This document shows, piece by piece, positions 1-64,000 of a stretch of 64,000 nt of DNA (position 1 is its first letter; each line of letters opens with the position of its first letter). The notes below the pieces were generated by a model. That model was not told the origin of the DNA and searched no databases. It was given only the letters and a program-made list of their open reading frames with translations. The DNA lies in contig JBGSSW010000016.1 of the NCBI GenBank assembly GCA_041736805.1, forward strand, positions 2,526-66,525, written 5' to 3'. Origin of the DNA: Minisyncoccia bacterium (lineage in GTDB: Bacteria; Patescibacteriota; Minisyncoccia; Phycocordibacterales; UBA918). The translations under genes were made by a program, and so were the position numbers.

Positions 1-822
1 AGCCATGGCTCCGTATAATCCCACCTCATCACCCAGAGTTGCAGTGGTAATAAAAGGACACGGCGCGAAACCGTCTAAGACTTCAACGGTATATTTACGA
101 ATAGCCTCAAGCGGTATCTTAGGGTCCCCTAAAATCATAGACCCGCCTAAAGCAATAACTTCTGGTGACCAATAAAGGATTGTATTACGAAGTCCTTGCG
201 CCAAATAGCCAGCTAATTCATCCCAAATCATATCCTCTTGCGGAATTTCTTTTGGTTTCATGCCTACTCGCAACTCCAATCCTGTCCCAGAGACTAAGTT
301 TTCCAAAGTGGGACTGATTTCATCTCCTAGGATTGTACGATCTATATCCAAAACTTGATGTCCTGGTTCAAAGCCACTACTAGCTTCATCAATTTTACCA
401 CCATCAATTTTGACTCCACCTACCCCAGTACTAATTGTGTGATAGACAAAAATATCTACTCCCTTCCCTACTCCAAATATCGCTTCACCTAACCCAGCCA
501 GAGCTGTATCGTTCTCTAAATAGACCTTGGTTTTAAATTTTTTATTAAGAGCAGATACTATAGAGTGATTGGCCCACTCACCTAAAATTCCATCATTATC
601 AATTCCAGACCTATCCTCACTTAGTAAACCACGTACTCCTCCACAAATTCCTTTGATTGGTTTAGCTGGATTTAAATCTTGAATAGCTTTCTCTATTGCC
701 TCAATGCCTTTTGCAAAATTTTTTGGCGTTGGAAAGGTTCTGCTTCCATTTAATTTTAATAAATCATCACTAGTAGCAACTCTAGTCTTGGTTCCGCCAA
801 TATCAAATAAAATATAACTCAT
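1..822 (-). CDS. ROK-family sugar kinase (glucokinase-like), 5' portion only; the C-terminus lies beyond the window start
   Basis: Minus-strand translation from the ATG at 822 reads MSYILLDIGGTKTRVAT..., an N-terminal DxGGT phosphate-binding motif typical of ROK/glucokinase. The frame stays open to position 1. Its ATG overlaps the pgi stop in an ATGA arrangement. It is missing from the ORF track because it runs off the window edge. Confidence 0.5.
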   Translation of the reverse strand, partial: MSYILFDIGGTKTRVATSDDLLKLNGSRTFPTPKNFAKGIEAIEKAIQDLNPAKPIKGICGGVRGLLSEDRSGIDNDGILGEWANHSIVSALNKKFKTKVYLENDTALAGLGEAIFGVGKGVDIFVYHTISTGVGGVKIDGGKIDEASSGFEPGHQVLDIDRTILGDEISPTLENLVSGTGLELRVGMKPKEIPQEDMIWDELAGYLAQGLRNTILYWSPEVIALGGSMILGDPKIPLEAIRKYTVEVLDGFAPCPFITTATLGDEVGLYGAMA

Positions 823-2075
823 ATGCCGAGTATTTCCTTGGTTTTTATTTTGTACAACTCAACATTTGGCTGATTAAAAGCGTTGATTTTTAGAATATGA
901 GCAGTATACATAACTTCCCTCATTCGCATGCCCATAAATTGACCGACTGAATATGCTAAATTTTCTTCAAAAATAGTAGCTCTGTAAGGTAGCTGCACCT
1001 CTTGATATGCAGAAATAACACCTCCGTATATGGCAGTGGCTACCTCTTGAACTGAGTAACCTTTTAAAACGGGAGCTAATGCATTGACCTTAGGTAACAT
1101 AACATCAATTTTCTCATCGTCAAAAGTAACAAAGTCTGTATAGACATCTGGAACCCCACTCATGTAAAGCTGCCCAACTGAATGTAGTTCAACTGAGGTA
1201 GAAATTGCAGGCACCATTGCATGCTTGATACTATCGCCATTAATATCCTTTTCTTTACCTAAGCTTTCAGCAAAAAGCTGTCTGTACCAGCGCCCTAGTT
1301 TCTCCAGTCTAGTCTCAAAGGCAAAGAAATTATAGTGGTGATATTTTAGCTGATGGTAGGCAGCAAGCCTACTAGCGCTGTCGGCTACCACTGATTCTAA
1401 AGTGGTTTCAGAAGAATCAAGGAAGCCTGTAATGAATTCATCAACGTCGTGCCCTAATAGGGCTAGTGGTACTAAGCCAGCTGCTGTAGCAATAGAATAT
1501 CGTCCTCCAACAACTTCGGGCATCGTGACGCATTCAGACCCTTTCTTGCGTCCATATTTCATAAAATCAGTTCCTGGGCTACCAATGAACAAAGTTTGTT
1601 GGTAAACACTTTCACCAAATTTTTGCTTTAAATCATCTAGTACAACAAGTGCATTTGTAAACATTTCGATAGTTTGTCCCGACTTGCTACTGACACAGAT
1701 AGCCAAATCCGAAACCTTTTTTATCGAAGATAATTCCTTGCGCAATTCGTAAATCTTACTGACAGACGCCGTATCAAGTACCCGTAACTTCACTCCCCCT
1801 TCATCTAAAGTGGCGTGCACAGCTTCTACTCCAAGGGTTTGTCCACCAATACCAATCAAAATTACATATTTAATACCTTTGAAACGCTTCTTAACACTAG
1901 CCAATGTTTCGTGCAATGAAAAATCCCGACAATGATAAAGAGAATGTTCTGCTACATCCAAATTGTTAGTTTCAAAGTTAGAGGCTATTTCTTCTCTATA
2001 ATTTTTAAGTTTCTTTAAATTTGTACTTAGCGTCTTTTCTGAAACTCGTTTGTCGTCGAAGTAGGAAATGTACAT
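819..2075 (-). CDS. pgi: glucose-6-phosphate isomerase
   Basis: 418 aa. Contains the SIS-domain motifs GIGGQTLG and SKSGQTIE characteristic of PGI. Its length fits bacterial/archaeal-type PGI. Confidence 0.8.
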   Translation of the reverse strand: MYISYFDDKRVSEKTLSTNLKKLKNYREEIASNFETNNLDVAEHSLYHCRDFSLHETLASVKKRFKGIKYVILIGIGGQTLGVEAVHATLDEGGVKLRVLDTASVSKIYELRKELSSIKKVSDLAICVSSKSGQTIEMFTNALVVLDDLKQKFGESVYQQTLFIGSPGTDFMKYGRKKGSECVTMPEVVGGRYSIATAAGLVPLALLGHDVDEFITGFLDSSETTLESVVADSASRLAAYHQLKYHHYNFFAFETRLEKLGRWYRQLFAESLGKEKDINGDSIKHAMVPAISTSVELHSVGQLYMSGVPDVYTDFVTFDDEKIDVMLPKVNALAPVLKGYSVQEVATAIYGGVISAYQEVQLPYRATIFEENLAYSVGQFMGMRMREVMYTAHILKINAFNQPNVELYKIKTKEILGI

Positions 2076-2085
2076 ATTAATAATA

Positions 2086-2826
2086 TTAAACTTGTCTAGT
2101 ATTCACAAAATCTACGTTTTTTATTATGTACTTATAAGCTTCCTCTACAGTATCGACGAGGTGAAATAGTTCAAGATCTTCCTTGCTGATTGTTTTATGC
2201 TTCTTTAATAGATCCTTTTCAAACCATCGTAATAAAGGTTCCCAATAATCTTTACCAAATAATACTATTGGAAGTTTTTCAATTTTCTTAGTCTGGATTA
2301 AGGTAACAATTTCAAAAAATTCATCTAAAGTACCAAACCCACCTGGAAAATAAACATAAACTTCCGAAGAAAAAGTTAACATTACTTTTCGGGCAAAGAA
2401 AAAATCGAAGTCTAAAGATTCAGTCGTATAAGGATTTAACTTTTGTTCAAATGGAAGTTCAATATTTAGACCGATGGAATTCCCTCCCACTTTGAAAGCC
2501 CCAACGTTTGAGGCTTCCATAATACCTGGCCCCCCACCCGAAATAATTGTAAAACCTTTTTTTGCTAAGCGCGCAGCTAATTCCTCAGCGTCTTTATAGT
2601 ACGGTTCGTTAGGCTTAATTCTGGCACTTCCCCAAAAAGTTGCTGCTAGTCCGTAATTTCTTAACAACTCAAATCCTTGTACGAATTCAGACATGATTCT
2701 AAAAACACGCCAAGACTCTATGGCGGCATCGTTGCCTCTAGGGTCTAGTAATTCTGTAACCACGCGACAATTTTGAGCTTTCTTTTTTTCAGACTTACTC
2801 TTTATATTGAATATTTTTTTAACCAT
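2086..2826 (-). CDS. LOG-family protein (cytokinin riboside 5'-monophosphate phosphoribohydrolase-like, TIGR00730)
   Basis: Motifs GGGPGIMEA and PGGFGTLDEFFE. The start was moved to the internal Met at 2826 so the gene does not overlap the upstream exonuclease gene by 28 nt. Confidence 0.7.
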   Translation of the reverse strand: MVKKIFNIKSKSEKKKAQNCRVVTELLDPRGNDAAIESWRVFRIMSEFVQGFELLRNYGLAATFWGSARIKPNEPYYKDAEELAARLAKKGFTIISGGGPGIMEASNVGAFKVGGNSIGLNIELPFEQKLNPYTTESLDFDFFFARKVMLTFSSEVYVYFPGGFGTLDEFFEIVTLIQTKKIEKLPIVLFGKDYWEPLLRWFEKDLLKKHKTISKEDLELFHLVDTVEEAYKYIIKNVDFVNTRQV

Positions 2827-2831
2827 ATTTA

Positions 2832-3443
2832 TCATATTGTAGCACTTGGAAATGTCCACGGCATTAGGAAAGAATCAAACTCGGGGAGAAGCATTTTATT
2901 ATTAAGTAAACGAGAAGTAACCTCAGCGTGGCAAAGTGCTCCCGTAAGAGCATTATGTGGTTCAGGTTCACTAGGGATACCGCAATAATTTAACACCACA
3001 TCAAGATTTAAGGCGCTTCTGCGATGCTGTTCATCAATAGGCGCTGAAAGTCCTCTCTTTACCATATGCATCCAGCAAAAAGTGTGTGTATCTAGAGTGC
3101 GATGGGCCATATCCCAAGCAATATTTGCTCTATCGCAAGCGGCCCTCATCATATCACGATCAAAAGAAACATTTTGCCCAACTAAAGTTCTGTCAGACAT
3201 GTGTTGTGACCACTCCATAAAATTTTGAATCAATTCCGCTTCAGTTAACTTGGTTTCATCCCGAATTTCTTCCTCGGTGTAACCGTTTACTTCCAGAGCC
3301 CCATCCATAACGTGTGCACCTTGCCAAATTCTGCACTCACCATAAAAACGATTGCTTGGATTAGCAAAATCCAAAGCACCAATTGAAACAATAGAGTGTT
3401 TCTTGTAATCAGTTCCAGAGGCTTCAACATCGACAATTATCAT
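2832..3443 (-). CDS. DEDDh-family 3'-5' exonuclease (DnaQ/epsilon-like)
   Basis: N-terminal MIIVDVEASG (Exo I motif). A downstream H...D motif and a length of about 200 aa are typical. Confidence 0.6.
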   Translation of the reverse strand: MIIVDVEASGTDYKKHSIVSIGALDFANPSNRFYGECRIWQGAHVMDGALEVNGYTEEEIRDETKLTEAELIQNFMEWSQHMSDRTLVGQNVSFDRDMMRAACDRANIAWDMAHRTLDTHTFCWMHMVKRGLSAPIDEQHRRSALNLDVVLNYCGIPSEPEPHNALTGALCHAEVTSRLLNNKMLLPEFDSFLMPWTFPSATI

Positions 3444-3452
3444 AGTAGCAAT

Positions 3453-4259
3453 TTATTTATTGGTGGGTTTTACAAAATTAATTTTATCATACAAACCTGC
3501 AACTGCTGCACCGTAATAAATTAAAAGGGCCCAAACATATATCCAAATAAGTAAAACTAAGATTAAGCCAGCAGCACCAAAAAGTGTTAAGACGGGAGTA
3601 GAGGCAATATAGGAACCAACTAAAATCTTGGCTAAAACAAATAAAATTGAACTCACTAACGCTCCAACAAAGCAGCCTTTTAGACTTGGTGCTTTCATCA
3701 CCAAGAAACGATACAAGGTGAAGAAAAATAAAGTGGTTGAACTAAACAAAACTAAAGACGACGTAATTTCGTTCTCACCAAAAAAGGCTGGGGCAATAAA
3801 AAATTCAATCCCAATACTAAAGGTAAGATAAATTTGTAAAACAAGGATAAAGCCAACCGAGCGTAAGCTCTTGAATATCCAGGCCTTAAAACCCCTGCGT
3901 TCATTTCCCCATAAAACATGAAAACCATCACTAAGTGTATTAAGGGCTATAATACAAAAAAAGATAAAAAAAGAAGTTCCAATGAAATTAAAATTGTTGG
4001 CTTGGTTTTCTAAGCCAATATTACTAATAGCACTTTTGATAATTTTAATTAAGTCTTCTCCCAAGACTGATCCCCAAGACGAAAAGACATTTGTAATAAA
4101 AGTGTCGCCATAAAGAAAACCTAAAAAAGAGATTGAAAGAAAGAGGAGAGGAATTAGGGCCATTGGTGCATAGTAGGAAAAAGCAGCTGCGTAATAGCTA
4201 ATTTCGCATTCAAAAAAGCGCTTGCCCGCGTCAAACAGTAGGTAGAAAAATTTAACCAT
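3453..4259 (-). CDS. YihY/BrkB-family polytopic membrane protein
   Basis: 268 aa and highly hydrophobic. The N-terminal AAAFSYYAPMALIPLL signature is typical of the YihY/virulence factor BrkB family. Confidence 0.5.
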   Translation of the reverse strand: MVKFFYLLFDAGKRFFECEISYYAAAFSYYAPMALIPLLFLSISFLGFLYGDTFITNVFSSWGSVLGEDLIKIIKSAISNIGLENQANNFNFIGTSFFIFFCIIALNTLSDGFHVLWGNERRGFKAWIFKSLRSVGFILVLQIYLTFSIGIEFFIAPAFFGENEITSSLVLFSSTTLFFFTLYRFLVMKAPSLKGCFVGALVSSILFVLAKILVGSYIASTPVLTLFGAAGLILVLLIWIYVWALLIYYGAAVAGLYDKINFVKPTNK

Positions 4260-4281
4260 ATATTTTAACTAATACTCTATT

Positions 4282-4668
4282 CTATTGTAATCCAGAGCAA
4301 TTAGCAGCCGGTTTATACCCGGCAGACTCGGCTGCGGCTTTTGAAGTAAAGTAAATTTTATTTTCCTCCTTTATCTGTTTGGCTCCAGGGCACGTGAGGA
4401 GGTGATATTTGGAGCCGGATTTTGAAGCCACCAGTTCTGTTGTACCGCTGTTGGCCCTTGTGGCTGACTCTGACTTCTGATTTGATACTGACGCCGGTAA
4501 AGCTACCGTATCCAAAGCTTTAAAGCTCGGCTGTGAAATCTCCTCTATTTCAGCCACCACCTCTACCGAGGCCCTGCCTAAAGCAAATGAAGTAATCCCT
4601 ACTAAGATCAACATTAAGCCAAAGAAAATTTGGTCATTTTGAAGGAAAAGCTTGAATTTTTCAAACAT
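4282..4668 (-). CDS. membrane-anchored small protein with a C-terminal Ada-like zinc-ribbon motif
   Basis: An N-terminal TM segment is followed by a Ser/Thr-rich linker. The C-terminus reads [38 protein letters not shown], which matches the FYHxxxC...N..F.S...A...GYxPC..C pattern of the Ada metal-binding domain. Confidence 0.4.
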
Positions 4669-4714
4669 ATATCGTATACTCCACCAGTTATATTTCGTTT
4701 ATTTATTATATACT

Positions 4715-4993
4715 ATGGCAACTAAGAAAGCGGGAGGTACCGCTAAAAACCTGCGTGATTCGCAACCAAAATACCTAGGAATTAAGAAAGCTGCTGGACA
4801 GGCAGTAAAGGCTGGCAATATTATTGTTAGACAGCGCGGAACCAAAATTGAAGCCGGTAAAGGGGTTTTTATTGGTAAAGACCATACTTTATTTGCGGCA
4901 ATTGCCGGAACAGTTTCTTTCCGAAACATTCGCAAAACTCGTTTCAATGGAAAGACTGTAAGTAAGAAAAGTGTTGATGTTTTAGCTGCTTAG
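4715..4993 (+). CDS. rpmA: 50S ribosomal protein L27
   Basis: Begins [25 protein letters not shown]...[24 protein letters not shown], the canonical L27 sequence. The ORF-track start at 4652 is an upstream in-frame extension. Confidence 0.9.
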
Positions 4994-5005
4994 CTAAATA
5001 AAAAA

Positions 5006-5036
5006 GCCTCGCGCCAAAGGCGCGAGGCTTTTTTTA
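5006..5036. terminator. bidirectional rho-independent terminator between rpmA and ppiB
   Basis: The perfect stem gcctcgcgcc/ggcgcgaggc encloses a 4-nt loop. It is flanked by an A-run upstream and a T-run downstream, so it can act on either strand. Confidence 0.6.
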
Positions 5037-5055
5037 TTTTAAAATCCAACTGGAA

Positions 5056-5751
5056 CTATTTTCTTAGGATATCTATAGATTCGATCACTACATCATCAAG
5101 TGGTAAGTCTCTATCATCTACTGGCGTAAAGGAAATCTTGTCTACTATTTCCATACCTTCAATGACGTGTCCAAAAACTGGGTGTTTAGAAGATAGAGGG
5201 GGTTTGTCAAAATCTAAGTTTGTATTATCTGCGACATTAATGAAAAATTGACTACCGCCACTATTTGGACCACTATTTGCCATTGATATTGTGCCTCTTA
5301 TGTTAGTTAAATACTTACCAGCGATGTGTTCATCTGGAATAGAGTACCCTGGTCCACCAGTTCCGTAACGTAGGTATTCTTCAGTTTTAGTAATTGGATC
5401 ACCTCCCTGAATCATAAATCCATCTATTACTCGATGAAATTTGATCCCATTATAAAAACCTTCCTCAGCTAATTTAATAAAGTTGCCAGCTGTGACAGGC
5501 ATAGTATCTTCAAACAACTCCATCTTGAATGTTCCTAAATTAGTTTTAAATTCTGCAACTGGGTTTTTCTTGTTTGTCATAGAAACTTTATAGGCGGCTA
5601 ATTCTTTTGCTGTTAGCGGCGAAATTAATTTTTCACTATCGTCATTACTACTAATATCCTTATTTGGCGCCAGCCAAATACTAATACCTGCTACCAATAA
5701 TCCACAAAATACCAGTACTGAGGCTACGCTGATTATATTATTTTTTGACAT
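5056..5751 (-). CDS. ppiB: peptidyl-prolyl cis-trans isomerase, cyclophilin type, with an N-terminal membrane anchor
   Basis: Cyclophilin motifs FHRVIDGFMIQGGDP and GTISMANSGPNSGGSQFFI. The start was set at MSKNN (5751), 4 nt after the rplI stop. Confidence 0.8.
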   Translation of the reverse strand: MSKNNIISVASVLVFCGLLVAGISIWLAPNKDISSNDDSEKLISPLTAKELAAYKVSMTNKKNPVAEFKTNLGTFKMELFEDTMPVTAGNFIKLAEEGFYNGIKFHRVIDGFMIQGGDPITKTEEYLRYGTGGPGYSIPDEHIAGKYLTNIRGTISMANSGPNSGGSQFFINVADNTNLDFDKPPLSSKHPVFGHVIEGMEIVDKISFTPVDDRDLPLDDVVIESIDILRK

Positions 5752-5755
5752 GGCT

Positions 5756-6196
5756 TTATTTAGCGACAACATTAATTTGAATTGAGGCCACTTCACCATG
5801 ATTTTTTAATTGAATTTCATGTTGACCAATTGATTTAATTGGGTTCATTAAATGAATATACTCTTTCGGTAATACAAGGTTAACTTTAGCTGCTGAATTA
5901 ACAATGTCATCAGCGTGAATACTTTGAAATAAGTGTCCTTGCTGATTAGCTTGAACCAATACTTCCAAAGGAGTACTTTTTAATTCGCCTGCAATTTTCT
6001 TAATTTCTTTAACAATCACTTCTTTGCTGGTTTTGTCTTTCAAGCGCATGTTTTCAACCCTCTTTATATTTACTGGTGTAGCTGGTTCGGCGTCCTTACG
6101 CGGAATTAACTTATTGAGTGCAAAGCCATCAGGAACCTCTACCACCTGATACCTTCGGCCAATTTTTGCGACATCTCGTAACAGAATGACTTTCAT
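5756..6196 (-). CDS. rplI: 50S ribosomal protein L9
   Basis: N-terminal MKVILLRDVAKIGRRYQVVEVPDGFALNKLIP matches the L9 N-domain consensus. The 146-aa length fits. Confidence 0.85.
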   Translation of the reverse strand: MKVILLRDVAKIGRRYQVVEVPDGFALNKLIPRKDAEPATPVNIKRVENMRLKDKTSKEVIVKEIKKIAGELKSTPLEVLVQANQQGHLFQSIHADDIVNSAAKVNLVLPKEYIHLMNPIKSIGQHEIQLKNHGEVASIQINVVAK

Positions 6197-6275
6197 GCTT
6201 TATTAAAGGTTATGTACACTAATAAATTTTATCGGCCAATAATAGCAAAATCCGTTCTCTGCCGCTAGCTACTAG

Positions 6276-7574
6276 CTATTCAGAAACAACTTCTTCTCCT
6301 TTCAAGAATTTAATAGCTACGTCTTGCTGAGGGTCAAGATTGTCCAAACGTTGTTGTGGAGTACGACTAATCTTGATGTCTGGCTTGAGTCCAGAATCAG
6401 AAATTGATATTCCTTCTGGAGTAAGCCATCTAGCCACAGTAATTTTAACTGATGAGCCATTATCTAATTGCACCAATTCCTGCACTGAACCTTTACCAAA
6501 AGTGTCCACCCCAATCAAAGTAGCTGCGTCATGTTCTCGCAGGGCGCCAGCCAAAATTTCAGAAGCAGAAGCTGATCCGCCGTCTATTAAAATAACCATT
6601 TCCTTAGCACTAAACTCTTTAATGGTTCTTCCCTGACTACGGTATAACTTTTCTTCATCGCCTTCACCGAAGTGTTCCCTTACAACTATCTTTCCGGTCG
6701 GCAGGAAGTAACCTGCAATGGCTACAGCACTCTGCAGATAACCCCCAGGATTTCCTCTTAGGTCCAAGACTATTTTGTTTGAGCCACTTTTTACATACTC
6801 TCTTAAGGCTTCTTGAAATTTCATCTCAGAGATAGCGTTAAAGCTATACAGTCTGATTATGAAAATTCCATCAACTACTTCGGTCTTGATGGTTGGAATA
6901 TTTATCGTGTCTCTAGTTACCGGTATTTCTCTGATTTCCAAATCACCTTCACGGAAGATTGAAAGCACCACTACAGTTCCCTTTTCACCTCGAATTAACT
7001 TAACCGCTTCATCGATCCTCATGCCGTCAGTATTTTGTCCATCGATTTTTACAATCAAATCTCCGGCCATAATACCAGCTCTTTCAGCTGGAGTGTCAGG
7101 CAAAGGTGCTATCACCGTTACAATATTATCTCTAATCCCCACCTCCATTCCTATCCCACTAAAATTACCGGAAATATCTTCAGCAAATTCCGCACTCTCA
7201 ACCGGAGGAAAAAATACTGTATAAGGGTCACCATAAGTTGCCACCAGACCTTCAATAGCTCCATTAATTTTGTCTTCATTAGATAAGCTAACAGTAGTAC
7301 TAGCAGAAATAAATTTTTCATCTAACAAATTCCAAACTTTCCAAAACTCGGTTAAGTCGGCCTCCTTATTTTCAGCTGAGTTAACAGGATTTGAAAAAAA
7401 AGAAAATAAGCTAGCTGTCTGATTTTCATTATTAAATAAAGTACTGGCTTGCAGGCCAGAGGTAAAGGATCCAGCGGCTAAGATTAGGGCTAGCGCGATA
7501 CCTAAATAATTACTTTTTTTGGAAGGTTTTCCTTGTTTTAATAAATCTGGATTAAATGGTTTTTCTTCATACAT
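6276..7574 (-). CDS. ctpA: carboxyl-terminal processing protease (S41 family) with a PDZ domain
   Basis: A PDZ region (GIMAGDLIVKIDG) is followed by the S41 signature LDLRGNPGGYL...IDGGSASASEILAGAL...GKGSVQ. An N-terminal TM anchor is present. Confidence 0.85.
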   Translation of the reverse strand: MYEEKPFNPDLLKQGKPSKKSNYLGIALALILAAGSFTSGLQASTLFNNENQTASLFSFFSNPVNSAENKEADLTEFWKVWNLLDEKFISASTTVSLSNEDKINGAIEGLVATYGDPYTVFFPPVESAEFAEDISGNFSGIGMEVGIRDNIVTVIAPLPDTPAERAGIMAGDLIVKIDGQNTDGMRIDEAVKLIRGEKGTVVVLSIFREGDLEIREIPVTRDTINIPTIKTEVVDGIFIIRLYSFNAISEMKFQEALREYVKSGSNKIVLDLRGNPGGYLQSAVAIAGYFLPTGKIVVREHFGEGDEEKLYRSQGRTIKEFSAKEMVILIDGGSASASEILAGALREHDAATLIGVDTFGKGSVQELVQLDNGSSVKITVARWLTPEGISISDSGLKPDIKISRTPQQRLDNLDPQQDVAIKFLKGEEVVSE

Positions 7575-7587
7575 AGTGACTATTATG

Positions 7588-7631
7588 ACATGAAGTGGCT
7601 CGATGACAAAAGTCGTTATGTGACTTCATGT
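7588..7631. promoter_or_regulatory. 9-bp inverted repeat (acatgaagt ... acttcatgt) in the ctpA/cysS divergent intergenic region
   Basis: Seen directly in the sequence. A spacer of about 26 nt separates the arms. It may be an operator or an RNA hairpin; function unknown. Confidence 0.25.
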
Positions 7632-7660
7632 TTAAGCTCTATTTTGTTACACTATAGAAC

Positions 7661-9121
7661 ATGTTTAACAATCTATTTAAAAAACCCGCCTCAAATACAA
7701 ATCTGCCTGAAATTAGTTTTTATAACACAGAATCAAAAAAACTTGAGTTATTTAAGCCTATTTCAAACAAGACAGTCAGCATTTACTCTTGTGGTCCAAC
7801 TGTCTATGATTATGTACATATTGGTAATCTACGTTCTTACGTATTCTCCGATATATTGAAGCGAACCCTACTGATTAACGGCTATACTGTAAATCAAACT
7901 ATAAACATAACTGATTTTGGCCACTTAACTGATGATGGGGATGCCGGTGAAGATAAAATGATGAAAGGTTTAAAGCGAGAAGGTCTTCCAGTGACCTTAG
8001 ACTCAATGCGAGAACTTTCAGATACTTACATTGATGCTTTTTATGATGATATTGATTCGTTGCGCATCCTACCTCCTACTACATGGTCACGAGCCAGTGA
8101 CTACATTAATTCACAGATACGGCTAATCGAAACCCTTTCCGAAAAAGGTTACACCTATGAGACTAGCGACGGGGTCTATTTTGATATTCAAAAGTATCCG
8201 AACTATGGAAGACTAGGAAATATTGACCTAGAACAATTAAAAAGTGGAGCCAGAGTTGAAGTCAATACTGAAAAGCGCCATCCCGCTGATTTCGCAGTTT
8301 GGAAAAAAGGTCAACTTGGTTGGGAAAGCCGCTGGGGTAAAGGTTTCCCGGGTTGGCATATTGAATGTTCGGCTATGGCCATGGCGACCCTTGGTAAGGA
8401 GATAGATATTCATACTGGTGGTATTGACCACATTCCAGTTCACCACAACGCCGAAATAGCTCAATCTGAATGTGCGACGGGTAAAAAATTTGTTCGCTAC
8501 TGGATGCACAATGCTTTCATTACTATAGATAATACAAAGATCGCCAAATCACTTGGTAATTCTATTACCTTAAGACACCTCTTTGATCGTGGCTTTACTG
8601 GCGATGACTATCGTTATTGGCTGCTAACGGCCCACTACCGTTCCCCGATTAATTTCTCCTGGGATGCCCTCACAGCGGCCAAACAAGCCCTCTACCGACT
8701 CAAACGCTTTGTCTACGAAGACTACAAACAAATACCAGGACTACCTAACCAAGACTACGTTAAAAAATTCAAACAATTTTTAGCTAATGATTTAGACACT
8801 CCTTCAGCTATTGCTTTACTATGGGAAGTGACAAAAGACGATTCTCTTACCAACAAAGAGAAGTGTGCCACCATTCACTACATGGACAATGTTTTAGAAA
8901 TTGGTTTAAGTGATGATTTAGACAGTGGTAAAAAAACCCTCGGTATTGTTGGTAGTAGTGATATTCCCGCGGAAATTCAAGAATTGATAAATAATCGTGA
9001 AGCGGCCAGAATTGCCCGCAATTGGTTAGAGGCCGATAAATTTCGAGAATTATTAAACTTGAAAGGCTACTCTGTAGAAGATACACCTTACGGGCCAAAA
9101 ATAAGTAAGGGTTCTGAGTAA
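7661..9121 (+). CDS. cysS: cysteinyl-tRNA synthetase
   Basis: Contains CGPTVYDYVHIGN (HIGH region), HIECSAM and KIAKSLGN (KMSKS). 486 aa. Confidence 0.9.
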   Translation: MFNNLFKKPASNTNLPEISFYNTESKKLELFKPISNKTVSIYSCGPTVYDYVHIGNLRSYVFSDILKRTLLINGYTVNQTINITDFGHLTDDGDAGEDKMMKGLKREGLPVTLDSMRELSDTYIDAFYDDIDSLRILPPTTWSRASDYINSQIRLIETLSEKGYTYETSDGVYFDIQKYPNYGRLGNIDLEQLKSGARVEVNTEKRHPADFAVWKKGQLGWESRWGKGFPGWHIECSAMAMATLGKEIDIHTGGIDHIPVHHNAEIAQSECATGKKFVRYWMHNAFITIDNTKIAKSLGNSITLRHLFDRGFTGDDYRYWLLTAHYRSPINFSWDALTAAKQALYRLKRFVYEDYKQIPGLPNQDYVKKFKQFLANDLDTPSAIALLWEVTKDDSLTNKEKCATIHYMDNVLEIGLSDDLDSGKKTLGIVGSSDIPAEIQELINNREAARIARNWLEADKFRELLNLKGYSVEDTPYGPKISKGSE

Positions 9122-9188
9122 ATTTACGACCTCAAAAGTTATAAACAAAGTCCACAGTACTGTGCAAAAGTAGTCAAGGAAGGAAGCG

Positions 9189-9206
9189 TGATACAATGCT
9201 ACCACT
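9189..9206 (+). promoter_or_regulatory. putative extended -10 promoter of dnaB (TGaTACAAT) lying 9 nt upstream of the ATG
   Basis: cgTGaTACAATgctaccactATG. No SD sequence separates the -10 element from the start codon. This implies a leaderless or very short leader. Confidence 0.35.
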
Positions 9207-10589
9207 ATGGCAGAAACACGTTCCACTAATCGTTCCTTACGGACACCTCCGCACAATATTGACGCTGAAAAAGCATTGCTGGGTGCGATTATTTTGAAAC
9301 CAGATGTTATGCATGATGTATCAGTGACGGTTTATCCTGAAAGCTTTTACGCCGATAAACACCGTGCAATTTACGATGCTGTTCTATCAATTTTTTCTAA
9401 AGGTGACCCTATAGATGTTGTTTCTTTAGTTTCAAAACTGAAGTCTAATAATACTCTCGATAGAGTAGGTGGTGCTAGCTATATAACTGAACTCATCGAG
9501 ACAGTACCCGCTGCCGGTAATGCCCACTACTACGCTGAACTTGTACAAGGAAAAGCCGCTCTCCGTAATCTTATCTATGCCGCTGATGATATTGCTGAAA
9601 TTGGCTACTCAGACCCAGAGAGTGTTGATGAAGCACTAGACCAAGCCGAGAAAAAAATCTTTCATGCCACCCAATCACCCACGGCGCAAAAATTTAAAAC
9701 TATCGGCACTTCCCTAACGGAAGCCTGGGAACGTTTTGAATACCTCAGTGCCAACCAAAATGAAAGACGTGGTGTGCCTTCCGGTTTTACTGCCCTAGAC
9801 AATGTTTTGGCTGGATTTCAAAAATCAGATTTGATTATCTTGGCGGCTCGCCCATCAATGGGAAAGACGACCTTTGCCTTGGACATTGCGCGTAACGCCG
9901 CCCTAAAATTTGGCGCCTCGGTTGGTATCTTTTCTCTAGAAATGAGTGACCAACAACTGGTGGACAGAATGCTAGCAGCTGAAGCTGGAGTTGACTCTTG
10001 GAAACTGCGAACGGGAAAACTTTCTAACGATCAAGAGTTTGAGGCTGTCCAACAAGCCATGGCTAAACTTTCTGACGCCCAAATACACATTGATGACCAA
10101 GCTGGCAACAACATTCTTAAGATGCGTTCGGCGGCGAGACGACTAAAAAACGAGCATGGTCTGGATTTGTTAATTGTAGACTACCTCCAGCTAATGTCCC
10201 CTACTGCTACCAAGGCTAGTGACTCCATGGTGCAACAAGTAACTGAAATTTCTCGCTCACTCAAAATCCTGGCTCGCGACCTAGAAGTACCAGTTCTTGC
10301 TCTTTCACAGCTCTCTCGAGCCGTAGAACAACGCGGTGGCAAGCCTCGCCTATCTGACTTGCGCGACTCTGGTTCTATCGAGCAGGATGCCGACGTGGTG
10401 ATGTTCATACACCGTGAGGACAAAATCAATAAAGAATCAGATCGGCCAAACATTGCTGAAATACTGGTAGAAAAGCACCGTAATGGTCCAGTTGGTTCAT
10501 GTGAATTATTCTTTGACGGTAAACACGTCCGTTTCCTCAATCTTGATACCAAGCATCACAGCGAAGCTGCTGCTCATGACGATTTCTAG
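9207..10589 (+). CDS. dnaB: replicative DNA helicase DnaB
   Basis: An N-terminal DnaB domain (IDAEKALLGAIIL) is present. The RecA-like core carries GFTALD...LIILAARPSMGKTTFALDIA (Walker A) and VDYLQLM. No intein is present. Confidence 0.9.
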   Translation: MAETRSTNRSLRTPPHNIDAEKALLGAIILKPDVMHDVSVTVYPESFYADKHRAIYDAVLSIFSKGDPIDVVSLVSKLKSNNTLDRVGGASYITELIETVPAAGNAHYYAELVQGKAALRNLIYAADDIAEIGYSDPESVDEALDQAEKKIFHATQSPTAQKFKTIGTSLTEAWERFEYLSANQNERRGVPSGFTALDNVLAGFQKSDLIILAARPSMGKTTFALDIARNAALKFGASVGIFSLEMSDQQLVDRMLAAEAGVDSWKLRTGKLSNDQEFEAVQQAMAKLSDAQIHIDDQAGNNILKMRSAARRLKNEHGLDLLIVDYLQLMSPTATKASDSMVQQVTEISRSLKILARDLEVPVLALSQLSRAVEQRGGKPRLSDLRDSGSIEQDADVVMFIHREDKINKESDRPNIAEILVEKHRNGPVGSCELFFDGKHVRFLNLDTKHHSEAAAHDDF

Positions 10590-10630
10590 AGTGTTTCAAA
10601 TGTAATAATAAAAACTATTTTAAAAGAAAT

Positions 10631-11266
10631 ATGACTCCCCTCGATAAACTAATCGCCTATTTTGAAAAATTCCCTGGTATTGGCGGTCGCCAAGCCAAGC
10701 GTTTTGCTTTTCATATTTTAACTCTCAAGGATGAGCAAATAAGAGAACTAGCTTCTCTTATTACTTCCCTACCTAAATCAGTAACTGAGTGTACTCTATG
10801 TCACAGGTTTTTTTCATTTCAAAGTAACTCAGTCAATAACAACCGATGTTCCATTTGTAATGACGATTCTAGAGATAGTAGCAAGCTGATTGTCGTGGCC
10901 AGAGACACCGATATTCAAGCCATTGAAAGAAGTGGTGTCTATGATGGGTTATATTTTGTCCTAGGTGGGACAGCGCCCTTGCTAAATCAATCTGAAATAA
11001 ATTCCAGACTAAGGACTCCAGCTTTTAGAGCCTTAATAAGTAGCGGACTTGAAAGTAAACTCACAGAAGTTATTTTTGCTTTCTCTGTCAACCCAGACGG
11101 AGAAAATACTAGTCGCTATATTGAAAATGTTTTGAAAGAAATCCCAGGTTCGAATAAGCTTAAAATTTCTGAGATGGGGCGGGGTCTTTCGACTGGCAGT
11201 GAGCTAGAATACGCTGATTCAGAAACTATCAAAAATGCTCTCTCCAACCGAAGAGAACACAATTAA
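10631..11266 (+). CDS. recR: recombination protein RecR
   Basis: An HhH region (FPGIGGRQAKRFAFHIL) is followed by a C4 zinc finger (CTLCHRF...CSICN). A Toprim domain completes the protein. Confidence 0.9.
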   Translation: MTPLDKLIAYFEKFPGIGGRQAKRFAFHILTLKDEQIRELASLITSLPKSVTECTLCHRFFSFQSNSVNNNRCSICNDDSRDSSKLIVVARDTDIQAIERSGVYDGLYFVLGGTAPLLNQSEINSRLRTPAFRALISSGLESKLTEVIFAFSVNPDGENTSRYIENVLKEIPGSNKLKISEMGRGLSTGSELEYADSETIKNALSNRREHN

Positions 11267-11267
11267 A

Positions 11268-11293
11268 AAATCCGCCAACTGGCGGATTTTTTA
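11268..11293. terminator. bidirectional terminator between recR and rplU
   Basis: aaaaaATCCGCCaactGGCGGATttttt. A 7-bp GC stem is flanked by A and T runs. Confidence 0.55.
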
Positions 11294-11294
11294 A

Positions 11295-11627
11295 TTAGAT
11301 TGAGTCAATCTTTACTTCGGCGTAGTGTTGGCGGTGACCAAGACGTCGATCGCGGTTACTCTTGGCCTTGTAGCGAACGATAGTAAGCTTTGGACCATTC
11401 TTTTCACCTAGGTAAGTTGCCTTTACTTTAGTTCCAGTAGTTGGAGTGCCGACTTTTGCAGCTGAACCATCATCAGTCATCAGTACAGTATCAAATTCGA
11501 TTGCATCACCTTCCTTGTGCTCACCCATCAGCTCAACTAGAATAGTTTCGCCGACGGTAACGATGTATTGCTTGCCGCCGGTTGCAATAACTGCAAAAGC
11601 GTCCTTATTAGCTGTTTTTGTTGCCAT
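11295..11627 (-). CDS. rplU: 50S ribosomal protein L21
   Basis: MATKT...FAVIATGGKQYIVTVGETI... matches the L21 consensus (AVI.TGGKQY.V). The start was set at the internal Met (11627). rplU is not adjacent to rpmA in this genome. Confidence 0.85.
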   Translation of the reverse strand: MATKTANKDAFAVIATGGKQYIVTVGETILVELMGEHKEGDAIEFDTVLMTDDGSAAKVGTPTTGTKVKATYLGEKNGPKLTIVRYKAKSNRDRRLGHRQHYAEVKIDSI

Positions 11628-11637
11628 AGTGCGGGCT

Positions 11638-11666
11638 ATAGTACTAGAAAACCTTAAAAATTGCAA
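11638..11666 (-). promoter_or_regulatory. putative rplU promoter: TTGCAA, 17-nt spacer, TACTAT, with the -10 element 10 nt upstream of the ATG
   Basis: Minus-strand reading ttgcaaTTTTTAAGGTTTTCTAGtactatAGCCCGCACT-ATG. No SD is present. This implies a leaderless or near-leaderless transcript. Confidence 0.35.
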
Positions 11667-11701
11667 TGGTATGTCCAACAAGAAATTTTATTTCTAAGTA
11701 A

Positions 11702-11730
11702 TTGACAAGCTCTCTAAATCATGTTATGAT
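11702..11730 (+). promoter_or_regulatory. near-consensus sigma-70 promoter (TTGACA, 17-nt spacer, TATGAT), divergent from rplU
   Basis: TTGACAagctctctaaatcatgtTATGAT, a 6/6 -35 and a 5/6 -10 with a 17-nt spacer. It faces a GC-rich small unit on the + strand. Confidence 0.5.
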
Positions 11731-11736
11731 ATATAG

Positions 11737-11977
11737 CGTTCCGTTCCTCAACCACTCATTACCCAAGGAGAGCAAAATGCACAAAAGTGCGGTCCGTTCC
11801 ATCAAGAAGACCAGTCCCTCGGCCAGCAACCGCGCTGCCCGCGGCCGAGATGCCGAAGCGTGGCATCTCGGCCACGGCCGGCTCCAAGGGTGCTCGCCGT
11901 CGCAAGAAGGGTGGGTAGCATTTGCTACTTGCCAAACAAAAGGCCTCGTAGTCTCAAACGACTGGGGCCTTTTCTAA
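11737..11977 (+). other. GC-rich small transcription unit: either a structured sRNA or a 66-codon ORF (AGGAGA SD followed by ATG at 11777), ending in an intrinsic terminator at about 11938-11975
   Basis: Local GC is far above the surrounding genome. Hairpins include the perfect 10-bp gccgagatgc/gcatctcggc and gtagca/tgctac. The terminator stem ggcc...ggcc is followed by tttt. Codon usage (CGC, GCC, GGC) is atypical for this genome. No protein family or ncRNA class could be recognised. Confidence 0.3.
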
Positions 11978-12014
11978 TCTTCGACTTTTATCACCATTTA
12001 TAAGTAAAATTTAA

Positions 12015-13226
12015 CTAGTCTAATGCGAAATTTCTTGAAAGACGCTCAAGTGTTTCTTCTGACTGGGCTTTTGCCTTATCGTACAGAGGGATTAAGGTTT
12101 CAAGTAATATCTCTACAAATACTGGTGTCTTTGGGTCATTCTGAATACTTGCCAATGATTTAAAAAATGTTTCTCGTGTAATTTCTACAGTTCTCCTATA
12201 TTTATTATCTTTCTCTTCTGGGACATTTCCAGAGATAAGGGTATCAATATTTTTTTGCGCGTTACAAATTTGTAATTCAATAAAAGCTAACTTTTCAGCT
12301 GACGAATCAAATAATCTTTTGTCACCTAATAGAACCAAATTCTCAGCCATGCCGGCTCCCTGAGAAAATAAAACTAAATGAGCGAACAGATCTTCGCTTT
12401 TCAATTTATCTTTATTAGTATCGATAAAATTATTTAATAATGAAACCGCTTGATCTGTATCTGCTTGTTCAGAAAAATAGGGCTGGTCATCTGCTCTCAA
12501 ACCTCTAAATAAGGGAGTTTTGTCTTTCAAATAAATAGTATCTGCTAATTTTGCTAGTGACTTTGGATTTATTAAAAATTCATCATATCTCGACTTCCAA
12601 TCATCTTCTATTACGCGGGCAGAAAACATAGTGGCAAAGGCCTCTTCTAGGAGTGCCTGCTCCCCAGTATTGTGATTAATTTTATCTCTCATGAAAGTAG
12701 GGAGTGGGGAGTTCTCATTATCAAGTCCAAGCTTTATTGCCAAAATTATATGAACAAGATCATGATCCGTGACAGTTTCCATATCACCAGATAGGGTTTT
12801 TGTAGGATCGTATGTGATGCTTTTTAAATACTCTTGTTTAGTTAATGCTGAATTATTTGCAATATTTTTTGCTGTAACAACACTCATAACTCTTTTGAAT
12901 ACATAATCTAAAGTAGTCAAAACTACCTCTTCTTCTGCTGAGGAAAGTTCTCTACCAAAAGAGCTACGCGCTTTTTCGTAAATTAAATTTACCACAAGCA
13001 TTGTATTTAACTGAATTACAGCAGTTGAAAAATCATCCCGAAGGAAGTCGGTGGGCATTTGTTCAAAATCACCAACCTCTTTTTCCTTTCTACCCTGCTC
13101 ATATTCACTCACCTCAACGATATCTATTAAGTCATTTATTCTTTTCATTCTATCGACTTGAAATGAGTTAGCCTCTGCTGCATCCTCGTTGACTGAATTA
13201 ATGTTATTTTTTAAACTTTCTGACAT
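12015..13226 (-). CDS. hypothetical protein (403 aa, acidic, predicted helical), co-directional with and immediately downstream of rmuC
   Basis: Long ORF with no recognisable motif. A possible degenerate HD-like stretch DHDLVHIILAIKLGLD was noted but cannot be supported. Confidence 0.45.
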   Translation of the reverse strand: MSESLKNNINSVNEDAAEANSFQVDRMKRINDLIDIVEVSEYEQGRKEKEVGDFEQMPTDFLRDDFSTAVIQLNTMLVVNLIYEKARSSFGRELSSAEEEVVLTTLDYVFKRVMSVVTAKNIANNSALTKQEYLKSITYDPTKTLSGDMETVTDHDLVHIILAIKLGLDNENSPLPTFMRDKINHNTGEQALLEEAFATMFSARVIEDDWKSRYDEFLINPKSLAKLADTIYLKDKTPLFRGLRADDQPYFSEQADTDQAVSLLNNFIDTNKDKLKSEDLFAHLVLFSQGAGMAENLVLLGDKRLFDSSAEKLAFIELQICNAQKNIDTLISGNVPEEKDNKYRRTVEITRETFFKSLASIQNDPKTPVFVEILLETLIPLYDKAKAQSEETLERLSRNFALD

Positions 13227-13238
13227 ATTCTGTAGTTT

Positions 13239-14321
13239 TTAATCCTCCAGCTTTCCTTGCGGTTTATCAAGTGTAAGCGTGTCAATATCGATTGACTCGC
13301 CAGTAATACGCATGACATCCTTATCTATTTTTCCCAATTCTTTGTAGCCGGCATTGTAATGATTTACAGATGTCTCTAGGGTCTTACCTAGCTTGTGGTA
13401 ATAATCCTCGTATTTGCTAATATGCGTAGAAAGTCTCTCCACATTTTTGATAATATCCTGAGCTTTTTCCTCAATCTCCATCGCTTTAAGACCTTGCATA
13501 ACCGTTTGCAAATATGCCAAGAAAGAAGTTGGTGAGACGATAATTACCTTGTGAGTACCAGCCGCTCGTTGAATAAGATTTTCTTCACTGGCACCAACTT
13601 TATTTGAGAGCAGATCATAATAAATACCTTCGTGCGGAATAAACATAAAAGCAAAGTCGGTGGTTTTTTCGTTTGGTCTAATGTATTTAGCCGTTTCTGT
13701 GATGCGCAATTTAAGATCATTTACAAAAGCTTTTTCCAAAGCTATTTTTTCTGCCCCTTCTCTAGCTTCAACAAAACGATTGTAGTTTTCTAACGAAAAT
13801 TTTGAATCAATTGGAATTATTTTACCCTTCACAAAAACTGCCGCGTCAACAATATCTCCATCGCTAAAAGCATATTGCATTTTAAAACTCTCTGGAGGTA
13901 GAACGTTTTGTAGTACGGTTTCTAGATAGTATTCACCAAGAATACCTCGTTGCTTGGGATTTTTGAGAATATCTTGCAGTTCCTTCAGTTGATCAGCTAC
14001 CTGGAAAACCTGTTTACTACTCTCCCCCACCTCGCTAACGCTTTTAACTACACTACGAAGTTGTTCATTTACTTCTTTATTGATTTCCTGCATCAGCTCC
14101 TTACTTTCTCGAAATTGCAGACGGCTACCCTCTTGGGCAAGACGATTACTTTCACTCATTTGTTCCCGCATAGCTCGAGACAAATCTTGTAGCTGTTGCT
14201 GCATCAGCAGCATACTTTTATCATCTTCTTTCTTTTCTACCTCGCGAAAGAAAAATACGTAAAGTAATAAGCCAAAAATAGCCAACAGAAGCAGCACCAA
14301 AATAAAAGATATCGGTTCCAT
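13239..14321 (-). CDS. rmuC: DNA recombination protein RmuC
   Basis: An N-terminal TM segment is followed by a long coiled-coil. The GILGEYYLETVLQNVLP segment matches the RmuC signature (G.WGE..LE.vLe). Confidence 0.7.
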   Translation of the reverse strand: MEPISFILVLLLLAIFGLLLYVFFFREVEKKEDDKSMLLMQQQLQDLSRAMREQMSESNRLAQEGSRLQFRESKELMQEINKEVNEQLRSVVKSVSEVGESSKQVFQVADQLKELQDILKNPKQRGILGEYYLETVLQNVLPPESFKMQYAFSDGDIVDAAVFVKGKIIPIDSKFSLENYNRFVEAREGAEKIALEKAFVNDLKLRITETAKYIRPNEKTTDFAFMFIPHEGIYYDLLSNKVGASEENLIQRAAGTHKVIIVSPTSFLAYLQTVMQGLKAMEIEEKAQDIIKNVERLSTHISKYEDYYHKLGKTLETSVNHYNAGYKELGKIDKDVMRITGESIDIDTLTLDKPQGKLED

Positions 14322-14398
14322 GACTACAAGTGTATCACACCAAAAAATAGAAAAATGGCTGCTAAAATGCTATTATTTCTGCATTAACTATTGATATT

Positions 14399-14851
14399 AT
14401 GTCTATACACACCGAACTTCGCACCACCTTAAAAGAAGCCATGAAAGCCAAGGATGAAGTAGGATTGAGAACCGTTCGCAGTATTATTACCGCCTGTACC
14501 AATGAACTGGTCGCCACCTCAAGAACACCGCAAGCAGAACTGAAAGATGAAGAAGTCCTTGCGGTTATTAAACGCTTGGCTAAGCAACGTAAAGAGTCGA
14601 TTACTCAATATGAAGCAGCCAATCGCCCAGAGCTCGCTCTACCAGAAAAAGAGGAATTAGCAGTACTAGAGGCTTATTTGCCTTCAATGATGTCACAGGA
14701 AGCCATCAGGCCCGTTGCAGAGGCAGTTAAGGCCGAGTTGGGAATAACCGACAAATCAAAGATGGGAATATTAGTCGGTTCAGTGATGAAAAAACTCCAA
14801 GGCCAAGCAGATGGTGGTGATGTAAAAGCAGTAGTGGAAAGTCTATTCTAA
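14399..14851 (+). CDS. GatB/YqeY domain protein
   Basis: 150 aa. The pattern LKEAMKAKDEV...LRTVRS...AELGITDKSKMGILVGSVMKK is typical of the YqeY family. Confidence 0.7.
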   Translation: MSIHTELRTTLKEAMKAKDEVGLRTVRSIITACTNELVATSRTPQAELKDEEVLAVIKRLAKQRKESITQYEAANRPELALPEKEELAVLEAYLPSMMSQEAIRPVAEAVKAELGITDKSKMGILVGSVMKKLQGQADGGDVKAVVESLF

Positions 14852-14857
14852 TTTGTT

Positions 14858-15163
14858 ATGCCCAATAATGAAAAACCTAGAAGGGTTTTAGAAAAACAAA
14901 TTGCTGGAGATAGCGAGGCTTTGAGCGCTATGGGTAGGGCCGGTGGCCGTGAAGCAGCCAAAAGACGGGAACTAAGAAAAAAGATGGCCGAAATGGAAGC
15001 CGAAGCAGATGAAATTGAGCAGTATCTTCAAGCACTCAAAGAGAACAGGCACTTGGCGCCATTAACTGATGATGAAAACATTGTCTTACCAGCTACTCCT
15101 GAAGAAATCGAAGACCTAAGAGAACGTTACGAAAAATTAACCGGTCGTCATCCTAGCTACTAA
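14858..15163 (+). CDS. hypothetical small charged coiled-coil protein (101 aa)
   Basis: Its start lies 6 nt after the stop of the YqeY-like gene, suggesting translational coupling. No recognisable family. Confidence 0.4.
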   Translation: MPNNEKPRRVLEKQIAGDSEALSAMGRAGGREAAKRRELRKKMAEMEAEADEIEQYLQALKENRHLAPLTDDENIVLPATPEEIEDLRERYEKLTGRHPSY

Positions 15164-15191
15164 AATCTATTTAATTAAAATAGTTTTATAT

Positions 15192-15872
15192 TTAAAATTC
15201 CTCAAGTCGTTTGGCTTCCGTAATTGAATAAGGGCCAACTTTAGTTCGTCGCAGATTAGCCAGCGTTGCTGGATAACCAAGACGACGACCCAGTTCTTCG
15301 CCAAGAGAACGAACATATGTACCGCTACTTACTTTAAATCTAACTTTTAATAATAGGCGATTTTTTAATTCTTTATCCGCAACTTCTTTTAATTCAACTT
15401 CATAAATTATCATCCGTCGCTTTGGCACTTCTGCTACCACCTCGCCTTTAATAGCCGCTGCTCTAGCCCTTTTATACATTGGGACACCGTCCTTTTTAAT
15501 CGCGCTATAAGCTGAGACCGGCAGCTCAATTTCTCCTAGCATCGAATTAAGTGCGTCCTTAATTAAGTCTGGCGTTAAATCATTTTGATAAGATTTCTCC
15601 TCTAACACCATCCCCTCCATATCACCTGTTAAGCGCTTTTCACCTAGGATGATTTCAGTAATATATTCCTTGTCTAAACCAACTAGCTCGGTCAGGAGTT
15701 TAGTCCCAGACTCCACTCCTATCAACATTAAACCAGTGGCAAGTGGGTCGAGTGTACCCGCGTGACCGAACTTCCTTATTCCGGTACGTCTTCTTAGTTC
15801 GCGTATAACAGTGAAGGAACTAATTCCTTTTGGTTTATCAATCAAAATAAGCTTCGGTATAATTTCAGCCAT
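15192..15872 (-). CDS. truB: tRNA pseudouridine(55) synthase TruB
   Basis: LIDKPKGISSFTVIRELRR...GHAGTLDPLATGLMLIG, with the catalytic Asp in the GTLDP motif. The 226-aa form lacks a PUA domain. Confidence 0.85.
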   Translation of the reverse strand: MAEIIPKLILIDKPKGISSFTVIRELRRRTGIRKFGHAGTLDPLATGLMLIGVESGTKLLTELVGLDKEYITEIILGEKRLTGDMEGMVLEEKSYQNDLTPDLIKDALNSMLGEIELPVSAYSAIKKDGVPMYKRARAAAIKGEVVAEVPKRRMIIYEVELKEVADKELKNRLLLKVRFKVSSGTYVRSLGEELGRRLGYPATLANLRRTKVGPYSITEAKRLEEF

Positions 15873-15889
15873 AAGTTAATCTCCGTCAA

Positions 15890-17119
15890 TTAGATGACAA
15901 GTATACTTGGGTTGATTATAAGTAATCCGCCTAGTAGTAGCATTAGTAACCCGCCGACCAGTAGTGACATCTGGGCGTACTTGCCGCCATGAGACTGGAG
16001 TTTTGAATAACCCCAGATGGCTAGACCGAAAACAATAAAATCATCCACCATATACCCAGCCGTGTAGACCAAAATGAACCACTGCCTTTCCAAAAAGACC
16101 AAATTGTTTAATTCAAGAATTTTGGTATAGGCCTGAGGAATACCAATCGAGCAAGCAAATTCAATAATATTAACTGAAAAAGCGATAACTAGAATTGCTG
16201 CGATTGAAGCTAAGGTGACTGGGGCTTCGATGATTTGTTTGAACTTATTAATAGTTTTGGACTGAGTATCAAGATCGGTGATGTCACAAACGAGTTGTGC
16301 ATCTTTATTTTTATTCCAACGCCAGAGGAAGAAAGTTCCCCCACCAACCGCCAAGAAGCCGACTAGAGGCGTGACAATCTGATCCAGAGCGACAAAGTCC
16401 CAAGTCTTGTACCAGACGTTGAGAATGAGGTTGTACATTACGGCTTCTGCTATTACGAAAATACCAGCTAGCAAAACCATCTTTTTTTTACTGCCAGCCT
16501 GAGAAAGAAGTACCAAGAAAGTAATCAGTACCCACATGGCACAAGGATTAAAACCGTCAATTATGCCTAGTACTAAAGATAATGAAAATAGTGAGAAGGT
16601 TCGAAGATCAACTACGCCAAGCATTGGTAAATCAAAGATAAATTCACTTGTTCCAGCATCACACTTTATATCACTACAGCCACTACCAATTTCCACAGCT
16701 TGAACAGGAGCATCAGTAATATGTTGCTCGATGGTCATTGATGGCTTTGTGGCGGCTTCAGCTATAGCAGCTTTGATTTGTTCTCCAGTAGTTTTAGCTC
16801 CATTGAAGCCAACTAAAACTTTTTCTCCTACAACCGTAACTGGCGTGACTTTGGTAATGTCGTGTTTATCAGTAACTTCATCGTATAATTTTTTTGCCTT
16901 TTCGTCTGTAACAATATTCAGGTAGGTAAAATTAATTTTTTCATCTTCTAAATATGCAAAAAGTTTCTTACAAAAACCACACTCGTCTCTTCCAAACACA
17001 TAGACAAGGACTTCTTGTTTTTCATCGCCAGGAATATAGGCTGATGAAATACTTGGTAACACGGCATTAGAAAAAAGCACCAAACCCAACGCTATCCAAC
17101 CTAGCCAAAATTTTCCCAT
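15890..17119 (-). CDS. thioredoxin/glutaredoxin-fold domain fused to a polytopic membrane domain (DsbD/CcdA-like thiol-disulfide transporter candidate)
   Basis: A signal/TM segment precedes a CGFC thioredoxin-like motif (VFGRDECGFCKK). The membrane domain carries GFNPCAMWVL and a second pair, ACSIG. The start was set at MGKFW (17119), downstream of the YgjP-like gene's stop. Confidence 0.5.
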   Translation of the reverse strand: MGKFWLGWIALGLVLFSNAVLPSISSAYIPGDEKQEVLVYVFGRDECGFCKKLFAYLEDEKINFTYLNIVTDEKAKKLYDEVTDKHDITKVTPVTVVGEKVLVGFNGAKTTGEQIKAAIAEAATKPSMTIEQHITDAPVQAVEIGSGCSDIKCDAGTSEFIFDLPMLGVVDLRTFSLFSLSLVLGIIDGFNPCAMWVLITFLVLLSQAGSKKKMVLLAGIFVIAEAVMYNLILNVWYKTWDFVALDQIVTPLVGFLAVGGGTFFLWRWNKNKDAQLVCDITDLDTQSKTINKFKQIIEAPVTLASIAAILVIAFSVNIIEFACSIGIPQAYTKILELNNLVFLERQWFILVYTAGYMVDDFIVFGLAIWGYSKLQSHGGKYAQMSLLVGGLLMLLLGGLLIINPSILVI

Positions 17120-17123
17120 AAAT

Positions 17124-17618
17124 TTACACAACTGATAAAGAATTAAGTTTTGATGATAGCTTTATTTCTCGGCCAATGCAATTTGGACAAATATGTTTTT
17201 GGCTAAATTTTCTAATTGAATAAGGTCTCATTTTAGTAGCCGTTTCAAGTTGCCTCAAAGAAACTACTATTTCCCCATAATTTGGTATCTGTTCCTCGAC
17301 TAAGCGCCAAAAAACTGGTCCGTGATTTAATTCTTTTAGATGGCATAATTCATGGACAATGATGTAGTCACGTATGCAGGCTGGCAAAAACAGCAACTTA
17401 TAATTAAAGTTTAAATTTCCGAGTGCTGAACAACTACCCCAACGACTTTTTTGGTTTCTAATAGCAACACGCTTTAAATTAAGACCGCAGACATCAGCCC
17501 AGTAAATTAACCTCTCCTGTATTAGTTCTTTGGCTTCTGCTTTATGTTTGCTATAGACAGAATCCCTTCCAGGTTTTAGGTGAACCTTAATTATCCTTCT
17601 ATAGAGACGGCCGAGCAT
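17124..17618 (-). CDS. YgjP-like (DUF45/M48-family) zinc metallohydrolase
   Basis: The HELCHLKELNHGPVFW signature (HExxH...NH) places it in the DUF45/YgjP family. Confidence 0.7.
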   Translation of the reverse strand: MLGRLYRRIIKVHLKPGRDSVYSKHKAEAKELIQERLIYWADVCGLNLKRVAIRNQKSRWGSCSALGNLNFNYKLLFLPACIRDYIIVHELCHLKELNHGPVFWRLVEEQIPNYGEIVVSLRQLETATKMRPYSIRKFSQKHICPNCIGREIKLSSKLNSLSVV

Positions 17619-17638
17619 TACAGGGAGTAAATAACTGT

Positions 17639-19219
17639 CTAAAACATTCTATTCATTAGATAGCAACCTTCATAATTTAGTCCATTGGGGTCAGGAATTA
17701 CTGGAGCAGAATAAACAATGATGCTATCAACGGGTTCATTCTGGATACTACCTACGCCATCAATTAAGTAACTAAGAAATCCGTTCATAATGGCCTTATC
17801 AGATGTATAGTAACAATCAGTTTGATTATAAGGAATAACCCGATTCGCAACAAAGGTATTTGTGTTCTTAACCAGGAAGTTGGCAAATTTAGTACCGAAG
17901 TTCGGAATTTTGGTAGTGAACGGTAAACGACTAAATAATGAAGTTATATTATCTATCAGTAACAGCGGATCTACCTTATCAAATAGTTTTGTTGCTTTTG
18001 GTAAGACAGTGCTGATATTAGTATTTGGGTCAGTAACTACATCATCTCTTGATGTGGTGGCGTAATATTCAAAAAGTATCTCGTATTCATCTATATATGT
18101 AATACTATTCTGTACATTATTACTAGTTGATTTCTGTTTGATAGACAAATTTACAGTTTCCCCCTGATTGGTGATAAAACTAACATCCCCAAAGTGATCG
18201 TTGGGCTTAACTATTATTTCATTAATAATCGAGTGTCTAGCGAAATTTTCAGCCATTTCTTCTGCTACTTTTGAACCACGAGTAATGTAGCCATCGCGAA
18301 CGGGATCTCTAGCTGAAATGAACATTAAATCTTTAATATCTCTTTCAAAAATCTTTTCTGAATTAGAAAGTTCTTTGGCTAAATCAATTCTTAAAGCTTC
18401 CATTTTTGCATTAAAGTCAGGCGCCTTGAGAACAGACTGTAGGATTATTTTTTTCACAGCTACACCGCTAGAGTAACTAAGTCTTATAGTAGCCTCATCA
18501 GTAGTAGTGGCAAAGGTTACGTCTATCCTATTTAAGTTAGCACGTTTTGCACTCTCTTTCAGGTTTTCTGAAACAGCAGGTGTGGGAGTGGTTGCTTTAG
18601 CTGGCGGTAGAGGAATAGGTCTAATTGACTTTTCAAGCTCGAGAATCTGAGTACTGATAGCAATAATCTGTTGTACTAAAACGATTTTTTGAGCTTCAAG
18701 TAAAGTTGGGGAATTTAAGACCGCTGTACTGACAGCTGCTATAGCGAGTTTAAGTTGATCAATTTGCGCCTGTGTCAAAGCAATTGCCGCAGCAGAAACT
18801 CCAGAAGAAGAACCTGAACATGCATTATTAACCCAACTTGAACCACCGACACAGAAAGTTTCGACTTCGAAAGTATCCAAATCAATACTACTTCCACTTG
18901 AGCGAAGGGAAAGTGTTGATTTACCATAACCAACTACAGAAGCAGGTTGGCCAATATTTGTACCAAAAGGAGGATATGGAGAAACGAAAGCATTTGGAGT
19001 AGTTACACCAGACTGGTAATTATATAAATCATAATTACCACTAAGACTTCCGCCGACAACAATATTACTAATTCGACAAGTTGATTGTCCAGCGTCAATA
19101 ATACAACCACTTGGTCCTGAAATTGTTGCGGCGGCTGCACTAGAAACGCTTGCAAAAAACATCAGTACAAAGAAAATAAAGGACGTTGAGATGAATTTAA
19201 TATACGAGGAAGAAGTCAT
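17639..19219 (-). CDS. secreted hypothetical protein (526 aa) with a signal peptide
   Basis: The N-terminal hydrophobic leader ends in an AAAA cleavage-like site. The mature part is Ser/Thr/Asn-rich. No recognisable catalytic motif. Confidence 0.5.
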   Translation of the reverse strand: MTSSSYIKFISTSFIFFVLMFFASVSSAAAATISGPSGCIIDAGQSTCRISNIVVGGSLSGNYDLYNYQSGVTTPNAFVSPYPPFGTNIGQPASVVGYGKSTLSLRSSGSSIDLDTFEVETFCVGGSSWVNNACSGSSSGVSAAAIALTQAQIDQLKLAIAAVSTAVLNSPTLLEAQKIVLVQQIIAISTQILELEKSIRPIPLPPAKATTPTPAVSENLKESAKRANLNRIDVTFATTTDEATIRLSYSSGVAVKKIILQSVLKAPDFNAKMEALRIDLAKELSNSEKIFERDIKDLMFISARDPVRDGYITRGSKVAEEMAENFARHSIINEIIVKPNDHFGDVSFITNQGETVNLSIKQKSTSNNVQNSITYIDEYEILFEYYATTSRDDVVTDPNTNISTVLPKATKLFDKVDPLLLIDNITSLFSRLPFTTKIPNFGTKFANFLVKNTNTFVANRVIPYNQTDCYYTSDKAIMNGFLSYLIDGVGSIQNEPVDSIIVYSAPVIPDPNGLNYEGCYLMNRMF

Positions 19220-19400
19220 AAAATTTTGGTTAATAATTAACTATAGCTAGATTATAACCTTAATTCTAAGAATTTATAAATTTTTTCCCCTAAATTTGGA
19301 GTTTAAATAATAAATAAACCCCAGGCTAGGGGTTTATTTATCCTTTTGTCACTATAATTAGTAGTTACCGGCGGCTAATCGAAGTGATCACTAGAAAATT

Positions 19401-20366
19401 CTAAGACTCATCATCTGCATCATCCTCATTATTGTCATCTTCTTCATTGTCTTCATTGTCTTCATCATCGATTTTATTTCTTTCCTTATATTCCTTTGCC
19501 AACTTTTCTAAGGCTGCTTGAGAAACTTTATACGCTTCTGTTGCATAATCATAAGCTGGACGTAGTTTATTTTTTTCTAGCTCATCTTCTGCTGAAATCA
19601 AAAGCCGTTTTGCCTTTGACAAGCTTTCATTTGCTTCACGCGTATTTCTAACTGTACTAGACGCTTTAATTTCCTTAATTTTATCCTCCAAATCGTCTAT
19701 TTTATCTTCAGCTTTTTTTATTGCTGAATTAACCGTTGAGGTAGAGGTTACTTTATTTGTTGTAGAAGTCGCTCTATCTTTATCCGATTTATCTTCTTTA
19801 CACAAGAAAGCCGAACCAGTTTTATCTTCACAGTCTAAATAGTTTTTACCATCTTTCTCTCTCCATCTTTCCAAGATTTTTTTACTTATGCCTGGGGCCT
19901 TTAGTAATCCAGGTGGAAGCTTACCTTCTTTCTTTTCTTTAAAATATTCTTGCATTAAGTCCTTTGTTGCCTCATCAATTTTACCAGTGACTGGTAAGTC
20001 ATGCCTTTTTTGGAAATTTTCAATAGCTTCTCTAGTCAGGGAGCCATAGTAACCACTCACTATCCCTCTTGGATATATCGATGGGTCGGTAGCAAGTAAT
20101 TCTTGTATCTTCCTTATATCGTCATTTTCCATTCCCTCTGCTAGACCACCCCTGATTTCCTCTCTTATTTCTCCCTTTATTTCAGCTAATTGTTTTTGTA
20201 AACTTTCGACTTGTTTCATCAAACTTTGTAGTAGTTCAAGTAGACCTGAGAGGTTCTCGCTTGTTTTCACACTAGTTGTGACAGCTGTCTCTGCTCTGAC
20301 AGTAGCTGGATAAACTGACAAGACGGCCAGTAAAACAAAAGTTAAGCCTAGAAAATAGTTCTTCAT
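19401..20366 (-). CDS. secreted protein with a peptidoglycan-binding domain (PG_binding_1-like) and a C-terminal poly-acidic tail
   Basis: A signal peptide and coiled-coil are followed by IRKIQELLATDPSIYPRGIVSGYYGSLTREAIENFQKRHDLPVTGKID, a PGBD-like sequence. The tail is DDEDNEDNEEDDNNEDDADDES. Confidence 0.6.
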   Translation of the reverse strand: MKNYFLGLTFVLLAVLSVYPATVRAETAVTTSVKTSENLSGLLELLQSLMKQVESLQKQLAEIKGEIREEIRGGLAEGMENDDIRKIQELLATDPSIYPRGIVSGYYGSLTREAIENFQKRHDLPVTGKIDEATKDLMQEYFKEKKEGKLPPGLLKAPGISKKILERWREKDGKNYLDCEDKTGSAFLCKEDKSDKDRATSTTNKVTSTSTVNSAIKKAEDKIDDLEDKIKEIKASSTVRNTREANESLSKAKRLLISAEDELEKNKLRPAYDYATEAYKVSQAALEKLAKEYKERNKIDDEDNEDNEEDDNNEDDADDES

Positions 20367-20423
20367 AATAATTATTAAACAAATAAAATCAGCCCAAAGC
20401 TGAACTATGAATAGTATAGCCTT

Positions 20424-22145
20424 TTATTTATTTAAATTTAAGCTTTTCCCATTCTCAAGTATGTACAAAGCTCTAACTAAGCGAATCATTAAATAATCAT
20501 ACTCCTCACCAGTCTCCTCATAAAGTGGGCGTAATTTCTCAAAACCATGTTTTTCAATGGCTTTTAAAATATTTTTTTGAATTTTTTTATCCCAGCTAGG
20601 TTCTTTTTCAAGAATTGATTTTAGTTCTGGTACTGAGACGCCCTTATTGTCTACCATTGTCTCGAGATGGCCAACAATAGTTGAGACTGTCAGCTGTCTA
20701 AGGGTTGCTACCATCTCAAGACTCTTTCCTTCTAGGAGTAGCGTCTTGGTTTCATGCTGAGTACTCTCCTTTTTAATACGTTCTGACGGTGATTTTTTGA
20801 GCTTTATTAAATCTTTTTCTGATGGTATTACCCCTCCATTGGCTTTAACAAATCTCTGGTGCATTTCTTCTATTTCACTTTTCTCCATTTCAGCTAAAGT
20901 TTCTTCAGCTGAATCAGAATCAGAAATAAACCGATTGTCTTGCGCAATTATTTTTGGATCAACCATTAGTGCGTTAGCGTTCATTCCCAAGACCTTCAGT
21001 CCAGCCAACGAACGAACCCGCGAGAGAGCTACATAGCCCTGACCATAAACAAAAGACTTAGACAAATCAACTTCAGCGGCATCAAGTGACATGCCTTGGC
21101 TTTTGTGCACAGTAATGGCCCAGGCCAATCGCAATGGTAACTGTTCGATTGAGGCTAGCGTCTTTCCCTCTTCAGACAATTCCCAACTAACCGGTTCAAT
21201 GGTAATTCTTCTTTTGTCAGCGGTCTCAATGATTGGATTACCTTCGTAACTATCAAAACCCACTACACGGGCTAAGGTACCATTTACATATCCAGCTTCA
21301 AAATTATTTTTTGTACACATCACCATTGCCTCCTCTTTCAAATATAAAATCTCTGGTGAGAGGCAATTGCGTTTAAGCGATTCGTGTAAAATTTTATTTC
21401 CTCGCGCAGACATTTGGTACGATTTTGAGACCCCTTTTAATTCCGCCAACTTAGCTGAGTTTACCGCATCAACGTCGGCATTGTGAGTATAGAGTCTAGT
21501 CGGTTCAATGTCTTCATACTCTATGTCTACTTGCTCGCTAAGCAGAGTATAGTGGTCTTCTTCAATTTCTCCTTTACGAATTGAGCCAAGCAAACTAAGG
21601 AGTAATTCATCTTCTTGTCGAAATTGCTCTGTGATGTAACAGACTAAAGGTCTCAAATGTTCCCAGGCACGAGATTCAAAGGCATAGCGCATCATATCTC
21701 CCTGCCTAGCGATTGGTGGTAGTTGGAAAAAATCTCCGACACACACCACCTGCATACCACCAAAAGCCTCAGCCGATTTTCTAATTGTTCGACAGATTAT
21801 ATCCACCATGTCGAGCATCTTTCCGTCCAACATTGATATTTCATCAATAATTAAGACATTGGTTTTCTTGATTCTCTTTACCAATCTTTCCTTGGTTACA
21901 ATTTGATCTAAATCATAAGCATTTAAAGTGTCTCTAGCGCCCACACCACTCCAGGAATGAATAGTTAGCCCTCCAATGTGCGTCGCAGCAATTCCGGTTG
22001 AAGCAGTGACCGCAACTGTCAGTCCGGCAGCTTCAAGCCACTGTATGTATTTATTAATGACGTAAGTTTTACCAGCTCCAGGCTCACCGGTTAGAAAAAC
22101 ATTGGCTCCAGTTTTTAAAATTGAAAGTGCGGTCTCTTGTGTCAT
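20424..22145 (-). CDS. PIF1/RecD-family ATP-dependent DNA helicase with a C-terminal HTH/helicase-associated domain
   Basis: Contains Walker A FLTGEPGAGKT and Walker B LIIDEISML, plus a UvrD_C-like region (WAITVHKSQGMSLD). The C-terminal roughly 100 aa resemble the PIF1 HTH domain. The ORF-track N-terminal 114 aa (22146-22487) appear to be a spurious extension, so the start was set at MTQETA. Confidence 0.75.
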   Translation of the reverse strand: MTQETALSILKTGANVFLTGEPGAGKTYVINKYIQWLEAAGLTVAVTASTGIAATHIGGLTIHSWSGVGARDTLNAYDLDQIVTKERLVKRIKKTNVLIIDEISMLDGKMLDMVDIICRTIRKSAEAFGGMQVVCVGDFFQLPPIARQGDMMRYAFESRAWEHLRPLVCYITEQFRQEDELLLSLLGSIRKGEIEEDHYTLLSEQVDIEYEDIEPTRLYTHNADVDAVNSAKLAELKGVSKSYQMSARGNKILHESLKRNCLSPEILYLKEEAMVMCTKNNFEAGYVNGTLARVVGFDSYEGNPIIETADKRRITIEPVSWELSEEGKTLASIEQLPLRLAWAITVHKSQGMSLDAAEVDLSKSFVYGQGYVALSRVRSLAGLKVLGMNANALMVDPKIIAQDNRFISDSDSAEETLAEMEKSEIEEMHQRFVKANGGVIPSEKDLIKLKKSPSERIKKESTQHETKTLLLEGKSLEMVATLRQLTVSTIVGHLETMVDNKGVSVPELKSILEKEPSWDKKIQKNILKAIEKHGFEKLRPLYEETGEEYDYLMIRLVRALYILENGKSLNLNK

Positions 22146-22437
22146 AGTTGGGAATAAGCCTAACACATTTTGCTGAGAATACTGTAAAATAGTAGTAATG
22201 AAAAATAGTTCCTCAGGCTCATTGGCAATTATAAACCTTGATAGCAAAACAAAAAAGAAGGTTATTTCTAGTACTATAAATAAGTCCAAAAAAGTGACTC
22301 TGACTAAAAAGGCCCCTCCAATTGCGCACAGACATTCAACTAAAAAAGCCAAGTCCTCCTCTTCCCAAAACCACGCCATCAAAATTACCCCACCAACAAT
22401 AAAAAGAAACCCCCTCGGGCATCTTCTAATTGAAAAA

Positions 22438-24096
22438 ATGTTTAGAGAAGCCGGTTTTCGCGGCGGAATTTCTAGCGATAAGCGCATCCTTGAAAAGTAC
22501 AGTACTGATGAAAGTATTTTTTCCGTTAGACCTCAAGTGGTTATTCAACCCAAAAATCGCCATGATATCGAAATTGCCGCTAAAGTAATAGCGCGTGAGA
22601 CAAAACGCTTTTCTTCTCTTTCACTTACTCCCAGAGCAGCCGGAACAGGACTTAGTGGTGGTTCTTTGACTGATTCAATTGTGGTTGATGTTTGCTCTCA
22701 CCTAAACAAGATTGGTGAAGTTTTAGTCAAAAAAGATGGAGTTATATTTAGTTGCGAACCCGGCGCGATGTGGCGAGATGTAGAAAAAAAACTTAAACAT
22801 TATGACGCCTACATTCCTTCTTATACTTCATCAAAAGATATTTGCTCTATCGGCGGTTCTATAGGCAACAATGCAGCAGGCCCTGACTCACTTCGTTATG
22901 GTCATTGTGCTGAGTGGGTTGAGTCTCTAGACGTCGTTTTAGCTGACGGTAATTCATACACCATAAAACCTCTTGATTACAAGGAATTTAAAAATTTAAT
23001 CAAACAAAAGAACGAGTACGCGCGAATCGCCCAAGCCATTTTTTCTTTAATTGAAAAGAACGAAAAGGAAATTCTTAAGAGTATGCCCAAGACCAAGAAA
23101 AATACTGCTGGATACGCTCTCTGGCACGTAATACCAGAAAGTGTCGCCGCTTTCAAAAAAGGAATTGGTGTTTTTGACCTCACTCGTTTAATTAATGGTA
23201 GTCAAGGTACGATTGGTATTATTACCAATATCAAGATGCGCGCAATTCCAATTCAACATGATACTACCCTGCTAGTTATTCCTATCTTTGATTTACAAGA
23301 GGCAGCCCAAGTCGTGACTCAGTCTTTAAAATTCAATCCCATTAATGTTGAAATATTTGACGCTTTAACTTTTGACCTCGCACTGAAAAACCCCGATTTC
23401 TTTAAAAAAAGACTTGACGGTATGGACTACTATAGAACCATGCTTAATATGTATACTACTTATCATATCCGTTATGGTCGAAAAACGCCGGAATTCACTA
23501 TTCTTGTTACTCTAGACAAAGAAACGACCGAGGAAACCTCTAAAGCCGATATTATTACGGCCATCAGCACTAAAAAAACTCGAGCTAGAGTTGTTACTAG
23601 TAAGATAGAGGCGGAAATGCTTTGGCAAATCAGAAGAGCTAGCTATACCCTTTCCAAATTCCAAGATGCCAACAAACGTCCTGCCGCTTTTCTCGAGGAT
23701 ATGACAGTACCGCCAGAAAACCTCTCTAAATTCTTTATTGAAATTAAAAAACTATTGAATGAATTTAATGTTACCTCAGCTGTACATGGCCATGGGGGCA
23801 ATGGTCATTTTCACTTTTATCCCCTACTTGATTTCACCAACAAAACTACGCCTGTTTTAGTTGAAAAAATGGCTGAAAAATTCTACAACACTGCGGTCAA
23901 GTACAAAGGCAATATCTGTGGTGAACACAACGACGGTATCATTCGCACCCCTCATCTTAATAAATTATTCAACAAGCACATGCTTGAGCTGTTTAAAATA
24001 ACTGAGCATATCTTTGACCCCGACGATATCTTCAATCCAGGCAAAAAAGTTAATCCGCGCTTTGATATCAAAACCACAATGCGTACCAGCAATTAA
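22438..24096 (+). CDS. FAD-binding oxidoreductase (GlcD/D-lactate dehydrogenase-like FAD-linked oxidase)
   Basis: An FAD_binding_4 (PCMH) pattern (RPQVVIQPKNRHDIEIAAKV...RAAGTGLSGGS) is present, with a C-terminal FAD-oxidase_C region (HGHGGNGHFHF). The start is ambiguous; a Lys-rich in-frame upstream stretch (22198-22437) may be translated. Confidence 0.7.
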   Translation: MFREAGFRGGISSDKRILEKYSTDESIFSVRPQVVIQPKNRHDIEIAAKVIARETKRFSSLSLTPRAAGTGLSGGSLTDSIVVDVCSHLNKIGEVLVKKDGVIFSCEPGAMWRDVEKKLKHYDAYIPSYTSSKDICSIGGSIGNNAAGPDSLRYGHCAEWVESLDVVLADGNSYTIKPLDYKEFKNLIKQKNEYARIAQAIFSLIEKNEKEILKSMPKTKKNTAGYALWHVIPESVAAFKKGIGVFDLTRLINGSQGTIGIITNIKMRAIPIQHDTTLLVIPIFDLQEAAQVVTQSLKFNPINVEIFDALTFDLALKNPDFFKKRLDGMDYYRTMLNMYTTYHIRYGRKTPEFTILVTLDKETTEETSKADIITAISTKKTRARVVTSKIEAEMLWQIRRASYTLSKFQDANKRPAAFLEDMTVPPENLSKFFIEIKKLLNEFNVTSAVHGHGGNGHFHFYPLLDFTNKTTPVLVEKMAEKFYNTAVKYKGNICGEHNDGIIRTPHLNKLFNKHMLELFKITEHIFDPDDIFNPGKKVNPRFDIKTTMRTSN

Positions 24097-24175
24097 GCTG
24101 TCCCCTCTTCACTTATTGGCTTTTTTCTGCTATAAATATGCCACTTGTTTTAGCGGTAATTCGCAAAACGAGTAC

Positions 24176-24247
24176 GGCCCTATCGTCTAGTGGTTAGGAC
24201 ACAAGGTTTTCATCCTTGAAGCCGGAGTTCGATTCTCCGTAGGGTCA
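24176..24247 (+). tRNA. tRNA-Glu (anticodon UUC)
   Basis: A manual cloverleaf was built: acceptor stem GGCCCTA/TAGGGTC, anticodon stem-loop CAAGG-TTTTCAT-CCTTG, T-arm CGGAG-TTCGATT-CTCCG. The 3' CCA is not encoded. Confidence 0.8.
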
Positions 24248-24260
24248 CAGATTTTTAAAG

Positions 24261-24283
24261 CTTGTTTTACAACACTATTTCCA
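24261..24283. repeat. left copy of an imperfect ~22-bp direct repeat (cttgttttacaaCACTATTTCCA); the right copy is at 25785-25806
   Basis: 21 of 23 positions match the right copy with one indel. It lies 14 nt downstream of the tRNA-Glu 3' end. Confidence 0.45.
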
Positions 24284-24301
24284 GCTACCCTAAGGAGATA
24301 T

Positions 24302-24757
24302 TTGAAGTGTTTGGAACCAAGAAACAGAAAGCCGCCCGAAGGTGACTTTCCTTGGACGGCACTTGGTGCAACACGCGATTCAGATCTTGCTTTCCCAATG
24401 GAACTTGAAGCCTTCCTTGACTACATCACTCACTGCCGGAACTGGCTGAAGGCCGAGCATCGGAAGGAGCACCTAACGCCACTGGGCAATCGAGCCATTT
24501 ACACCGTTGATTTCAATGGTGTCGGCATTGATATCGGTGATGTGGCCTATGGGATAGATTTCGACAGCCTCGTTGCAACATCCACACTTCACACGCAGAC
24601 TGGGCGAACTCCAACGATTCTTGGAGACCTGGCGACGAGCACGGCGAGTGATGCGCAGGTCGTGTTGACCACCGGATATTCTCTCGACTTTGGGCATGTT
24701 TGCTCCTGGTTAAGCCGTATAACGGCGGGACTTTGCAAACCAGACTATACTATCTAA
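24302..24757 (+). CDS. hypothetical protein (151 aa, TTG start with an AGGAG SD) in a GC-elevated segment
   Basis: An ORF with GC-rich codon usage atypical for the window. No homologue was recognised. Antisense ORFs of similar size exist, so whether it codes is uncertain. Confidence 0.3.
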   Translation: MKCLEPRNRKPPEGDFPWTALGATRDSDLAFPMELEAFLDYITHCRNWLKAEHRKEHLTPLGNRAIYTVDFNGVGIDIGDVAYGIDFDSLVATSTLHTQTGRTPTILGDLATSTASDAQVVLTTGYSLDFGHVCSWLSRITAGLCKPDYTI

Positions 24758-24854
24758 TCGAGGTTTTGTAAACTCATTCCGAACTCTTCCCATCCCTTCA
24801 TTTCCTTCACCAATTGGTTCCAACTTTGTCCCATTTGGGTCACAGAAATAAAAA

Positions 24855-24886
24855 ACACCCACAAGCAAATGCTTGTGGGTGTTTTC
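24855..24886. terminator. strong hairpin terminator (12-bp stem acacccacaagc/gcttgtgggtgt)
   Basis: A perfect stem encloses an aaat loop. The T-run is stronger on the minus-strand reading (ttttt attt). Confidence 0.5.
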
Positions 24887-24918
24887 CTGGCAGTTCCAGA
24901 GGACGTCACTCCGGAGAT

Positions 24919-24950
24919 AAAAACACTCATTCACTAATGAGTGTTTTTAT
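24919..24950 (+). terminator. rho-independent terminator (aaaacactcatt-cact-aatgagtgtttttat)
   Basis: A perfect 9-12-bp stem is followed by TTTTTAT. Confidence 0.5.
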
Positions 24951-25008
24951 GCTTGAATGGGTGAGGAACATAATTTGACACCCTAGAAGCAACAGCTGGA
25001 GATATAAA

Positions 25009-25719
25009 TTGATTACTAAATTTCTAGTTTCATTCCTTGAGGCAGCAAACCTCAAGCTTCATCAACTAATTGATAAAGCCAACTTGGTCTATCTACGTAT
25101 GATTGTTGACGTTCTTTTTTTTCGACCTTTTGTCTTAAAGAAATGTGATTTACAAGTTCACAACCGTGAGCGCCTGCCCAAAAAAGGTCCGGCGATACTA
25201 GTATCTACCCACAGCAGTCACATGGACGCTGGAGTGATACAAGCTCTCTTCCCTCTCATGATGTTGCCCTACATAAGACCGAGTGCGGCCAGAGACCACT
25301 TCACGAAAGGATTACTCTGGCATTTGTTTGCTAGAGGATTTATGAGATTACTTTTTGTTGACCGGGGCAGCGGCCAGTTAGCTAAGACTGGGGACATAGA
25401 TCCATTTGGGGAACTTCACATCCCGCTTGAGGCCGGTTTGATGATAATCATTTTCCCACAAGGAACAAGAAATCCAGATGCAGGATTTCGCTCGGGTATC
25501 GTGCACTTAGCTAAAAGCTATCCGCACGTACCCGTCATCCCTATCCTGCTACGCGGAACACATGATGTACTGCCACCAAAGGCCAAAAGCTTTAGGGCTG
25601 GCCCAATTGCTGTATATGTAGGTGAAAAATACACCTTCAACCAACACCAAACGGCGTCAGAAAACGCCCAGGCTCTAGAGGCCTACATCTATCTACTTGA
25701 CCAAGCAAAAAACCAATAA
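25009..25719 (+). CDS. plsC: 1-acyl-sn-glycerol-3-phosphate acyltransferase family protein (PlsC-like)
   Basis: Acyltransferase motif I VSTHSSHMDAG (HX4D) and motif III FPQGTR. TTG start with a GGAGA SD 8 nt upstream. Local GC is higher than the window average. Confidence 0.7.
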   Translation: MITKFLVSFLEAANLKLHQLIDKANLVYLRMIVDVLFFRPFVLKKCDLQVHNRERLPKKGPAILVSTHSSHMDAGVIQALFPLMMLPYIRPSAARDHFTKGLLWHLFARGFMRLLFVDRGSGQLAKTGDIDPFGELHIPLEAGLMIIIFPQGTRNPDAGFRSGIVHLAKSYPHVPVIPILLRGTHDVLPPKAKSFRAGPIAVYVGEKYTFNQHQTASENAQALEAYIYLLDQAKNQ

Positions 25720-25750
25720 CGCCAAAATTAAGTTGTAGATGAAGGGGCCC

Positions 25751-25780
25751 CGTAAGCAAGGGGCCTTTTATTATAAATTT
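25751..25780 (+). terminator. terminator hairpin GGCCCC-guaagcaa-GGGGCC followed by TTTTATT
   Basis: A 6-bp all-GC stem with an 8-nt loop, followed by a T-run, sits directly after the plsC-like stop. Confidence 0.45.
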
Positions 25781-25784
25781 AACA

Positions 25785-25806
25785 CTTGTTTTACAAACTG
25801 TTTCCA
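25785..25806. repeat. right copy of the ~22-bp direct repeat (cttgttttacaaACTGTTTCCA)
   Basis: Matches the left copy at 24261-24283. Together they bracket about 1.5 kb of GC-elevated DNA next to tRNA-Glu. Confidence 0.45.
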
Positions 25807-25960
25807 ATTCGGAGTACATAGAGTCGCAAACGGGACTATATAGTCCAATATCCCCAATTTAAAGCTTTGATATCTGACTAATATAAATAATAATGGTGAT
25901 GGTAGTTTTTTGTACCTAGACACAATCCTTTACTCGGTCACAAATGAAAAGGAAATTTGG

Positions 25961-26353
25961 ATGATTAAAGCTCTCGCAAGAATTATTCCCGGGGCACCAC
26001 CAAACTGCCAAGACCTCATCACCCCAAATGGAGTCGTTTACTACGCTGGCAATAGTCATTACATTTGGAATGAGGGTGGAAAACTTGGTGTCTACGATGA
26101 CTCTCTTAGAAAAAACGTTCTTCCCTTTGAATTTCAGCAAATGATGCTTATCAGCATTTATAGCGGAAAATTGCTTTGGATATGGCGCCCTGACGGCTTG
26201 TCAGGTGTCTATGACATTAAGACAAAACTCATCTTGGTTCCGATAGAATTTCGTCAGGTGAGAATGACTCCATCTAAGGACCTTTTTGATGTTGTACTTC
26301 CAAACGGACAAAAGAAGCATCTGAACATCTTCACTTACAAGCTCGAAGATTGA
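25961..26353 (+). CDS. hypothetical protein with WG-type repeats
   Basis: Start set at MIKALAR, which has an AAAGGA SD. Repeated WxxGGKxGVYD and WRPDGLSGVYD motifs are present. Confidence 0.4.
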   Translation: MIKALARIIPGAPPNCQDLITPNGVVYYAGNSHYIWNEGGKLGVYDDSLRKNVLPFEFQQMMLISIYSGKLLWIWRPDGLSGVYDIKTKLILVPIEFRQVRMTPSKDLFDVVLPNGQKKHLNIFTYKLED

Positions 26354-26383
26354 GTCAAGTAAAGATTAATATCCATTCTTTGG

Positions 26384-26420
26384 GGGCCGCATGATGCAAT
26401 CATGCGGCCCTTAGTTATTT
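26384..26420 (+). terminator. rho-independent terminator (gggccgcatgat-gcaa-tcatgcggccc followed by ttagttatttt)
   Basis: Perfect 11-bp stem. It sits between converging genes. Confidence 0.55.
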
Positions 26421-26422
26421 TC

Positions 26423-27118
26423 TTATTCAGTTATTTTTTCAATAATTTCAATCATCGGTTGTAGAAGGTATAGTTCAATGATTTTTTGATAGCCAGCTTT
26501 ATTGAAGTGAATACCATCAGGTAACTTATATGAAGAATTTAAAAAAACTTCGGCCGTAATAAACGGGAGTAGTAATATTTTTTCCGATTCAGAAATTTCG
26601 CTGTAAAGTGAATCAAATAACTGTTTGTATTTTAGACCAGCATTAATTGGGGCTTGCATTTTAAGTAAAACAATAACAGGCGGATTAATACCACTTTTAA
26701 GAATCGTAATTGTCTCTAGGATGTTTTTTTTGGTTTCTTCAACAGGTAGTAAACGCAGGGCGTCATTTCCTCCAATCCCCAAAAGCACCACATCTGGATT
26801 TTGTTTACGAATAAAGGTAGCTCTTTCTAGATTGCCTTTAGTTGTCTCACCGCTAACACCAGAATTTATAACTGTGACAGCCAACCCTTTAGCTTTTAGC
26901 GCTAATTCAAGCTGGGCTGGATAACTCTCTCCGGCGAGTAAACCATATCCAGCCGTTAAACTGTCCCCAAAAGCAATAATTTTAACAGTCCCTTCGATTT
27001 GGGGCTTTGATTTAATATCTGAAATGACTTGCTCGTTTCTACTTCCAGTAGACAAATACATCGCCAGTAAAAGCAGGAGAACCCCACCAATCAAAAAGTA
27101 TTTACTGATTGGTTTCAT
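26423..27118 (-). CDS. SGNH/GDSL hydrolase (TesA-like arylesterase/thioesterase) with a signal/TM anchor
   Basis: Block I FGDSLTAGYG, block III GIGGNDA and block V DGIHFN, giving the catalytic Ser/Asp/His. Confidence 0.8.
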   Translation of the reverse strand: MKPISKYFLIGGVLLLLLAMYLSTGSRNEQVISDIKSKPQIEGTVKIIAFGDSLTAGYGLLAGESYPAQLELALKAKGLAVTVINSGVSGETTKGNLERATFIRKQNPDVVLLGIGGNDALRLLPVEETKKNILETITILKSGINPPVIVLLKMQAPINAGLKYKQLFDSLYSEISESEKILLLPFITAEVFLNSSYKLPDGIHFNKAGYQKIIELYLLQPMIEIIEKITE

Positions 27119-29600
27119 AAGATAATAATTCTCTTAAGGGCATTGTATCAGTTTTGAAAAGATAAAGACCAATTAGTCCCACCATAAAAACAATTAGTGT
27201 TAGGCCAATAATCAGCTCGGCATCGAACAGGACGACAGACTCTAGTTCCAAAAAGTAGTTACTAACTAAGAATGTAATTATCAAACTCAGTACATAAGAG
27301 AAGACAGCCGCCACTAAAGTGAGCGAGATTGTTTCGGCTAGGTATTGTTTCATCACCGTCATTCTGGTACTCCCAAGCGCTCGCATTCTCGCTCCTTCTC
27401 TTTGTCTTGATGCAAAAGATGATACCACTAGTGTTGCAATTAGCAGAGTAGCAATTAGCAGTGGAGGTAAGGTTACGACGAGAACTAAGACCAGTAAGGT
27501 ACCGACAATTCGCACCACCAATGGACCAATATTCTGGGTTTCAATAATTGTGATATTCGGCATTATATCAGCGATGAAGCTACCTAAAGCTTTCTGTTGC
27601 TCAGCTTCATAATATGAGAACGCAAAGTAAGTACCAGGAAAATCCCTTAAATCTTCTGGCGAGAAAATAAAGTAGAAGAATGGCAAACCAGAACGCGAAT
27701 CTGTACTACGCAGACTAGTCACCACCCCTTCAACCTCGAAACCCTGGACTAAAAAGACTAATTTTGAACCAAGGTTAATATCAGCCCGCTTTGCAAAACT
27801 CTCTTCGACCGAAATCTCACCTGGACGGCCATTGCTCCACTCTCCTTGAGTCACACTATCACTACTAGGCAAATCAGCATTTGAAGTAATGTTGAATTCA
27901 CGTCCCAGTTCTCTATCAACATCAGAGTTTGGAGAAGCTAACTCTTCCTGAATCAAACGATTATCAATACTGACAATCCTAGCTGAAATATTGGCAAACA
28001 TACTTAGGTCAGGAAAATTAGCCGCAATTTCATCTTTTTGTGATGGCTGAATGTCCAAAACATAAGTGGTCGGTACAGTGGAAGCTAGATCATTTTTGAG
28101 AAAACTCTCCAGAGAAATTTGTAGCAAAGCCAAAGTACTAAGCGCTGTTAAGGCTACAAAGAGTGAGGTGAATGAAACAATACCAAACAATCCATCAGCC
28201 TTCTTTTGACTAATTATACTTCTAAAAAAGAAGTTGAATTTTTGCCGGTGGCTGTAAAGAAAATTTAGGCTAAGAGAAAAAATCCCTGCCACAATAACGT
28301 AGACTAGGACAATGGCCAAAATTATTAGTAGCCCGTCCAAGAAATTGCCTAGTAGAAATGCTGCCAGTAGTACAAGTGGTAATAAAGTAAAAACTGTTAC
28401 TAGAGCAAGGGTTTTGAGCGGAAAGCCATCACCTGTGTCCACCTCACCACCAATAAGAATCTGTCTGGGGTTTAAAGATAAACTTTGTCTCAAGGCGGGA
28501 ATAAATGAAGACAAGGCAATTATTATTATCAAACCGAGACACAGAAATGAGTACAAATAAAAATCTGGCTTTGGAAGTGTAATCAAATATGTTTTCGACA
28601 CAAAATCAGTCAACCAATCAAACGCTAAAGCTCCCATACTTATTCCAATCAACCCCGATAATATGACGACATAAAATAACGCCATACCAAGTATGTACGT
28701 GAGTTTTCTTTTGGTCATGCCAAGTGCGAGTAGTACCGCCAAACTCTTCCTTTCTACCGTTACCAAATATAAAGTACTGGAATATACATTAACCGCCGCC
28801 AAGACAGCTGTGATTAAAACAGCTACAACTAAGAAGTCTGTTACTGTCTCAAGACCAAACTGCAAACCACGTCTATCTTGTCCTGCAATATCAACATCAA
28901 ATTCGCTACCAAAACTCTTTTCGGCTTCTCTTAGCCTGGTAATATCTAGACTGGATAAGTTGGTAAATTTTCCAGCATACGAATATTCGGCTCGTAATAA
29001 TTCTGGAGCTACTACAGACGCTGCAAAATCAGTGTCACTAATAATTGCCCTTGGTAAAAACCTAAATCCTCCAAATAACGAAGTTGGCTCAGAAACAACA
29101 ATACCCTTCAAAGTGAAAGTACTTTCTCCAAACGATACTTTGTCCCCAACAACCACTGCCAATTTTTGTGACCCACCTTGATCTAGGTAAATCTCACCCT
29201 CAGCAACTGGTTCAAATTTACCACTTTCTAAAATAAATTGTCCGTAGAGTGGATAAAAATTATCAACTGCCTGGACTGAAAATGAGGCTATCTCGTTAGA
29301 ACTTTGCAAGGTAGCTGTAAAAGAAATTTGTTTTGACTCTACTTCAGGAAAAACTTGAGCCTCACGCCAAAAATCTTCACTTATAATAGGAAGATTACTC
29401 TCAAGTACCACATCTCCACCCTGCAGTTCTCTCGCCTGCTCCTTAAGTAAGGCTGAGCTTGAACTAGTCAAAACCAACACCAACATCATCACTAAAGATG
29501 TGATAGCTAAAGAAAGTAGTGGTAAGACAAATTTTTTCCACTCACGTCTAACCAATCTCTGACTATATGTAAGAACTAGTTTAATTTCGTTCATAAACAC
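27102..29600 (-). CDS. ABC transporter permease, FtsX family with two FtsX domains (YbbP/MacB-like)
   Basis: 832 aa. Two sets of four TM helices are separated by a large extracytoplasmic domain. It overlaps the ABC ATPase gene upstream. Confidence 0.75.
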   Translation of the reverse strand: MFMNEIKLVLTYSQRLVRREWKKFVLPLLSLAITSLVMMLVLVLTSSSSALLKEQARELQGGDVVLESNLPIISEDFWREAQVFPEVESKQISFTATLQSSNEIASFSVQAVDNFYPLYGQFILESGKFEPVAEGEIYLDQGGSQKLAVVVGDKVSFGESTFTLKGIVVSEPTSLFGGFRFLPRAIISDTDFAASVVAPELLRAEYSYAGKFTNLSSLDITRLREAEKSFGSEFDVDIAGQDRRGLQFGLETVTDFLVVAVLITAVLAAVNVYSSTLYLVTVERKSLAVLLALGMTKRKLTYILGMALFYVVILSGLIGISMGALAFDWLTDFVSKTYLITLPKPDFYLYSFLCLGLIIIIALSSFIPALRQSLSLNPRQILIGGEVDTGDGFPLKTLALVTVFTLLPLVLLAAFLLGNFLDGLLIILAIVLVYVIVAGIFSLSLNFLYSHRQKFNFFFRSIISQKKADGLFGIVSFTSLFVALTALSTLALLQISLESFLKNDLASTVPTTYVLDIQPSQKDEIAANFPDLSMFANISARIVSIDNRLIQEELASPNSDVDRELGREFNITSNADLPSSDSVTQGEWSNGRPGEISVEESFAKRADINLGSKLVFLVQGFEVEGVVTSLRSTDSRSGLPFFYFIFSPEDLRDFPGTYFAFSYYEAEQQKALGSFIADIMPNITIIETQNIGPLVVRIVGTLLVLVLVVTLPPLLIATLLIATLVVSSFASRQREGARMRALGSTRMTVMKQYLAETISLTLVAAVFSYVLSLIITFLVSNYFLELESVVLFDAELIIGLTLIVFMVGLIGLYLFKTDTMPLRELLSYETNQ

Positions 29601-30246
29601 CCTTATCTCTTATCTCAAAAACCCGATCCATACGCTTGGCAATGCTTTCATCATGCGTGATTATGATTAGAGTTGTGTGACTGTCACTTACTGCTTCAAG
29701 TAACATCGTTAAGACCTTTTCTCCAGTCGAACGGTCAAGACTGCCGGTGGGTTCGTCAGCCAAAATAATAGCGGGTTTTTTGACCAAAGCTCTAGCAATT
29801 GCTACACGCTGCTTTTCACCACCAGATAACGTTCTAGGCATTGCTTCTTTTCTATTATTCAAACCAATATCATCTAGTAAATTGGTAATGGATTCCTGAT
29901 TAACTTTTTCTCCAGCAATATCAAGCGGCGCCATCACATTTTCAGTCACAGTAAAAGGAGATATGAGCTCAAAAGATTGAAAAATAAATCCAATTTTTTC
30001 GTTTCGAAAGCCGGCTTGCTCGGCTTCCGATAGATTGGCTAATGATTCGCCAGTAATTACAATTTCACCACTAGTTGGGGTGTCGAGTAGACCGATTAAG
30101 GACAATAAAGTTGATTTACCAGAACCTGACGGACCAACAATAGCTACTTTTTCACCTGCCCCTATATGAAGGTTGACATTCTCTAAGATTGAAATCTCTC
30201 CTTGTTTAGTGACAAAACTTTTTGATACTTGATTTAATTTGAGCAT
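29581..30246 (-). CDS. ABC transporter ATP-binding protein (YbbA/LolD-like)
   Basis: Walker [11 protein letters not shown]-loop, signature [15 protein letters not shown], Walker [12 protein letters not shown]. Confidence 0.9.
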
Positions 30247-30301
30247 TAGTGAATTTATTGTTTAATTTTAACTTCGTTTATAATTGAAAGGATAAAAATA
30301 A

Positions 30302-31591
30302 TTAGCGATTTTGCCAAGCTTTGTCTTGGCGAACTAATAAATCTGAAGCATTCTGTGGCTCGTCCATTACTTCTTCAACAATTTTCTCTGCCCTTACTCC
30401 TTGTGAGCCCTTTACCAAAATTACATCACCAGGTTGAATATATAGCTGTAATTCCTTACCGGTTTTGCTAACATCCTCATACTGAAAAATTGCAGACTCA
30501 TCTAAGCCAAAGGCTAAGGCTGACTCTGCAATTTTTCGAGACCTTACTCCCACGGTAAACAGAGCGTCAGCTGAAGATGCCACTATCTCCCCCACCTTTT
30601 CATGTTCACGAGCCGAAAATTTGCCCAGTTCCAACATGTCTCCCAAGACTGCTATCTTACGTTTAGCATGTTTAATCTCTTTTAGTGTAGCTAAGGCTTG
30701 TTCGACAGCGGCGGGTGAAGAATTGTAAGTGTCATCAATTATAATACTGCCCTTAATCCCTTTAATTATGCGTAGTCGACCCGGAGGAGGAACATGTGTG
30801 GCTAAAGCCTCAATAGCTACTTCGACCAAAATTCCACACTGAGCAGCTACAGCAATTGCACCTGTATAAGTATAGACTAAGGGTAAACCAACTCCTCCCA
30901 TGACCCTGACCTTTGCATTTTCTTCTATATGTTGCAGAACAAAAGCCATCCCAACAGGAATGTCGTCATGGTAGATAATTTCATCAGCCCCGGCATTGTA
31001 CTGTGAATTCAAATAACGACTATAGCCAATTGCCTTTTGTCTGACGTTAACCATTTGGGCCTGAATAATTTCGTCATCGTGGTTATAGACTACAATACCT
31101 TCAGGACGTAGAGATTTAATCAGGTTCATTTTTTCTTGTACTACAGCTTCTGGTGTATCGAAAAACTCTACGTGAACTGGAATATTAGGAAAACGAGTTA
31201 AAACAACTATGTTTGGCGACAACCAGCTTGCCAACTTCTTCATATCGCCCGGTCTGTCAACGCCCGTTTCAAGAATTAAATAGGAGGGATAGTCTTTACT
31301 AAATAAAGCAACAAAGAAACCGTCTACAATATTTTTTAACCATAGGAATGGATTGTTCCAGGCGTTAGGTAATCCCAAAATAGTGAGTGGAACACCAATA
31401 TCAGAATTAAAACTTTTTTCGCTTTTTCTGGCTCGGTACTGTTTTTTTAGTATGCTGTAAATAGCATCTTTCATTGAAGTTTTTCCCACACTACCAGTGA
31501 CAGCGATAATAGTTGGTTTGTGACGCTTTAAAATAATTTTAGCTTCTTGAGTAATAATATAGACAACAGTTTTCTTTAAAAAATTTTTCAT
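30302..31591 (-). CDS. murF: UDP-N-acetylmuramoyl-tripeptide--D-alanyl-D-alanine ligase
   Basis: Mur ligase P-loop AVTGSVGKTS. It sits at the expected place in the dcw cluster, downstream of ftsI. Confidence 0.8.
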   Translation of the reverse strand: MKNFLKKTVVYIITQEAKIILKRHKPTIIAVTGSVGKTSMKDAIYSILKKQYRARKSEKSFNSDIGVPLTILGLPNAWNNPFLWLKNIVDGFFVALFSKDYPSYLILETGVDRPGDMKKLASWLSPNIVVLTRFPNIPVHVEFFDTPEAVVQEKMNLIKSLRPEGIVVYNHDDEIIQAQMVNVRQKAIGYSRYLNSQYNAGADEIIYHDDIPVGMAFVLQHIEENAKVRVMGGVGLPLVYTYTGAIAVAAQCGILVEVAIEALATHVPPPGRLRIIKGIKGSIIIDDTYNSSPAAVEQALATLKEIKHAKRKIAVLGDMLELGKFSAREHEKVGEIVASSADALFTVGVRSRKIAESALAFGLDESAIFQYEDVSKTGKELQLYIQPGDVILVKGSQGVRAEKIVEEVMDEPQNASDLLVRQDKAWQNR

Positions 31592-31594
31592 AGT

Positions 31595-33313
31595 TTATCT
31601 ATCTGGTGGTACAGCATAATAATTAATCAAAAAATGGGCAATATCCATAAACGGTTCTGTCAAAGTCTCGGAAGCATAACGTACTCCCTTTGGCTCTACA
31701 GTATACATGAATACCAGAAATTGTGGATTAAAGGCCGGAAAATAACCAAAAAATGAGTGTAAATACTTATCCTCGTAGTACCCACCACCATTAGGGTTTG
31801 CGATTTGGGCGGTCCCTGTTTTGGCACCGATAGTATGATTTGGCATAGAAAATTTTCCCCCCGCCAAAGCATCGTCAACGACAGTTACCAGCATTCCAGA
31901 TATTTCATTACTTGTTTCTTTTGTTATGACTTGAGCACCTTTTGGATAGAGTAATTCTTTTGAGGTGCCATCATTATATTCAATTTTAGAAACTAGGTGA
32001 GGTGTGATTAAAAATCCACCATTCCCCAAAGTTGCCAATGCTCTTGTAGCAGCAATTGGTGTTAAAGCAATTCCTTGACCAAATGAAGCTGTGGCATATT
32101 CAACTTCTCTTGGTGAATGAAGATTTTCTACTAATCCATAGGCCTCATTTGGTAGATCAACTCCTGTTTCACTACCAAGTTTAAAATTTAAAAAGTAATC
32201 TCTGAATTTTTCTCTACCCATTTTACTCGCAATATAAGCCACACCAGTGTTTAGTGATTGATTTAGAATCTCCTGCATTGGTACAGTGCCACGACCACGT
32301 CCATCGAAATTTTTTATAGTAAAAGTGTTTAAAGTAATTGAACCAGCATCATAGTAGGTTGTGTTTCTGTTAATTACACCACTATCTAGGCCAGAAGCCA
32401 TAGTTAGGGCCTTGATGGTAGAACCAAATTCATACACATTCTCGACTAAGGGATTTTGAAACTGTTCAATAGTACTACTACCACGATTATTTAAATCAAA
32501 ACTCGGTACGGCGTTCATGGCATAAATTTCTCCATTTTGAGGATTAATTATAATCGCTCCGGTTAAATTACTTTTATATTTTTCATTAGTTTCGACTAGC
32601 ACTGAATCAAGCATTCGAGCCACAGTTGGTTCAATCGTACTAATAATATCTCCCTGCACTGATTTTTCTTTCCTATAAACTAGGTCTCCCAAATTGCTAA
32701 AAATTTCGGCAAAAAAATTAACAGACCTCACTTCTCTTTCTTTTAAAAGAACTTCATCATAATAACGTTCGAGCCCATACTTTCCATGTAATTCATTTTC
32801 TGACTTATCGGAATATCCAACAAAGCCAATACTTCTGGCAGACAGACTTCCTCCTGGATAATAGCGCCATTGATTTCTATAAAGTTGCACTCCGTCTAGT
32901 TTTAATTCCTTTATTTTTTTAGCTGCTTCTTCATCAACGGTTGAACTAATTTCTACATATGTTCTATTTACAAGTTCCGCTCGCTCAATACACTTTTCGC
33001 GAGCTATTTGAATATTTTCTAATAAAGCATCACAGACAATAACAGAGTTGGTTATTAGGGTAGGATTGAAAGCTAAGACATAGCCTGAACGTATTGAAGC
33101 AGCAGAAACTTTTTCTCCTTCTTTTGTAGTAAGAAAAATTGATCCTCGAGAGTACAAATCCTGAGTAGTATGTACGTACTGTTTTTCAGCTTTTTCCCGA
33201 TAGATATCTCCATCTAAAATCTGAATTTGATACACCCTGCCTATTAAAACAACTGCCAACAACAAAACTATGCCGGTAATAACACGAATCCGAAATACCA
33301 TTTGTCTTCTCAT
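31595..33313 (-). CDS. ftsI: peptidoglycan D,D-transpeptidase FtsI (class B PBP)
   Basis: An N-terminal TM segment is followed by a transpeptidase domain with SxxK (FGSTIKAL), SxN and KTGTA. Confidence 0.85.
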   Translation of the reverse strand: MRRQMVFRIRVITGIVLLLAVVLIGRVYQIQILDGDIYREKAEKQYVHTTQDLYSRGSIFLTTKEGEKVSAASIRSGYVLAFNPTLITNSVIVCDALLENIQIAREKCIERAELVNRTYVEISSTVDEEAAKKIKELKLDGVQLYRNQWRYYPGGSLSARSIGFVGYSDKSENELHGKYGLERYYDEVLLKEREVRSVNFFAEIFSNLGDLVYRKEKSVQGDIISTIEPTVARMLDSVLVETNEKYKSNLTGAIIINPQNGEIYAMNAVPSFDLNNRGSSTIEQFQNPLVENVYEFGSTIKALTMASGLDSGVINRNTTYYDAGSITLNTFTIKNFDGRGRGTVPMQEILNQSLNTGVAYIASKMGREKFRDYFLNFKLGSETGVDLPNEAYGLVENLHSPREVEYATASFGQGIALTPIAATRALATLGNGGFLITPHLVSKIEYNDGTSKELLYPKGAQVITKETSNEISGMLVTVVDDALAGGKFSMPNHTIGAKTGTAQIANPNGGGYYEDKYLHSFFGYFPAFNPQFLVFMYTVEPKGVRYASETLTEPFMDIAHFLINYYAVPPDR

Positions 33314-33317
33314 ATGC

Positions 33318-33635
33318 TTACTCTGTCTCCGAACGAAGTACCAGACTTTTTTCTTCCCTACTTATGAAAACCTTAGCAGAATTTTGACTAAAACCCTCTA
33401 AACTAGCTACTTTGGCACTTATTTGGTGCTTAGCTTCAATATACGAAGTTTCAAGAAAAGCTATGTCAGAACGCATTTGGCCAATTTGTTGAGTGGCCTC
33501 TTTCCGCATCACAACATGAACTACTGACAAACTTAAAAAGTACATGTAAGCAATAATACTAAATATAAAAAAACTAAAACAAAGAGTTGTTGCTATTTTG
33601 TTATTTATTTTTAAGGCTTTTACGTTCATGTACAA
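33318..33635 (-). CDS. ftsL: cell division protein FtsL-like (small bitopic coiled-coil protein)
   Basis: 105 aa with a single TM segment followed by a coiled-coil. It sits between rsmH and ftsI. Confidence 0.5.
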   Translation of the reverse strand: MYMNVKALKINNKIATTLCFSFFIFSIIAYMYFLSLSVVHVVMRKEATQQIGQMRSDIAFLETSYIEAKHQISAKVASLEGFSQNSAKVFISREEKSLVLRSETE

Positions 33636-33643
33636 AATAATAT

Positions 33644-34534
33644 TTAATTTATTTTCTTGATTGCTCTCAGTTTTGCGCTGCGAGATCGAGGATTTGATAG
33701 TATTTCTTCTCTTGTCGCTACGATTGGTTTTTTAGTTAAAAGTTTGAAATCTTCGGTTTCTAGATACTCTCTAAAACGCAACTTTATGATTCTGTCCTCA
33801 AGACTATGGAAACTTATAATGGCTAAGGTTCCATTTACGTTTAAGTTATCGATGGCTGAGGTGATAAATCTTTCTAGAACACCTAACTCATCATTTACAG
33901 CAATCCGCAGGGCTTGAAAAGTCTTCGTAGCCGGATTTAATCTTCCCTTTCGATAAAAGCTCGGAACCGAACTTTCGATAATTGTCGAAAGTTGTAGAGC
34001 CGTAATGATCGAAGATTTTTTTCTTGCCACTACTATAGCTTTAGCAATTTTTCGCGAGTGTCTTTCTTCACCATAAGCGTAGATGACATCAGCTATATTT
34101 TCCTCATCCCAAGAATTTACAATATCCAAGGCGGTAAATTCATATTTCGCTGGATCGCCATAAGTCATTAACAGAGGTTCATTCGCAGTAAAGGAAAACC
34201 CTTTATATCCATCTGTAAACTGATCCGTTCGCCAACCAAGGTCGGCTAGGATTGCATCTACTTTTTTAATATTCAAAGAACTCAATACTTCATTTAAGTT
34301 GCCAAAATTATCATTTACCAAATGAATTTTTTGACCATCTCTTGTTTCAAGTTTAGAATCCTTGAAAGCAATTGCATCAGCATCAATGCCGATATAAACT
34401 CCTTCTTTATTTAATTGCTCACAAATTAATTTAGCGTGACCACCAGCTCCATAAGTAGCATCGACCACGATACTATTTTTTTGGAGACCCAAGGCTGCAA
34501 CTGCTTCGTTTTGCAATACTGTGATGTGCTTCAT
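33644..34534 (-). CDS. rsmH: 16S rRNA (cytosine1402-N4)-methyltransferase
   Basis: MKHITVLQNEAVAAL...VDATYGAGGHA and DLGWRTDQF, which are MraW signature motifs. Confidence 0.9.
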   Translation of the reverse strand: MKHITVLQNEAVAALGLQKNSIVVDATYGAGGHAKLICEQLNKEGVYIGIDADAIAFKDSKLETRDGQKIHLVNDNFGNLNEVLSSLNIKKVDAILADLGWRTDQFTDGYKGFSFTANEPLLMTYGDPAKYEFTALDIVNSWDEENIADVIYAYGEERHSRKIAKAIVVARKKSSIITALQLSTIIESSVPSFYRKGRLNPATKTFQALRIAVNDELGVLERFITSAIDNLNVNGTLAIISFHSLEDRIIKLRFREYLETEDFKLLTKKPIVATREEILSNPRSRSAKLRAIKKIN

Positions 34535-34546
34535 GGTAGATATGAG

Positions 34547-34981
34547 TTAGAGGACGCCGATTTCTCCCAATTTTTCGGCCAAGGCATCTGCCTGTGACTC
34601 GATTTTGCGTTTGTACTCTTCCCATTTTTTCTCATCCCAAATTTCGATACGATTGTGAATGCCGGCCAGTACAACATTTGTACTTAAGGCTGCAAAATCT
34701 TTCAAAAAGTCTGGCACGAGAATACGTCCAACTGAATCTACCTCCGCTTCCACTGCTCCTGATAAGAAGAATCGATTGAAACTTCTTGTATCCGCCTGTC
34801 CGAGCGGGAGTTGACCAATTTTTTCAGTGATCTTCTCCCACTCCAGGAGCGGATATACAAAGAGACAGTTATCAAGCCCACGGGTCACAACCAGATTTTT
34901 CCCAAGTTCCTTACGCCACTTGGACGGTAAGGACAGCCGTTTCTTAGGATCCAACGTATGTTTGTATTCGCCGATTAACAT
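34547..34981 (-). CDS. mraZ: transcriptional regulator MraZ
   Basis: Two DXXXR-containing MraZ repeats are present (LDPKKRLSLPSKWR...; VDSVGRILVPDFL). First gene of the dcw cluster. Confidence 0.9.
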   Translation of the reverse strand: MLIGEYKHTLDPKKRLSLPSKWRKELGKNLVVTRGLDNCLFVYPLLEWEKITEKIGQLPLGQADTRSFNRFFLSGAVEAEVDSVGRILVPDFLKDFAALSTNVVLAGIHNRIEIWDEKKWEEYKRKIESQADALAEKLGEIGVL

Positions 34982-35014
34982 GACTTGATTAGTCTATACG
35001 ACTTTCGTCATATG

Positions 35015-35063
35015 TTCCACTATCTCCCACCACTCGTACATTGTATACCACTATGCCCCACTG
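35015..35063 (-). promoter_or_regulatory. array of four AGTGG(N) direct repeats upstream of mraZ: candidate MraZ boxes and mraZ promoter region
   Basis: Minus-strand reading tcAGTGGggcatAGTGGtatacaatgtacgAGTGGtgggagatAGTGGaac. MraZ proteins bind GTGG-type direct repeats. Confidence 0.35.
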
Positions 35064-35111
35064 ACTACCATAGTTATACACATCTAACAAAGATGGTGTT
35101 ATTTAAAATAA

Positions 35112-35148
35112 AAAACCTTTCGCTTAAGCGAAAGGTTTTCTTTTATTT
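35112..35148. terminator. bidirectional rho-independent terminator (acctttcgc-ttaa-gcgaaaggt) flanked by A and T runs
   Basis: Perfect 9-bp stem. It terminates the upstream minus-strand hypothetical gene and insulates the mraZ promoter. Confidence 0.6.
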
Positions 35149-35202
35149 TAAATCCTAAGTTTGCTAACTGAGATAATTATAAATTTTTTGTTAATTTATA
35201 TT

Positions 35203-35718
35203 CTATGTTTTACTATTAGGGTCAGTCTTCTCGGTACCAGAAATTACATCTGTACTTCCCCACACCAAAGCGTGAGTTTCCCAAAATTTTATAGACTCTT
35301 CATCAGCTAAAGGATCCCAAGGTTCCTTTTCTGCTTTTGGTCCTATGTAAGCAGTAATGACAATCCATACATCCTCAACTTTTTTTAGAACGATAGTAAT
35401 GTCAGAAGTTGGTTTAGGGATTTTATTCTTAACAAAACGAGTTAAGCCAGAACGATTTGGTCTTTGTGCATATAATATCTCATCATCAAGTTCTGTCTCA
35501 ACACAAATACTTACGCCTATTGGTGTCTCAAACGAGACACTCTCAACAATAAATTCTCTTTCGTTTGGGTTAATTTTCTCAAGTGCAATTTCTAGATACT
35601 TATATAAATCTTGATTATCGACCAAGTGACTTATTTTCCTATCGTAGACTCTTTCCCCAGAACTAAGTACTCCTAGTTGTTTTTGCTTTGGATTATAAAA
35701 AGATTCCTTGGAGAACAT
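35203..35718 (-). CDS. hypothetical protein (171 aa)
   Basis: Its start lies 4 nt after the lysS stop. No recognisable family. Confidence 0.45.
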   Translation of the reverse strand: MFSKESFYNPKQKQLGVLSSGERVYDRKISHLVDNQDLYKYLEIALEKINPNEREFIVESVSFETPIGVSICVETELDDEILYAQRPNRSGLTRFVKNKIPKPTSDITIVLKKVEDVWIVITAYIGPKAEKEPWDPLADEESIKFWETHALVWGSTDVISGTEKTDPNSKT

Positions 35719-35721
35719 AAA

Positions 35722-37179
35722 CTATATCTTTGGTTTCATTAGCGGAAACAACTGTGTCTCTCGCAGTGACTTATCTTCTAAGATAGCAAATAATCTTTCG
35801 CCAAAACCAAAACCACAGGCTGGTGGCATACCGTGTTCAAGCATTTCCACAAACTCATAGTCTGACATCATGGCTTCGGCATCACCTCGCTCTATTAAAG
35901 CCTGCTGCAAATCAAAGCGAGCCTGTTGCTCTAGGGGGTCATTTAATTCAGAATAACCATTTCCTACTTCTGTGCCAGCAATTATCGGCTGGAAGCGTTG
36001 TGTGGCTCCTGGCTGCCCTACTACTTCTTTAGCTAATGGCGAAACCAATTTTGGGTGATTGATTAAGAAGGCTGGACCGGCAATATTTTTGCGACAGTAT
36101 TTCCAAAGTGTGTCAGTCAGACGCTCTTTGTTGTCTCCTTCATACTTCACCCCTAGTTCATTTAATTTAGTTTTGATTTCTTCTTCTGTGGCTGATTCTA
36201 GATTGATTCCAGTTTGATTTTTTATTTCACTAGCATAATCAATTCTCTTCCATTCATCGGCTAAATTGAAAGTTTGTTCACCACGAGTGAAAGTAGTAGT
36301 GCCATAAACTTCCTGTGCAATAGAGCGGTATAGATTTTCAACCAGCTTCATGCCGTCTTCATAATTAGCAAAAGCTTGATAGAACTCGAGGTTCGTGAAT
36401 TCTTGGAGATGGTTAGGGCTAGTGCCTTCATTACGGTAAACTCGTCCAATTTCGAAAATCTTTTCAAAGCCAGCGGCCAAGAGTCTCTTCTGCCACAACT
36501 CCCCAACCGAGATGCGCAAGAAGACGTCAATATCGTAATCATTGTGATGAGTAGAAAAAGGTCTAGCTTCTGCTCCACCAGTAGTTATTTCTAAAGTTGG
36601 AGTTTCCACCTCAGTAAAACCCTGCTCTTTCATGAACGAACGAGTTGTATCCCAAAACTTTTCTTTTCGTTTAAACATTAGACGTAGTTCGTCTCGACCA
36701 AGCAAATCTAAATAACGCTTTCGAAAACGCTCTTCTTCATCTTGAAGACCATGATACTTATCCGGCAATGGTAAGAGACTTTTAGTCACCATTCGCCATT
36801 CTTTAACTAAAAGAGAATTCTCACCTCGCTGTGTTATAAAAACAGTACCAGTCACTTCAATGAAATCACCGCCGTCGACAGTGTCTTTAAATAGAGCAAA
36901 GACATCAGCCGGAATCTCATCTTCTTTGAAAACAGCTTGCATCTTACCAGTAGCATCCTGTACAACTACAAACATAATTGCCCCTTGTCCTCGCACCACC
37001 ATTACACGACCTACAATAGTGATGGTTGTTTTGTCAGTCTCAAGTTCTGCAAAGTTACTTAGAGCTTCGGAAATTTGGTGAGTTCGTACTACTTCTGATA
37101 AGTAAGGATTAATTCCTTTGTCTTTTAAGATTTGCAGTTTTTTTAGGCGCTCTGCTCGCATTTCATCTAGTCCTGACAT
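35722..37179 (-). CDS. lysS: lysyl-tRNA synthetase (class II)
   Basis: An OB-fold anticodon-binding N-domain is followed by class II motifs (FRNEG...; GGAEARPF; ...GFGFGERL). The start was set at MSGLDEM (37179). Confidence 0.9.
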   Translation of the reverse strand: MSGLDEMRAERLKKLQILKDKGINPYLSEVVRTHQISEALSNFAELETDKTTITIVGRVMVVRGQGAIMFVVVQDATGKMQAVFKEDEIPADVFALFKDTVDGGDFIEVTGTVFITQRGENSLLVKEWRMVTKSLLPLPDKYHGLQDEEERFRKRYLDLLGRDELRLMFKRKEKFWDTTRSFMKEQGFTEVETPTLEITTGGAEARPFSTHHNDYDIDVFLRISVGELWQKRLLAAGFEKIFEIGRVYRNEGTSPNHLQEFTNLEFYQAFANYEDGMKLVENLYRSIAQEVYGTTTFTRGEQTFNLADEWKRIDYASEIKNQTGINLESATEEEIKTKLNELGVKYEGDNKERLTDTLWKYCRKNIAGPAFLINHPKLVSPLAKEVVGQPGATQRFQPIIAGTEVGNGYSELNDPLEQQARFDLQQALIERGDAEAMMSDYEFVEMLEHGMPPACGFGFGERLFAILEDKSLRETQLFPLMKPKI

Positions 37180-37189
37180 AATGAGGTTT

Positions 37190-37218
37190 ATGATAGCGTG
37201 TAATAAGCGTAAACGCAA
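37190..37218 (-). promoter_or_regulatory. putative lysS promoter: TTGCGT, 17-nt spacer, TATCAT, with the -10 element 10 nt upstream of the ATG and no SD
   Basis: Minus-strand reading ttgcgtTTACGCTTATTACACGCtatcatAAACCTCATT-ATG. Confidence 0.4.
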
Positions 37219-37244
37219 AAGCCCGGCGCCTTTGGCGCCGGGCT
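37214..37244 (-). terminator. greA terminator (agcccggcgcc-ttt-ggcgccgggct) followed by a U-run
   Basis: Perfect 10-11-bp GC stem. The minus-strand U-run is TTTTGCGTTT. Confidence 0.6.
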
Positions 37245-37261
37245 TTTTAAAACCAAATCAA

Positions 37262-37352
37262 AACCGCCATATACGAGGCGCGGAGGAGCGAACACAGGAG
37301 GTGTACATTGACTGTGTGAGCGACGAACGCAACAATGTAGATGGCGGTTTTG
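37262..37352. other. 91-nt GC-rich structured element closed by a 10-bp inverted repeat (aaaccgccat ... atggcggttt) in the greA 3' region
   Basis: Seen directly in the sequence. Its interior is GC-rich (gaggcgcggaggagcgaac...gagcgacgaacgc) with internal hairpins (cacag/ctgtg). Function unknown. Confidence 0.3.
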
Positions 37353-37354
37353 AC

Positions 37355-37831
37355 TTAGTCTACTTTTAGAACTTTATACTTCTGCTTACCAGAAGGTGTT
37401 TCAAACATAAAATCATCTCCTTTGGTCTTTCCCATCAAAGCTTCTCCGAGTGGTGAAAGATACGATAGTTTCTTTTCGTGGATATTTGCTTCATCTGATC
37501 CAACAATCGTGTACTTTCTATCTTCCTTCTCTTTTTCTTTTTGAATAACAACGACTGAACCAAGACCAATGACTCCACCCTTCTTTTCGTGAGCCACAAT
37601 CTTCGCTTCTTTGATTGTCTTTTCTAAGTAACCGATTCTTTCTTCAATGGCCGACTGCATGTCTCTAGCCTCCTGGTACTCCGCATTTTCTGACAAATCT
37701 CCAAGACTACGAGCGTACTCCAAAGATTCGGCTACTTCCTTGCGACGAACTGTTTTTAAGTGATCTAGTTCCTTCTTTAGTTCCTCAAATTTTTCAGCGG
37801 TTAAAAAAGCTTGTGTGTCATTCATATACAA
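37355..37831 (-). CDS. greA: transcription elongation factor GreA
   Basis: A coiled-coil N-domain is followed by the GDLSENAEY motif. A C-terminal FKBP-like domain is present. Confidence 0.9.
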   Translation of the reverse strand: MYMNDTQAFLTAEKFEELKKELDHLKTVRRKEVAESLEYARSLGDLSENAEYQEARDMQSAIEERIGYLEKTIKEAKIVAHEKKGGVIGLGSVVVIQKEKEKEDRKYTIVGSDEANIHEKKLSYLSPLGEALMGKTKGDDFMFETPSGKQKYKVLKVD

Positions 37832-37881
37832 TAAAATTTACCCAATTATACTTACTTAAAACTGTAGGTCAAATTTTTTAA

Positions 37882-39582
37882 TTAAATAGTTGTTTCTGTC
37901 TTTATTCCTAGGTAATCAGGTCTGTTTTTTGACATCCACTCCACCACGTCTCCCATAATGCGAGTAGCACCCAAGGCGTTGCTTCTAGGAGCTCTATCCA
38001 TCATCAGAATAAAAGCATACTGTGGATCTTCATAAGGGAAAAAGCCAGCTGCCCAAGAGTTAACATAGGCATTACCAGCCCCTACTTCAGCCGTACCAGA
38101 CTTTGCAGCAATGGCAACATCTTTACGCTCTAAAGCACGCGCTGTACCACCCGGTAAAATAACAGTTTTTCTCATTCCTTCATAGATTATTTCTAAATAA
38201 TCTGGATTTAGATTTAAATTCTTAGTCTGACCCTGTTTACCCTTAATCACATGTGGCGTCACCAAAGTACCGCCGTTAGCTAAAGCTGCGTAAGCCTTAA
38301 GCATCTGAATTGGGGTCACTAAAAAGCCAAATTGACCAATAGCAGTGAAATAAGTGTCGCCTAGCCTCCAGTCATCATTAAAAACTTTCTGCTTCCAAGC
38401 TGGATCAGGAACTACTCCCTCTTGCTCTTGAGCTATAGTGATACCTGTAGTTGAACCTAGGCCAAATAACCGATAGTACTCAGCCATTTTAGTAATGCCT
38501 AAACCTTTTTGATCACCAAATCCTCCCCCAATAATGTAGAAATAGACATTGGACGAGAAAGCAATGGCTTCACGCATGGTCATGGCCCCATGTGCCCTCC
38601 AATCTGTAAAATGTGCTGGCTTACTTGGGTTGTATGGATTTGGAATTACAATTTCCCCAGTACTTACAATTTGCTTCATTGGATCAATCGTCTTTTCGGC
38701 TAAAGCGCCGTAGGCAACAAAAGGTTTTACAATCGAACCCGGGGTATAAGCTCCACTAATTACTTTATTAAGAAATGGTAAGCGATCATCATTATTATAT
38801 TCTTCAATTGTATCAACCTCAAAACCATCGGCCATTACTTCAGGGTCGTAAGAGGGAAAACTGGTCATCGCTAGTAATTCTCCAGTATGAATATCCATAA
38901 TTGCCCCTGCCCCGCTTCGAAATCCCGCCTTAATACTTGAAGTAGAAATAATCTGATACATTACTTCAGATAATTCAGCATCAATTGAAAGTGTCACGGG
39001 ATTACCGTTTACACTGCTAGAAATAGCATGTTCACCGACAACTTTTTGTAAAGCATCTACCACCACAATCTTACTACCATTTTGGCCTCTTAAGTCATCA
39101 TCATAAGCAGATTCAACACCATTTCTACCTAAGTAGTCAGTTCTAAAATAAAAACCCCTATTGTCCTTTTTGGGATAACTAACATAACCAAGTACCTGCC
39201 CCAAACCAAGTCGGTCGGTATAAGCTCTAATAGGAAAATCATGAATCCCTCTCTCATCAACTTCATTCCAAACTACCAACTCTCCATTTCTGTCATAAAT
39301 AACCCCTCGTTCAGCAATAATAACTGCCTTATCAACACTATTTTTTTCAGCGATTTCTTCAAATTCTGCCCCTCTTGTCACTTGTAAGTTAAAGACTTTA
39401 CCAAAGAAAATTGCTGCAATTAATAGCGAGACTACACCAACTACATAGATACTTCTGGCTGGTATAGGTAATTCACGTTTGCCTTCAAGTCTCGCTTGAT
39501 TAAAAGCTGGGATATTAGAAGAATCAAGCAACATTTCGTCTAATTCCACGAGGGAACGATTTTTTTTATGAAACCACTTCAT
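37882..39582 (-). CDS. mrdA: penicillin-binding protein 2 (elongasome transpeptidase)
   Basis: A TM segment and PBP dimerisation domain precede the transpeptidase motifs SxxK (PGSIVKPF), SSN and KSGTAE. It is linked to mreBCD. Confidence 0.85.
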   Translation of the reverse strand: MKWFHKKNRSLVELDEMLLDSSNIPAFNQARLEGKRELPIPARSIYVVGVVSLLIAAIFFGKVFNLQVTRGAEFEEIAEKNSVDKAVIIAERGVIYDRNGELVVWNEVDERGIHDFPIRAYTDRLGLGQVLGYVSYPKKDNRGFYFRTDYLGRNGVESAYDDDLRGQNGSKIVVVDALQKVVGEHAISSSVNGNPVTLSIDAELSEVMYQIISTSSIKAGFRSGAGAIMDIHTGELLAMTSFPSYDPEVMADGFEVDTIEEYNNDDRLPFLNKVISGAYTPGSIVKPFVAYGALAEKTIDPMKQIVSTGEIVIPNPYNPSKPAHFTDWRAHGAMTMREAIAFSSNVYFYIIGGGFGDQKGLGITKMAEYYRLFGLGSTTGITIAQEQEGVVPDPAWKQKVFNDDWRLGDTYFTAIGQFGFLVTPIQMLKAYAALANGGTLVTPHVIKGKQGQTKNLNLNPDYLEIIYEGMRKTVILPGGTARALERKDVAIAAKSGTAEVGAGNAYVNSWAAGFFPYEDPQYAFILMMDRAPRSNALGATRIMGDVVEWMSKNRPDYLGIKTETTI

Positions 39583-39838
39583 TGTCTTCAGTATACATCA
39601 ATAATTGTGGCTTGATCAGACTTGCTAAAATAACCATGACAGCACTACAAATTGTAAGTGTAGGAACAGAATAAAAGGCCTGATAATAGCCATCGATTAA
39701 AATACCTATTAATACCAACTCGTAACCATTGTTTTTAAACAAATACCAAAGGCTAAGCAAAACAGCAGCTATATAAAATTGAGCTACCAAACACCAGGTA
39801 ATTAGTAACAAAAAAATGAGTCTAATAAAAATTCGCAT
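39566..39838 (-). CDS. mreD: MreD-like small membrane protein
   Basis: 90 aa with three predicted TM segments. It lies between mreC and mrdA. Shorter than canonical MreD. Confidence 0.4.
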   Translation of the reverse strand: MRIFIRLIFLLLITWCLVAQFYIAAVLLSLWYLFKNNGYELVLIGILIDGYYQAFYSVPTLTICSAVMVILASLIKPQLLMYTEDNEVVS

Positions 39839-39842
39839 CTTG

Positions 39843-40811
39843 TTAATTCGTGTTTAAAATTTCTTCTGAGCTTGTAGTTTGGACTTGACTACTTGAACTA
39901 AAATTTAGAACAGGAACATCGCTTAAACGAGTGGATTTTCTAATTGCTTCACGAACCTGTTCATCAATTATAAAATCTGATTTCACTTGTACTGGTTTTA
40001 AACCAACCGATACATACAGCAAACTATTCATTGCTAAAGGTGGAGTTATGTAACCATATTGTTCTGGCTGTGTTGGTTCACTTTCCACCCTAACAATTTC
40101 TCCATAAATCCCATTTGAGACATTTGGTAATATAACTAACTGTCCTAGGCGTATTGAGACACCTTGGGGCAAACTAACTCTAGCGACCCCGCCACCAACA
40201 CCTTCAATAGAAGAAAAAACGTTTGGACCAATAATAAAAGCCGTTGATTTAAAGCCAGGGGAAGTAAATAAATCTACAAAGGAGTAATCCTCTGCTGTAT
40301 GAACTACTATTCCTAGAACCGAATCTACTCCCGTATAAACAGGAGAACCTTCAACTACCCCATCGCTTATCCCCTTATCAATTTGAAGTAGGTCGTAAGT
40401 TAAAGTATCAGGCCGTGCTAAAACTCTTGCTACCACTCGATCATCAAAGACTGAAGCTTTATTCATTCCTCGCAGTTGCATGTTTTCTTCTAGCAAACGA
40501 TTAATGGACATTTGTGTACCACCACGGGTAGCTATTTCGCTTTTGAGTGACTCAATTTCACTTACTAAGTCTGCTTTAGAACGTAAGTATGATGGAAATA
40601 GTCTATCACTAGTTTTAACCCAAGTAGTAGTATAATGAATTGGGAACAAAACTATGGCTGATACTCTTGATATCAACCACGGAAAAAGTAGGCCTACAGA
40701 AATAACTACAGTTAAAATAATTATCCAAGAACGATAATTTTTATGTGAGGCGTGGCGATAATTCGCCTTCTTTGTCGATGAGTATTTCTGCATATAAATC
40801 AAGGTTTTCAA
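39843..40811 (-). CDS. mreC: rod shape-determining protein MreC
   Basis: An N-terminal TM segment and coiled-coil are followed by the beta-rich MreC domain. The start may be the Met at 40793; the ORF overlaps the mreB 3' end. Confidence 0.7.
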   Translation of the reverse strand: MKTLIYMQKYSSTKKANYRHASHKNYRSWIIILTVVISVGLLFPWLISRVSAIVLFPIHYTTTWVKTSDRLFPSYLRSKADLVSEIESLKSEIATRGGTQMSINRLLEENMQLRGMNKASVFDDRVVARVLARPDTLTYDLLQIDKGISDGVVEGSPVYTGVDSVLGIVVHTAEDYSFVDLFTSPGFKSTAFIIGPNVFSSIEGVGGGVARVSLPQGVSIRLGQLVILPNVSNGIYGEIVRVESEPTQPEQYGYITPPLAMNSLLYVSVGLKPVQVKSDFIIDEQVREAIRKSTRLSDVPVLNFSSSSQVQTTSSEEILNTN

Positions 40812-41814
40812 TTACAATTCCTGCTCCCCTAATGACGGCTCTAAGTGGATCAGGCACAACAATTACTGGAACTTGTAGGCTTTCTTCCAAAAACGAACTG
40901 AGCCCAGGAATTAAAGCTCCTCCACCAGAAAGATGAATACCTCTTTGCATAATATCAGCCAAAACCTCAGGTGGAGTTCGCTCTAAAACAGATCTAGTTG
41001 ATTCCACTATAATATCCACCTGCCCGGCAATAGCATCATGAATATCTCTGGCGGTGATAATCACCTCTCGGGGTAAACCAGTCATAACGTCCCGACCTCG
41101 AATCACCATTTCACTACCGTTACTTTCTTGTCGAATAGAAGCTAGGGCGATTTTCGCATCCTCTGCCGTTTTGTCACCCACATAAATTTTAAATTGGTCA
41201 CGAATATAAGAAGTAATTGAGTCATTTAGATGGTCTCCTGCTACACGAAGATTTTTAGAAACGACAATTCCACTCAAGGATATAACAGCGATATCAGTAG
41301 TCCCCCCACCGATATCAATCACCATACTGCCAACAGCCTTACCTATTGGTAGTTTTGCTCCAACAGCTGCAGCCATTGGTTCTTCAATTAAGAACACTTC
41401 TCTAGCTCCAGCGTTCTTAGCTGCATCACGAGCAGCTCTCATTTCGACATTTGTAATACCGGAAGGAACACCAACCAAGATTCGTGGGGCAATAAAAGTA
41501 CGTAAGTCGGCGTGAACTTTGTTAATTAAATAACCCAACATTTCTTCAGTTACTTCAAAGTCAGAAATAACACCGTCCACCAAAGGACGGATGACTTCAA
41601 TGTGTTGAGGAGTCCTGCCCTGCATAGTCTTAGCTTCCTGTCCAACAGCAACCAATTGGCCAGTTTTTTTATTAATAGCTACAATTGTAGGTTCATTCAA
41701 TACAATTCCCTTACCTTTCACATAAACTAACGTATTAGCAGTTCCAAGGTCAATAGCGATGTCGGTAGATACCGCCGCAAGCATTTTATTCAAGTATTTT
41801 GATACAAAACTCAT
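40741..41814 (-). CDS. mreB: rod shape-determining protein MreB
   Basis: Actin-fold motifs DLGTANTLVYV, VIDIGGGTTDIAV and LSGGGALIPGL. Confidence 0.9.
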   Translation of the reverse strand: MSFVSKYLNKMLAAVSTDIAIDLGTANTLVYVKGKGIVLNEPTIVAINKKTGQLVAVGQEAKTMQGRTPQHIEVIRPLVDGVISDFEVTEEMLGYLINKVHADLRTFIAPRILVGVPSGITNVEMRAARDAAKNAGAREVFLIEEPMAAAVGAKLPIGKAVGSMVIDIGGGTTDIAVISLSGIVVSKNLRVAGDHLNDSITSYIRDQFKIYVGDKTAEDAKIALASIRQESNGSEMVIRGRDVMTGLPREVIITARDIHDAIAGQVDIIVESTRSVLERTPPEVLADIMQRGIHLSGGGALIPGLSSFLEESLQVPVIVVPDPLRAVIRGAGIVIENLDLYAEILIDKEGELSPRLT

Positions 41815-41829
41815 TAGAGGGAAATTGTA

Positions 41830-43095
41830 CTACGTATCAGGATTAGCATCAAAGTCAGCGTAAATTTCATCCTCAGTTAACTGCCTTATATCACCAGTTG
41901 ATCTAGTAACAACTTCAAAAGTACCAGCTTCCTTAGATTTTTTACTAGCCACTATTCTATAAGGTAAACCGATTAAATCGCTATCAGCAAACTTTTCTCC
42001 TGCCCGAGCATCACGATTATCATAGAGAACTGAAATTCCTTTTTCCTTAAGAGAAGCATATATACCATCTACCCAATCTTTAATAGATTCATCTTCTAGA
42101 TTTAGACCGACGAGATGAACCTTAAAAGGAGCAACGCTTTCTGGCCAGACAATCCCTTTTTCGTCTGCAAACTTCTCTACCAAAACACCCATCATTCTGG
42201 TTATACCAATTCCGTATGAACCCATCCAAACTGGAACCCTCTCTCCTTTTTCGTCAGTAAAATAAAGACCAACTTCTTCCGCTTTCTGTCTGCCGAAGTT
42301 AAAAATGTTGCCTACCTCAGCTGTCTTAGTTGCAACCAACTCTTCTCTTGTCACACCTAATTCATTTAGATTTGTCTTTCCCAATACCTCCTCGTTAATA
42401 GCAATTCCTTTTTCTTTACAAATATAGGTAACATCTTCACCAGCTTCACATACTGTTTGAAACTCATGTGAAAACTCGGTGAAGGCCCCTCCGGCAGCAA
42501 AAGTGATAAAGGTATCATTACCAACCCCAAGTCGATCAAATGCTCTCATATAAGCCACCTTACAGGCTTCGTAAAACTCATTGTGCTGTTGTTCAGTGGC
42601 AGAAAATGAGTAGGCGTCTTTCATGATAAATTCACGGCCACGCATCACTCCACTTTTAGCTCTCACCTCATTCCGTAGTTTGTTTTGGAATTGATAGATA
42701 GCTACCGGTAAATCTTTGTGGCTAGAAATATGATTTTTCATCATATTTGCAAGCGGCTCTTCATGACTCCAGGCCAAACCTATTTGACCACCTGCTTTCA
42801 AATCTGTTTTAAACCAAATATCAACTACCTCATCATCCCAGCGACTGGTTCTCTCCCACAATTCTTTACTTTGTAAATTAGTAGCGATGAGTTCATTAGT
42901 ACCCAAATTCTTCATTTCTTCTCGTACAATCTGTTTAATTTTTTGAATAACCATTAAACCGAGCGGCAGTAATTGATATACCCCCGCCATTTCTTTATGA
43001 ATATACCCAGCCCTAATGAGTAATTGGGCGTTTTTAGCTACTTCGTCTGCTGGTACTTCCTTCTGAGTTTTTGTAAATAATTTTGATTGATGCAT
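41830..43095 (-). CDS. proS: prolyl-tRNA synthetase, short form without the editing insertion
   Basis: N-terminal MHQSKLFTKTQKEVPADE...LLIRAGYIH...YQLLPLGL matches the ProRS N-terminus. Class II motifs are present. At about 421 aa it lacks the INS domain. Confidence 0.85.
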   Translation of the reverse strand: MHQSKLFTKTQKEVPADEVAKNAQLLIRAGYIHKEMAGVYQLLPLGLMVIQKIKQIVREEMKNLGTNELIATNLQSKELWERTSRWDDEVVDIWFKTDLKAGGQIGLAWSHEEPLANMMKNHISSHKDLPVAIYQFQNKLRNEVRAKSGVMRGREFIMKDAYSFSATEQQHNEFYEACKVAYMRAFDRLGVGNDTFITFAAGGAFTEFSHEFQTVCEAGEDVTYICKEKGIAINEEVLGKTNLNELGVTREELVATKTAEVGNIFNFGRQKAEEVGLYFTDEKGERVPVWMGSYGIGITRMMGVLVEKFADEKGIVWPESVAPFKVHLVGLNLEDESIKDWVDGIYASLKEKGISVLYDNRDARAGEKFADSDLIGLPYRIVASKKSKEAGTFEVVTRSTGDIRQLTEDEIYADFDANPDT

Positions 43096-43182
43096 AAAAA
43101 TAACCAAATGGAATTACCTCCTCTAATCTTTACATCTTAACGGTAAAGATTAACTTGGTCAAAGTAGAACTATATTTTAGAA

Positions 43183-44274
43183 CTAAATTAACCTAATAAT
43201 GTCGTTCCAGGTCACAGCTACCATCAATAACATCAGTAAGGCAAAGCCAATCATGTTTACCCTTCCCATCCAAATAGGGTTAATTGGTTTTTTGGTAATT
43301 GATTCTATTATGACAAAAACCAATCTACCGCCATCTAAGGCCGGAATAGGTAATAAATTAATTACGGCCAAATTAAGTGAGATCATGGCTGTAAACATCA
43401 TTAGTGAAGTGAGGCCAAATGAAGCTGCGTCCCCTACCATACCAACGATACCTATCGGACCAGCCACTTGAGAAAAATCAGCTGACCCACTGATTGATTT
43501 TACTATTAAGGTAACTAAACCCGTTGTAATATTTATCAACCCTTCATAAGTTGTAACGGAGGCAGAAACTACTGATTCCCATATAGAGTACTGTTTTGTC
43601 TCTACCATACTAAGTGAGACCCCCACAGCTGCCTTTTCGCTATTGTTTGGTATAAGACCTAATTCTGGTCGCACTGTTATCTTAGATTCATCTTCACCGT
43701 AACGAAGGTATAGGTCTATGTCAGAATCTGAATTCAACTGAATAAACTCACTGAACGTAGTAGGATTTAAAACTGAGATTTCAGTATTGTTTGCAGTAAT
43801 TTTTATAACCTCTGAACCTGGTTGGACTAAACCATCTAGTGGCCCTTCTGGAAGTACGCCATTAATATATAAAACTGCCTCAGCTCCAGCAACAGACTCA
43901 TCGACAGAAGTAGGTACCCCAACCAAAAAAGTGACGAAAAAAAGTAACCAGGCAAAAATTACATTCATGGTTACTCCCGCAACCAAAACCACCGCTTGGG
44001 CCCACAGTGGTCTTGAGCTAAAGGCACGATTAGAATCTTTCTCATTGGAGTCGACTCTCTCAAGATTTTCACCAAATATTCTAACGAAACCTCCAATTGG
44101 TAAGGCGTTAAAAGTATATTCTGTCTCTCCTTTTTTAATCCCAAATAGTTTTGGTGGAAAGCCGATACCAAACTCGTCCACTCTCATTCCCGTTTTTTTA
44201 GCGGTAATAAAATGGCCCCATTCATGTACCAGGATAAGAACAAATAGAACTAAGAAGAAAATAAGAATTGACAT
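43183..44274 (-). CDS. rseP: RIP metalloprotease RseP (site-2 protease, M50) with a PDZ domain
   Basis: HEWGHFITAK (HExxH) in TM1 and a second zinc-ligand motif LNLAVINLLPIPALDGG, with a PDZ domain between them. Confidence 0.85.
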   Translation of the reverse strand: MSILIFFLVLFVLILVHEWGHFITAKKTGMRVDEFGIGFPPKLFGIKKGETEYTFNALPIGGFVRIFGENLERVDSNEKDSNRAFSSRPLWAQAVVLVAGVTMNVIFAWLLFFVTFLVGVPTSVDESVAGAEAVLYINGVLPEGPLDGLVQPGSEVIKITANNTEISVLNPTTFSEFIQLNSDSDIDLYLRYGEDESKITVRPELGLIPNNSEKAAVGVSLSMVETKQYSIWESVVSASVTTYEGLINITTGLVTLIVKSISGSADFSQVAGPIGIVGMVGDAASFGLTSLMMFTAMISLNLAVINLLPIPALDGGRLVFVIIESITKKPINPIWMGRVNMIGFALLMLLMVAVTWNDIIRLI

Positions 44275-44280
44275 ATGAAG

Positions 44281-44823
44281 CTATTGTTGAAGTTCTCTTT
44301 CCTTACTCATAAATAAAGACTCCAATTTCAAATTGATTTCTTCGACGCTTTTTTGAATTAAATCTTTTTTTGTAAACTTATCGTCTTCACCCATTCCTCC
44401 AAGTTTAAAGTCCTTTTCTAGTTCTTTCATTTCTTCGTCACGTATAGAACGAACCGAAATACGAGCGTCTTCTAACTTATTTTTTGCTAGTTTTAATAAT
44501 TGCACTCTACGCTCACTAGTTAATTCTGGAAAAATTATTCGCAGTCCAGCAGAATCTCCAGCAACAGATACTCCTAAATCAGCTTCTCGAATAGCTTTTT
44601 CTGTAGCCGATATCTGACCAGAATCCCAAATTGACACTCTTAAAGTTCTGGCATCCTCTATCCCAACAGTACCAATTTGCTGAATTGGTAAAAACGCTCC
44701 GTATGACTCTACTTTAACAGAATCAAGTAAGCTAGGACTTGCTTGACCAGTTCTAATTCCAGCAAATTCTTTTTGTAGCCAAAGCGTTACTTCTTCTAGC
44801 CGTTTCTTTATATCAATACTCAT
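44281..44823 (-). CDS. frr: ribosome recycling factor
   Basis: 180 aa. The pattern ...FAGIRTGQASPSLLDSVKVESYG...LRIIFPELTSERR is classic RRF. Confidence 0.9.
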   Translation of the reverse strand: MSIDIKKRLEEVTLWLQKEFAGIRTGQASPSLLDSVKVESYGAFLPIQQIGTVGIEDARTLRVSIWDSGQISATEKAIREADLGVSVAGDSAGLRIIFPELTSERRVQLLKLAKNKLEDARISVRSIRDEEMKELEKDFKLGGMGEDDKFTKKDLIQKSVEEINLKLESLFMSKERELQQ

Positions 44824-44880
44824 AAATTAATTAAGATTACCATTCCCTGTAGTGTAACATTTTAAAATTCTTCTAGCAGC

Positions 44881-45498
44881 TTATCTTAAAGTAAGGGCTA
44901 ATTCTTCCAATAACATCTTATTTGAAGCCCCTCTAGTCTGTAGGTGTTTAGCTAACCAAAATAACTGGACTGAATCTTCTGGACTAGAAATTTTCAACTC
45001 TGCCACCAATTTATTTAATAGTCCAGTCTTAATTTCTTCAACCCAAACTGAATCCCTTTTTAGCATTCGATTTGCTATTTCAGCCATTCTTTCCTTTACA
45101 GACTTAAGATAAAATTCATTAAAAGTAACCAAATTATTCTTTTGACTTTGTGAGTAATCATTCTCTACTTGAAATCTAGAGAGTAAGGTTGGTAGCAAGT
45201 GTAAGGTAAAAGGCAGACAAAAAAGAAACTTTGTGGTTTGTGGTGGTTCTTCTAAAAGCTTTAGCATGGCCTGCTGAGCTTCGATAGAAATATATAAGCT
45301 ACAAACAACGATTAACAATTCCTTTCCTAAAGCTGGACGAACGTAGGCTTTTTTGGTTATTGTTCTAACATCGTCAATGCCAAGATTTTCTATCTCCAAA
45401 TACTCAACTTCACCAATATTCAGTTTGCGCACAAAACCCTTAATTGAGCTAAGCTCAGGATTATCTACACAGTAAAGATAGGCGTGGTGGTTAAGCAT
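44881..45498 (-). CDS. holB: DNA polymerase III delta'-like clamp-loader subunit (truncated, no P-loop)
   Basis: SIEAQQAMLKLLEEPP and LLSRFQ, which are sensor-1 and SRC-like motifs of delta/delta'. The N-terminal ATP-binding region is absent. Confidence 0.5.
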   Translation of the reverse strand: MLNHHAYLYCVDNPELSSIKGFVRKLNIGEVEYLEIENLGIDDVRTITKKAYVRPALGKELLIVVCSLYISIEAQQAMLKLLEEPPQTTKFLFCLPFTLHLLPTLLSRFQVENDYSQSQKNNLVTFNEFYLKSVKERMAEIANRMLKRDSVWVEEIKTGLLNKLVAELKISSPEDSVQLFWLAKHLQTRGASNKMLLEELALTLR

Positions 45499-45505
45499 TG
45501 ATACA

Positions 45506-47140
45506 TTATGCTGGTTTGTGCTTTCTTTGTAAATCCAGAATTTGTTTAATTACTCGTCTCAAGTAATGTTCAAAGGTTTCACCTTGTTCATAGATTATTC
45601 CTTGTTCATAGCGCCAGCCATTCATATAGTCAGTAATACTTTGTTTGATTTCCTGTGTTGAGCCTTCGAATCTTCCAGCTAAAAGAAGTGGTATTTGTAG
45701 GTCTGCAAGTTTTTTAAAGAGTGGATGCTCCCTTCCTTTAGGACCGGTACCAAAAAGGCCGCTTTTCTTAAATAGTGACCAGTCAGATAAAAGTTGATTA
45801 AGTCCATCATCAACCTCACGGGTTTTTAGAGGATCGGCAGAATCACTAGTAGCTAAGGAAGAAGCTAAGGGTAAATCATTTGGAGTTTGCAGTTTTTGGC
45901 CATCATTATTAATGGATGGAGGTTTTGGAACTGGTAAAATAGCTTTTAAAGCTTCTTCTCTAGCTTCTTTTTCAGCAGCTAAAGCAAATCCAGAGACTTC
46001 TTCTTCTGCAGATTTGATCACCTCACTATCGTCTAAAATAACTGGTGACGCTATTGGTGGCGGTAGCTCATTTGAAGTGGCCACATTTTCTTGTTGGCTA
46101 GGCACATCATTAACAAGTTCAGGTTTCGACTGATTTGGAACAGGCTCTGGTCTTGACTGATTCGGAGCAGCTTGATTTTGAGATTGAGACTGCGCGTGCG
46201 TGCTAACTGCGACTTCGACTGACTTGTAAGCAGCTTCCAAACGTTGCATAGCTTCCTCAATTTGACCTGGAGCACCTCCACTAAGTCTCTTCATTGCATC
46301 CAGCAGTGCATTCATATACTCCCGTCCTACTACATTATCGATATCAACTAGATTTACAGGATTACCTACTTTTGTATTTACCGCTAGTTTTATTTCACGA
46401 ATTCGGTCTAGATAATTTTGACCTCCAGCTGACATCTGTGGCTGTGCGGGAGTAGGGTTTTGAGTTGGAGCATCTTGAGCTGGTAGTGGGGCTGGTGCTA
46501 CGTATTGAGGTTGAGGAGGTACTACAGGTTGTGGTGGTACATATTGTGGTTGCGCAGCCACTGGTTGTGGGGCTGGTGATACATATTGTGGTTGCGCTAC
46601 TGCTGGTTGAGGGGCTGGATATGCGTATACTGGAATATTTTGAGTAACAACTGGCGGTACGTACTGAGAAGCAACTGAAGCTGGTTGTGGGGTTGGTGGT
46701 ACTACAGGTTGTGGTGGTACATATTGTGGTTGAGCAGCCACTGGTTGTGGGGTTGGTGCTACGTATTGAGGTTGAGGAGGTACTACAGGTTGTGGTGGTA
46801 CATATTGTGGTTGAGCTACAGCCTGGGGTTGGATTGGTGTTTGATTCGTGACAGCTCCAAAAACCGGCGCCGGTCTAGAAGTACCGAAAGATAAATCTTG
46901 AGCAGACTGAACCACTTGAGAAGTAGATGAAAGTGTAGAAATTAAGTTATGTGCTGCTAACTTCTGCTCTAAGGCGATACGCACAGAAGCATCTCCCCCA
47001 CCATTTTTGTATAAAAAAACCAAATCTCGTAATTCATTCTTGTCAGACGGACTTAAAGAGCTAGAACGAATAGTTGCAAGCAAAGACATCACTCCCGCTT
47101 GGGAGTTAAAATTAAAACCTAAAGAACTTCCTTGATCCAT
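45506..47140 (-). CDS. Pro/Gln-rich tandem-repeat protein (544 aa) with a globular C-terminal domain
   Basis: The central part contains at least eight repeats of PQYV(P/A)PQPVVPP / PQPVAAQ. The N-terminus MDQGSSL and the upstream roughly 60 nt are shared with the 439-aa paralog gene. Confidence 0.5.
   Translation of the reverse strand: MDQGSSLGFNFNSQAGVMSLLATIRSSSLSPSDKNELRDLVFLYKNGGGDASVRIALEQKLAAHNLISTLSSTSQVVQSAQDLSFGTSRPAPVFGAVTNQTPIQPQAVAQPQYVPPQPVVPPQPQYVAPTPQPVAAQPQYVPPQPVVPPTPQPASVASQYVPPVVTQNIPVYAYPAPQPAVAQPQYVSPAPQPVAAQPQYVPPQPVVPPQPQYVAPAPLPAQDAPTQNPTPAQPQMSAGGQNYLDRIREIKLAVNTKVGNPVNLVDIDNVVGREYMNALLDAMKRLSGGAPGQIEEAMQRLEAAYKSVEVAVSTHAQSQSQNQAAPNQSRPEPVPNQSKPELVNDVPSQQENVATSNELPPPIASPVILDDSEVIKSAEEEVSGFALAAEKEAREEALKAILPVPKPPSINNDGQKLQTPNDLPLASSLATSDSADPLKTREVDDGLNQLLSDWSLFKKSGLFGTGPKGREHPLFKKLADLQIPLLLAGRFEGSTQEIKQSITDYMNGWRYEQGIIYEQGETFEHYLRRVIKQILDLQRKHKPA
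46440..46860. repeat. tandem DNA repeats (units of about 60 to 180 nt) encoding the PQYVPPQPVVPP repeats
   Basis: The 35-mer ggtactacaggttgtggtggtacatattgtggttg occurs three times on the plus strand. Shorter variants are interleaved. Confidence 0.6.
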
Positions 47141-47149
47141 AACCTAATT

Positions 47150-47188
47150 ATCATAACACCATGCATACTATAAAGCAGCTACTTTATT
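47150..47188 (-). promoter_or_regulatory. promoter/5' module (extended -10 TGTTATGAT 9 nt upstream of the ATG, plus the conserved upstream box ATAAAGTAGCTGC), duplicated at 48571-48609
   Basis: Minus-strand reading ATAAAGTAGCTGC-n13-gTGTTATGATaattaggtt-ATGGATCAAGG. A near-identical block precedes the 439-aa paralog. Confidence 0.4.
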
Positions 47189-47242
47189 TGAATGACCTGT
47201 GTATTATTTTAAATTTATTTTCTTACTTAACTAAGTGAGATT

Positions 47243-48562
47243 TTATTTATCTTTAAATTTATTTAGCCGTACAGCTTCTGATTCAGCCACATAGCGTGAA
47301 AACAAATCAATAAGTGTAGTTGTGCCTTCTTGAGGTAAGTGTTCTTTCATAGTAGTCATTTCATCGATAAGATCTAACCACGCTAGGTAGGTATCGTACT
47401 TAATATTTTCAGTTTTCATAATTTCTCTAACCCGTGCATTAGGTAAATTTTGAAATTTCTGTATCTCGGAAAGACTCATATCCTTTAATAAATTGAAGGG
47501 GCTGTTATAAATTCCTTTATTAAATAAATCATAAGTTGAATTATCAAGATTTTCTATAGCTCTATTGAGAATTTTTGCAAATGCCTTCTCATTACCGAAT
47601 ACTTTACTAACAAATAACTTGTAGTCTGGCTGGTCAAAATAATTACCGTCTGGTTTAAAGAATCTAGGCGGGGTGATAGGCTCAACCTCTTTTTTAAACA
47701 CGCTCTTAATTCCAATCTTAGGACCACTATCAGTAACAATAGAAGAATTTTTCTGAGTTTTTATAATAGCTGTCTCCAATTTTTTAATTAAAGGTTTGAC
47801 TTCTTCTTCTTTACTGGAAGTAAATTTAATCGGAATATCTTTGACAGCCTCGTTTTCTTCCACCCTCAAAGAGGCTGACTTTTTAAAACTATCAGAAACT
47901 ATTTCAACCCCCAAAATTTTACCTAACTCAAGACTGACGGCACTTAAATTTATCTCTTCGCCGGGATATATTAAATCAATATCGTCACCACTGCGTAAAT
48001 TTAAAGTAGCTCTTAATTCAGAAGTACCCTCAATTGTGTCAAAAAGCCTATCTAGTACTTCCATTCTTTTACCGGCTGGAAGATCTTTTATATCTTCATT
48101 AAATTGTTTTTCAATAATGTTCCAAAAAGTATCCTCCTTCTTAACTACATAAATGATTTCCTTCTTCTCGCTGGAGGGGTTTTTAGTAGTAGATATTGAT
48201 TCACGAGGTTTTAAATCCAAATCATCAATAATGAGACGGGTAAATTTTGCTGACTGCCACCAACTATATCCGCCATATTTAATTTGCAACTTATTAAATA
48301 TTTCATCTTCGAGTAAGTTTTTAGACATATTATAATGAACAGATAATAGTTCATCTGCCAAAAACTTAATGGATTGTCCCAGTTCAATCTTTATTTCAGA
48401 GTCAAGAGAACTACATGCAGAAGACCCAATTAACTCAAGGCCAGAAAGAATAGTTTCATACTTAATATCACTTTGATTAACACCGTAGTAATCAATTGAA
48501 ATTTTTTCAAATTTTAAAGACAAGTCTTCTAAGCTTTTGTCTAAACTACTTCTTTGATCCAT
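47243..48562 (-). CDS. hypothetical protein (439 aa): soluble paralog of the C-terminal module of the adjacent 1472-aa protein
   Basis: Shared blocks: KYGGYSWWQSAKF vs KFGTESWWQAAKI; LysM-like YVVKKEDTFWNI...DLIYPGEEINL vs VESGDSVSSIF...HLIRPGENIDV; and a roughly 130-aa C-terminal block (PDYKLFVSKVFG...TYDLF...NIKYDTYLAWLDLIDEM...LPQEGTTTLIDLFSRYVAE vs PEYQKFITKLFG...TYALF...RINYETLIAWFNKIDQM...LPNTPQTTLQDIYSRSVAE). No signal peptide or TM segment. Confidence 0.55.
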   Translation of the reverse strand: MDQRSSLDKSLEDLSLKFEKISIDYYGVNQSDIKYETILSGLELIGSSACSSLDSEIKIELGQSIKFLADELLSVHYNMSKNLLEDEIFNKLQIKYGGYSWWQSAKFTRLIIDDLDLKPRESISTTKNPSSEKKEIIYVVKKEDTFWNIIEKQFNEDIKDLPAGKRMEVLDRLFDTIEGTSELRATLNLRSGDDIDLIYPGEEINLSAVSLELGKILGVEIVSDSFKKSASLRVEENEAVKDIPIKFTSSKEEEVKPLIKKLETAIIKTQKNSSIVTDSGPKIGIKSVFKKEVEPITPPRFFKPDGNYFDQPDYKLFVSKVFGNEKAFAKILNRAIENLDNSTYDLFNKGIYNSPFNLLKDMSLSEIQKFQNLPNARVREIMKTENIKYDTYLAWLDLIDEMTTMKEHLPQEGTTTLIDLFSRYVAESEAVRLNKFKDK

Positions 48563-48570
48563 AATTTATA

Positions 48571-48609
48571 ATCATAACACTACCTTTATTTTACCGCAGC
48601 CACTTTATA
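48571..48609 (-). promoter_or_regulatory. second copy of the promoter/5' module (ATAAAGTGGCTGC-n14-gTGTTATGATtataaatt-ATGGATCAAAG)
   Basis: Direct comparison with 47133-47200. Arms of 11 of 11, 10 of 10 and about 13 of 14 nt are identical. Both genes start MDQxSSL. Confidence 0.4.
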
Positions 48610-48641
48610 GACCAATTTGAGGGATTAAATCGCAACACCTT

Positions 48642-48911
48642 CTACGCGGCAACTTCCTTTAATTCCGATCGCAAAATTGTTATCTCTTGTTTCAACAACT
48701 CCTCAAACCTAGGATAACTGGAACAGAGTGACTCTAAAAAATTATCCTCTGCCACGTGAGCATCAATGTAAGATTCAAATTGGTTTGATTGCTCTTCGTC
48801 TTCTTCGGCTAGATACTGCATCAAGGCACTTTGAAATACTAGAGTACCCAATTCCTCAGCAAAGACATTTTCGTCTTTACTATCAATTTGATTTACTTGT
48901 TGTGTTGTCAT
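48642..48911 (-). CDS. small acidic protein (89 aa) coupled to the giant protein gene
   Basis: Its start lies 2 nt after the stop of the 1472-aa ORF. It is highly acidic (E/D-rich) with predicted helices. No family recognised. Confidence 0.4.
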   Translation of the reverse strand: MTTQQVNQIDSKDENVFAEELGTLVFQSALMQYLAEEDEEQSNQFESYIDAHVAEDNFLESLCSSYPRFEELLKQEITILRSELKEVAA

Positions 48912-48913
48912 AA

Positions 48914-51900
48914 TTAAGCCTTAATTGAACGTACATTTGCTTGCTTCAGCTTCATAAAATCCTCTGCTACTGATCTGGAGTAAATATCTTGTAGTGTGGT
49001 TTGTGGAGTATTTGGTAATTTACCTTTCATTTGGTCAATTTTATTAAACCAAGCAATAAGTGTCTCATAATTAATTCTATTTTTATCAGCAAATTCATGC
49101 AGATATTCGTTCGATTGCTCTCTAAGCAGTTTAAGATTATCCAAATTTAATTCCTTCAGAGATTCGTACGGACTTTCATATGATTTAAATCTATCAAAGA
49201 GGGCGTATGTTTTTGCTTCAAAACTAGACGCATTTCTACCTACAGCATAGTCAAAGTTTTTTGGACTACCAAATAGTTTAGTAATAAATTTTTGATACTC
49301 AGGTGACTTTAGGAAGTTGTCTCCGACTACAAAAGGTCTCGGTGCTTCAGTTGGTAAAGAGGGTTTGTAATTAAGGGTCTCGCCCAAAGCTGGTTTAAAT
49401 CCATATGAGTTTTCGTCCATAACTCTAACTGGGGTTTTGACAGTTCCATCCAAAATGCCTTCGGCTTTAGCGGCATCTAATTCTGTTTCAGTTGGGGGCT
49501 TCCACGGTGTCTCTTGAGCAATTTTGATTTGCTTTTCGAAAAGCGTCTCTGGGTTACCAGCACCTTGTCGATGTAATATTTCAGCCGTTGGTGTAGCTAT
49601 GCCCGATTGGCCAATTTTTAAATCAGGGTCAACAAACTTGCCTAACAATTTTGCTACGTCAATATTTTCACCTGGTCTTATTAAATGAGGATTGCCGCTA
49701 CTAATGCCAAGCTTCTTCCAATCTTCAGGGCTAAGAGTCCAAGTTGGATTTTGAGCATTTGTCAGTTCTGGAAACTTTTGCAACATTAATTTTGACAGCC
49801 CTTCTCGTGTCACTCCTTCTGGCTGCTTAAGATTACCTTGATCAAATTGGATCTGGAGATTCTTTTTAAAGATGCTAGAAACACTATCGCCAGACTCTAC
49901 TTTATGCTCAGGTATTTTTATCTCTACTGCTTCCTTATGAACAACATCATTAATTTTGTCGTTAACCGGACCCATCTGATTCTTCATCACATCCTCGTTT
50001 GGCATAACGTCCCCAGTTGGCTTTACTACTGAATCACCAACCCCGACCACTTCAATTGAACCAATTTTTACATTATTTATCTTAGCTGCTTGCCACCATG
50101 ATTCTGTACCAAATTTGGCCTCCAATTTGTCCATCAAAAGTCTTTCCACTTGGGCATTCGGCATATGAGGATGAGCTGACAAAATATCTTTCACTGTCAA
50201 ATCAGCTAATTTCTGTACTTCCAACATTTGTCCTGAAGATAGTTCAAGACTACCGGTTTGCAAACCTTGCAGCTCAATTCCTGAAACAACTGTTTTGGTA
50301 AAGGTACCACTCGGGTCATCGTTCAATACTGAGACTGATTCAGAAAGTGAAAAAGGAGCTTTTGCGTCAGTCACACTATCAAAGTGTGGGTCATTACCCG
50401 CTTTCATTACATCATCATTGTAGACTGGTTCAGGGTGTTCGACTGTTGCCACAGCATTCTCAGCCGCATCTTCATTTATATTGTCATTAACTGGGTCGCC
50501 AGATTTCATCACGTCGTCATTGTAGACCGGCTCAGGATTTGCCATAGTTGCCTTTGCATTCTCAGCCGCTGATCCAGCAGACGCTGGTGACATTGCTACC
50601 TTTGGAACCGCCTCACCACCCCCAGAATTACCACCATTAGCTCCTCCGCCCACACCAGACGGTGAAAGAATATCGTACGCTGCCATCGCACCACGAGAAC
50701 CCCCTGCAGCTAAGATAGTTACCCCAATAGTCATTGCAGTTTTACGTTTTTTTGCAGTATCAACTTGCGCATTTGCCAACATAACTGCTCTTCTGGCTTC
50801 AGCAACCGACATTGTATTTGAGTTTTCAGAATTTGTTAGTAAAATTTGAAGCCTTTCGCCTGCACTTTTTACTCTTTTTCCTTCATATTTATTGACGGCC
50901 GCTCCTGCCCCCATACCAAGGGCAGTTGAGACACCCCACCTTCCAGCCCCTGCCGCTCCACCAAGTGCCGCTGAAGCAGCCACGACTCCTGCTCCGGCTG
51001 CCCCTACTGCCAAAACTCCCAGGGTTGCACCTGTCATAGAAGCTACCGCTAGACCAATCGCTAATCGTACTTTTTTATTTTTCGGCAGAAGTTTTGCAAT
51101 CCTTCCTACCGTCGCTATAGTCTTGGGCCAATCATTAATAAAGGCATCCCTTTTTTCAGCTTTAGAAGCAAGGATAGTTTTTTGTTCAGCAGCATCAATA
51201 CCTACAATTAGTTTGTTCTGTAAACCTGTCTTAATCTGGTCACTATCAGCTGTCAATACAGTATCTAAGACACGATCTTTTCTTCTATCTTCTATCTGAA
51301 TAAGTAATTTCTCACGGTATTGTTCGGCCGCTTCATCAGCCTCCTTTCTTAATTTACGTAAATGTTCTGCCGGACTCGATTCTCCGTTGAATGAATTCTT
51401 AATCCCCCCCGTTATCTTTTCTTTTATACTTTGTTTATGATAGCTAGACAAAGCCTGACGATATGCCTCGTCACACTTATCCATACTGAGACGAGCTAAC
51501 ATTGTCTCATTAGCCAAACTTTTTCTTTCAGCTTTTCTTTCATCTATAAAACCTACTCTTTCGTGAGTCGGTGAATCAGGATTGATTCCTACTGCTCGCA
51601 ACCTCTCTGCCCTAGCAGCATCCTCAGGACTAACTATCGAACCAGGTGCTGCTGCTACAGGAGGCAAATCATCTGGTGTAGGTTCTGGAGCTGGTGCGGT
51701 ATCGGGACTCTGTGTATCGCTTACAACATCAGGGGCAACCGGAGCAGCTTCACCATCAGTTGCTGGAGGAGGCACGTCTAAATCAGGACTCATCATATCA
51801 GCAGAAGTCTTTTCTTCTAGAATTTCTTCAACCGCTGGTTTACCATAATAATTACCTGAATTATTATTTAAAATATCAGATTCTAATACTTCAACCCCAG

Positions 51901-53332
51901 CGGTCGATTCAGCCTCAATTTCTGGGACTGTTTCTGGAACATAATTTTCCAAACTTTCCTCATCATATAATTCTTCCACTTCCCGGCTGATACTCTTCTC
52001 TTTCAACTTTAAACTTAGCTTTCCTAGACTTATTTTAAGAGCTTTTAGATAGCGCGATTTAATTTTTAAAGCAATGTTCTTATCGGACTCTTTGACACTT
52101 TCAATTTTGTTCACCAAATCTACTATTTCGTTAACTAACGATTCATTCACTTCTTTTATACGCGATGAATCAAAAAGTGTCTGGGTTTCTTTGGCTAACC
52201 TTTCCATTTGAGCGTCCATTTCTTCTAAATCTTTTGGTTCGTTTTCACTATCAAAAGAACCCTCTGTTTTAGGACCTCTTACTTGTCTTTCCTGCTCTTC
52301 TTTTTCCAGTAGTTTTACTAACTCACCAGGATTTTCTAAATAAAACGCTACTCCGTTTTTTATTTCATTATAATTACTATCTATTGCTCGACTAATTTCA
52401 ATTTTTTCTTCTACACTCTTTCCGGTTCCGACTTTTTTCCTGACTAAATCACCAGTGTTTCTTCTAATTCTTTCTAAAATTTTACTTACTGATTGCGGCA
52501 ACCTATCTATTCCAGCCACTTCTAAAAGACCGTGCTGGGCTTTTTCCATAATAAACCGTATCGGAATATTTTTTCCATTTCCATCTTTCAATTCTTTGCC
52601 ATTTCTATATCTCTCGGCCAACTTTGGATTACCACTCAAAACTTCTCTGGTCCCAAAAACTTCTTCGGCCGTTGGGAAATCACCAGCTTCAAGTTTATTA
52701 AAATTTGTTTCCTCATTTGATTCAAAAACTAATGAGTTTGAAACCTCTTCCCCTGGTACCAAAGCCTCACTTTCAATTGAATCAGTATCCACACTAAAGG
52801 GACCAGAATAATACTCCTCTGAATTATCAAATGATTTAGTTTCTTCCTTTGTGGCTTCCGGGTCAAAATCTTCCACACCCATCTTGGTTAAGTATTTATT
52901 CCAAGCCATTTCATGCTCATCCCGAGGCCCGACAGAAAACTCATGGGGGTTTTTGTTTGTTATTTTTTCATTAAAATTAGCGATACCCTGACGAAACTTA
53001 AAAAAAGCCTGCTCTACTTGATACCTTTTTTTATGATCATCTGTGGTTGTAGTTTCATTTATTAGCTCAATCAATTCTTTGTAGGCAATACTAACCGTAC
53101 TTACTAACTCACTTAAATTACCCACCTCAACCGAATTAATTGCTTGATTTTTAAAATCCTCGTATTCTTCGACAGCGTCTGTAAGTCGTTCAGAAAAAAA
53201 AGTGTCTTCTGAATCGTCTTCTTCATAATTATCTTCTAAGCCCTGTTGCCCAGCCTTTACCAGAGCAGCCCGAGTTAGTCTTTCGACTCTTTCTCTTTCA
53301 AAATTATGAATCTCACTCTCAGATTTTCCCAT
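48914..53332 (-). CDS. giant bitopic protein (1472 aa): N-terminal acidic/coiled-coil region, Gly/Ala-rich TM hairpin, then repeats, LysM-like motifs and a conserved C-terminal module
   Basis: Its start lies 8 nt after the stop of the VirB4-like gene. Residues 1-740 are charged and helical. A Pro-rich linker (PAPEPTPDDLPP) follows. Hydrophobic glycine-zipper segments AIGLAVASMTGATLGVLAVGAAGAGVVAASAALGGAAGAG and MTIGVTILAAGG follow. A Gly/Asn-rich stretch and two repeats of about 36 aa (PEPVYNDDVMK) come next. The C-terminal roughly 430 aa are paralogous to the 439-aa protein. Confidence 0.6.
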   Translation of the reverse strand: MGKSESEIHNFERERVERLTRAALVKAGQQGLEDNYEEDDSEDTFFSERLTDAVEEYEDFKNQAINSVEVGNLSELVSTVSIAYKELIELINETTTTDDHKKRYQVEQAFFKFRQGIANFNEKITNKNPHEFSVGPRDEHEMAWNKYLTKMGVEDFDPEATKEETKSFDNSEEYYSGPFSVDTDSIESEALVPGEEVSNSLVFESNEETNFNKLEAGDFPTAEEVFGTREVLSGNPKLAERYRNGKELKDGNGKNIPIRFIMEKAQHGLLEVAGIDRLPQSVSKILERIRRNTGDLVRKKVGTGKSVEEKIEISRAIDSNYNEIKNGVAFYLENPGELVKLLEKEEQERQVRGPKTEGSFDSENEPKDLEEMDAQMERLAKETQTLFDSSRIKEVNESLVNEIVDLVNKIESVKESDKNIALKIKSRYLKALKISLGKLSLKLKEKSISREVEELYDEESLENYVPETVPEIEAESTAGVEVLESDILNNNSGNYYGKPAVEEILEEKTSADMMSPDLDVPPPATDGEAAPVAPDVVSDTQSPDTAPAPEPTPDDLPPVAAAPGSIVSPEDAARAERLRAVGINPDSPTHERVGFIDERKAERKSLANETMLARLSMDKCDEAYRQALSSYHKQSIKEKITGGIKNSFNGESSPAEHLRKLRKEADEAAEQYREKLLIQIEDRRKDRVLDTVLTADSDQIKTGLQNKLIVGIDAAEQKTILASKAEKRDAFINDWPKTIATVGRIAKLLPKNKKVRLAIGLAVASMTGATLGVLAVGAAGAGVVAASAALGGAAGAGRWGVSTALGMGAGAAVNKYEGKRVKSAGERLQILLTNSENSNTMSVAEARRAVMLANAQVDTAKKRKTAMTIGVTILAAGGSRGAMAAYDILSPSGVGGGANGGNSGGGEAVPKVAMSPASAGSAAENAKATMANPEPVYNDDVMKSGDPVNDNINEDAAENAVATVEHPEPVYNDDVMKAGNDPHFDSVTDAKAPFSLSESVSVLNDDPSGTFTKTVVSGIELQGLQTGSLELSSGQMLEVQKLADLTVKDILSAHPHMPNAQVERLLMDKLEAKFGTESWWQAAKINNVKIGSIEVVGVGDSVVKPTGDVMPNEDVMKNQMGPVNDKINDVVHKEAVEIKIPEHKVESGDSVSSIFKKNLQIQFDQGNLKQPEGVTREGLSKLMLQKFPELTNAQNPTWTLSPEDWKKLGISSGNPHLIRPGENIDVAKLLGKFVDPDLKIGQSGIATPTAEILHRQGAGNPETLFEKQIKIAQETPWKPPTETELDAAKAEGILDGTVKTPVRVMDENSYGFKPALGETLNYKPSLPTEAPRPFVVGDNFLKSPEYQKFITKLFGSPKNFDYAVGRNASSFEAKTYALFDRFKSYESPYESLKELNLDNLKLLREQSNEYLHEFADKNRINYETLIAWFNKIDQMKGKLPNTPQTTLQDIYSRSVAEDFMKLKQANVRSIKA

Positions 53333-53340
53333 ATTTATTA

Positions 53341-56106
53341 TTACATCATACCCCCTATTGCACTTGTAGCAACTGGCTTTTTGGCATAACGGGCAGATAT
53401 TTCTGCTTCTACCTCGGCTCGCGGTCGACCGTGTTTGGCAGCACTCATAGCAATCAGTTCTGCTACCCTATTTGGATCAGACTGAATTGGTGGTCGCATC
53501 GCCACACTAAAGGGTTTGGTTGGTATGCCATTGGCCAAGATACGCACTAGAGCATTGTAATTTGGGACATTCATTAAATCTCTCGCCTCAAACACCGGGG
53601 CGAATTGCTGCTCTAAAAACTGAGCGTCTTCTGAACCAACTCGGAAAGAAACCAAAGAACCGACATTACCGAAAACAGCATCCTTGATACTTTGATCTAA
53701 CTGAGCAATAAACTGATGTACGACAGTCAGACTCAGCTTGTATTTACGAGCTTCAGAAAGAATTGAAGCAATCGCTGGAGTAGAAACGTTTTGAAACTCA
53801 TCAATATGTAAAAAGAATGGTGGGAAACTTTTTGAAGCATCATCAACTCTTGAAAGTGCTGCCATTAATATCTTGCCGACAAAAATCATTCCGATCAGAT
53901 TAGCATTGATTTCACCCAGTCGACCTTTAGAAAGATTTACCAACAAGATTTTTTTCTCGTCCATCACCTGGCGGAAATTAAAAGCGGATTTTTGCTGACC
54001 AATAATCGGTCGCATGTAGTCGTTGGCTGTAAAGACGTCAAACTTAGATACGATGTAAGGGACAATATTTTCTAGGGAGGCTTCCCCGCCAGCCTTGGTA
54101 GCAATTTCTGTCCAAAACTGAACCACCACTGGATTCTTGGCTTTTGATAATTTATATCTTCGGTACTGTGCGTCCACCATTACACGGGAAATGTCCATCA
54201 AAGTATTGCCACTTTCTGGATCTTCCATCACTAGCATCGTGGCGTTGCGGAAGTATTGTTCAAACATCGGACCCATACTTTCAGGATTAGCACCATAAAG
54301 TTTCTGGAAAATTGAAAATAGTTCATTGACCACAAAGGTCTTTTGTTCTGGTTTGGTGATATCATACTCCAGCATATTAAGGCCTACCGCACTCTCCATT
54401 CTTGCTGGGTCAAAATAAATAACATCCTGCTCTCTTTCCTTTGGCATGGCTCCCAATACTTCTTCAATATCAGTGCCGTGAGGATCAATCATACAAACAC
54501 CATTGCCAGATTGAATATCCTGAATAATCGTATTGGTCATAAACTTAGACTTTCCTGTACCAGTTTGCCCAATAACATATAGATGTCGCATCCGATCAAG
54601 CTCGGTCATATAAATTGGCCTTTCTACACCACGATGTCGGTTGTCGCCAATCAGAGTCCCTTGGGTTGGTATATCATTTGGCGCTGGAGCGGTATTAGAT
54701 TGTGATTGCTTAAATTGAGGTGAGCTCAAAATACCATTACTAGGGAAATGAATCATTGTCGCCAGCTCAGTTAATGACAGGGGCAAGGCCGCTTTAGCTG
54801 AGAACTCACGAAATGAAAAAGCCTTCTGCAAATGTAATAAAGAACTACCAGTAGCTTTTTTAAAAGCAAAAGAATTACCTTCAACTAAATCAAACTGATT
54901 AAAAGTTGATTGAATTTCGGTCATTATTTGCTCAGCTCGAGCTGGATCTGCCGCTGAAACAGCCAAACGTATATTTGTTTCAATAATTTCAGTTTGGATT
55001 TTCTTATTAAAAATATCCACCTTATCTATATCAGGTGAAGTAACAACTTCTGGTTGATCGGTTTTGGTCTTTGAATTAAATAAATCAGAAATCGCTCCTA
55101 TGATTCCCCCACTTACACTGCTGCGTGAAATGGCGTCAGACGCTTTCTTACCCTTTTGAATATTTTTAATAATTTCCTGATAAGATTTCCGATACTTTTT
55201 TTGTGGATACCGCATCACAAATTGTACAGCTGCACCACCGCCTTCTCTCTCAATTTTTGAAAATGCATTCAATATCACAGCTAAAGGATCGGAAGAAAAA
55301 CCGTCAGGTGTCCGTAGCGGGTAAATAGGATGTTTTTTGATTTGTGCTTCTGAAATAATAGTCTTTCCTTTGTCGACAAAGATATTATAGTCGTGTGCTT
55401 GAATAATTAACTCAGCGTGAGGGAAAAGCGAGAGGGTTTGTTTTTCAAACAAATTTACAAACTTGTTCGGTACGGCTACATAAAAAACAATATCATCACT
55501 ATTGTCAGCCACTGCTATTTCAATCACAAAATGATTTTCAGACTGCTGTGAGCCTATTGTACGTAGTCCAGCAAAAAGTTGCTCCATCATGCTCACAATC
55601 TCTGCCAACTGGTATTCACGGCCATCTTTAGATTTTACCTCTGGTAAGGTCACTTCATAGAGTGTCATGCTCAACATCTGCCAAGGTGGAACGTTTTCCT
55701 TTAAGTCTTGGATTTTTGAACCGGAACGGATTTGTTCAATTAATTGCCGGTGAACTTCGTCGACTATATAGGCGTTGTCCATTTTTTCTAGTACCGACAA
55801 GGCATTGCGAATCCCTTTCTCCTTGGCTAATTCTAAAATATCGGTCACTGGATCGTGTGAAATGGCGACTTGTTCAATTGAAGCAGCTAAAGCTGGTTCA
55901 TCCAGCAAGTGTTCACGATCAAGAATAATTCTCGGTGTAAAAGAAGCGTATTCTTTTATTTCTTGATTGCCGATTGTTTCAGTATCAGAATTATCACTTT
56001 CAGGGTTACGTTGCAAAAGCTCTCGCTCTCGCTCAGCAATACGTTCACGTAAGTACAACAACTCCTCCTCTGGAGAGGAAAACTGTTTTGGTATCCCTTC
56101 TGGCAT
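53341..56106 (-). CDS. VirB4/TraC/TrbE-family (DUF87/HerA-like) type IV secretion-type ATPase
   Basis: 921 aa. The C-terminal ATPase carries Walker A VIGQTGTGKSKF, Walker B FFLHIDEFQN and a downstream VVHQF...L motif, with domain spacing typical of VirB4/TraC. The N-terminal roughly 480 aa are not assignable. Confidence 0.7.
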   Translation of the reverse strand: MPEGIPKQFSSPEEELLYLRERIAERERELLQRNPESDNSDTETIGNQEIKEYASFTPRIILDREHLLDEPALAASIEQVAISHDPVTDILELAKEKGIRNALSVLEKMDNAYIVDEVHRQLIEQIRSGSKIQDLKENVPPWQMLSMTLYEVTLPEVKSKDGREYQLAEIVSMMEQLFAGLRTIGSQQSENHFVIEIAVADNSDDIVFYVAVPNKFVNLFEKQTLSLFPHAELIIQAHDYNIFVDKGKTIISEAQIKKHPIYPLRTPDGFSSDPLAVILNAFSKIEREGGGAAVQFVMRYPQKKYRKSYQEIIKNIQKGKKASDAISRSSVSGGIIGAISDLFNSKTKTDQPEVVTSPDIDKVDIFNKKIQTEIIETNIRLAVSAADPARAEQIMTEIQSTFNQFDLVEGNSFAFKKATGSSLLHLQKAFSFREFSAKAALPLSLTELATMIHFPSNGILSSPQFKQSQSNTAPAPNDIPTQGTLIGDNRHRGVERPIYMTELDRMRHLYVIGQTGTGKSKFMTNTIIQDIQSGNGVCMIDPHGTDIEEVLGAMPKEREQDVIYFDPARMESAVGLNMLEYDITKPEQKTFVVNELFSIFQKLYGANPESMGPMFEQYFRNATMLVMEDPESGNTLMDISRVMVDAQYRRYKLSKAKNPVVVQFWTEIATKAGGEASLENIVPYIVSKFDVFTANDYMRPIIGQQKSAFNFRQVMDEKKILLVNLSKGRLGEINANLIGMIFVGKILMAALSRVDDASKSFPPFFLHIDEFQNVSTPAIASILSEARKYKLSLTVVHQFIAQLDQSIKDAVFGNVGSLVSFRVGSEDAQFLEQQFAPVFEARDLMNVPNYNALVRILANGIPTKPFSVAMRPPIQSDPNRVAELIAMSAAKHGRPRAEVEAEISARYAKKPVATSAIGGMM

Positions 56107-56125
56107 AATCCTAATTGTACAGTAC
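56107..56125 (-). promoter_or_regulatory. -10-like TACAAT (preceded by TG) 7 nt upstream of the VirB4-like ATG, with no SD
   Basis: Minus-strand reading cTGTACAATtaggatt-ATG. The AATTAGG(A)TT-ATG spacing resembles the paralog promoters. Confidence 0.3.
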
Positions 56126-56162
56126 TACAAGAAATGAATTTGCGAGCAATCCACCTAAATAA

Positions 56163-56192
56163 AAACCGTCAGGCTACGCCTGACGGTTTTTA
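56163..56192. terminator. rho-independent terminator (ccgtcaggc-tac-gcctgacgg) between the mreB paralog and the VirB4-like gene
   Basis: A perfect 9-bp stem is flanked by AAAAA upstream and TTTTTTATTT downstream. It works on either strand. Confidence 0.6.
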
Positions 56193-56205
56193 TTTAGATA
56201 TCTTG

Positions 56206-57252
56206 TTAGCGCTTGGCCAAAACGGTCTTCTTGTAAGCATCTAAGTGTTCTAGAGCAATACCCGTGCCAGTAGCGACACAAAAAAGAGCTTGGTCTGCCA
56301 GATGAGCCTTCACTCCCGAACGTCGTTTGACTAGCTCAGGAAAGTTTCTTAGTTGTGAAGTCCCGCCAGTCATAATTACTCCCCCATCAATAATATCTGC
56401 TGCGAGTTCAGGTGGGGTCTCTTGAAATACATCTTTAATCGCTTTTATCATTTCACGCAAGTCTCGACTTATTGCTCGCACTACTTCATTTGTTCTTATC
56501 TCAGTTGTTCTAGGTAAACCAGAGAGTACATCTCGCCCTTTAATGTCCATTACTAGTTCTTCTTCCAAAGGTAAGGCTGAACCAATTTTAATTTTAATTT
56601 CTTCGGCTGTCTTTTCACCAATGGAAAGATTTCTAGTTTTTTTAACATAATCAATTATCGAAGCATCGATTCGATTTCCCGCACACTTCACTGAGTTTGA
56701 AGCTACAATTCCTCCTAGAGAAATCACGGCTACGTCGATTGTTCCGCCGCCAATATCGACAATCATGTGTCCTTGTGGTTCATAAATCGGCACCCCGGCT
56801 CCAATCGCCGCCAAAATCGGCTCCTTAACCACATAAGCATTTCTAGCTCCAGCTTTAAGAGTTGCCTCAACCACCGCTCGTCGTTCAGTTGAAGTCACTC
56901 CAGCTGGTACGGATATCATTACATCAGGTTTAAATAAGTTGAACCGACTCATGGATTTACGAATAAAATATCGCAACATAACTTCGGTGACTCGGTAATC
57001 TGCAATTACTCCGTCTTTCATCGGTCGATAGGCCTTGATACTGTCTGGAGTACGTCCTATCATTCGCTTTGCTTCTATTCCGACAGCTAAGACTTCATTA
57101 TCATCAGAGATAGCCACTACAGAGGGTTCGTTTAAAACAATTCCTTGTCCCGGTATAAATACCAAAATACTAGTTGTACCTAAATCAATACCAATCTTCG
57201 GGTTTAAATTATTCCAAAACATCATATTATTTATCTTGCCAACATAGTACAA
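56206..57252 (-). CDS. second MreB/Mbl-like actin homologue
   Basis: KIGIDLGTTSILVF, MIVDIGGGTIDVAV and MTGGTSQLRNF match MreB phosphate-1/phosphate-2/adenosine motifs. The ORF-track start at 57252 is TTG; a Met at 57225 or 57222 is the more likely start. Confidence 0.8.
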   Translation of the reverse strand: MYYVGKINNMMFWNNLNPKIGIDLGTTSILVFIPGQGIVLNEPSVVAISDDNEVLAVGIEAKRMIGRTPDSIKAYRPMKDGVIADYRVTEVMLRYFIRKSMSRFNLFKPDVMISVPAGVTSTERRAVVEATLKAGARNAYVVKEPILAAIGAGVPIYEPQGHMIVDIGGGTIDVAVISLGGIVASNSVKCAGNRIDASIIDYVKKTRNLSIGEKTAEEIKIKIGSALPLEEELVMDIKGRDVLSGLPRTTEIRTNEVVRAISRDLREMIKAIKDVFQETPPELAADIIDGGVIMTGGTSQLRNFPELVKRRSGVKAHLADQALFCVATGTGIALEHLDAYKKTVLAKR

Positions 57253-57274
57253 CCTTTACCCCAATCTATAAAGT

Positions 57275-57306
57275 AGTCAAGTATAGCATGTATGCTATAC
57301 TTGACT
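57275..57306. promoter_or_regulatory. perfect 15-bp inverted repeat with a 2-nt spacer (agtcaagtatagcat-gt-atgctatacttgact) abutting the HTH-MurA start codon: candidate operator and bidirectional promoter
   Basis: Verified base by base. TATACT -10-like hexamers occur on both strands inside the palindrome. The ATG of the HTH-MurA gene lies 1 nt after it. Confidence 0.5.
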
Positions 57307-57307
57307 C

Positions 57308-58807
57308 ATGCAAAATATTGGACACCGCATCGCTGACATGCGTGAGACAAAGGGAATTACTCAGGCAGACCTAGCCAAAAAGCTCAAAACTACTCAAAGT
57401 GCTATTGCTCGTATTGAATCTGGTAAACAAAATATTAGTGCCGATATGCTCAAACGTATTGGTAAAGCTCTGGGTAAAAACCTCATTACCCTTTCTCCAG
57501 GAACAGTTAATATCCAAATTGAAGGTGGCAAAAAACTGTCAGGTACTATCGAAACCAATACCTCAAAAAATGGTGCGGTCGGTCTTTTGTGTGCCAGCTT
57601 ACTAAACCGCGGCATCACCACATTAAACCGCATGCCGAGAATAGAAGAAGTCCATCGAATAATTGAAGTCTTAGAGAGTATTGGGGTTAGGGTTGAATGG
57701 AAAGGAGATAAGGTAGTAATTACACCACCCAAAAAAATTAACCTAAATAAAATTGATGTTGAAGCTGCTAAAAAAACTCGCAGTATTGTGATGTTTATCG
57801 GTCCACTAATTCATCGCCTTGGCTCTTTTAGCCTTCCCCAATCGGGAGGCTGCAAACTAGGCAGCCGAACTGTTAGACCTCATTTCTATGCCCTAGAAAA
57901 ATTTGGTGTAAATATAAATACTACAGATAAAAATTATGAAATTAAGACAAAATTAACTTCTCCAGAAGAAATTATCCTTTATGAATCAGGTGACACTGTC
58001 ACGGAAAACACCTTATTTGCAGCTGCTCTAAACCAAGGTACCACTACCATAAAATACGCTTCGGCCAATTATATGGTTCAAGAAGTTTGCGCTTTCTTGA
58101 GCTTACTGGGAGTAAAAATCGAAGGCGTTGGTACGACTACTCTTAAAGTAACCGGGATAAAAGAAATTAACCAAGCTGTCGAATACACCCTTTCAGAAGA
58201 CCCGACTGACACAATGTTTTTCTTGGCCGCTGCCATAGTGACTGACTCTTCTATCACTATTACTCGTTGTCCAATAAATTTTCTCGAACTTGAACTACTG
58301 AAATTGGAAAAAATGGGTTTTGAATATAAAAAATCAAAACCTTACCTTAGTTACAATGGAGTGACTAACCTGGTAGATATCACGACCAAGCCTTCCAAAC
58401 TAGTAGCTTTACATGAAAAAATTCATCCGGCAGTTTACCCCGGCTTAAATATAGACAACCTACCTTTCTTTGCTGTTATCGCTACTCAGGCCGAAGGACA
58501 AACTCTCATTCATGATTGGGTCTATGAAAAACGCGCCATTTATTTTACCGAGCTAGACAAACTCGGCGCTGACACCGTCTTGGCCGACCCCCATCGAATT
58601 TACATTAATGGCCCGACACCACTTCGAGCAAGTGAGCTAATCTGCCCTCCAGCCTTACGTCCGGCTACCATCCTCCTTATTGCCATGCTCGCTGCCAAAG
58701 GACATTCGATTTTACGCAATATTTATAGTATTAATCGTGGTTATGAAAAACTAATCGAAAGACTATCTTCAATTGGGGCCAGGGTCTCATATCTTGACGA
58801 ATTCTAA
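57308..58807 (+). CDS. murA: XRE-family HTH domain fused to UDP-N-acetylglucosamine 1-carboxyvinyltransferase (MurA)
   Basis: Residues 1-60 read IGHRIADMRETKGITQADLAKKLKTTQSAIARIESGKQNIS, a canonical XRE HTH. The remainder is MurA/EPSP-synthase fold (LSGTIETNTSKNGAVGLLCASLL and downstream). 499 aa in a single continuous ORF. Confidence 0.75.
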   Translation: MQNIGHRIADMRETKGITQADLAKKLKTTQSAIARIESGKQNISADMLKRIGKALGKNLITLSPGTVNIQIEGGKKLSGTIETNTSKNGAVGLLCASLLNRGITTLNRMPRIEEVHRIIEVLESIGVRVEWKGDKVVITPPKKINLNKIDVEAAKKTRSIVMFIGPLIHRLGSFSLPQSGGCKLGSRTVRPHFYALEKFGVNINTTDKNYEIKTKLTSPEEIILYESGDTVTENTLFAAALNQGTTTIKYASANYMVQEVCAFLSLLGVKIEGVGTTTLKVTGIKEINQAVEYTLSEDPTDTMFFLAAAIVTDSSITITRCPINFLELELLKLEKMGFEYKKSKPYLSYNGVTNLVDITTKPSKLVALHEKIHPAVYPGLNIDNLPFFAVIATQAEGQTLIHDWVYEKRAIYFTELDKLGADTVLADPHRIYINGPTPLRASELICPPALRPATILLIAMLAAKGHSILRNIYSINRGYEKLIERLSSIGARVSYLDEF

Positions 58808-58870
58808 ATAAAATTGGTGCCAACAGGTAAATCTGACCAACTAGTATAAGTCTGGTACAATTACCGCCAC

Positions 58871-60766
58871 ATGTTTGTTATTCAGGTAATTCCGCTTATT
58901 CGGGGCACAAAAATTGATAAACTTTCCTATTTTAGTGCGACAGAATATGAACTGGGAACCTTTCTAACCATCCCTATCCGAGGCAAAGAACATCCCGCTA
59001 TAGTCACTGAAGTTAATCCAGTAGCTGATAATAAAAGTTCGCTTAAAAGTGCTTCTTTTACTTTACGTAAACTGCCTGAACAAACCCCATTATCTTCCGT
59101 TCCCAAAAATATTCAAAGTACGGCGAAGTTACTACAAAAAATATATCCCAGTTCAGCCGGGGCCATTTTATATCAATTACTTCCGCCCGACGTTCGTACT
59201 GGCGAATATAAATATCCACTGGTTTCTTCGCTCGTGCACAAAGAAGATACTACCCCACAAATACTTACAGCTACCTTAAAGGATAGGTACGTTTCTTACC
59301 GTAGCCATATCAGAAGTGTTCTCGCTAGACGAGGCTCCGTCGTATTTGTTGTCCCTACTAGCGCTGATGTTCAGTACGCTGTCACTAATCTTTCTCAAGG
59401 TATTGAAGATAGAGTGGTAATTTTTTCTCCGGCCCAAACAAAAACTGAGCGCCGTAAATCTTACGCCGCCTATGAAGATACAAGTCTAGCAAAATTGATT
59501 ATCACAACACCTTCTCATGCTTACTTAGACCGCGTAGATTTATTATCTATAATCATAGAAAACTCGGCCAACGATTTTTATCGCAGCAAACAAAGACCCT
59601 ACCTTGATCACCGGACCGCTCTTGAAACCTACGCTAAAGCCACCGGAAGGGACATTCTGCTTGGTGATATTCTACCTAGAACTGAGGATGAATACTTGCG
59701 CAGAATGGAATTGTTCACGACCTACAATCAAGAGACAAAACGCTTATCTTTTACCTCCCCACTTACTATTATTACCCAACACGACAAATCAACTCCAGAA
59801 AAACCTTTTACTCTCTTTTCAAAAAAATTAACAGCTAGGGTTAATAATGTCCTCGAAGCCAAAGGACGAGTGTTCATGTATGGTGCCAGACGAGGTATCG
59901 CTCCAGTAGTAACTTGTATTGATTGTGGTCATATCTTCCGTTGCCCTGATTCGGATACTCCCTATTCCTTAGTAAAAACTACTTCTAAAACTGGCAACGA
60001 AGAAAGGTGGTTTGTCTCAGGTACTTCCGGCAAAAAAATTCGCGCTGCCGACACTTGTCCTGATTGCGGCTCGTGGCGTCTGCGTACTAGAGGAATTGGT
60101 ATCCAGCAAGTTCATGATGAAGCTTTGTCCACCTTTCCCAAACACAAAATATTCCTACTAGACCACATTACAGCCTCCACCAGGAAACGAGCTCAAACAA
60201 TTATTGATGATTTTTATAAATGCCGAGGAGCTATTTTACTTGGTACGCAAATGGCCCTACCTTATTTGAATGCACATGAAATAGATTTGAGCGCGATAAT
60301 TTCTCTCGATGCTACTCGCTCTAACCCTACTTGGCGCGCAGACGAAAATGTTTTTCGCCTATTACTGCAGCTACGAGAAATTAGCCGTCAAGAAGTCTTG
60401 ATTCAAACTAGAACTGAAGTTGATTCTCTTTTGCAAAGTGCTACACATGGAGCTTTAGAAGCTTTTTACAATGAAGAAATCCAACTGCGCGAACAGCTTA
60501 AATATCCTCCTTTTTCTACCTTTGTCTTACTTAGTTGGACTGGTGATAAAAGCGCAGTAGCAGAAACTGAAGAGATGATTAAAAAATTGACTGAAACAAA
60601 AACGGCTGATTACTACAGCAACCCGAATTCAGCGGATAACAAAATTCTTCGTCATGCGTTATTTAGAATTCCCCCAACTATTAAGGATAAAGATATTTTT
60701 ATGGAAATACTTAGAAATCTACCGCCGTATATTCGAATTGAAATAGACCCGCCGAGAATTGTCTAA
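58871..60766 (+). CDS. priA: primosomal protein N' (PriA)-like protein with a degenerate helicase P-loop
   Basis: A PriA-type zinc-binding region is present: CIDCGHIFRCPDSD...CPDCGSWRLRTRGIGIQQV. The C-terminal helicase and winged-helix region are conserved (LLGTQMALPYL...). The Walker A position reads VVFVVPTSADVQ instead of a GKT motif. The priA-def-fmt order is conserved. Confidence 0.55.
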   Translation: MFVIQVIPLIRGTKIDKLSYFSATEYELGTFLTIPIRGKEHPAIVTEVNPVADNKSSLKSASFTLRKLPEQTPLSSVPKNIQSTAKLLQKIYPSSAGAILYQLLPPDVRTGEYKYPLVSSLVHKEDTTPQILTATLKDRYVSYRSHIRSVLARRGSVVFVVPTSADVQYAVTNLSQGIEDRVVIFSPAQTKTERRKSYAAYEDTSLAKLIITTPSHAYLDRVDLLSIIIENSANDFYRSKQRPYLDHRTALETYAKATGRDILLGDILPRTEDEYLRRMELFTTYNQETKRLSFTSPLTIITQHDKSTPEKPFTLFSKKLTARVNNVLEAKGRVFMYGARRGIAPVVTCIDCGHIFRCPDSDTPYSLVKTTSKTGNEERWFVSGTSGKKIRAADTCPDCGSWRLRTRGIGIQQVHDEALSTFPKHKIFLLDHITASTRKRAQTIIDDFYKCRGAILLGTQMALPYLNAHEIDLSAIISLDATRSNPTWRADENVFRLLLQLREISRQEVLIQTRTEVDSLLQSATHGALEAFYNEEIQLREQLKYPPFSTFVLLSWTGDKSAVAETEEMIKKLTETKTADYYSNPNSADNKILRHALFRIPPTIKDKDIFMEILRNLPPYIRIEIDPPRIV

Positions 60767-60809
60767 TTTAAAAGGTTGTGCTAGTTTGCTATAATATAAG
60801 TAAGAAATT

Positions 60810-61343
60810 ATGGCTAAATTAGTACCAGAAAACCATCCTGTCCTACATGCAATGGCCGAAGAAATAACCGAGGCTGAATTTGCTGATGGAACCGTAAAAA
60901 AGCTACTAAGCGACCTACGTCAGGCTATCAAAACCTACAAAGTAGACGGTTTTACAGCTGTAGCCATCGCTGCTCCACAAATTGGGGTTGGTAAAAGAAT
61001 GTTTATAATTGAAGATCAAAGTACTGAGCCAGACAGATTACCAACAGTTATTGCCATCAACCCGCGACTAACCAAGCTATCTAAAAAGACACATGTGGTG
61101 GGTGAAGGCTGTCTGTCTATTCCAGACCGTTACGGACTGGTTCGTCGCTCAACTAACGTGACAATTGAAGCGATTGATGAAAATGGGACGCCTTTCAAAC
61201 GTGGGGCTGGCGGGCTTCTCGCGCAAATTATGCAGCACGAGACCGACCACCTAGACGGCATCCTTTTTACCGACCGAGCCGAAAAAATCTGGACTAAGGA
61301 AGAAATAAAAAATAAAGACCAAGCCGAAGCTCCGTTGACATGA
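60810..61343 (+). CDS. def: peptide deformylase
   Basis: Motifs GVGKRMF (motif 1), EGCLSIPD (motif 2) and QHETDHLDG (motif 3). Confidence 0.9.
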   Translation: MAKLVPENHPVLHAMAEEITEAEFADGTVKKLLSDLRQAIKTYKVDGFTAVAIAAPQIGVGKRMFIIEDQSTEPDRLPTVIAINPRLTKLSKKTHVVGEGCLSIPDRYGLVRRSTNVTIEAIDENGTPFKRGAGGLLAQIMQHETDHLDGILFTDRAEKIWTKEEIKNKDQAEAPLT

Positions 61344-62197
61344 AAATAGCTTTTTTTGGTACGCCAGAGCTTTCAGCTATTGTGCTCGATGAACTTGAAC
61401 AATCAGGCATAGTTCCCAACTTAATTATTACCAATCCAGACGCCCTTATCGGACGCAAACAAGTTCTTACTCCACCTCCCGTAGCCAAATGGGCCCAGGC
61501 TAGAGCTATACCTTTTTTTCAGCCAGAAACACTTAAAGACAAGGCTCTTCTTGGACCAATTACAAATAGTTCATGGGACTTATTTATAGTTGTCGCTTAC
61601 GGAAAAATTATTCCCAGGTGGCTGATTGAGCTTCCCAAATTTGGTACGGTAAACCTGCATCCTTCGCTATTGCCTAAGTTTCGCGGTGCCAGTCCAATAC
61701 GTAGTGCAATTTTAAATAATGAAAGACAGACTGGAGTCACGGTCATGCTGCTAGATGAAATGGTGGACCATGGCCCAATTTTAGCTCAGAAAAAAATTGA
61801 CCTAAATATTAATAATTGGCCCGTTGATGGTCAAAAACTCGACACTATGATGGCGCACCAAGGCGGGGCTTTTTTGGCTGATACCATCAAACAATTTGTA
61901 GCTGGTAAAATTTCACCTAAAGAACAAGACCACATCGAAGCGACTTTCTGCACTAAAATTTCTAAGGAAATGTCTGAGTTAAATTTAGACCCATTTAATC
62001 TTCCCTCTGGCGAGGAGGCTTATAAAATTTTACTAAAAATTAGAGCTTTTTCTGGTTGGCCAGAGACCTTTTTTATCTATCAAGGAAAAAGGATCAAAAT
62101 CAAAGAAGCTGGCTTAGACTATGCGGGGAAGCTATACATTTCTAAAATCATTCCCGAAGGTAAAAAGGAAATGGATTTTACTGATTATTTTAAATAA
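61340..62197 (+). CDS. fmt: methionyl-tRNA formyltransferase
   Basis: MKIAFFGTPE...; the formyl-transferase N-domain motifs NLHPSLLPKFRGASPI are present. It overlaps the def stop by 4 nt. Confidence 0.85.
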   Translation: MKIAFFGTPELSAIVLDELEQSGIVPNLIITNPDALIGRKQVLTPPPVAKWAQARAIPFFQPETLKDKALLGPITNSSWDLFIVVAYGKIIPRWLIELPKFGTVNLHPSLLPKFRGASPIRSAILNNERQTGVTVMLLDEMVDHGPILAQKKIDLNINNWPVDGQKLDTMMAHQGGAFLADTIKQFVAGKISPKEQDHIEATFCTKISKEMSELNLDPFNLPSGEEAYKILLKIRAFSGWPETFFIYQGKRIKIKEAGLDYAGKLYISKIIPEGKKEMDFTDYFK

Positions 62198-62232
62198 AAA
62201 ATGGGACGCCTTACGGCGTCCCATTTTTTATT
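62198..62232. terminator. bidirectional terminator (atgggacgcc-ttac-ggcgtcccat) between fmt and hpf
   Basis: A perfect 10-bp stem is flanked by AAAAAA upstream and TTTTTTATT downstream. Confidence 0.65.
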
Positions 62233-62236
62233 CTCT

Positions 62237-62608
62237 CTACTCACTCCTACCAAACCTCATCATTTCCTTAATCATCCTTCCTCCCTTTCTTAGCATACTA
62301 TTTCTTTTCTTGTGAGCTTTTTTCATTTCCTGGTCTAGCTCATCTTTCACCAAGTCAACCGAGGCTTCAAAAGTATCACCTAGAGCATCTGCTCTATATA
62401 AAGTACCAGCTACCCAGATATTAACTTCTGTTCGACAAACCTTTCCAGACTTTTGATTAGATATTTTTTCAAACTCAACCTCACATTTAACATCACTTTC
62501 ATCACCAATGTATTTTTCAAGTGAGCTCAACTTCTGTGCAACAAGAGCATCAATTCTATTATCAGTATTACTATTTGTGTGTTTGAAGGTTATGTTTTGA
62601 AATACCAT
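62237..62608 (-). CDS. hpf: ribosome hibernation promoting factor / RaiA (YfiA) family
   Basis: 123 aa with the beta-alpha-beta-beta-beta-alpha pattern and the LEKY...AE...D.Y.S.DL..D.L motif typical of HPF. A basic C-terminal tail is present. Confidence 0.7.
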   Translation of the reverse strand: MVFQNITFKHTNSNTDNRIDALVAQKLSSLEKYIGDESDVKCEVEFEKISNQKSGKVCRTEVNIWVAGTLYRADALGDTFEASVDLVKDELDQEMKKAHKKRNSMLRKGGRMIKEMMRFGRSE

Positions 62609-62637
62609 AAGGTGGTTATTTGGCTTTTATGATTTTG

Positions 62638-62859
62638 TTAATCTTCAATTGAGAATATTTTTCTACTTGAATGGTGCCCAGACACGAGTCGGATAGATTT
62701 TTTATTTTTTCTATACTGAAGAGCGAGAATTTCCATAACTCTACTATTGGCTAGATTTCTTTCTGCCGGTTCTTTAACCCTTACTTCGCATTTATCTTGA
62801 CCATTTTCAATCAACTCTTCCTTCTTGGCGTTCGGATAAACCGAAACACGAATGTACAT
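62638..62859 (-). CDS. DUF167 (YggU) family protein
   Basis: IRVSVYPNAKKE...CEVRVKEPAERNLANSRVMEILA...IRLVSGHHSSRKI matches DUF167 (V.V.P.AK...L.V.V.APP..GKAN..L...LA...V.GetsR.K). The start was set at the internal Met. Confidence 0.6.
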   Translation of the reverse strand: MYIRVSVYPNAKKEELIENGQDKCEVRVKEPAERNLANSRVMEILALQYRKNKKSIRLVSGHHSSRKIFSIED

Positions 62860-62861
62860 AC

Positions 62862-63170
62862 TTATCCTTCGCAGGAAACACAAACGTTATCGGAAATACT
62901 TATTCTTGGTCTGACGTAAGCAACCGTCTTACCATAATTTCTTTGCAGGTGTGCAACAATATCATCTGCTTCGTACATCTCAACATTATGAGTTTCGTCT
63001 ACCAAATAAGGGGTTTGATTTAGCCCTCCTCTTTCTACAAGTTCAGCTTGAAAATCTGCTTCAGCAACGTCTTTTAGTTCGACCTCTAAATTAAGTCTAT
63101 CAACCACTGCTAATACCTGCCGACAAAACACGCAGGATGGTTTGTAATAAAGTGTAAGCATGCGAAACAT
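62862..63170 (-). CDS. glutaredoxin-like protein (thioredoxin fold, CVFC active site)
   Basis: LYYKPSCVFCRQV...TPYLVD, a CxxC motif plus a TVP-like motif. A C-terminal extension ends in CVSCEG. Confidence 0.65.
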   Translation of the reverse strand: MFRMLTLYYKPSCVFCRQVLAVVDRLNLEVELKDVAEADFQAELVERGGLNQTPYLVDETHNVEMYEADDIVAHLQRNYGKTVAYVRPRISISDNVCVSCEG

Positions 63171-63239
63171 TTAAGCTTTTAACTTATTTATTATACTATG
63201 TCTCACCCAAACTACCCTGTGTATTACTCACTGACCAGT

Positions 63240-63267
63240 TGAATATTCACAATTTTTCTGTACAATA
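63240..63267 (+). promoter_or_regulatory. putative promoter upstream of tRNA-Asn (TTGAAT, 16-nt spacer, TACAAT)
   Basis: ttgaatATTCACAATTTTTCTGtacaat lies about 55 nt upstream of the tRNA 5' end. Confidence 0.35.
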
Positions 63268-63324
63268 TGACCACTAGTAATAAAAAAGCCCTAAAAAGCT
63301 TGCTGGAACTAGAAAAAAGCTTCT

Positions 63325-63396
63325 TCCGCGGTAGCTCAGTGGTAGAGCAGGTCGCTGTTAACGACTTGGTCGTAGGTTCGAATCCTACCCGCGGAG
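63325..63396 (+). tRNA. tRNA-Asn (anticodon GUU)
   Basis: A manual cloverleaf was built: acceptor stem TCCGCGG/CCGCGGA, D-arm GCTC-AGTGGTA-GAGC, anticodon stem-loop GGTCG-CTGTTAA-CGACT, T-arm GTAGG-TTCGAAT-CCTAC. Confidence 0.8.
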
Positions 63397-64000
63397 CAAG
63401 ACAGGACGTTTACTTAATTCTAAGACCGAATCAAACGGTTTTCGCATTGTAAACTCTAGGTTTTTGCCATCAAGGAGCGAGTTATAAGATATGAGTTTAA
63501 CAATTGCTTGTTTTTCTTCTATATCAGAACTCTCAAACAACTCCACTGCATTCTGAGCTAAGAGCAAAATTGTTCTGGCTGTGATGTGGTGGTTTTTGTT
63601 GTCTGTAGTTAAATCCTCTAGCTCACTATTAATCTCCTCTTGCCGACTAGTATATTCAGTCACCTTTTCGTCATAGCGGTCTTGGGCTACCTTGCCATCA
63701 ATTAACAATTCAAGTAATTGGTTCATTCTGGTCTGGCAAGAATTATACTCATTCTGTAAGCGACTGATATTGTCTCGATGAAATAGTGTTTGACTGTCGT
63801 GATGCTTTTTTAGGTAGTCACACACCTCACTTATTTGCTCATCAGTGATAAACAAGCTTTTGAGCATATCTACTACTTGTTTCATTAACTCTGCTTCTGG
63901 CACATATATACGTTTACATATTTTCTTTGCATCTGTGCAATGGTAATAAGTAAATTTACCTTTCTTGGTTTGTCCTGAAATGGAACAACCACAATTCTTG
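63385..64000 (-). CDS. large serine recombinase (integrase-type), C-terminal portion; the N-terminus lies beyond the window end
   Basis: The minus-strand frame is open from 64000 down to the stop at 63385. It contains the recombinase zinc-ribbon motif KNCGCSISGQTKKGKFTYYHCTDAKKICKRIYVPEAEL, which matches CxxCG...YYxC...C, followed by a coiled-coil. The stop overlaps the 3' end of tRNA-Asn by 12 nt. The ORF-track start at 63903 is an internal GTG. Confidence 0.6.
   Translation of the reverse strand, partial: KNCGCSISGQTKKGKFTYYHCTDAKKICKRIYVPEAELMKQVVDMLKSLFITDEQISEVCDYLKKHHDSQTLFHRDNISRLQNEYNSCQTRMNQLLELLIDGKVAQDRYDEKVTEYTSRQEEINSELEDLTTDNKNHHITARTILLLAQNAVELFESSDIEEKQAIVKLISYNSLLDGKNLEFTMRKPFDSVLELSKRPVLLRG

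Follow-up and report, generated by a model that had tools for sequence, protein, structure and literature searches.

A GC-rich, structured candidate small-RNA unit beside rplU in a Patescibacteria genome

The gap between rmuC and rplU in this low-GC (0.39) member of the Patescibacteria (CPR), a genome of Paceibacteria type, holds a short, GC-rich unit that runs from a promoter to a terminator and that belongs to no known family. Our favoured reading, to which we give not quite an even chance, is that the unit may specify a strain-specific, stand-alone, structured sRNA-type transcript of about 237 nt on the + strand rather than a protein. The unit is of an already familiar kind, be it an sRNA or a small ORF within a variable gap, and what we claim for it is the status of a candidate. 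That it is transcribed, where its RNA would begin and end, and that its product would act at the RNA level are all points that we infer. Positions refer throughout to the window, which is the whole 64,000-nt stretch of DNA that was analysed.

The unit sits between two genes carried on the opposite strand. It runs divergently from rplU (11295-11627, - strand, with its ATG at 11627) and convergently with an orphan gene of 403 codons (12015-13226, - strand), which starts 12 nt past the stop codon of rmuC (13239-14321, - strand). Beyond rmuC lie yqeY and truB, and cysS, dnaB and recR are found near the unit on the + strand. The L21 protein encoded by rplU in the window shares 94% identity with L21 of the MAG JBGSVK010000048.

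The unit opens with a sigma-70-type promoter at 11702-11730 on the + strand (TTGACA at 11702-11707, a spacer of 17 nt, and TATGAT at 11725-11730). This promoter matches the consensus at 11 of 12 positions and carries a TG ahead of the -10 box, which makes it an extended -10 promoter (TGTTATGAT). The same TGTTATGAT box stands directly upstream of two native genes, those starting at 47140(-) and 48562(-), a recurrence that counts in favour of an RNA; transcription of the unit would be expected to begin at about 11736-11738. Downstream comes a Shine-Dalgarno (SD) sequence, AAGGAGA at 11765-11771, followed after 6 nt by an ATG at 11777, so that a ribosome-binding site stands before the start codon at the correct spacing for a small ORF. 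An intrinsic terminator closes the unit at 11938-11973. The preliminary description had proposed a consensus TTGACA-17-TATGAT promoter on the + strand, an SD with an ATG at 11777, and a discrete promoter-to-terminator unit divergent from rplU, and the sequence bears out all of these elements.

How unusual the signals appear depends on the scale at which they are counted. Over the whole window, sites with at least 11 of 12 promoter matches number 2 where 2.7 are expected, so the promoter match is no rarer than chance, and this counts against reading the unit as an sRNA gene. For such a promoter to lie no more than 100 nt upstream and on the correct strand, p is ~0.002. The arrangement AGGAG-N5-9-ATG is found 9 times in 128 kb, which corresponds to ~0.004 expected occurrences per 60 nt. 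Unlike the promoter match window-wide, the combination of promoter, SD and fold in the unit is well beyond chance.

The RNA predicted from this unit, of about 237-239 nt, takes the shape of three successive hairpins with no stem closing the 5' end on the 3' end. Its fold has a z of -4.7, and none of 200 shuffled sequences folds as well, which argues for a structured RNA, as does the intrinsic terminator at the 3' end. The 5' region (11736-11800) is mostly unpaired; it contains the SD, the ATG and two copies of a 12-nt direct repeat (GCGTTCCGTTCC at 11736-11747 and GCGGTCCGTTCC at 11789-11800), which appears in the RNA as a GCGKUCCGUUCC motif, together with a 4-bp hairpin, GCAC-AAAA-GUGC, at 11779-11790. 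There follows a GC-rich imperfect palindrome (11817-11902) that forms a long hairpin of ~86 nt and ~31 bp, with a folding energy of -53 kcal/mol. Its arms are ~74% complementary over 84 nt, and its apical stem is a perfect 13 bp (11843-11855 with 11861-11873) around the loop AAGCG, the pairing of GGCCGAGATGCC with GGCATCTCGGCC being located within 11843-11873. The second hairpin, GGUGGGUAGC-AUUU-GCUACUUGCC (11910-11933), has 10 bp including G-U pairs and contains GTAGCA/TGCTAC. Both hairpins that had been pointed out at the outset, gccgagatgc/gcatctcggc and gtagca/tgctac, are thus present (11843-11873 and 11910-11933), and so is the intrinsic terminator with its ggcc...ggcc stem. The terminator (AAAAGGCC...GGCCTTTT, 11938-11973) proves in addition to be bidirectional and is common to the convergent 403-aa gene, with folding energies of -17.9 kcal/mol on the + strand and -15.6 kcal/mol on the - strand.

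The strand on which this structure would act deserves some attention. Against an sRNA on the + strand it must be said that the core is no complex fold but a simple near-perfect palindrome, and that the unit folds equally well on the minus strand (-76 vs -73 kcal/mol). Because it depends on G-U pairs, the second hairpin is stronger on the + strand (10 bp vs 8 bp on the - strand), and this speaks for a + strand RNA. Alternatively, the three hairpins could serve as a minus-strand array of terminators, an insulator that shields the near-leaderless rplU promoter by stopping read-through from rmuC and the 403-aa gene, with the promoter and SD of the + strand incidental. Several observations fit such an insulator. 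The bidirectional terminator has its better T-tract (TTTTGTTTGG) on the minus strand, where the long hairpin is equally stable and where a further terminator-like site is found at 11824-11809; in the relatives, a terminator often stands just ahead of the rplU promoter. We nonetheless regard this explanation as quite improbable: it needs two coincidences on the + strand (an 11/12 promoter with TG, and an SD-ATG) with a joint chance of ~1e-5, one terminator suffices in the relatives, and the second hairpin is weaker on the minus strand.

The rplU promoter itself is conserved. It occupies 11637-11665 on the - strand (TTGCAA at 11665-11660, 17 nt, and TACTAT at 11642-11637), and its -10 box ends 10 nt before the rplU ATG, both here and in seven relatives (L001, L002, L005, L006, L007, L009 and L011). 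In these relatives the promoter is near-identical and the layout is TTGCAA, 17 nt, TACTAT, AGCCCGCACT, ATG. Between the rplU promoter and the start codon there is no room for a structured 5' UTR of the L21 leader type, and RF00559 gave no match. The conserved promoter also marks the point where similarity to the relatives resumes. Between the two back-to-back promoters, direct reading of the sequence reveals an AT-rich perfect palindrome, AGAAAT-TTT-ATTTCT (11681-11695), which could be an operator or an UP-like element.

The unit stands out from the window by its base composition as well. Over the 100 nt from 11816 to 11915 the GC content reaches 0.74 (z 5.6), the highest peak in the window, and the peak falls within an intergenic region of 387 nt, in a window where the intergenic regions have a median length of 86 nt and a mean GC of 0.33. 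The unit had initially been described as roughly 200 nt far more GC-rich than anything else in the window. It does hold the highest GC content, but its GC-rich part is ~125-140 nt long (11790-11915), and "far more than anything else" is overstated because the runner-up peak reaches 0.68. That second peak (50896-50995) belongs to an Ala/Gly-rich stretch of a 1472-aa ORF, and the unit is the sole GC peak in the window without a supported coding frame.

Within the unit, paired positions have a GC content of 0.77 and unpaired positions one of 0.48. Since GC is concentrated where the RNA would pair, a foreign GC-rich donor is unneeded; the constraint of forming hairpins would yield the same composition. 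Both the peak in a long intergenic region and the bias toward paired positions favour a structured RNA, and it is recognised that a long intergenic region of high GC content in an AT-rich genome is a mark of such RNAs (PMC6429828). The unit is in this respect like the candidates from screens of GC-rich intergenic regions (PMC6429828, PMC11109978), being a long GC-rich intergenic region of an AT-rich genome. Those screens, however, use many representatives together with covariation, whereas the unit is one copy (PMC6429828, PMC11109978). With a single representative it would be "unnamed" or low-ranking in the scheme of PMC6429828, and from one copy no consensus model can be built.

Comparison with known RNA families did not place the unit. 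At the gathering threshold, Rfam 15 found two tRNAs only in the whole window and none at the unit. The best matches over 11600-12050 at E <= 10 (snoR71, mir-3943, His_leader and STnc320) were far below threshold and biologically irrelevant, and an Rfam scan of 20 related loci gave no match. ARAGORN reported neither a tRNA nor a tmRNA at the unit. The preliminary description had set aside tmRNA, SRP RNA and RNase P RNA and had proposed a scan with covariance models; that scan matched no Rfam family, riboswitches, ribozymes, 6S RNA and group II intron domains included, and the rejection is upheld. Absence of an Rfam match also counts against the unit being an sRNA. Several further candidates were considered and dropped. 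The unit lacks what 6S and SRP RNA would call for, namely a closing stem bearing a central bubble, a domain IV motif and an Rfam match. A retron msr-msd was rejected on the ground that the sole neighbouring gene is convergent, encodes an all-helical protein and has no Pfam reverse transcriptase domain, a TnpB-associated omega-RNA on the ground that the neighbouring gene has no TnpB domain, and an integron attC site on the ground that inspection of the sequence revealed no R''/R' core sites.

Some bacterial sRNAs have a dual function and contain a small ORF led by an SD, as in SgrS/SgrT, RNAIII/hld and SR1/SR1P. The unit is like stand-alone and dual-function sRNA genes in having a sigma-70-type promoter, a length of ~240 nt, a Rho-independent terminator and an intergenic site, and at the level of its sequence it thus possesses the features (own promoter, Rho-independent terminator, intergenic position) by which an sRNA gene is recognised. 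The predicted RNA also resembles such sRNAs, with a single-stranded 5' part, stable hairpins after it, and an SD-ATG within a structured RNA. The unit is unlike known sRNAs in that it has no sequence or structure homology to any of them, occurs in one genome and is known from sequence alone.

Were the unit to function as an sRNA gene, RNA polymerase would start at the native-style extended -10 promoter (11702-11730), at ~11737, and the RNA would begin with ~60 nt of mostly single-stranded sequence containing the duplicated GCGKUCCGUUCC motif and the SD-AUG. Next the ~86-nt GC-rich hairpin (11817-11902) would form, then the 10-bp hairpin (11910-11933), and the transcript would end at the bidirectional terminator (11938-11973) common to the convergent 403-aa gene. 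Such an RNA could base-pair with targets through its single-stranded 5' part, and its long hairpin could confer stability or be a site for RNase III or protein binding. Complementarity of the unit to the rest of the window is at chance level (28 10-mers vs 20 +/- 7), a point against this proposal.

The unit had also been put forward as a possible mini-gene for a 66-aa protein, encoded by a frame-1 ORF of 66 codons on the + strand (11777-11977). It is unlikely that this ORF is truly coding. The stop codon (TAA, 11975-11977) falls within the T-tract of the terminator, so most terminated transcripts would have no stop codon. All six frames are open across the GC core, as is expected by chance in GC-rich DNA, and an open frame there is therefore uninformative. 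GC content by codon position is flat (0.67, 0.71 and 0.65), showing no three-base periodicity in the GC core. Native genes have codon log-odds of 0.28 +/- 0.13, whereas the unit scores -0.10 in frame 1, +0.06 to +0.12 in frame 2 and -0.32 in frame 3. Frame 2 (+1) is therefore the best scorer among the + frames; it is an ORF of 43 codons (11787-11918, + strand) that ends in ...MPKRGISATAGSKGARRRKKGG*, has no usable start signal and stops before the last two hairpins.

Database searches gave no more support to a protein. Searches of 5.8 billion protein clusters found no homologue of any of the six frames at E <= 10. For frame 1, a full HMMER search covering 1.84 billion representatives returned one match, P0006, which was rejected as repeat-inflated chance, since this is a tandem-repeat protein whose score sums five matches of ~28 bits each. 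The Pfam, NCBIfam, PDB, PADLOC and PHROGs collections hold no match for the unit's peptides, including two hand-made frameshift fusions, exact-protein look-ups of the unit's small ORFs found nothing recorded, and no annotation pipeline calls an ORF at the unit. Taken as periodicity or codon usage, a conserved peptide and a stop upstream of the terminator, the signature of a coding sequence is absent from the unit, and the lack of coding signal (flat GC by position, low log-odds, no homologue, no ORF called) is a further argument for an RNA. The sole real argument for translation is the canonical SD-ATG.

The ORF had further been credited with a weak similarity to the N-termini of S20 or L35. 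This similarity is statistically undetectable, with no match in Pfam, NCBIfam or the PDB. Many bL35 and bS20 chains are present in the PDB, and a phmmer search at E <= 10 returned no ribosomal protein; neither the profile nor the PDB chains of bS20 matched the unit's frames. What likeness there is consists of a similar size (~65 aa) and a faint look-alike at the N-terminus, where HKSAVRSIKKT in the unit's ORF may be set against HKGAAKRFKKT, which we take to be the N-terminus of the ribosomal protein. In contrast to bL35 and bS20, the middle of the unit's ORF is not basic, and the infC-rpmI-rplT context of bL35 is absent, the unit's neighbours being rplU and the orphan 403-aa gene.

Comparison with related genomes shows that the unit lies in a region of rapid change. 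The rmuC gene stands next to rplU, on its upstream side, in 31 of 33 related genomes, and the gap between them ranges from 65 nt to ~1.9 kb. The gap is only 65-110 nt in the closest relatives (L001 and L006), so the stretch from ~11690 to 13238, which carries the GC unit and the 403-aa gene, is an insertion of ~1.55 kb relative to the nearest relatives. The insert gave no match when 33 rplU loci and 5 loci of 403-aa homologues were compared with it by blastn and tblastx. The earlier suggestion of horizontal transfer from a foreign source survives in part. The unit stands on DNA missing from the nearest relatives, which bears out a lineage-specific or acquired origin, but the foreign GC-rich donor is unneeded.

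Nor do the two parts of the insertion form a conserved pair. The 403-aa protein is predicted to be all-helical (pLDDT 74) and has no PDB fold match. Its three distant homologues, at 40-45% identity, occur in other genomic contexts with no GC unit alongside, and an association of the unit with the 403-aa gene was rejected for this reason.

In several relatives the gap holds small genes of another kind, unrelated to the unit, that lie in the unit's orientation with an SD and a closing terminator, and some of them have a promoter-like site. The cargo differs between relatives: a family of ~69 aa (L008, L014 and L017), a family of ~118-167 aa (L024 to L027 and L029), short basic peptides, among them one of 38 aa (L013), and in one case a GC-rich unit (L018). 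None of the cargo genes has a Pfam match, and neither blastn, blastp-short nor a covariance model shows a likeness between any of them and the unit in the window. They are alike with the unit in position, in orientation divergent from rplU and in a layout that closes in a terminator. The cargo genes differ from it in that their ORFs stop before the terminator, they are not GC-rich palindromes and they show no sequence similarity to it.

These neighbours bear on the possibility of a small protein gene, or of one that has recently decayed, with translation from the SD-led ATG at 11777. It could yield the 66-aa peptide of frame 1 or a very basic peptide of ~46 aa ending in ...GSKGARRRKKGG, the latter produced if a +1 shift were to occur, for instance at CCC-U (11816-11819), with a stop at 11916-11918. 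The rarity of AAGGAGA-N6-ATG signals in the window (the 9 in 128 kb noted above) and the SD-led small genes that several relatives carry at this site and in this orientation, including the 38-aa basic peptide, argue for a protein and, by the same token, against an sRNA. So does frame 2, which combines the best codon score with a stop that precedes the last two hairpins, as in normal genes. Yet no frame or frameshift fusion has a homologue or a family match, periodicity is lacking, the frame-1 stop falls in the T-tract and frame 2 is without a start signal. On balance we consider a protein gene or its remnant unlikely.

The unit might instead be a relic without function, a GC-rich palindromic element of MITE or REP type, or one formed locally, in or next to a former cargo gene. 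Its promoter, SD and terminator would then be left over, and any transcript would have no role. That the unit occurs in 1 of the 34 genomes compared, in a gap whose content turns over quickly, fits this explanation, as does the 84-nt palindrome at its core; its single known copy is at the same time a weakness of the sRNA interpretation. By definition, palindromic repeats (REP/BIME, MITEs, Rickettsia palindromic elements, Correia and RUP elements) occur in multiple copies. The unit is like REP- and MITE-type elements in its imperfect palindrome of 80-100 nt, its long hairpin, its location in or next to genes and a possible flanking repeat, but it is single-copy in the 64-kb window and absent from 38 other loci, which would set it apart from them.

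The flanking repeat is a pair of CAAGAAG 7-nt direct repeats exactly 100 nt apart around the palindrome, a spacing that equals the +1 offset between the two best coding frames; the pair counts in favour of a relic. Against this, 7-mer repeats occur at no more than the chance rate in 301 nt, and CAAGAAG and TTTCTAA, considered as target-site duplications, are both within chance. The promoter, SD and terminator are moreover all intact, and plasmids, phages, viruses and metagenomes hold no related element beyond chance stem matches. A functionless relic strikes us as somewhat unlikely.

The wider searches leave the unit an orphan, as far as these tools can see, with respect to related loci, metagenomes, viral contigs, plasmids and phages. 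A covariance model built from the single sequence matched only that sequence and nothing in 38 related loci, which again weighs against an sRNA. Plasmid and phage collections returned chance matches only or none, peptide patterns found nothing in JGI metagenomes and viral contigs, and three viral DNA patterns likewise found nothing. A hairpin-stem pattern met 7 sites in metagenomes, all sharing the stem alone. The preliminary description had allowed that the unit might be an assembly chimera, with breaks at the GC transitions. This was rejected: an independent Logan contig (SRR28170465) is 100% identical over 11637-16226 and crosses both transitions. The contig ends at 11637, inside the rplU promoter block, part of which is identical in several related species, and this sharing may be the cause of the break.

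To our knowledge no sRNA has been characterised in CPR bacteria, and the small-RNA biology of the Patescibacteria is largely unexplored. Expression of the unit would give this group one of its few candidates for a regulatory RNA or tiny protein, and the rmuC-rplU gap would offer a convenient natural site to study the gain and loss of small genes in reduced genomes. A further step would seem a long shot: that the unit is a functional lineage-specific regulatory RNA, or encodes a very basic ~46-aa peptide made by a +1 shift and expressed back-to-back with rplU, in both cases recently acquired in the fast-turnover gap beside that gene, a kind of gap that could be a general site at which Patescibacteria try out new small genes. 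If the unit is inert, it is merely a strain-specific palindromic insertion with no wider consequence. An orphan small unit in a fast-turnover intergenic region will not surprise a specialist and opens no long-standing question, and the variable rmuC-rplU gap is arguably more interesting than the unit itself.

The same might be said of the start signals of the host's own genes, which are apparently SD-poor and leaderless, a feature arguably of more interest than the unit. A rough tally, with the first ATG of each ORF as its start, puts an SD-like core upstream of only 2 of 47 long ORFs, and many long ORFs in the window have a -10 box 7-12 nt before the ATG instead of an SD.

The gene for ribosomal protein L21, rplU, lies on the minus strand and is preceded by a compact promoter block (11628-11668) that reads TTGCAA, 17 nt, TACTAT, then AGCCCGCACT and the ATG. 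A near-identical block stands just upstream of rplU in the window and in the related Patescibacteria loci L001, L002, L005, L006, L007, L009 and L011, while the L21 proteins of these species diverge by 6-19%. Because the -10 box ends 10 nt ahead of the ATG and no Shine-Dalgarno sequence precedes that codon, the rplU mRNA appears to have little or no leader. In the NCBI annotation the gene begins further upstream, at a TTG (11681, 128 aa), and so extends into DNA that is not conserved.

Most core genes of the window have no Shine-Dalgarno sequence, and an SD-like core was found at 2 of 47 long ORFs in a crude count over the whole window that took the first ATG as the start. Many genes carry an extended -10 box (TGnTAnnnT) 7-12 nt upstream of the ATG, examples among core genes being the starts at 7661(+), 9207(+), 14321(-), 41814(-), 47140(-), 48562(-), 53332(-), 56106(-) and 58871(+). 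This arrangement suggests that leaderless or very short-leader mRNAs are widespread in the lineage, a feature for which we found no description in the literature on Patescibacteria.

The rplU promoter stands back to back with that of the GC-rich hairpin unit, and between them is a perfect AT-rich palindrome, AGAAAT-TTT-ATTTCT (11681-11695), that could serve as an operator. The sole Rfam match over it, to snoR71 (E 0.01), is meaningless noise.

The content of the interval between rmuC and rplU differs among the relatives (L002-L033; for example L008 2157-2500, L013 1855-2500, L018 1514-2500 and L025 1938-2500). Its cargo there comprises unrelated small genes, including a ~69-aa family, a ~118-167-aa family, basic peptides of 38-56 aa and small hydrophobic proteins, none of them with a Pfam match; several are transcribed away from rplU, with a bidirectional terminator at their 3' end. 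The L018 interval (~1514-2500, upstream of rplU) houses a second GC-rich unit, reaching 73% GC, in which a TTGACA-17-TAAACT promoter is followed by a GC-rich leader of ~110 nt, closed by GTCTGGCGGCT/AGCCGCCAGAC, and then by a 42-aa Gly/Ala-rich ORF with a Shine-Dalgarno sequence. It has no Rfam match at the gathering threshold.

In the window, the interval also holds an orphan gene (12015-13226, minus strand) that starts 12 nt past the rmuC stop codon and encodes an all-helical protein of 403 aa. Only three homologues, distant at 40-45% identity, were found among 5.8 billion clusters; Pfam, PADLOC and PHROG gave no match, and the structural model (pLDDT 74) matched no fold in the PDB.

Two other GC-rich places in the window deserve mention. 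The intergenic region 37219-37354 (GC 0.54) contains a strong terminator, AAAAGCCCGGCGCC...GGCGCCGGGCTTTTT, directly followed by a long imperfect hairpin of ~95 nt, AAAACCGCCAT...ATGGCGGTTTT, with a joint folding energy of -70 kcal/mol; it has no Rfam match and no sequence relation to the GC-rich hairpin unit (11702-11973). The second-highest GC peak of the window (50896-50995) is due to an Ala/Gly-rich, probably membrane-spanning stretch of a 1472-aa ORF (48914-53332, minus strand), which also carries repeated acidic motifs such as PEPVYNDDVMK, present twice.

Follow-up and report, generated by a model that had tools for sequence, protein, structure and literature searches.

The 3′ end of the tRNA-Glu gene in the DNA analysed here, a stretch of 64,000 nucleotides (hereafter the window), is probably the attachment site, in a Paceibacteria-like lineage, of integrative elements that encode large serine recombinases, and the DNA that follows it is probably a recombinase-less remnant at a decayed hotspot. 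This reading draws on the observed anatomy of the locus, its homologies, the recombinases present in relatives and the occurrence of the first inserted unit, cassette 1, in other contexts. A sequence-only reading had proposed tRNA-linked site-specific integration of a single 1.5-kb islet between 22-bp direct repeats; the tRNA-Glu 3′ flank does emerge as a hotspot from 41 relatives and four recombinases, but the single islet does not. The features of the tRNA-Glu gene and of cassette 1 are the following.

24123-24175, plus strand: putative tRNA-Glu promoter box and leader, TTTTTTCTGCTATAAATATGCCACTTGTTTTA...GAGTAC
24176-24248, plus strand: tRNA-Glu, anticodon UUC (ARAGORN; Rfam tRNA, 64 bits)
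24242-24251, plus strand: left copy of the exact 10-bp direct repeat GGGTCACAGA, comprising the last 7 nt of tRNA-Glu and 3 nt more
24249-24843: cassette 1, a 595-bp inserted unit, GC-rich and compositionally deviant
24254-24283, plus strand: left repeat of the sequence-only reading, containing TTGTTTTACAA and matching the right-hand element over its first ~30 nt only
24331-24360, minus strand: hairpin followed by a T-run, the likely terminator of the small gene, in a region kept in L058
24377-24697, minus strand: small-protein gene of the family MPKVEKI..RITRRK..KCGCC..EINGV..QWR.VLLPLLG, with an in-frame TAG at 24473-24475
24744-24772, minus strand: predicted sigma-70-like promoter TTTACA-17-TATAGT (10/12 positions) upstream of the small gene
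24795-24843, plus strand: att-like element copy win2, ending in GGGTCAC, at the right end of cassette 1 (nhmmer E=4e-8)
24837-24846, plus strand: right copy of GGGTCACAGA, a repeat of the tRNA-Glu 3′ end
24852-24885: perfect 16-bp hairpin, the putative former terminator of tRNA-Glu, displaced by cassette 1

Cassette 1 begins at the base right after tRNA-Glu and closes with an att-like element of about 50 nt; the direct repeats that include the tRNA 3′ end bound cassette 1 only. Both win2 and the right copy of the 10-bp repeat had been overlooked in the sequence-only reading. At L058 (L numbers denote the loci compared), a 596-bp unit is homologous to cassette 1 from end to end, with 79% column identity, and has another element copy rather than a tRNA as its left neighbour. 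In L056 and L060/L062, whose GC is 50-55%, the small gene of the cassette adjoins other tRNA-Glu genes, and a homologue sits within a ribosomal protein operon in L063. The hosts of cassette 1 range from 39% to 55% GC. Together with the hairpin behind it, win2 aligns with positions 13387-13500 of L003 at a score of 63, against 14.4 ± 2.2 for shuffles, and the hairpin at 24852-24885 is homologous to one that lies 3′ of an element copy in L003. In most relatives tRNA-Glu is followed at once by a hairpin, and the sequence TTTTCTGCTATAAATATGC(C)CACTTG upstream of the gene is kept in L003, L005, L010, L011 and L046. Exact copies of the tRNA-Glu tail lie downstream of the gene in L024, L030, L041 and L055 (14-nt probe; up to 17 nt in L055), as does a 15-nt exact copy in L003.

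The gene content of cassette 1 had been described as a 151-aa orphan ORF on the plus strand. This ORF was rejected as a gene after a search of 5.8 billion proteins gave no homologue and Pfam no match; it lies on the wrong strand and is the antisense shadow of the small gene, which reads from 24697 to 24377 and has 75 representative homologues (E<=1e-3), its protein belonging to no family in Pfam or NCBIfam. The position of the TAG is occupied by Q or H in the homologues and homology persists past the stop, which identifies the small gene as a pseudogene, broken by a nonsense codon. The GC-rich stretch was likewise rejected as a structured RNA: Rfam matches the tRNA only, and folding z-scores without the two hairpins are weak, at -1.4 to -2.4 (two strands).

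In 41 species-level relatives synteny extends as far as tRNA-Glu and is lost at once beyond it, resuming at GDSL-FtsX after 4.1 kb in L008, 7.2 kb in L003 and about 13 kb in L046; the content after the tRNA differs in 41 of 41, and none of these relatives carries the segment's genes within up to 10 kb of flank each. The only other assembly of the strain (L042), which makes up the whole strain-level comparison, is 100% identical. In L013, L025, L005 and L028 a reverse-strand gene for a large serine recombinase, with Resolvase, Recombinase and Zn_ribbon domains, overlaps the tRNA-Glu 3′ end. The recombinases of L005 and L028 are only 24-26% identical to that of L013, so several unrelated elements may use the tRNA-Glu site. 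L013 is the closest relative by the matched FADox segment (83%), and its 7.2 kb after tRNA-Glu end at an element copy (19657-19700).

No recombinase was found among the ORFs scanned in 24249-25831 or adjoining it, nor any tyrosine recombinase among the ORFs scanned, which upholds the earlier statement that the segment holds no integrase and fits its description as decayed or mobilised in trans. The ten least-annotatable ORFs of the window included no recombinase; one was later found by homology at the right edge.

63325-63397: tRNA-Asn
63385-64000, minus strand: C-terminal part of a probable large serine recombinase gene (204 aa within the window), ending at or overlapping the tRNA-Asn 3′ end

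This 204-aa fragment matches Zn_ribbon_recom at E=1.2e-5 (26 bits; cutoff 25.3) and the L013 recombinase by tblastn at E=8e-7, and its product is a candidate trans-acting enzyme.

From these observations we infer an order of events, an att function for the elements and mobilisation in trans. The ancestral locus would have held tRNA-Glu, the terminator hairpin now at 24852-24885 and then a PlsC-like gene with its own promoter. The 595-bp cassette would have inserted exactly at the tRNA 3′ end, whose terminal sequence would act as the attB/attL core, bringing with it the minus-strand small gene with promoter and terminator, duplicating GGGTCACAGA and leaving the ~50-nt distal element, which may be read as attR (element half-site plus tRNA-like core); the small gene would have gained its nonsense codon later. 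Under this model an empty site would read tRNA...GGGTCAC directly followed by AGAAATAAAAAACACCC, with a predicted empty-site junction ...CCGTAGGGTCACAGAAATAAAAAACACCCACAAGC and a predicted circle junction ...CCCATTTGGGTCACAGATTTTTAAAGCTTG; no circular or empty-site junction was observed. To the right of cassette 1 lie the following features.

24917-24950: perfect 15-bp hairpin, overlapping the conserved PlsC upstream region (TTCACTAATGAGTG..TTTTATGCTTGAAT)
25009-25719, plus strand: PlsC-like acyltransferase gene, 236 aa, TTG start (PF01553 E=2e-15, above cutoff; HX4D (HSSHMD) and FPQGTR motifs)
25744-25769, plus strand: terminator read in the sequence, hairpin GGGGCC..GGGGCC at 25744-25765, then TTTT
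25770-25831, plus strand: att-like element copy winC, type 1 (nhmmer E=1e-16 and 1e-10), which includes the right repeat of the sequence-only reading at 25785-25806
25961-26353, plus strand: 130-aa ORF with an internal repeat

Several details of the earlier description of this part stand: the PlsC-like gene has its own SD and TTG start, and its homologues cover the N-terminus; the two strong hairpins, at 24852-24885 and 24917-24950, are indeed perfect; and a terminator lies just inside the right repeat. The protein can be called acyltransferase-like only, because the PlsC equivalog model TIGR00530 gives 36 bits, far below its cutoff of 103 bits. What we abandon is the view of this gene as islet cargo. 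It lies outside cassette 1, its homologues share 63-72% identity, a divergence similar to that of the neighbouring GDSL/FtsX genes, its upstream promoter box is kept in L050, L043 and L046, and its GC excess is common to every homologue examined. Close homologues are confined to a small clade and are accompanied by neither the small gene nor the repeats; L046 carries one in the same tRNA-Glu-to-GDSL interval, while L047 (downstream of tRNA-Glu) and L053 (upstream of GDSL-FtsX) each carry one where a single interval anchor is seen. The gene seems to be a long-term lineage resident of the tRNA-Glu-to-GDSL interval rather than recent cargo. The second element copy at the end of the PlsC segment (24847-25831) would place the gene within an older part of the island or at a junction formed by later rearrangement; no significant element copy lies beside the PlsC homologues of L043, L046, L047 and L053, so that the segment may be either an older islet or backbone. 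Beyond the segment, the 130-aa ORF fills the place of the RNase H-GTPase-...-methyltransferase block of L046 and L053; it has no homologue in the relatives' loci compared and no Pfam family.

The composition of the segment follows the same division. Its raised GC is real (0.46, against a window mean of 0.392 with sd 0.024 in 1.5-kb windows), making it the highest-GC 1.5-kb stretch within the 64 kb, and the excess comes mainly from 24300-24760 (0.52). The k-mer deviation expected of the whole segment holds for cassette 1 but not for the PlsC part: in trinucleotide content only 24249-24843 is an outlier (top 1.3% of windows), the PlsC part being unremarkable at 10%, and dinucleotide bias is normal for both.

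The repeats that had been taken to bound one islet also receive a different interpretation. The 12-mer CTTGTTTTACAA occurs exactly at 24261 and 25785, and the match extends to 26 of 30 aligned positions (24254-24283 and 25778-25806). The 12-mer alone is not significant, with 3 matches in the window against 1.1 expected and 3 reached by 6 of 100 shuffles; the extended match does reach significance, being attained by 0 of 2000 shuffles and having E=0.003 in a blastn comparison with the whole window. A third exact 12-mer, at 3834, falls within an ORF and appears fortuitous. An explanation of the repeat as a common window-wide motif was rejected, TATAAAT-N4-CACTTGTTTTA being present at only two sites in the locus. 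The direct-repeat claim therefore stands as to the sequence match, but not as to att sites of one 1.5-kb islet. The sequences suggest instead that the 22-bp repeats are a shared sub-motif, TTGTTTTACAA..TTTCCA, present at the end of cassette 1 that adjoins the tRNA and again in the 5′ portion of the distal element; it may be a protein-binding site. For TTGTTTTACAA a mononucleotide model predicts about 0.8 matches in 831 kb; 11 were found, 8 of them on the same strand as tRNA-Glu and downstream of it.

These results make it quite improbable that a single 1.5-kb islet (24261-25806) was inserted here, carrying the small gene and PlsC between 22-bp repeats that served as attL and attR. Such an islet would accord with a statistically real repeat that brackets the whole GC-elevated stretch and with the enrichment of TTGTTTTACAA downstream of tRNA-Glu across loci, and it predicts an empty site tRNA-...AAAG-CTTGTTTTACAA-ACTGTTTCCAATTCGG with the junction ...AAAGCTTGTTTTACAAACTGTTTCCAATTCGG. 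However, a third element copy and the exact tRNA-tail repeat split the segment at 24843, its first 595 bp occur separately, without PlsC, in L058, L056 and L060, and the PlsC gene has homologues apart from the small gene and the repeats as well as ordinary composition. The left repeat, moreover, holds no tRNA sequence, lies inside the region homologous to L058, and is not detected by the element profile even at E<=50.

The element itself is recurrent. Its profile finds 12 significant copies in 9 loci (E 3e-14 to 5e-8), 9 of them on the same strand as a tRNA-Glu and 0.45-7.2 kb downstream of it, and copies of the winC element occur in L003 (two), L013, L024, L050, L054, L055, L058 (two) and L060. 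A different subtype from win2, winC consists of a 5′ part resembling the tRNA-Glu promoter (TATAAATTTAACACTTGTTTTACAA), a conserved middle (TTTCCAATTCGGAGTAC) and a tail resembling the tRNA 3′ end (ATAGAGTCGCA). The last 16 positions of the profile match the tRNA-Glu 3′ end in about 15 loci, and 10 of 2000 shuffles align with the tRNA 3′ end as well as the type-1 consensus does. For single elements the resemblance is weak: the win2 score is reached by 180 of 2000 shuffles, and that of winC, whose tail is decayed with about 9 of 12 positions kept, is not significant. No copy was found on viral contigs, and in the metagenome collection the strict element pattern matched no more than two contigs.

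The promoter-like part of the element allows a reading that involves no mobility, in which the repeats are copies of the tRNA-Glu promoter and leader re-used as promoters and the variability reflects ordinary deletion and rearrangement in a gene-poor, fast-evolving region. The tRNA-Glu promoter region at 24131-24152 recurs at 25772-25793 with 19 of 22 positions, a match overlooked in the earlier work, so that the right element opens with a copy of the box TATAAAT-N4-CACTTGTTTTA; a -10-like box stands at the same position in several copies (TGTATAAT in L055, TGTAAAAT in L024), and the PlsC promoter box is also conserved. We nevertheless consider this reading unlikely, as it accounts neither for the fusion of recombinase genes with this tRNA end in four relatives, nor for the exact tRNA-tail repeats, nor for a 0.6-kb unit of foreign GC that occurs beside different left neighbours.

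It is very unlikely that the element is instead a gene product, a small RNA or micro-peptide placed after tRNA-Glu for co-transcription or processing rather than by recombination. Its high cross-species conservation and the codon-like pattern of its variable sites could be read in this way, as could the plus-strand translation LFYNPVPIRTT*, the minus-strand pattern V-T-x-x-x-x-N-W-N-Q-[ILF]-V-[KR]-[EQ] with its conservative changes, and the minus-strand ORFs of 28-29 aa in the window (24754-24843) and L058. Against it, RNAalifold yields 0 consensus pairs in 7 copies and Rfam no match in L054 or L055, the minus-strand frame is broken in L003b and L054, and the plus-strand ORFs have 12-29 aa (65 aa in the degenerate L013 copy), most without a usable start codon. 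A coding-like pattern would also be expected if the frame of a recombinase crosses attP, as at attL in L013. The 127/128-aa partner genes of the small gene were tried as the source of the minus-strand micro-ORF and are unrelated to it.

The locus and its relatives indicate that serine-recombinase elements have landed repeatedly at a tRNA-Glu 3′ end in one Patescibacteria lineage, and that recombinase-less mini-cassettes persist there. Few mobile elements have been described in Patescibacteria, whose genomes are very small, and the locus would be an island of a familiar kind that is hardly described in this group. The element profile and the tRNA-end-fused recombinases offer a handle for accessory DNA and horizontal transfer in Patescibacteria, and the annotation is corrected in two respects, the small gene being a minus-strand pseudogene and the acyltransferase probably not recent cargo. 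A more far-reaching proposal, which we regard as doubtful, is that tRNA-Glu is the entry point of an integron-like cassette platform: one-gene cassettes of 0.2-1.4 kb with their own promoter and terminator, tagged by ~50-nt elements (a tRNA-promoter-like box plus a tRNA-3′-end-like core), would be inserted and shuffled by a serine recombinase encoded elsewhere. Such a platform, if true, would be a gene-exchange route in genomes otherwise poor in mobile DNA.

The likeness to integron arrays lies in small, mostly one-gene units in one orientation from a fixed entry point, each ending in a recombination-site-like element (in the window, L003, L050, L055 and L058). Unlike in integrons, the elements lack an attC-type imperfect palindrome (0 pairs, 7 copies), the cassettes have their own promoters, and the associated enzyme is a serine recombinase, no IntI tyrosine recombinase having been seen among the ORFs scanned. 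Cis-mobilisable elements (CIMEs) and tandem accretion at tRNA or tmRNA genes are familiar from the literature on ICEs and IMEs. By analogy, the locus may be called CIME-like in its att-like flanking repeats, the lack of an encoded recombinase and its tandem arrangement at a site used by integrase-bearing relatives; in contrast to CIMEs, the att-like sequences are decayed here and mobilisation in trans is presumed. The CIME concept is described in a study of Dehalococcoides ssrA islands (PMC3146451), several of which follow a single small RNA gene in tandem; short direct repeats of the ssrA 3′ end bound each island, and immediately upstream of the repeat is another conserved motif, which does not match the RNA gene (PMC3146451). 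Their integrase is a large serine recombinase of ~530-540 aa, whose reverse-strand gene adjoins attL and has att embedded in it, and some islands without the integration module are read as cis-mobilisable or fixed (PMC3146451). Each of these features has a counterpart at the tRNA-Glu loci, the recombinases being likened by class and layout. The differences are that the target here is tRNA-Glu, not tmRNA, in a Patescibacteria-type host; that the units are far smaller (cassettes of 0.2-1.4 kb; 7 kb with integrase), the window copy having no integration module; and that the element here carries a copy of the tRNA promoter box.

The host genome of the window belongs to the Patescibacteria (Paceibacteria/Parcubacteria-like) and has ~39% GC. 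For the FAD-linked oxidase encoded to the left of the finding, 41 relatives at species level were found, at 56-83% amino acid identity and all labelled as Patescibacteria (Paceibacteria/Parcubacteria-like) MAGs. Among the loci fetched from relatives (handles L001-L063), L042, from a second assembly of the same strain, is 100% identical to the window across 22099-28719. Most of the 41 loci keep PIF1-like helicase, FAD oxidase and tRNA-Glu in this order, and comparison of the same 41 revealed no conserved content 3' of tRNA-Glu. Synteny with the window restarts at the GDSL lipase and FtsX genes, at 4.1 kb (L008), 7.2 kb (L003) or ~13 kb (L046), and picks up further right in L015. The DNA before the restart includes a restriction-modification set with DndB in L046, and L013 carries an AAA_15 ATPase gene 3' of tRNA-Glu. 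Since gene order is conserved up to tRNA-Glu and is followed by differing accessory DNA, the tRNA-Glu 3' flank is hypervariable throughout the lineage. In L008, the variable stretch from tRNA-Glu to GDSL includes an IS200-type (Y1) transposase gene (13013-13681). On the conserved side, the longest FAD-oxidase ORF of the window overlaps the helicase ORF by 290 nt (22198-22487); the gene call of the strain's other assembly has the oxidase begin at 22438 (552 aa), which makes translation of the Lys/Ser-rich first 80 aa unlikely. The main features of the variable side are as follows.

24176-24248: tRNA-Glu(UUC)
24249-24843: 595-bp unit, termed cassette 1
24377-24697, minus strand: small gene within cassette 1
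25009-25719, plus strand: PlsC-like acyltransferase gene
25770-25831: window copy (winC) of an att-like element

The sequence-only reading had proposed here a GC-rich integrated islet bounded by ~22-bp direct repeats, and its raw observations hold in part. The repeat CTTGTTTTACAA occurs exactly at 24261 and 25785, within an alignment that extends to 26 of 30 positions; the 12-mer alone is within chance (3 matches against 1.1 expected, with 6 of 100 shuffles reaching 3), whereas the extended match exceeds it (0 of 2000 shuffles). No other 1.5-kb stretch of the window is as rich in GC as the segment (0.46 vs 0.392 +/- 0.024), and the two hairpins, both perfect, the acyltransferase ORF and its terminator are all present. 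Two features had escaped that reading: the right repeat also matches the tRNA-Glu promoter region (TATAAAT-N4-CACTTGTTTTA, 24131-24152 vs 25772-25793), and the segment holds a further repeat system besides the 22-bp repeats.

The right repeat is a portion of a ~50-65-nt element, winC, with a further copy inside the window at 24795-24843 and significant copies in L003 (two), L013, L024, L050, L054, L055, L058 (two) and L060, giving twelve significant copies in nine loci (nhmmer E 3e-14 to 5e-8). Nine of the copies sit 0.45-7.2 kb downstream of tRNA-Glu on the same strand. At its 3' end the element carries the tRNA-Glu tail, (T)TAGGGTCAC. The final 16 positions of its profile pick out the tRNA-Glu 3' end in ~15 loci, and when the type-1 consensus is aligned with the tRNA 3' end, only 10 of 2000 shuffles score as high. 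Type 1, comprising winC and the copies in L003, L024, L050, L054 and L055, has CACTTGTTTTACAA at its 5' end, with a -10-like box before it in several copies, an arrangement also seen in the tRNA-Glu promoter. No consensus RNA structure was found for the element. In L013, a copy closes the 7.2 kb that open with a recombinase gene. We infer that the element is an attR, composed of an element-side half-site and a tRNA-like core. Read in reverse complement, the element has a GTG from which ORFs of 28-29 aa start, at 24754-24843 of the window (minus strand; VTQMGQSWNQLVKEMKGWEEFGMSLQNLD) and at 24-110 and 620-706 of L058. The differences between window and L058 are synonymous and conservative; these ORFs may encode genuine micro-proteins or be relics of a recombinase frame that crosses attP.

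The left repeat falls within the leftmost 35 nt of cassette 1, a stretch homologous to L058 but poorly conserved, and is not recognized by the element profile. Across the 831 kb of fetched DNA, the core of this repeat, TTGTTTTACAA, was counted 11 times, where a mononucleotide model predicts ~0.8. Eight of these sites follow a tRNA-Glu on its own strand, and two of the eight fall in successive tandem units of L018. A predicted protein-binding site is a plausible reading of this core. The L018 units form a 29-nt tandem repeat, GTTGTTTTACAAAGGATGGTCCTTTGTAG (~10000-10110, ~3 copies, 0.3 kb downstream of tRNA-Glu), which holds the TTGTTTTACAA core and an internal palindrome. At 24284-24295, 36 nt past the tRNA, the window carries GCTACCCTAAGG, a degenerate inverted tRNA-Glu 3' end complementary to CCGTAGGGTCAC at 9 of 12 positions; the same layout occurs in L058 and many relatives, and GCTACCCTAAGG includes the AAGGAG previously taken for a Shine-Dalgarno box.

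Cassette 1 is delimited by a different repeat. GGGTCACAGA (24242-24251), made up of the tRNA tail and the next three bases, has an exact second copy at 24837-24846, where the internal element copy ends. The 595-bp stretch delimited in this way can be aligned over its full length with a 596-bp unit of L058 (79% column identity), and another element copy of L058 stands opposite the window's tRNA tail. The compositional deviation is confined to cassette 1. Directly 3' of it lies a hairpin (24852-24885) that also follows an element copy in L003, and a hairpin lies immediately 3' of tRNA-Glu in most relatives. On the simplest reading, this hairpin would be the former tRNA terminator, and cassette 1 would have inserted between the two.

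The "151-aa orphan ORF" on the plus strand has no homologue, and the GC-rich part of the segment is a minus-strand gene. There, a 74-aa ORF (24473-24697) has an AGGAG box, an ATG start, a TTTACA-17-TATAGT promoter and 75 representative homologues at E<=1e-3; no Pfam or NCBIfam model matched the family. The homologues have lengths of 90-110 aa and share the reading ...QWR(Q/H)VLLPLLG..., where the window has ...QWR-stop-VLLPMLGLQPVPAVSDVVKEGFKFHWESKI-stop. Since the closest relative runs on through the same stretch, the gene spans 24377-24697 and is broken by a nonsense codon at 24473-24475. The small gene also adjoins tRNA-Glu, in convergent orientation, in L056 and L060/L062 (50-55% GC), with further tRNA-tail copies between the two, and a homologue lies in a 3.2-kb insert of a ribosomal protein operon in L063. 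That insert (6471-9732) separates the L5 and S8 genes in an organism of 61% GC; besides the homologue it carries a gene for a 127-aa partner and, on the reverse strand, four small ORFs.

The PlsC-like gene is intact (PF01553, HX4D and FPQGTR motifs), with a score far under the PlsC equivalog cutoff, and its protein has 11 close homologues at 63-72% identity. Within the same genomes, identity to the window is 62-67% for PlsC, 58-71% for GDSL and 53-57% for FtsX, a comparison that gives no sign of recent import. All examined homologues are 4-11 GC points above their own loci, which makes the elevated GC a trait of the family. Upstream of the gene there is a conserved promoter-like box, TTyTATGyTTrAAT. 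In L046 the interval from tRNA-Glu to GDSL-FtsX contains the gene; it is found downstream of tRNA-Glu in L047, upstream of GDSL-FtsX in L053 and on a different contig in the L008 genome. An RNase H-GTPase block follows it in L046, L047, L050 and L053 and was not found in the window. PlsC stands between two element copies in the window and after two in L050; no element was found beside it in L043, L046, L047 or L053. We conclude from these comparisons that PlsC is a long-term resident of the tRNA-Glu-to-GDSL interval, either as backbone or as part of an old fixed islet with winC as its distal end. Downstream, a 130-aa ORF with an internal repeat (26042-26149 vs 26159-26266, 36% amino acid identity) has no homologue in any fetched locus.

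Recombinase genes occur at tRNA 3' ends in relatives and, as a predicted C-terminal part, in the window itself. Judged by FAD oxidase, L013 is the closest relative (83% over the matched segment); it has a 528-aa reverse-strand ORF with Resolvase, Recombinase and Zn-ribbon domains, whose last ~20 codons are read out of the tRNA-Glu 3' end. The same site holds homologous genes for large serine recombinases in L025 (66% identity), L005 and L028 (24-26%), and fragments are present in L038, L001 and L035. The window has the following pair at its right end.

63325-63397: tRNA-Asn, adjoining the recombinase C-terminal part
63385-64000, reverse strand: predicted large serine recombinase gene, C-terminal part, with its stop at or inside the tRNA-Asn 3' end

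This region (63325-64000) is probably the left end of an integrative element running beyond the window. Given recombinase genes at tRNA-Glu in relatives and a predicted one at tRNA-Asn in the window, serine-recombinase elements thus use tRNA 3' ends as attachment sites in these organisms.

Other sequences also follow tRNA-Glu. Many relatives (L055, L024, L030, L041, L017, L018, L034 and L031) carry, after the tRNA and hairpin, a ~140-190-nt unit (L055 670-810; two in tandem in L024, at 8054+178 and +359). It starts with a hairpin-interrupted reverse complement of the tRNA 3' end (GTGATCCCACG), contains several further hairpins and ends, in most of these loci, with an exact or near-exact tRNA-tail copy. 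The L055 copy had no Rfam match; candidate explanations for the unit are an empty cassette, a miniature inverted-repeat element and a structured RNA. A sequence (CCA)AAGAGAGAGCTAGTTCGAGCACTCGAGAAG..., possibly a further small RNA or processing signal, is conserved directly 3' of tRNA-Glu in L001, L006, L010 and L035, and after the ~140-190-nt unit in L024; relatives with it encode CCA.

We regard the locus as a remnant that lacks a recombinase and sits at a tRNA-Glu integration hotspot. Site-specific integration, the general idea of the sequence-only reading, stands, but not the boundaries, cargo and orphan ORF that it proposed. In the literature matches on Patescibacteria, titles and abstracts did not mention tRNA, integrative or genomic islands. 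Among known systems, the tandem ssrA islands of Dehalococcoides come closest: in them, too, the att repeat is embedded within the recombinase gene, as it is for the tRNA-end recombinases described here (PMC3146451).

Follow-up and report, generated by a model that had tools for sequence, protein, structure and literature searches.

A class-wide gene module of Paceibacteria headed by a soluble coupling-type ATPase next to a second mreB: a possible housekeeping DNA translocase

The stretch of DNA analysed here, referred to as the window, comprises 64 kb of a genome from the Paceibacteria (candidate phyla radiation, CPR) and carries five tightly packed genes on its minus strand. These encode, in this order, a P-loop ATPase of the VirB4/VirD4/HerA/FtsK superfamily (53341-56106, 921 aa), a giant "middle" protein (48914-53332, 1472 aa), an acidic, helical protein of 89 aa with a pI of 4.05 that is a divergent relative of DUF5663 (48642-48911), a soluble 439-aa copy of the C-terminal module of the giant (47243-48562), and the Pro/Gln-rich protein of the PQ544 family (45506-47140, 544 aa). 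Both the ORF coordinates and the intergenic gaps (8, 2, 79, and 102 nt from the ATPase gene to the PQ544 gene) reproduce the original prediction exactly, and its picture of a tight gene set headed by such an ATPase, with uncharacterised partners, was confirmed. The 8- and 2-nt junctions suggest translational coupling.

Upstream of the ATPase gene lies mreB2 (56206-57252, minus strand), which encodes a second MreB paralog (Pfam MreB_Mbl, 428 bits). Divergent from it, outside the operon and within the conserved neighbourhood, is an HTH_3-MurA fusion gene (57308-58807, plus strand), with the HTH directly joined to the MurA core in 56 related loci. On the other side, a short holB-like gene (DNA polymerase III delta'; 44881-45498, minus strand) starts 7 nt past the PQ544 stop and is followed by frr (ribosome recycling factor; 44281-44823, minus strand), which ends the conserved block, and then by genes for an M50 protease, proS, mreB1 (40741-41814), mreC, PBP2, and the start of a dcw-like cluster. 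The wider neighbourhood is made up of cell-wall and division genes, in keeping with the housekeeping surroundings described before. Scanning the ORFs around the cluster revealed no relaxase, integrase, or VirB6/8, and relatives of the ATPase, fixed on the chromosome, occur in at least 569 species-level genomes, which bears out the earlier view that this is not a conjugative element.

The ATPase is composed of a helical N-extension specific to Paceibacteria (residues 1-170), an alpha/beta domain belonging to Pfam DUF8128 (~171-470), and a coupling-protein/HerA-like P-loop motor belonging to DUF87 (~471-905), with no TM segment detected in the protein. The two Walker motifs already named in the original prediction are present and invariant across 57 homologues: located from the translation, Walker A (GQTGTGKS) occupies residues 513-520 (54547-54570, minus strand) and Walker B (FFLHIDEF) residues 764-771 (53794-53817, minus strand). 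Walker B is followed by EARKYKLSLTVVHQFIAQLD, which may be similar to the GRK...Q...QL motif of coupling proteins such as TrwB. A helical insertion lies between both Walker motifs in a low-confidence part of the structural model.

In HMM searches, the best sequence-model matches of the ATPase are coupling proteins (VirD4/TraD/TrwB). T4SS-DNA_transf scores 30.6 bits against a cut-off of 20.1, and TraG-D_C, SXT_TraD (8.7e-16), and CD1115 (1e-12) also match, the NCBIfam coupling-protein scores being far under the family cut-offs (57 vs 366 bits). Aligned with hhalign, F-plasmid TraD covers residues 505-805, from Walker A to past Walker B, and this match is weak (E = 0.0035); FtsK_SpoIIIE stays under its cut-off (16.3 vs 24 bits). 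The ATPase had been called VirB4-like, an identity rejected here, since the VirB4 models CagE_TrbE_VirB and TIGR00929 gave no match at E <= 0.1, hhalign comparisons returned nothing for F-plasmid TraC and the Walker A region alone for phage G gp155, and VirB3/6/8 neighbours are missing. Outside CPR, the sole full-length relatives found are Bacillus phage proteins of PHROG 5156, among them phage G gp156 and SPO1 gp27.4, and one Bacillus plasmid protein. The phrog_5156 match spans N-domain and motor (E = 1.4e-81), phage G gp156 aligns with residues 171-908 (hhalign, probability 99.9%, E = 1e-32), and the DUF87 protein of the Bacillus subtilis plasmid, whose gene adjoins TcpC/D/E-type genes, is homologous over its full length (E = 1e-23). 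The ATPase, a soluble two-domain protein, falls by homology into one family with the TM-less "coupling ATPases" encoded in the DNA-translocation operons of Bacillus phages and plasmids.

Conservation of the gene order was followed in 80 related loci, using subsets defined by completeness or by the flanking DNA available. The collinear order in these genomes is mreB2, ATPase, a variable stretch, PQ544 family, holB, and frr. The block including holB is collinear in 47/47 complete loci, in 64 of the 68 loci with enough upstream DNA mreB2 immediately precedes the ATPase gene on the same strand, and PQ544 is found downstream of the ATPase in 49 of the 51 loci where 7 kb or more of sequence follows, over ATPase identities of 52-85%, all of these being counts inflated by the compact, co-directional genomes of CPR. 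Median identity is 66% for the ATPase (over 914 aa), 62% for frr, 36% for holB, and 83% for mreB2, so that the ATPase evolves as slowly as frr. The cluster is a chromosomally fixed feature, with PQ544 as the constant downstream partner gene of the ATPase. What does not hold is the idea of five genes conserved as one unit: whereas the ATPase, PQ544, mreB2, and holB-frr are near-constant, the fast-evolving middle gene encodes a TM-less protein in many lineages and is missing from others, and the 439-aa paralog was seen in 0/80 loci. Neither a tail-domain gene (see below) nor a DUF5663 gene is present in 12/51 loci, in some of which PQ544 comes straight after the ATPase gene.

No Pfam, NCBIfam, or PDB sequence match was found for the giant. 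Related loci do not preserve it in this form, and its membrane spans, and with them its bitopic nature, are predicted. The first 740 residues are acidic (pI 4.7) and poorly conserved, and residues 740-900, rich in Gly/Ala, are basic (pI 11), hydrophobic parts lying at ~755-797 and ~866-880. Residues 755-890 (50663-51070, minus strand) consist of a 42-aa uncharged stretch, a strongly basic loop, and a shorter hydrophobic stretch; the third hydrophobic stretch of the protein comprises just ~15 uncharged residues. The C-terminal region (pI 5.1) contains an expanded LysM-like motif (residues ~1138-1225; 49658-49921, minus strand) and a conserved tail domain of ~140 aa. Among orthologues, lengths vary from 200 to 1850 aa and hydrophobic segments may be present or absent, two such regions ~90 aa apart recurring in the long ones, and the tail domain is carried by 27/42 middle proteins, TM-bearing as well as TM-less and signal-less. 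Of the two LysM-like motifs proposed for the giant, one weak motif per module stands, with the family consensus YxVxxGDTLWxIxE ... LIxPGExINL, and the second is unsupported. Pfam LysM is matched by 5/24 module-family members (best E = 2.3e-5), the window proteins not being among them, and the family profile matches the LysM repeats of LytE and Ecp6 in the PDB.

Orthologues of the small acidic protein occur at 33 loci. In most of the 25 such loci counted by eye, the protein comes after a long middle protein (at least ~780 aa), as a rule one that bears hydrophobic segments. Pfam DUF5663 is reached by 3/24 of them (best E = 1.2e-8), the 89-aa protein of the window giving no match at E <= 0.01. 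As for the 439-aa protein, its residues 37-427 align with residues 1014-1457 of the giant (BLASTP, E = 3e-29, 26% identity), confirming it as a paralog of the C-terminal module, and none of its hydrophobicity windows reaches the level of a TM segment or signal peptide, as had been stated. Its three database homologues include two fragments of larger proteins, and the closest relative locus has just the middle gene, a small gene, and PQ544, in this order. At its 5' end (48530-48625, minus strand), the 439-aa gene resembles the corresponding region of the PQ544 gene (47108-47205), the two having in common GTGTTATGAT, an ATG ~10 nt further downstream, and first codons reading MDQxSSL, the N-terminus typical of the PQ544 family. 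This gene would then be a chimeric duplication with a copied PQ544 promoter and start.

According to the original prediction, these proteins would form a self-contained envelope-spanning secretion or anchoring apparatus, where the ATPase energises the bitopic giant, the LysM region binds peptidoglycan outside, and the 439-aa paralog acts as a secreted substrate or regulator. The 8 nt between ATPase and giant genes and the LysM-like motif would suit such a machine, and the positive-inside rule applied to the basic Gly/Ala-rich region would fit an N-in, hairpin, loop-in, TM, C-out topology. However, the third hydrophobic stretch is short, the C-terminal module may be cytoplasmic because the same module and tail occur in proteins without TM or signal, and no channel-forming component was identified in the cluster. 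Furthermore, the ATPase is still highly conserved in the many lineages with a short TM-less middle form or none, and the paralog is absent from the related loci. Since these five genes do not form a single conserved set, the envelope-spanning or secretion role is left unsupported, and we regard this apparatus as improbable.

Alternatively, the ATPase might supply the coupling protein (T4CP) that is missing from the chromosomal, monoderm-type T4SS of Patescibacteria, a system with its genes elsewhere, near dnaA. It would recruit substrates to that channel, and its neighbours would serve as adaptors and cargo: the small, acidic DUF5663 protein would chaperone TM-bearing cargo, and the tail-domain proteins would be substrates read via their conserved C-terminal domain. 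IcmS/IcmW and VirE1 provide the comparison for such a chaperone. The preference for coupling-protein HMMs, the tail domain shared by proteins with and without TM segments, the position of DUF5663 beside long middle proteins, and the effector-like pace of the middle gene are all consistent with this possibility. A recent survey counts 5,713 VirD4-like homologues in 2,918/3,035 genomes of Patescibacteria, just 148 of the homologues being near virB4 and 97% away from it. Its authors raise exaptation as a possibility and note that T4CP genes frequently lie at a distance from virB4 (Quinonero-Coronel et al. 2025, PMC12102498). The window ATPase gene is very probably among those counted. Yet, VirB4 is reported in 2,417 of these 3,035 genomes, which would leave many genomes with a coupling protein but no channel, a point weakened by MAG incompleteness, and in Southlakia epibionticum, a member of a different class whose t4cp homologue is not necessarily an orthologue, this gene is non-essential and the T4SS genes are essential (PMC12102498). 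Conservation at the level of frr and fixed mreB2/holB/frr synteny would also be unusual in a secretion accessory, a relaxase is absent, and secretion of the neighbours has no support here, which makes this role rather doubtful.

The PQ544 protein has three small helical domains (residues 14-63, 241-323, and 441-540) separated by disordered Pro-rich linkers, as judged from the alignment and the AF2 model, which has no PDB fold match at E < 0.1. None of its 691 homologues has a Pfam domain or an informative name; its C-domain turns up in 543 representative clusters, at the C-terminus in all of the 150 best hits listed. The persistence of PQ544 behind the ATPase at all the identities sampled weighs against there being no dedicated machine at all, but a lone HerA-/FtsK-like ATPase in DNA repair, dimer resolution, or replication restart, with unrelated, lineage-specific neighbours (e.g., a surface or wall protein, a scaffold) held in place by the frozen gene order of small CPR genomes. 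A downstream holB would fit this, as would the variability of the middle gene, the long co-directional housekeeping array, and the promoter-like elements belonging to the PQ544 and 439-aa genes themselves. Nevertheless, the two shortest junctions, the lack of NurA or another HerA partner among the ORFs scanned, an N-domain of the alpha/beta DUF8128 type with no HAS-barrel seen, and an actin-like neighbour recurring in phage relatives render a lone enzyme unlikely.

Regarding this neighbour, MreB2 is a bona fide MreB paralog, 40% identical to the mreB1 product (BLASTP). The spacer between mreB2 and the ATPase gene holds a terminator-like palindrome (56155-56197, minus strand) with a perfect 20-bp stem and a subsequent T-run, and a strong hairpin is also found there in about half of the related loci. 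Therefore, mreB2 is probably transcribed as its own unit, and it is synteny that links MreB2 to the ATPase. MreB2 has no BLAST similarity to the phage actin-like proteins, which belong to different actin families, so this parallel could be a coincidence.

The reading we tentatively favour, with a likelihood somewhat below even, is that of an MreB2-linked housekeeping translocase with lineage-specific adaptors, probably moving DNA. The module would represent a class-wide, chromosomally fixed housekeeping set of Paceibacteria, with a soluble ring-type translocase (DUF8128 N-domain plus VirD4/HerA-like motor) as its core. As a hexamer, the ATPase would move DNA, either within the cytoplasm or on the inner side of the membrane, serving chromosome segregation or handling rather than conjugation, and would work with a filament of MreB2, while the three Pro-linked domains of PQ544 would make it an adaptor or scaffold. 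In some lineages, including that of the window, the fast-evolving middle protein and the small DUF5663 subunit may tether the ATPase to the membrane and possibly to the wall; the core does not need a membrane partner, given the 12/51 loci devoid of both a tail-domain and a DUF5663 gene. A point against this proposal is that the nearby genes encode no DNA-binding element, relaxase, or recombinase.

Among known systems, the type IV coupling proteins (VirD4/TrwB/TraD/TraG/DotL) resemble the window ATPase in their sequence models and, in a low-confidence part of the structure, in the insertion between the Walker motifs, comparable to the all-alpha domain of TrwB. They differ from it in that a ~470-aa soluble N-region replaces the N-terminal TM anchor, and relaxase or T4SS genes are not adjacent. 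Contrary to VirB4/TraC/TcpF, the ATPase lacks VirB4 HMM matches and VirB3/6/8 neighbours, and contrary to HerA and FtsK-SpoIIIE, it has no identified TM/linker/gamma architecture, HAS-barrel, or NurA partner. As judged by term searches, the Patescibacteria survey gives counts only, MreB and DUF87 each occur in it 0 times, and no description was found of the mreB2/PQ544/DUF5663/holB-frr context, the DUF8128 N-domain, or the phage relatives (PMC12102498). Another close counterpart is the phage "DNA translocation operon" described bioinformatically in Bacillus phage 0305phi8-36 (orf200-207), SPO1 (gp27.3/27.4/27.9), and phage G (gp146/153/155/156). This operon encodes an MreB-like protein and a coupling ATPase devoid of TM segments; its function is predicted only, and its deletion had no laboratory phenotype (PMC3357382). 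Full-length homology, through N-domain and motor, links the window ATPase to SPO1 gp27.4 and phage G gp156, all of them without a TM domain, and an actin-fold protein is nearby in both settings, MreB2 in the window and the ALP-type gp27.9 in SPO1. In SPO1, gp27.4 is encoded between the actin-like "partition protein" (ALP_N/MreB-like_C) and a Replic_Relax nickase, and the phage G gene adjoins VirB6-like and VirB4-like genes. The window ATPase has no relaxase-like nickase, VirB6-like, or VirB4-like neighbour, and PQ544, DUF5663, and the tail-domain protein are missing from the phage loci as annotated. The window actin is a true MreB, related to gp27.9 through the fold alone, and the ATPase has an extra conserved N-extension of ~170 aa. 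Finally, in contrast to the dispensable island of the phages, the ATPase gene of the window is a vertically inherited core gene.

The five genes follow one another on the minus strand at the positions and spacings originally predicted (8, 2, 79 and 102 nt): an ATPase (53341-56106, 921 aa), a giant middle protein (48914-53332, 1472 aa), a small acidic protein (48642-48911, 89 aa), a 439-aa paralog of the C-terminal module of the giant (47243-48562), and a Pro/Gln-rich 544-aa protein, here called PQ544 (45506-47140). The predicted housekeeping surroundings and the second mreB upstream (mreB2, 56206-57252, minus strand) hold as well. Only 7 nt separate PQ544 from a holB-like gene (44881-45498, 205 aa). 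The alignments of its product to delta' models begin at about profile position 80, so that the N-terminal P-loop part appears to be missing. This gene is followed by frr, an M50 protease gene, proS, mreB1 (40741-41814), mreC and the genes for PBP2 and GreA, and further on by those for an aminoacyl-tRNA synthetase, RsmH, an FtsI-like PBP and a Mur ligase.

This arrangement is widespread within one class. At least 569 loci encode a relative of the ATPase in a scan with one genome per GTDB species, and all homologues of 68-85% identity come from Paceibacteria/Parcubacteria metagenome-assembled genomes. In a synteny sample of 80 fetched loci, mreB2 lies immediately upstream of the ATPase gene, on the same strand, in 64 of the 68 with enough upstream DNA, and a PQ544-family gene lies downstream in 49 of the 51 with at least 7 kb on that side. 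The order is collinear in every locus holding mreB2, ATPase, PQ544, holB and frr (47/47). Median identities are 83% for MreB2, 66% for the ATPase (over 914 aa), 62% for Frr and 36% for HolB, which places the ATPase among the most conserved large proteins of Paceibacteria, on par with the ribosome recycling factor. A mobile-element reading of the window locus was rejected, since GC content is unremarkable across the region and the 47 complete relatives are collinear.

The variable part is the interval between the ATPase and PQ544 genes. Among the 51 loci, 12 show the arrangement of the window, with a small acidic protein and a middle protein carrying the conserved C-terminal tail domain; 13 have a tail-domain protein without the small gene; 12 have the small protein together with a middle protein of no recognisable tail; and 12 have neither, PQ544 directly following the ATPase in some of them. 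In the other two, the small protein is present and PQ544 absent. An ATPase acting alone in repair or replication, with unrelated neighbours, would be at ease with so changeable an interval, yet PQ544 follows the ATPase almost constantly; this less well supported explanation seems to us unlikely.

Some of the related loci deserve separate mention. In the most divergent relative (L079, 9980-15474, 52% identity), the ATPase gene comes after secY and map, a position resembling the end of a ribosomal-protein operon as far as these two scanned genes tell, and it is followed by genes for a 782-aa protein and a DUF5663 protein, mreB2 and PQ544 being absent. A 5.4-kb contig labelled Candidatus Azotimanducaceae (L072, JBLHGD010000061.1) carries an ATPase-PQ544-holB-frr block of Paceibacteria type at 62-65% identity, and is probably mis-binned. 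Finally, two contigs of a single metagenome-assembled genome (L039 and L045, GFS_12610) each contain an mreB2-ATPase-DUF5663-PQ544 block with 62-63% identity to the window, which suggests either a mixed bin or a true duplication.

The spacer between mreB2 and the ATPase gene contains a terminator-like hairpin (56155-56197), formed by a perfect 20-bp palindrome and a T-run, and a comparably strong hairpin is found there in about half of the related loci. Therefore, mreB2 is probably a separate transcription unit, and its link to the ATPase is one of conserved position. On the other side of mreB2, a divergent gene (57308-58807, plus strand) encodes a MurA of the EPSP_synthase family fused to an N-terminal Xre-type HTH_3 domain, and in 56 related loci (L004, 7320-8816, among them) the HTH joins the MurA core without interruption. 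Since RodZ binds MreB through an HTH of the same kind, this fusion might, by analogy, tether MurA to MreB2. After murA comes a gene for a 631-aa protein with no Pfam match (58871-60766, plus strand), with 40-77% identity in 58 related loci.

The Walker motifs of the ATPase were correctly read in the original prediction (Walker A GQTGTGKS, residues 513-520; Walker B FFLHIDEF, residues 764-771), and both are invariant among 57 homologues. The assignment to VirB4, however, does not stand: neither Pfam CagE_TrbE_VirB nor NCBIfam TIGR00929 VirB4_CagE matches at E <= 0.1, profile comparison (hhalign) of the family with the VirB4-type TraC of the F plasmid finds nothing (probability 4%), and the alignment with the VirB4-like gp155 of phage G is confined to Walker A. 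The models that do reach their Pfam cut-offs are T4SS-DNA_transf (30.6 bits, cut-off 20.1), TraG-D_C (22.1, cut-off 22) and DUF87, and the FtsK_SpoIIIE motor model remains below its own. NCBIfam TraD, CD1115 VirD4-like, TrbC and CedD match far below the family cut-offs, those to TraD and CD1115 being significant, and the F-plasmid coupling protein TraD aligns weakly by hhalign, over 248 columns that span the motor. A sequence search of the PDB returns only TrwB and DotL, around Walker A, and the PADLOC matches (mad8, HerA) cover the P-loop region only. The AF2 model (pLDDT 72) shows a helical N-terminal extension, a confident alpha/beta domain (~140-450), annotated on a close homologue as Pfam DUF8128 (PF26449), and a motor of RecA-like fold that contains a helical insertion. 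The match to PHROGs family 5156 extends over residues 170-905 (E = 1.4e-81). By these sequence criteria, the protein belongs to the DUF8128-DUF87 / phrog_5156 family of "coupling ATPases" without a transmembrane (TM) segment and is a putative translocase of coupling type or HerA type.

The main rival to a housekeeping role starts from this same kinship: the ATPase would be the coupling protein of a CPR type IV secretion system (T4SS) encoded elsewhere, and its neighbours would be adaptors or cargo. An N-terminal TM anchor was not found, no hydrophobic window of residues 1-190 reaching 1.2, and, according to PMC3357382, relatives lacking a TM segment are frequent in this branch. No relaxase or T4SS match appears in the cluster or its scanned flanks, as expected from the prediction that this is not a conjugative element; more specifically, the four neighbours of the ATPase have no Pfam or NCBIfam match to VirB3-, VirB6- or VirB8-type proteins, and the flanks, scanned for part of the window ORFs, are housekeeping. 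According to the survey by Quinonero-Coronel et al. in 2025 (PMC12102498), 2,918 of 3,035 Patescibacteria genomes contain VirD4-like homologues, 5,713 in total, only 148 of them near virB4, VirB4 itself being present in 2,417 genomes; exaptation of these homologues is kept there as a possibility. We regard a coupling function for a distant T4SS as possible but doubtful.

Of the 691 homologues of PQ544, the most constant partner downstream, not one carries a Pfam domain or an informative name. The protein is built from three small helical domains separated by Pro-rich disordered linkers and has a conserved FGxxRPxPxF peptide; a PDB fold search with its model yields generic helical bundles only (best E = 0.13). 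Its C-terminal domain forms a closed family of 543 clusters, and an exhaustive search for fusions to known domains found it at the C-terminus in all 150 best matches. A docking domain shared with the tail of the middle proteins was considered and rejected, the best middle-protein match to the PQ544 C-domain HMM having E = 0.21. The first Pro-rich linker contains a repeated QPQYVPPQPVVPP, encoded by a 42-nt tandem repeat at 46532-46618 (2.1 copies, 86% matches).

The giant consists of an acidic N-terminal region (pI 4.7), a basic Gly/Ala-rich hydrophobic region (~755-890) and a C-terminal module, and a search against PDB sequences gave nothing meaningful. The paralogy of this module with the 439-aa protein was borne out by BLASTP (E = 3e-29, 26% identity, giant residues 1014-1457 against 37-427), and so was the soluble character of the latter, hydrophobic segments being absent from the 439-aa, 89-aa and 544-aa proteins. 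Concerning the two LysM-like motifs formerly read in the giant, the motif is plausible only once per module. The family of this module has the consensus YxVxxGDTLWxIxE … LIxPGExINL, apparently interrupted by an inserted stretch of ~25 aa. Pfam LysM does not match the window proteins; 5 of 24 family members match (best E = 2.3e-5), and in the three orthologues with positions shown the match is limited to profile positions 1-16 of the ~43-aa domain. Because of these members, and because the family profile matches the LysM repeats of LytE and Ecp6 in the PDB at the YxVxxGDTLW motif (E = 1.8e-4), it is plausible that the module holds a LysM-like motif in divergent, expanded form. With regard to topology, a cytoplasmic N-terminus, a hairpin, a TM segment and an external C-terminus fit the basic loop by the positive-inside rule; however, the same module is found in proteins without TM or signal, and the last hydrophobic stretch is short.

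The small acidic protein has no match to Pfam PF18908 (DUF5663) at E <= 0.01 in its window copy. Three of its 24 positional orthologues do match (best E = 1.2e-8), and a search with an HMM made from these orthologues retrieves the L079 DUF5663 protein (E = 6e-8), so that, on profile evidence, it is probably a divergent DUF5663 member. It is mostly found beside long middle proteins, usually those with hydrophobic segments; the middle proteins without this neighbour are mostly short and devoid of such segments. No related locus has a gene in the position of the 439-aa gene, the closest relative (L001) having the order middle gene, small gene, PQ544. The 5' regions of the 439-aa gene (48530-48625) and the PQ544 gene (47108-47205) are alike, with GTGTTATGAT, an ATG about 10 nt downstream and then MDQxSSL; this suggests a duplicated promoter and start, with short or absent leaders, and we infer that the 439-aa gene is probably a lineage-specific chimeric duplication. 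A defence-system or phage origin of the four partner proteins was rejected: none matches PADLOC or PHROGs, and a core gene in collinear order is unlikely to serve defence.

The original prediction joined all these proteins into a self-contained envelope-spanning or secretion apparatus. Its non-conjugative part stands and its VirB4 part has fallen; a secretion machine could still draw on the hydrophobic region and the LysM-like motif of the giant, in an interval that changes from locus to locus, and we find it improbable. What fits best is a vertically inherited housekeeping module, whose core would be a TM-less coupling ATPase, putatively a soluble ring translocase, together with a PQ544 scaffold. 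Such a module would work beside MreB2, membrane or wall tethers being optional, lineage-specific additions.

Full-length relatives of the ATPase outside the CPR are found by tblastn in Bacillus phages (gp156 of phage G, gp27.4 of SPO1 and their relatives) and on a plasmid of Bacillus subtilis, where the gene for a 913-aa DUF87 protein precedes conjugation genes of TcpC/D/E type. By hhalign, both gp156 (probability 99.9%, E = 1e-32, residues 171-908) and the plasmid protein (99.6%, E = 1e-23) align across the N-domain and the motor, and the translation of the latter, read by eye, has no obvious TM segment in residues 1-190. In SPO1, gp27.4 stands between the actin-like gp27.9 (ALP_N, MreB-like_C), which precedes it, and the Replic_Relax nickase gp27.3, which follows it. 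The neighbours of gp156 in phage G are a VirB4-like ATPase and a protein of TrbL/VirB6 type, and the nickase is encoded nearby. A specific relationship between MreB2 and gp27.9 was rejected, there being no BLAST similarity. The longest non-CPR tblastn matches come from two very large, oddly annotated "plasmids", one with a single annotated feature: Priestia megaterium pFDU301A (1.08 Mb) and an 898-kb replicon of Pontibacillus sp. ALD_SL1. Each covers 70-77% of the query in three pieces over 3.4-3.9 kb, and an interrupted gene or an unusual replicon may lie behind each of them.

DNA would be the likeliest substrate of the ATPase, and MreB2-linked chromosome handling its likeliest role, a tentative choice that we hold at somewhat less than an even chance. 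It was made because the nearby branches (T4CP, HerA and FtsK), to our knowledge every characterised one, move DNA; because the relatives on mobile elements have nickases and partition proteins of actin-like type as neighbours; and because the conservation of the ATPase is of housekeeping grade. Paceibacteria rank with the most abundant bacteria and also with the least understood ones, and co-culture with a host has succeeded for only a few. An MreB-linked DNA pump would matter for the ways in which CPR cells segregate their DNA or exchange it, and, if the ATPase were instead the coupling protein of a CPR T4SS, its neighbours would be the first candidates for adaptors or effectors that act on the host; in both cases, the locus supplies concrete targets in the few cultivated Paceibacteria. 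It also brings together orphan VirD4-like genes, counted but unexplained in the 2025 survey, a second MreB, three families without characterised relatives (PQ544, DUF5663 and the tail-domain proteins), and a forgotten prediction from Bacillus phages.

That prediction was made by Pathria et al. in 2012 (PMC3357382), who described the same set in phage 0305phi8-36 as a "DNA translocation operon", comprising a relaxase, a TM-less coupling ATPase homologous to gp27.4, a VirB6-like protein and an MreB-like protein; deletion of this operon had no laboratory phenotype. The Paceibacteria locus resembles it in having an actin-fold protein, here MreB2, beside the ATPase. It differs from it in that MreB2 belongs to another actin family than gp27.9 of SPO1, and in that no Replic_Relax/MobC-like relaxase was matched among the cluster proteins or the scanned neighbours. 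As a speculation that we consider possible rather than probable, a mobile-element module of actin-like protein and TM-less coupling ATPase, domesticated in Paceibacteria or ancestrally shared with them, would have become an essential class-wide machine: a ring translocase guided by MreB2 on a PQ544 scaffold, by which these ultrasmall epibionts would segregate their chromosome or move DNA in a directed way, and tethered to the wall in some lineages by a fast-evolving LysM-like membrane protein. If so, it would be a bacterial chromosome-handling system of a previously undescribed kind. A literature search on PF26449, DUF5663, CPR FtsK and Minisyncoccus T4SS found no description of the cluster, DUF8128 or DUF5663. 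The putative translocase is known in kind, and its class-wide conserved context is, as far as this search goes, previously undescribed.
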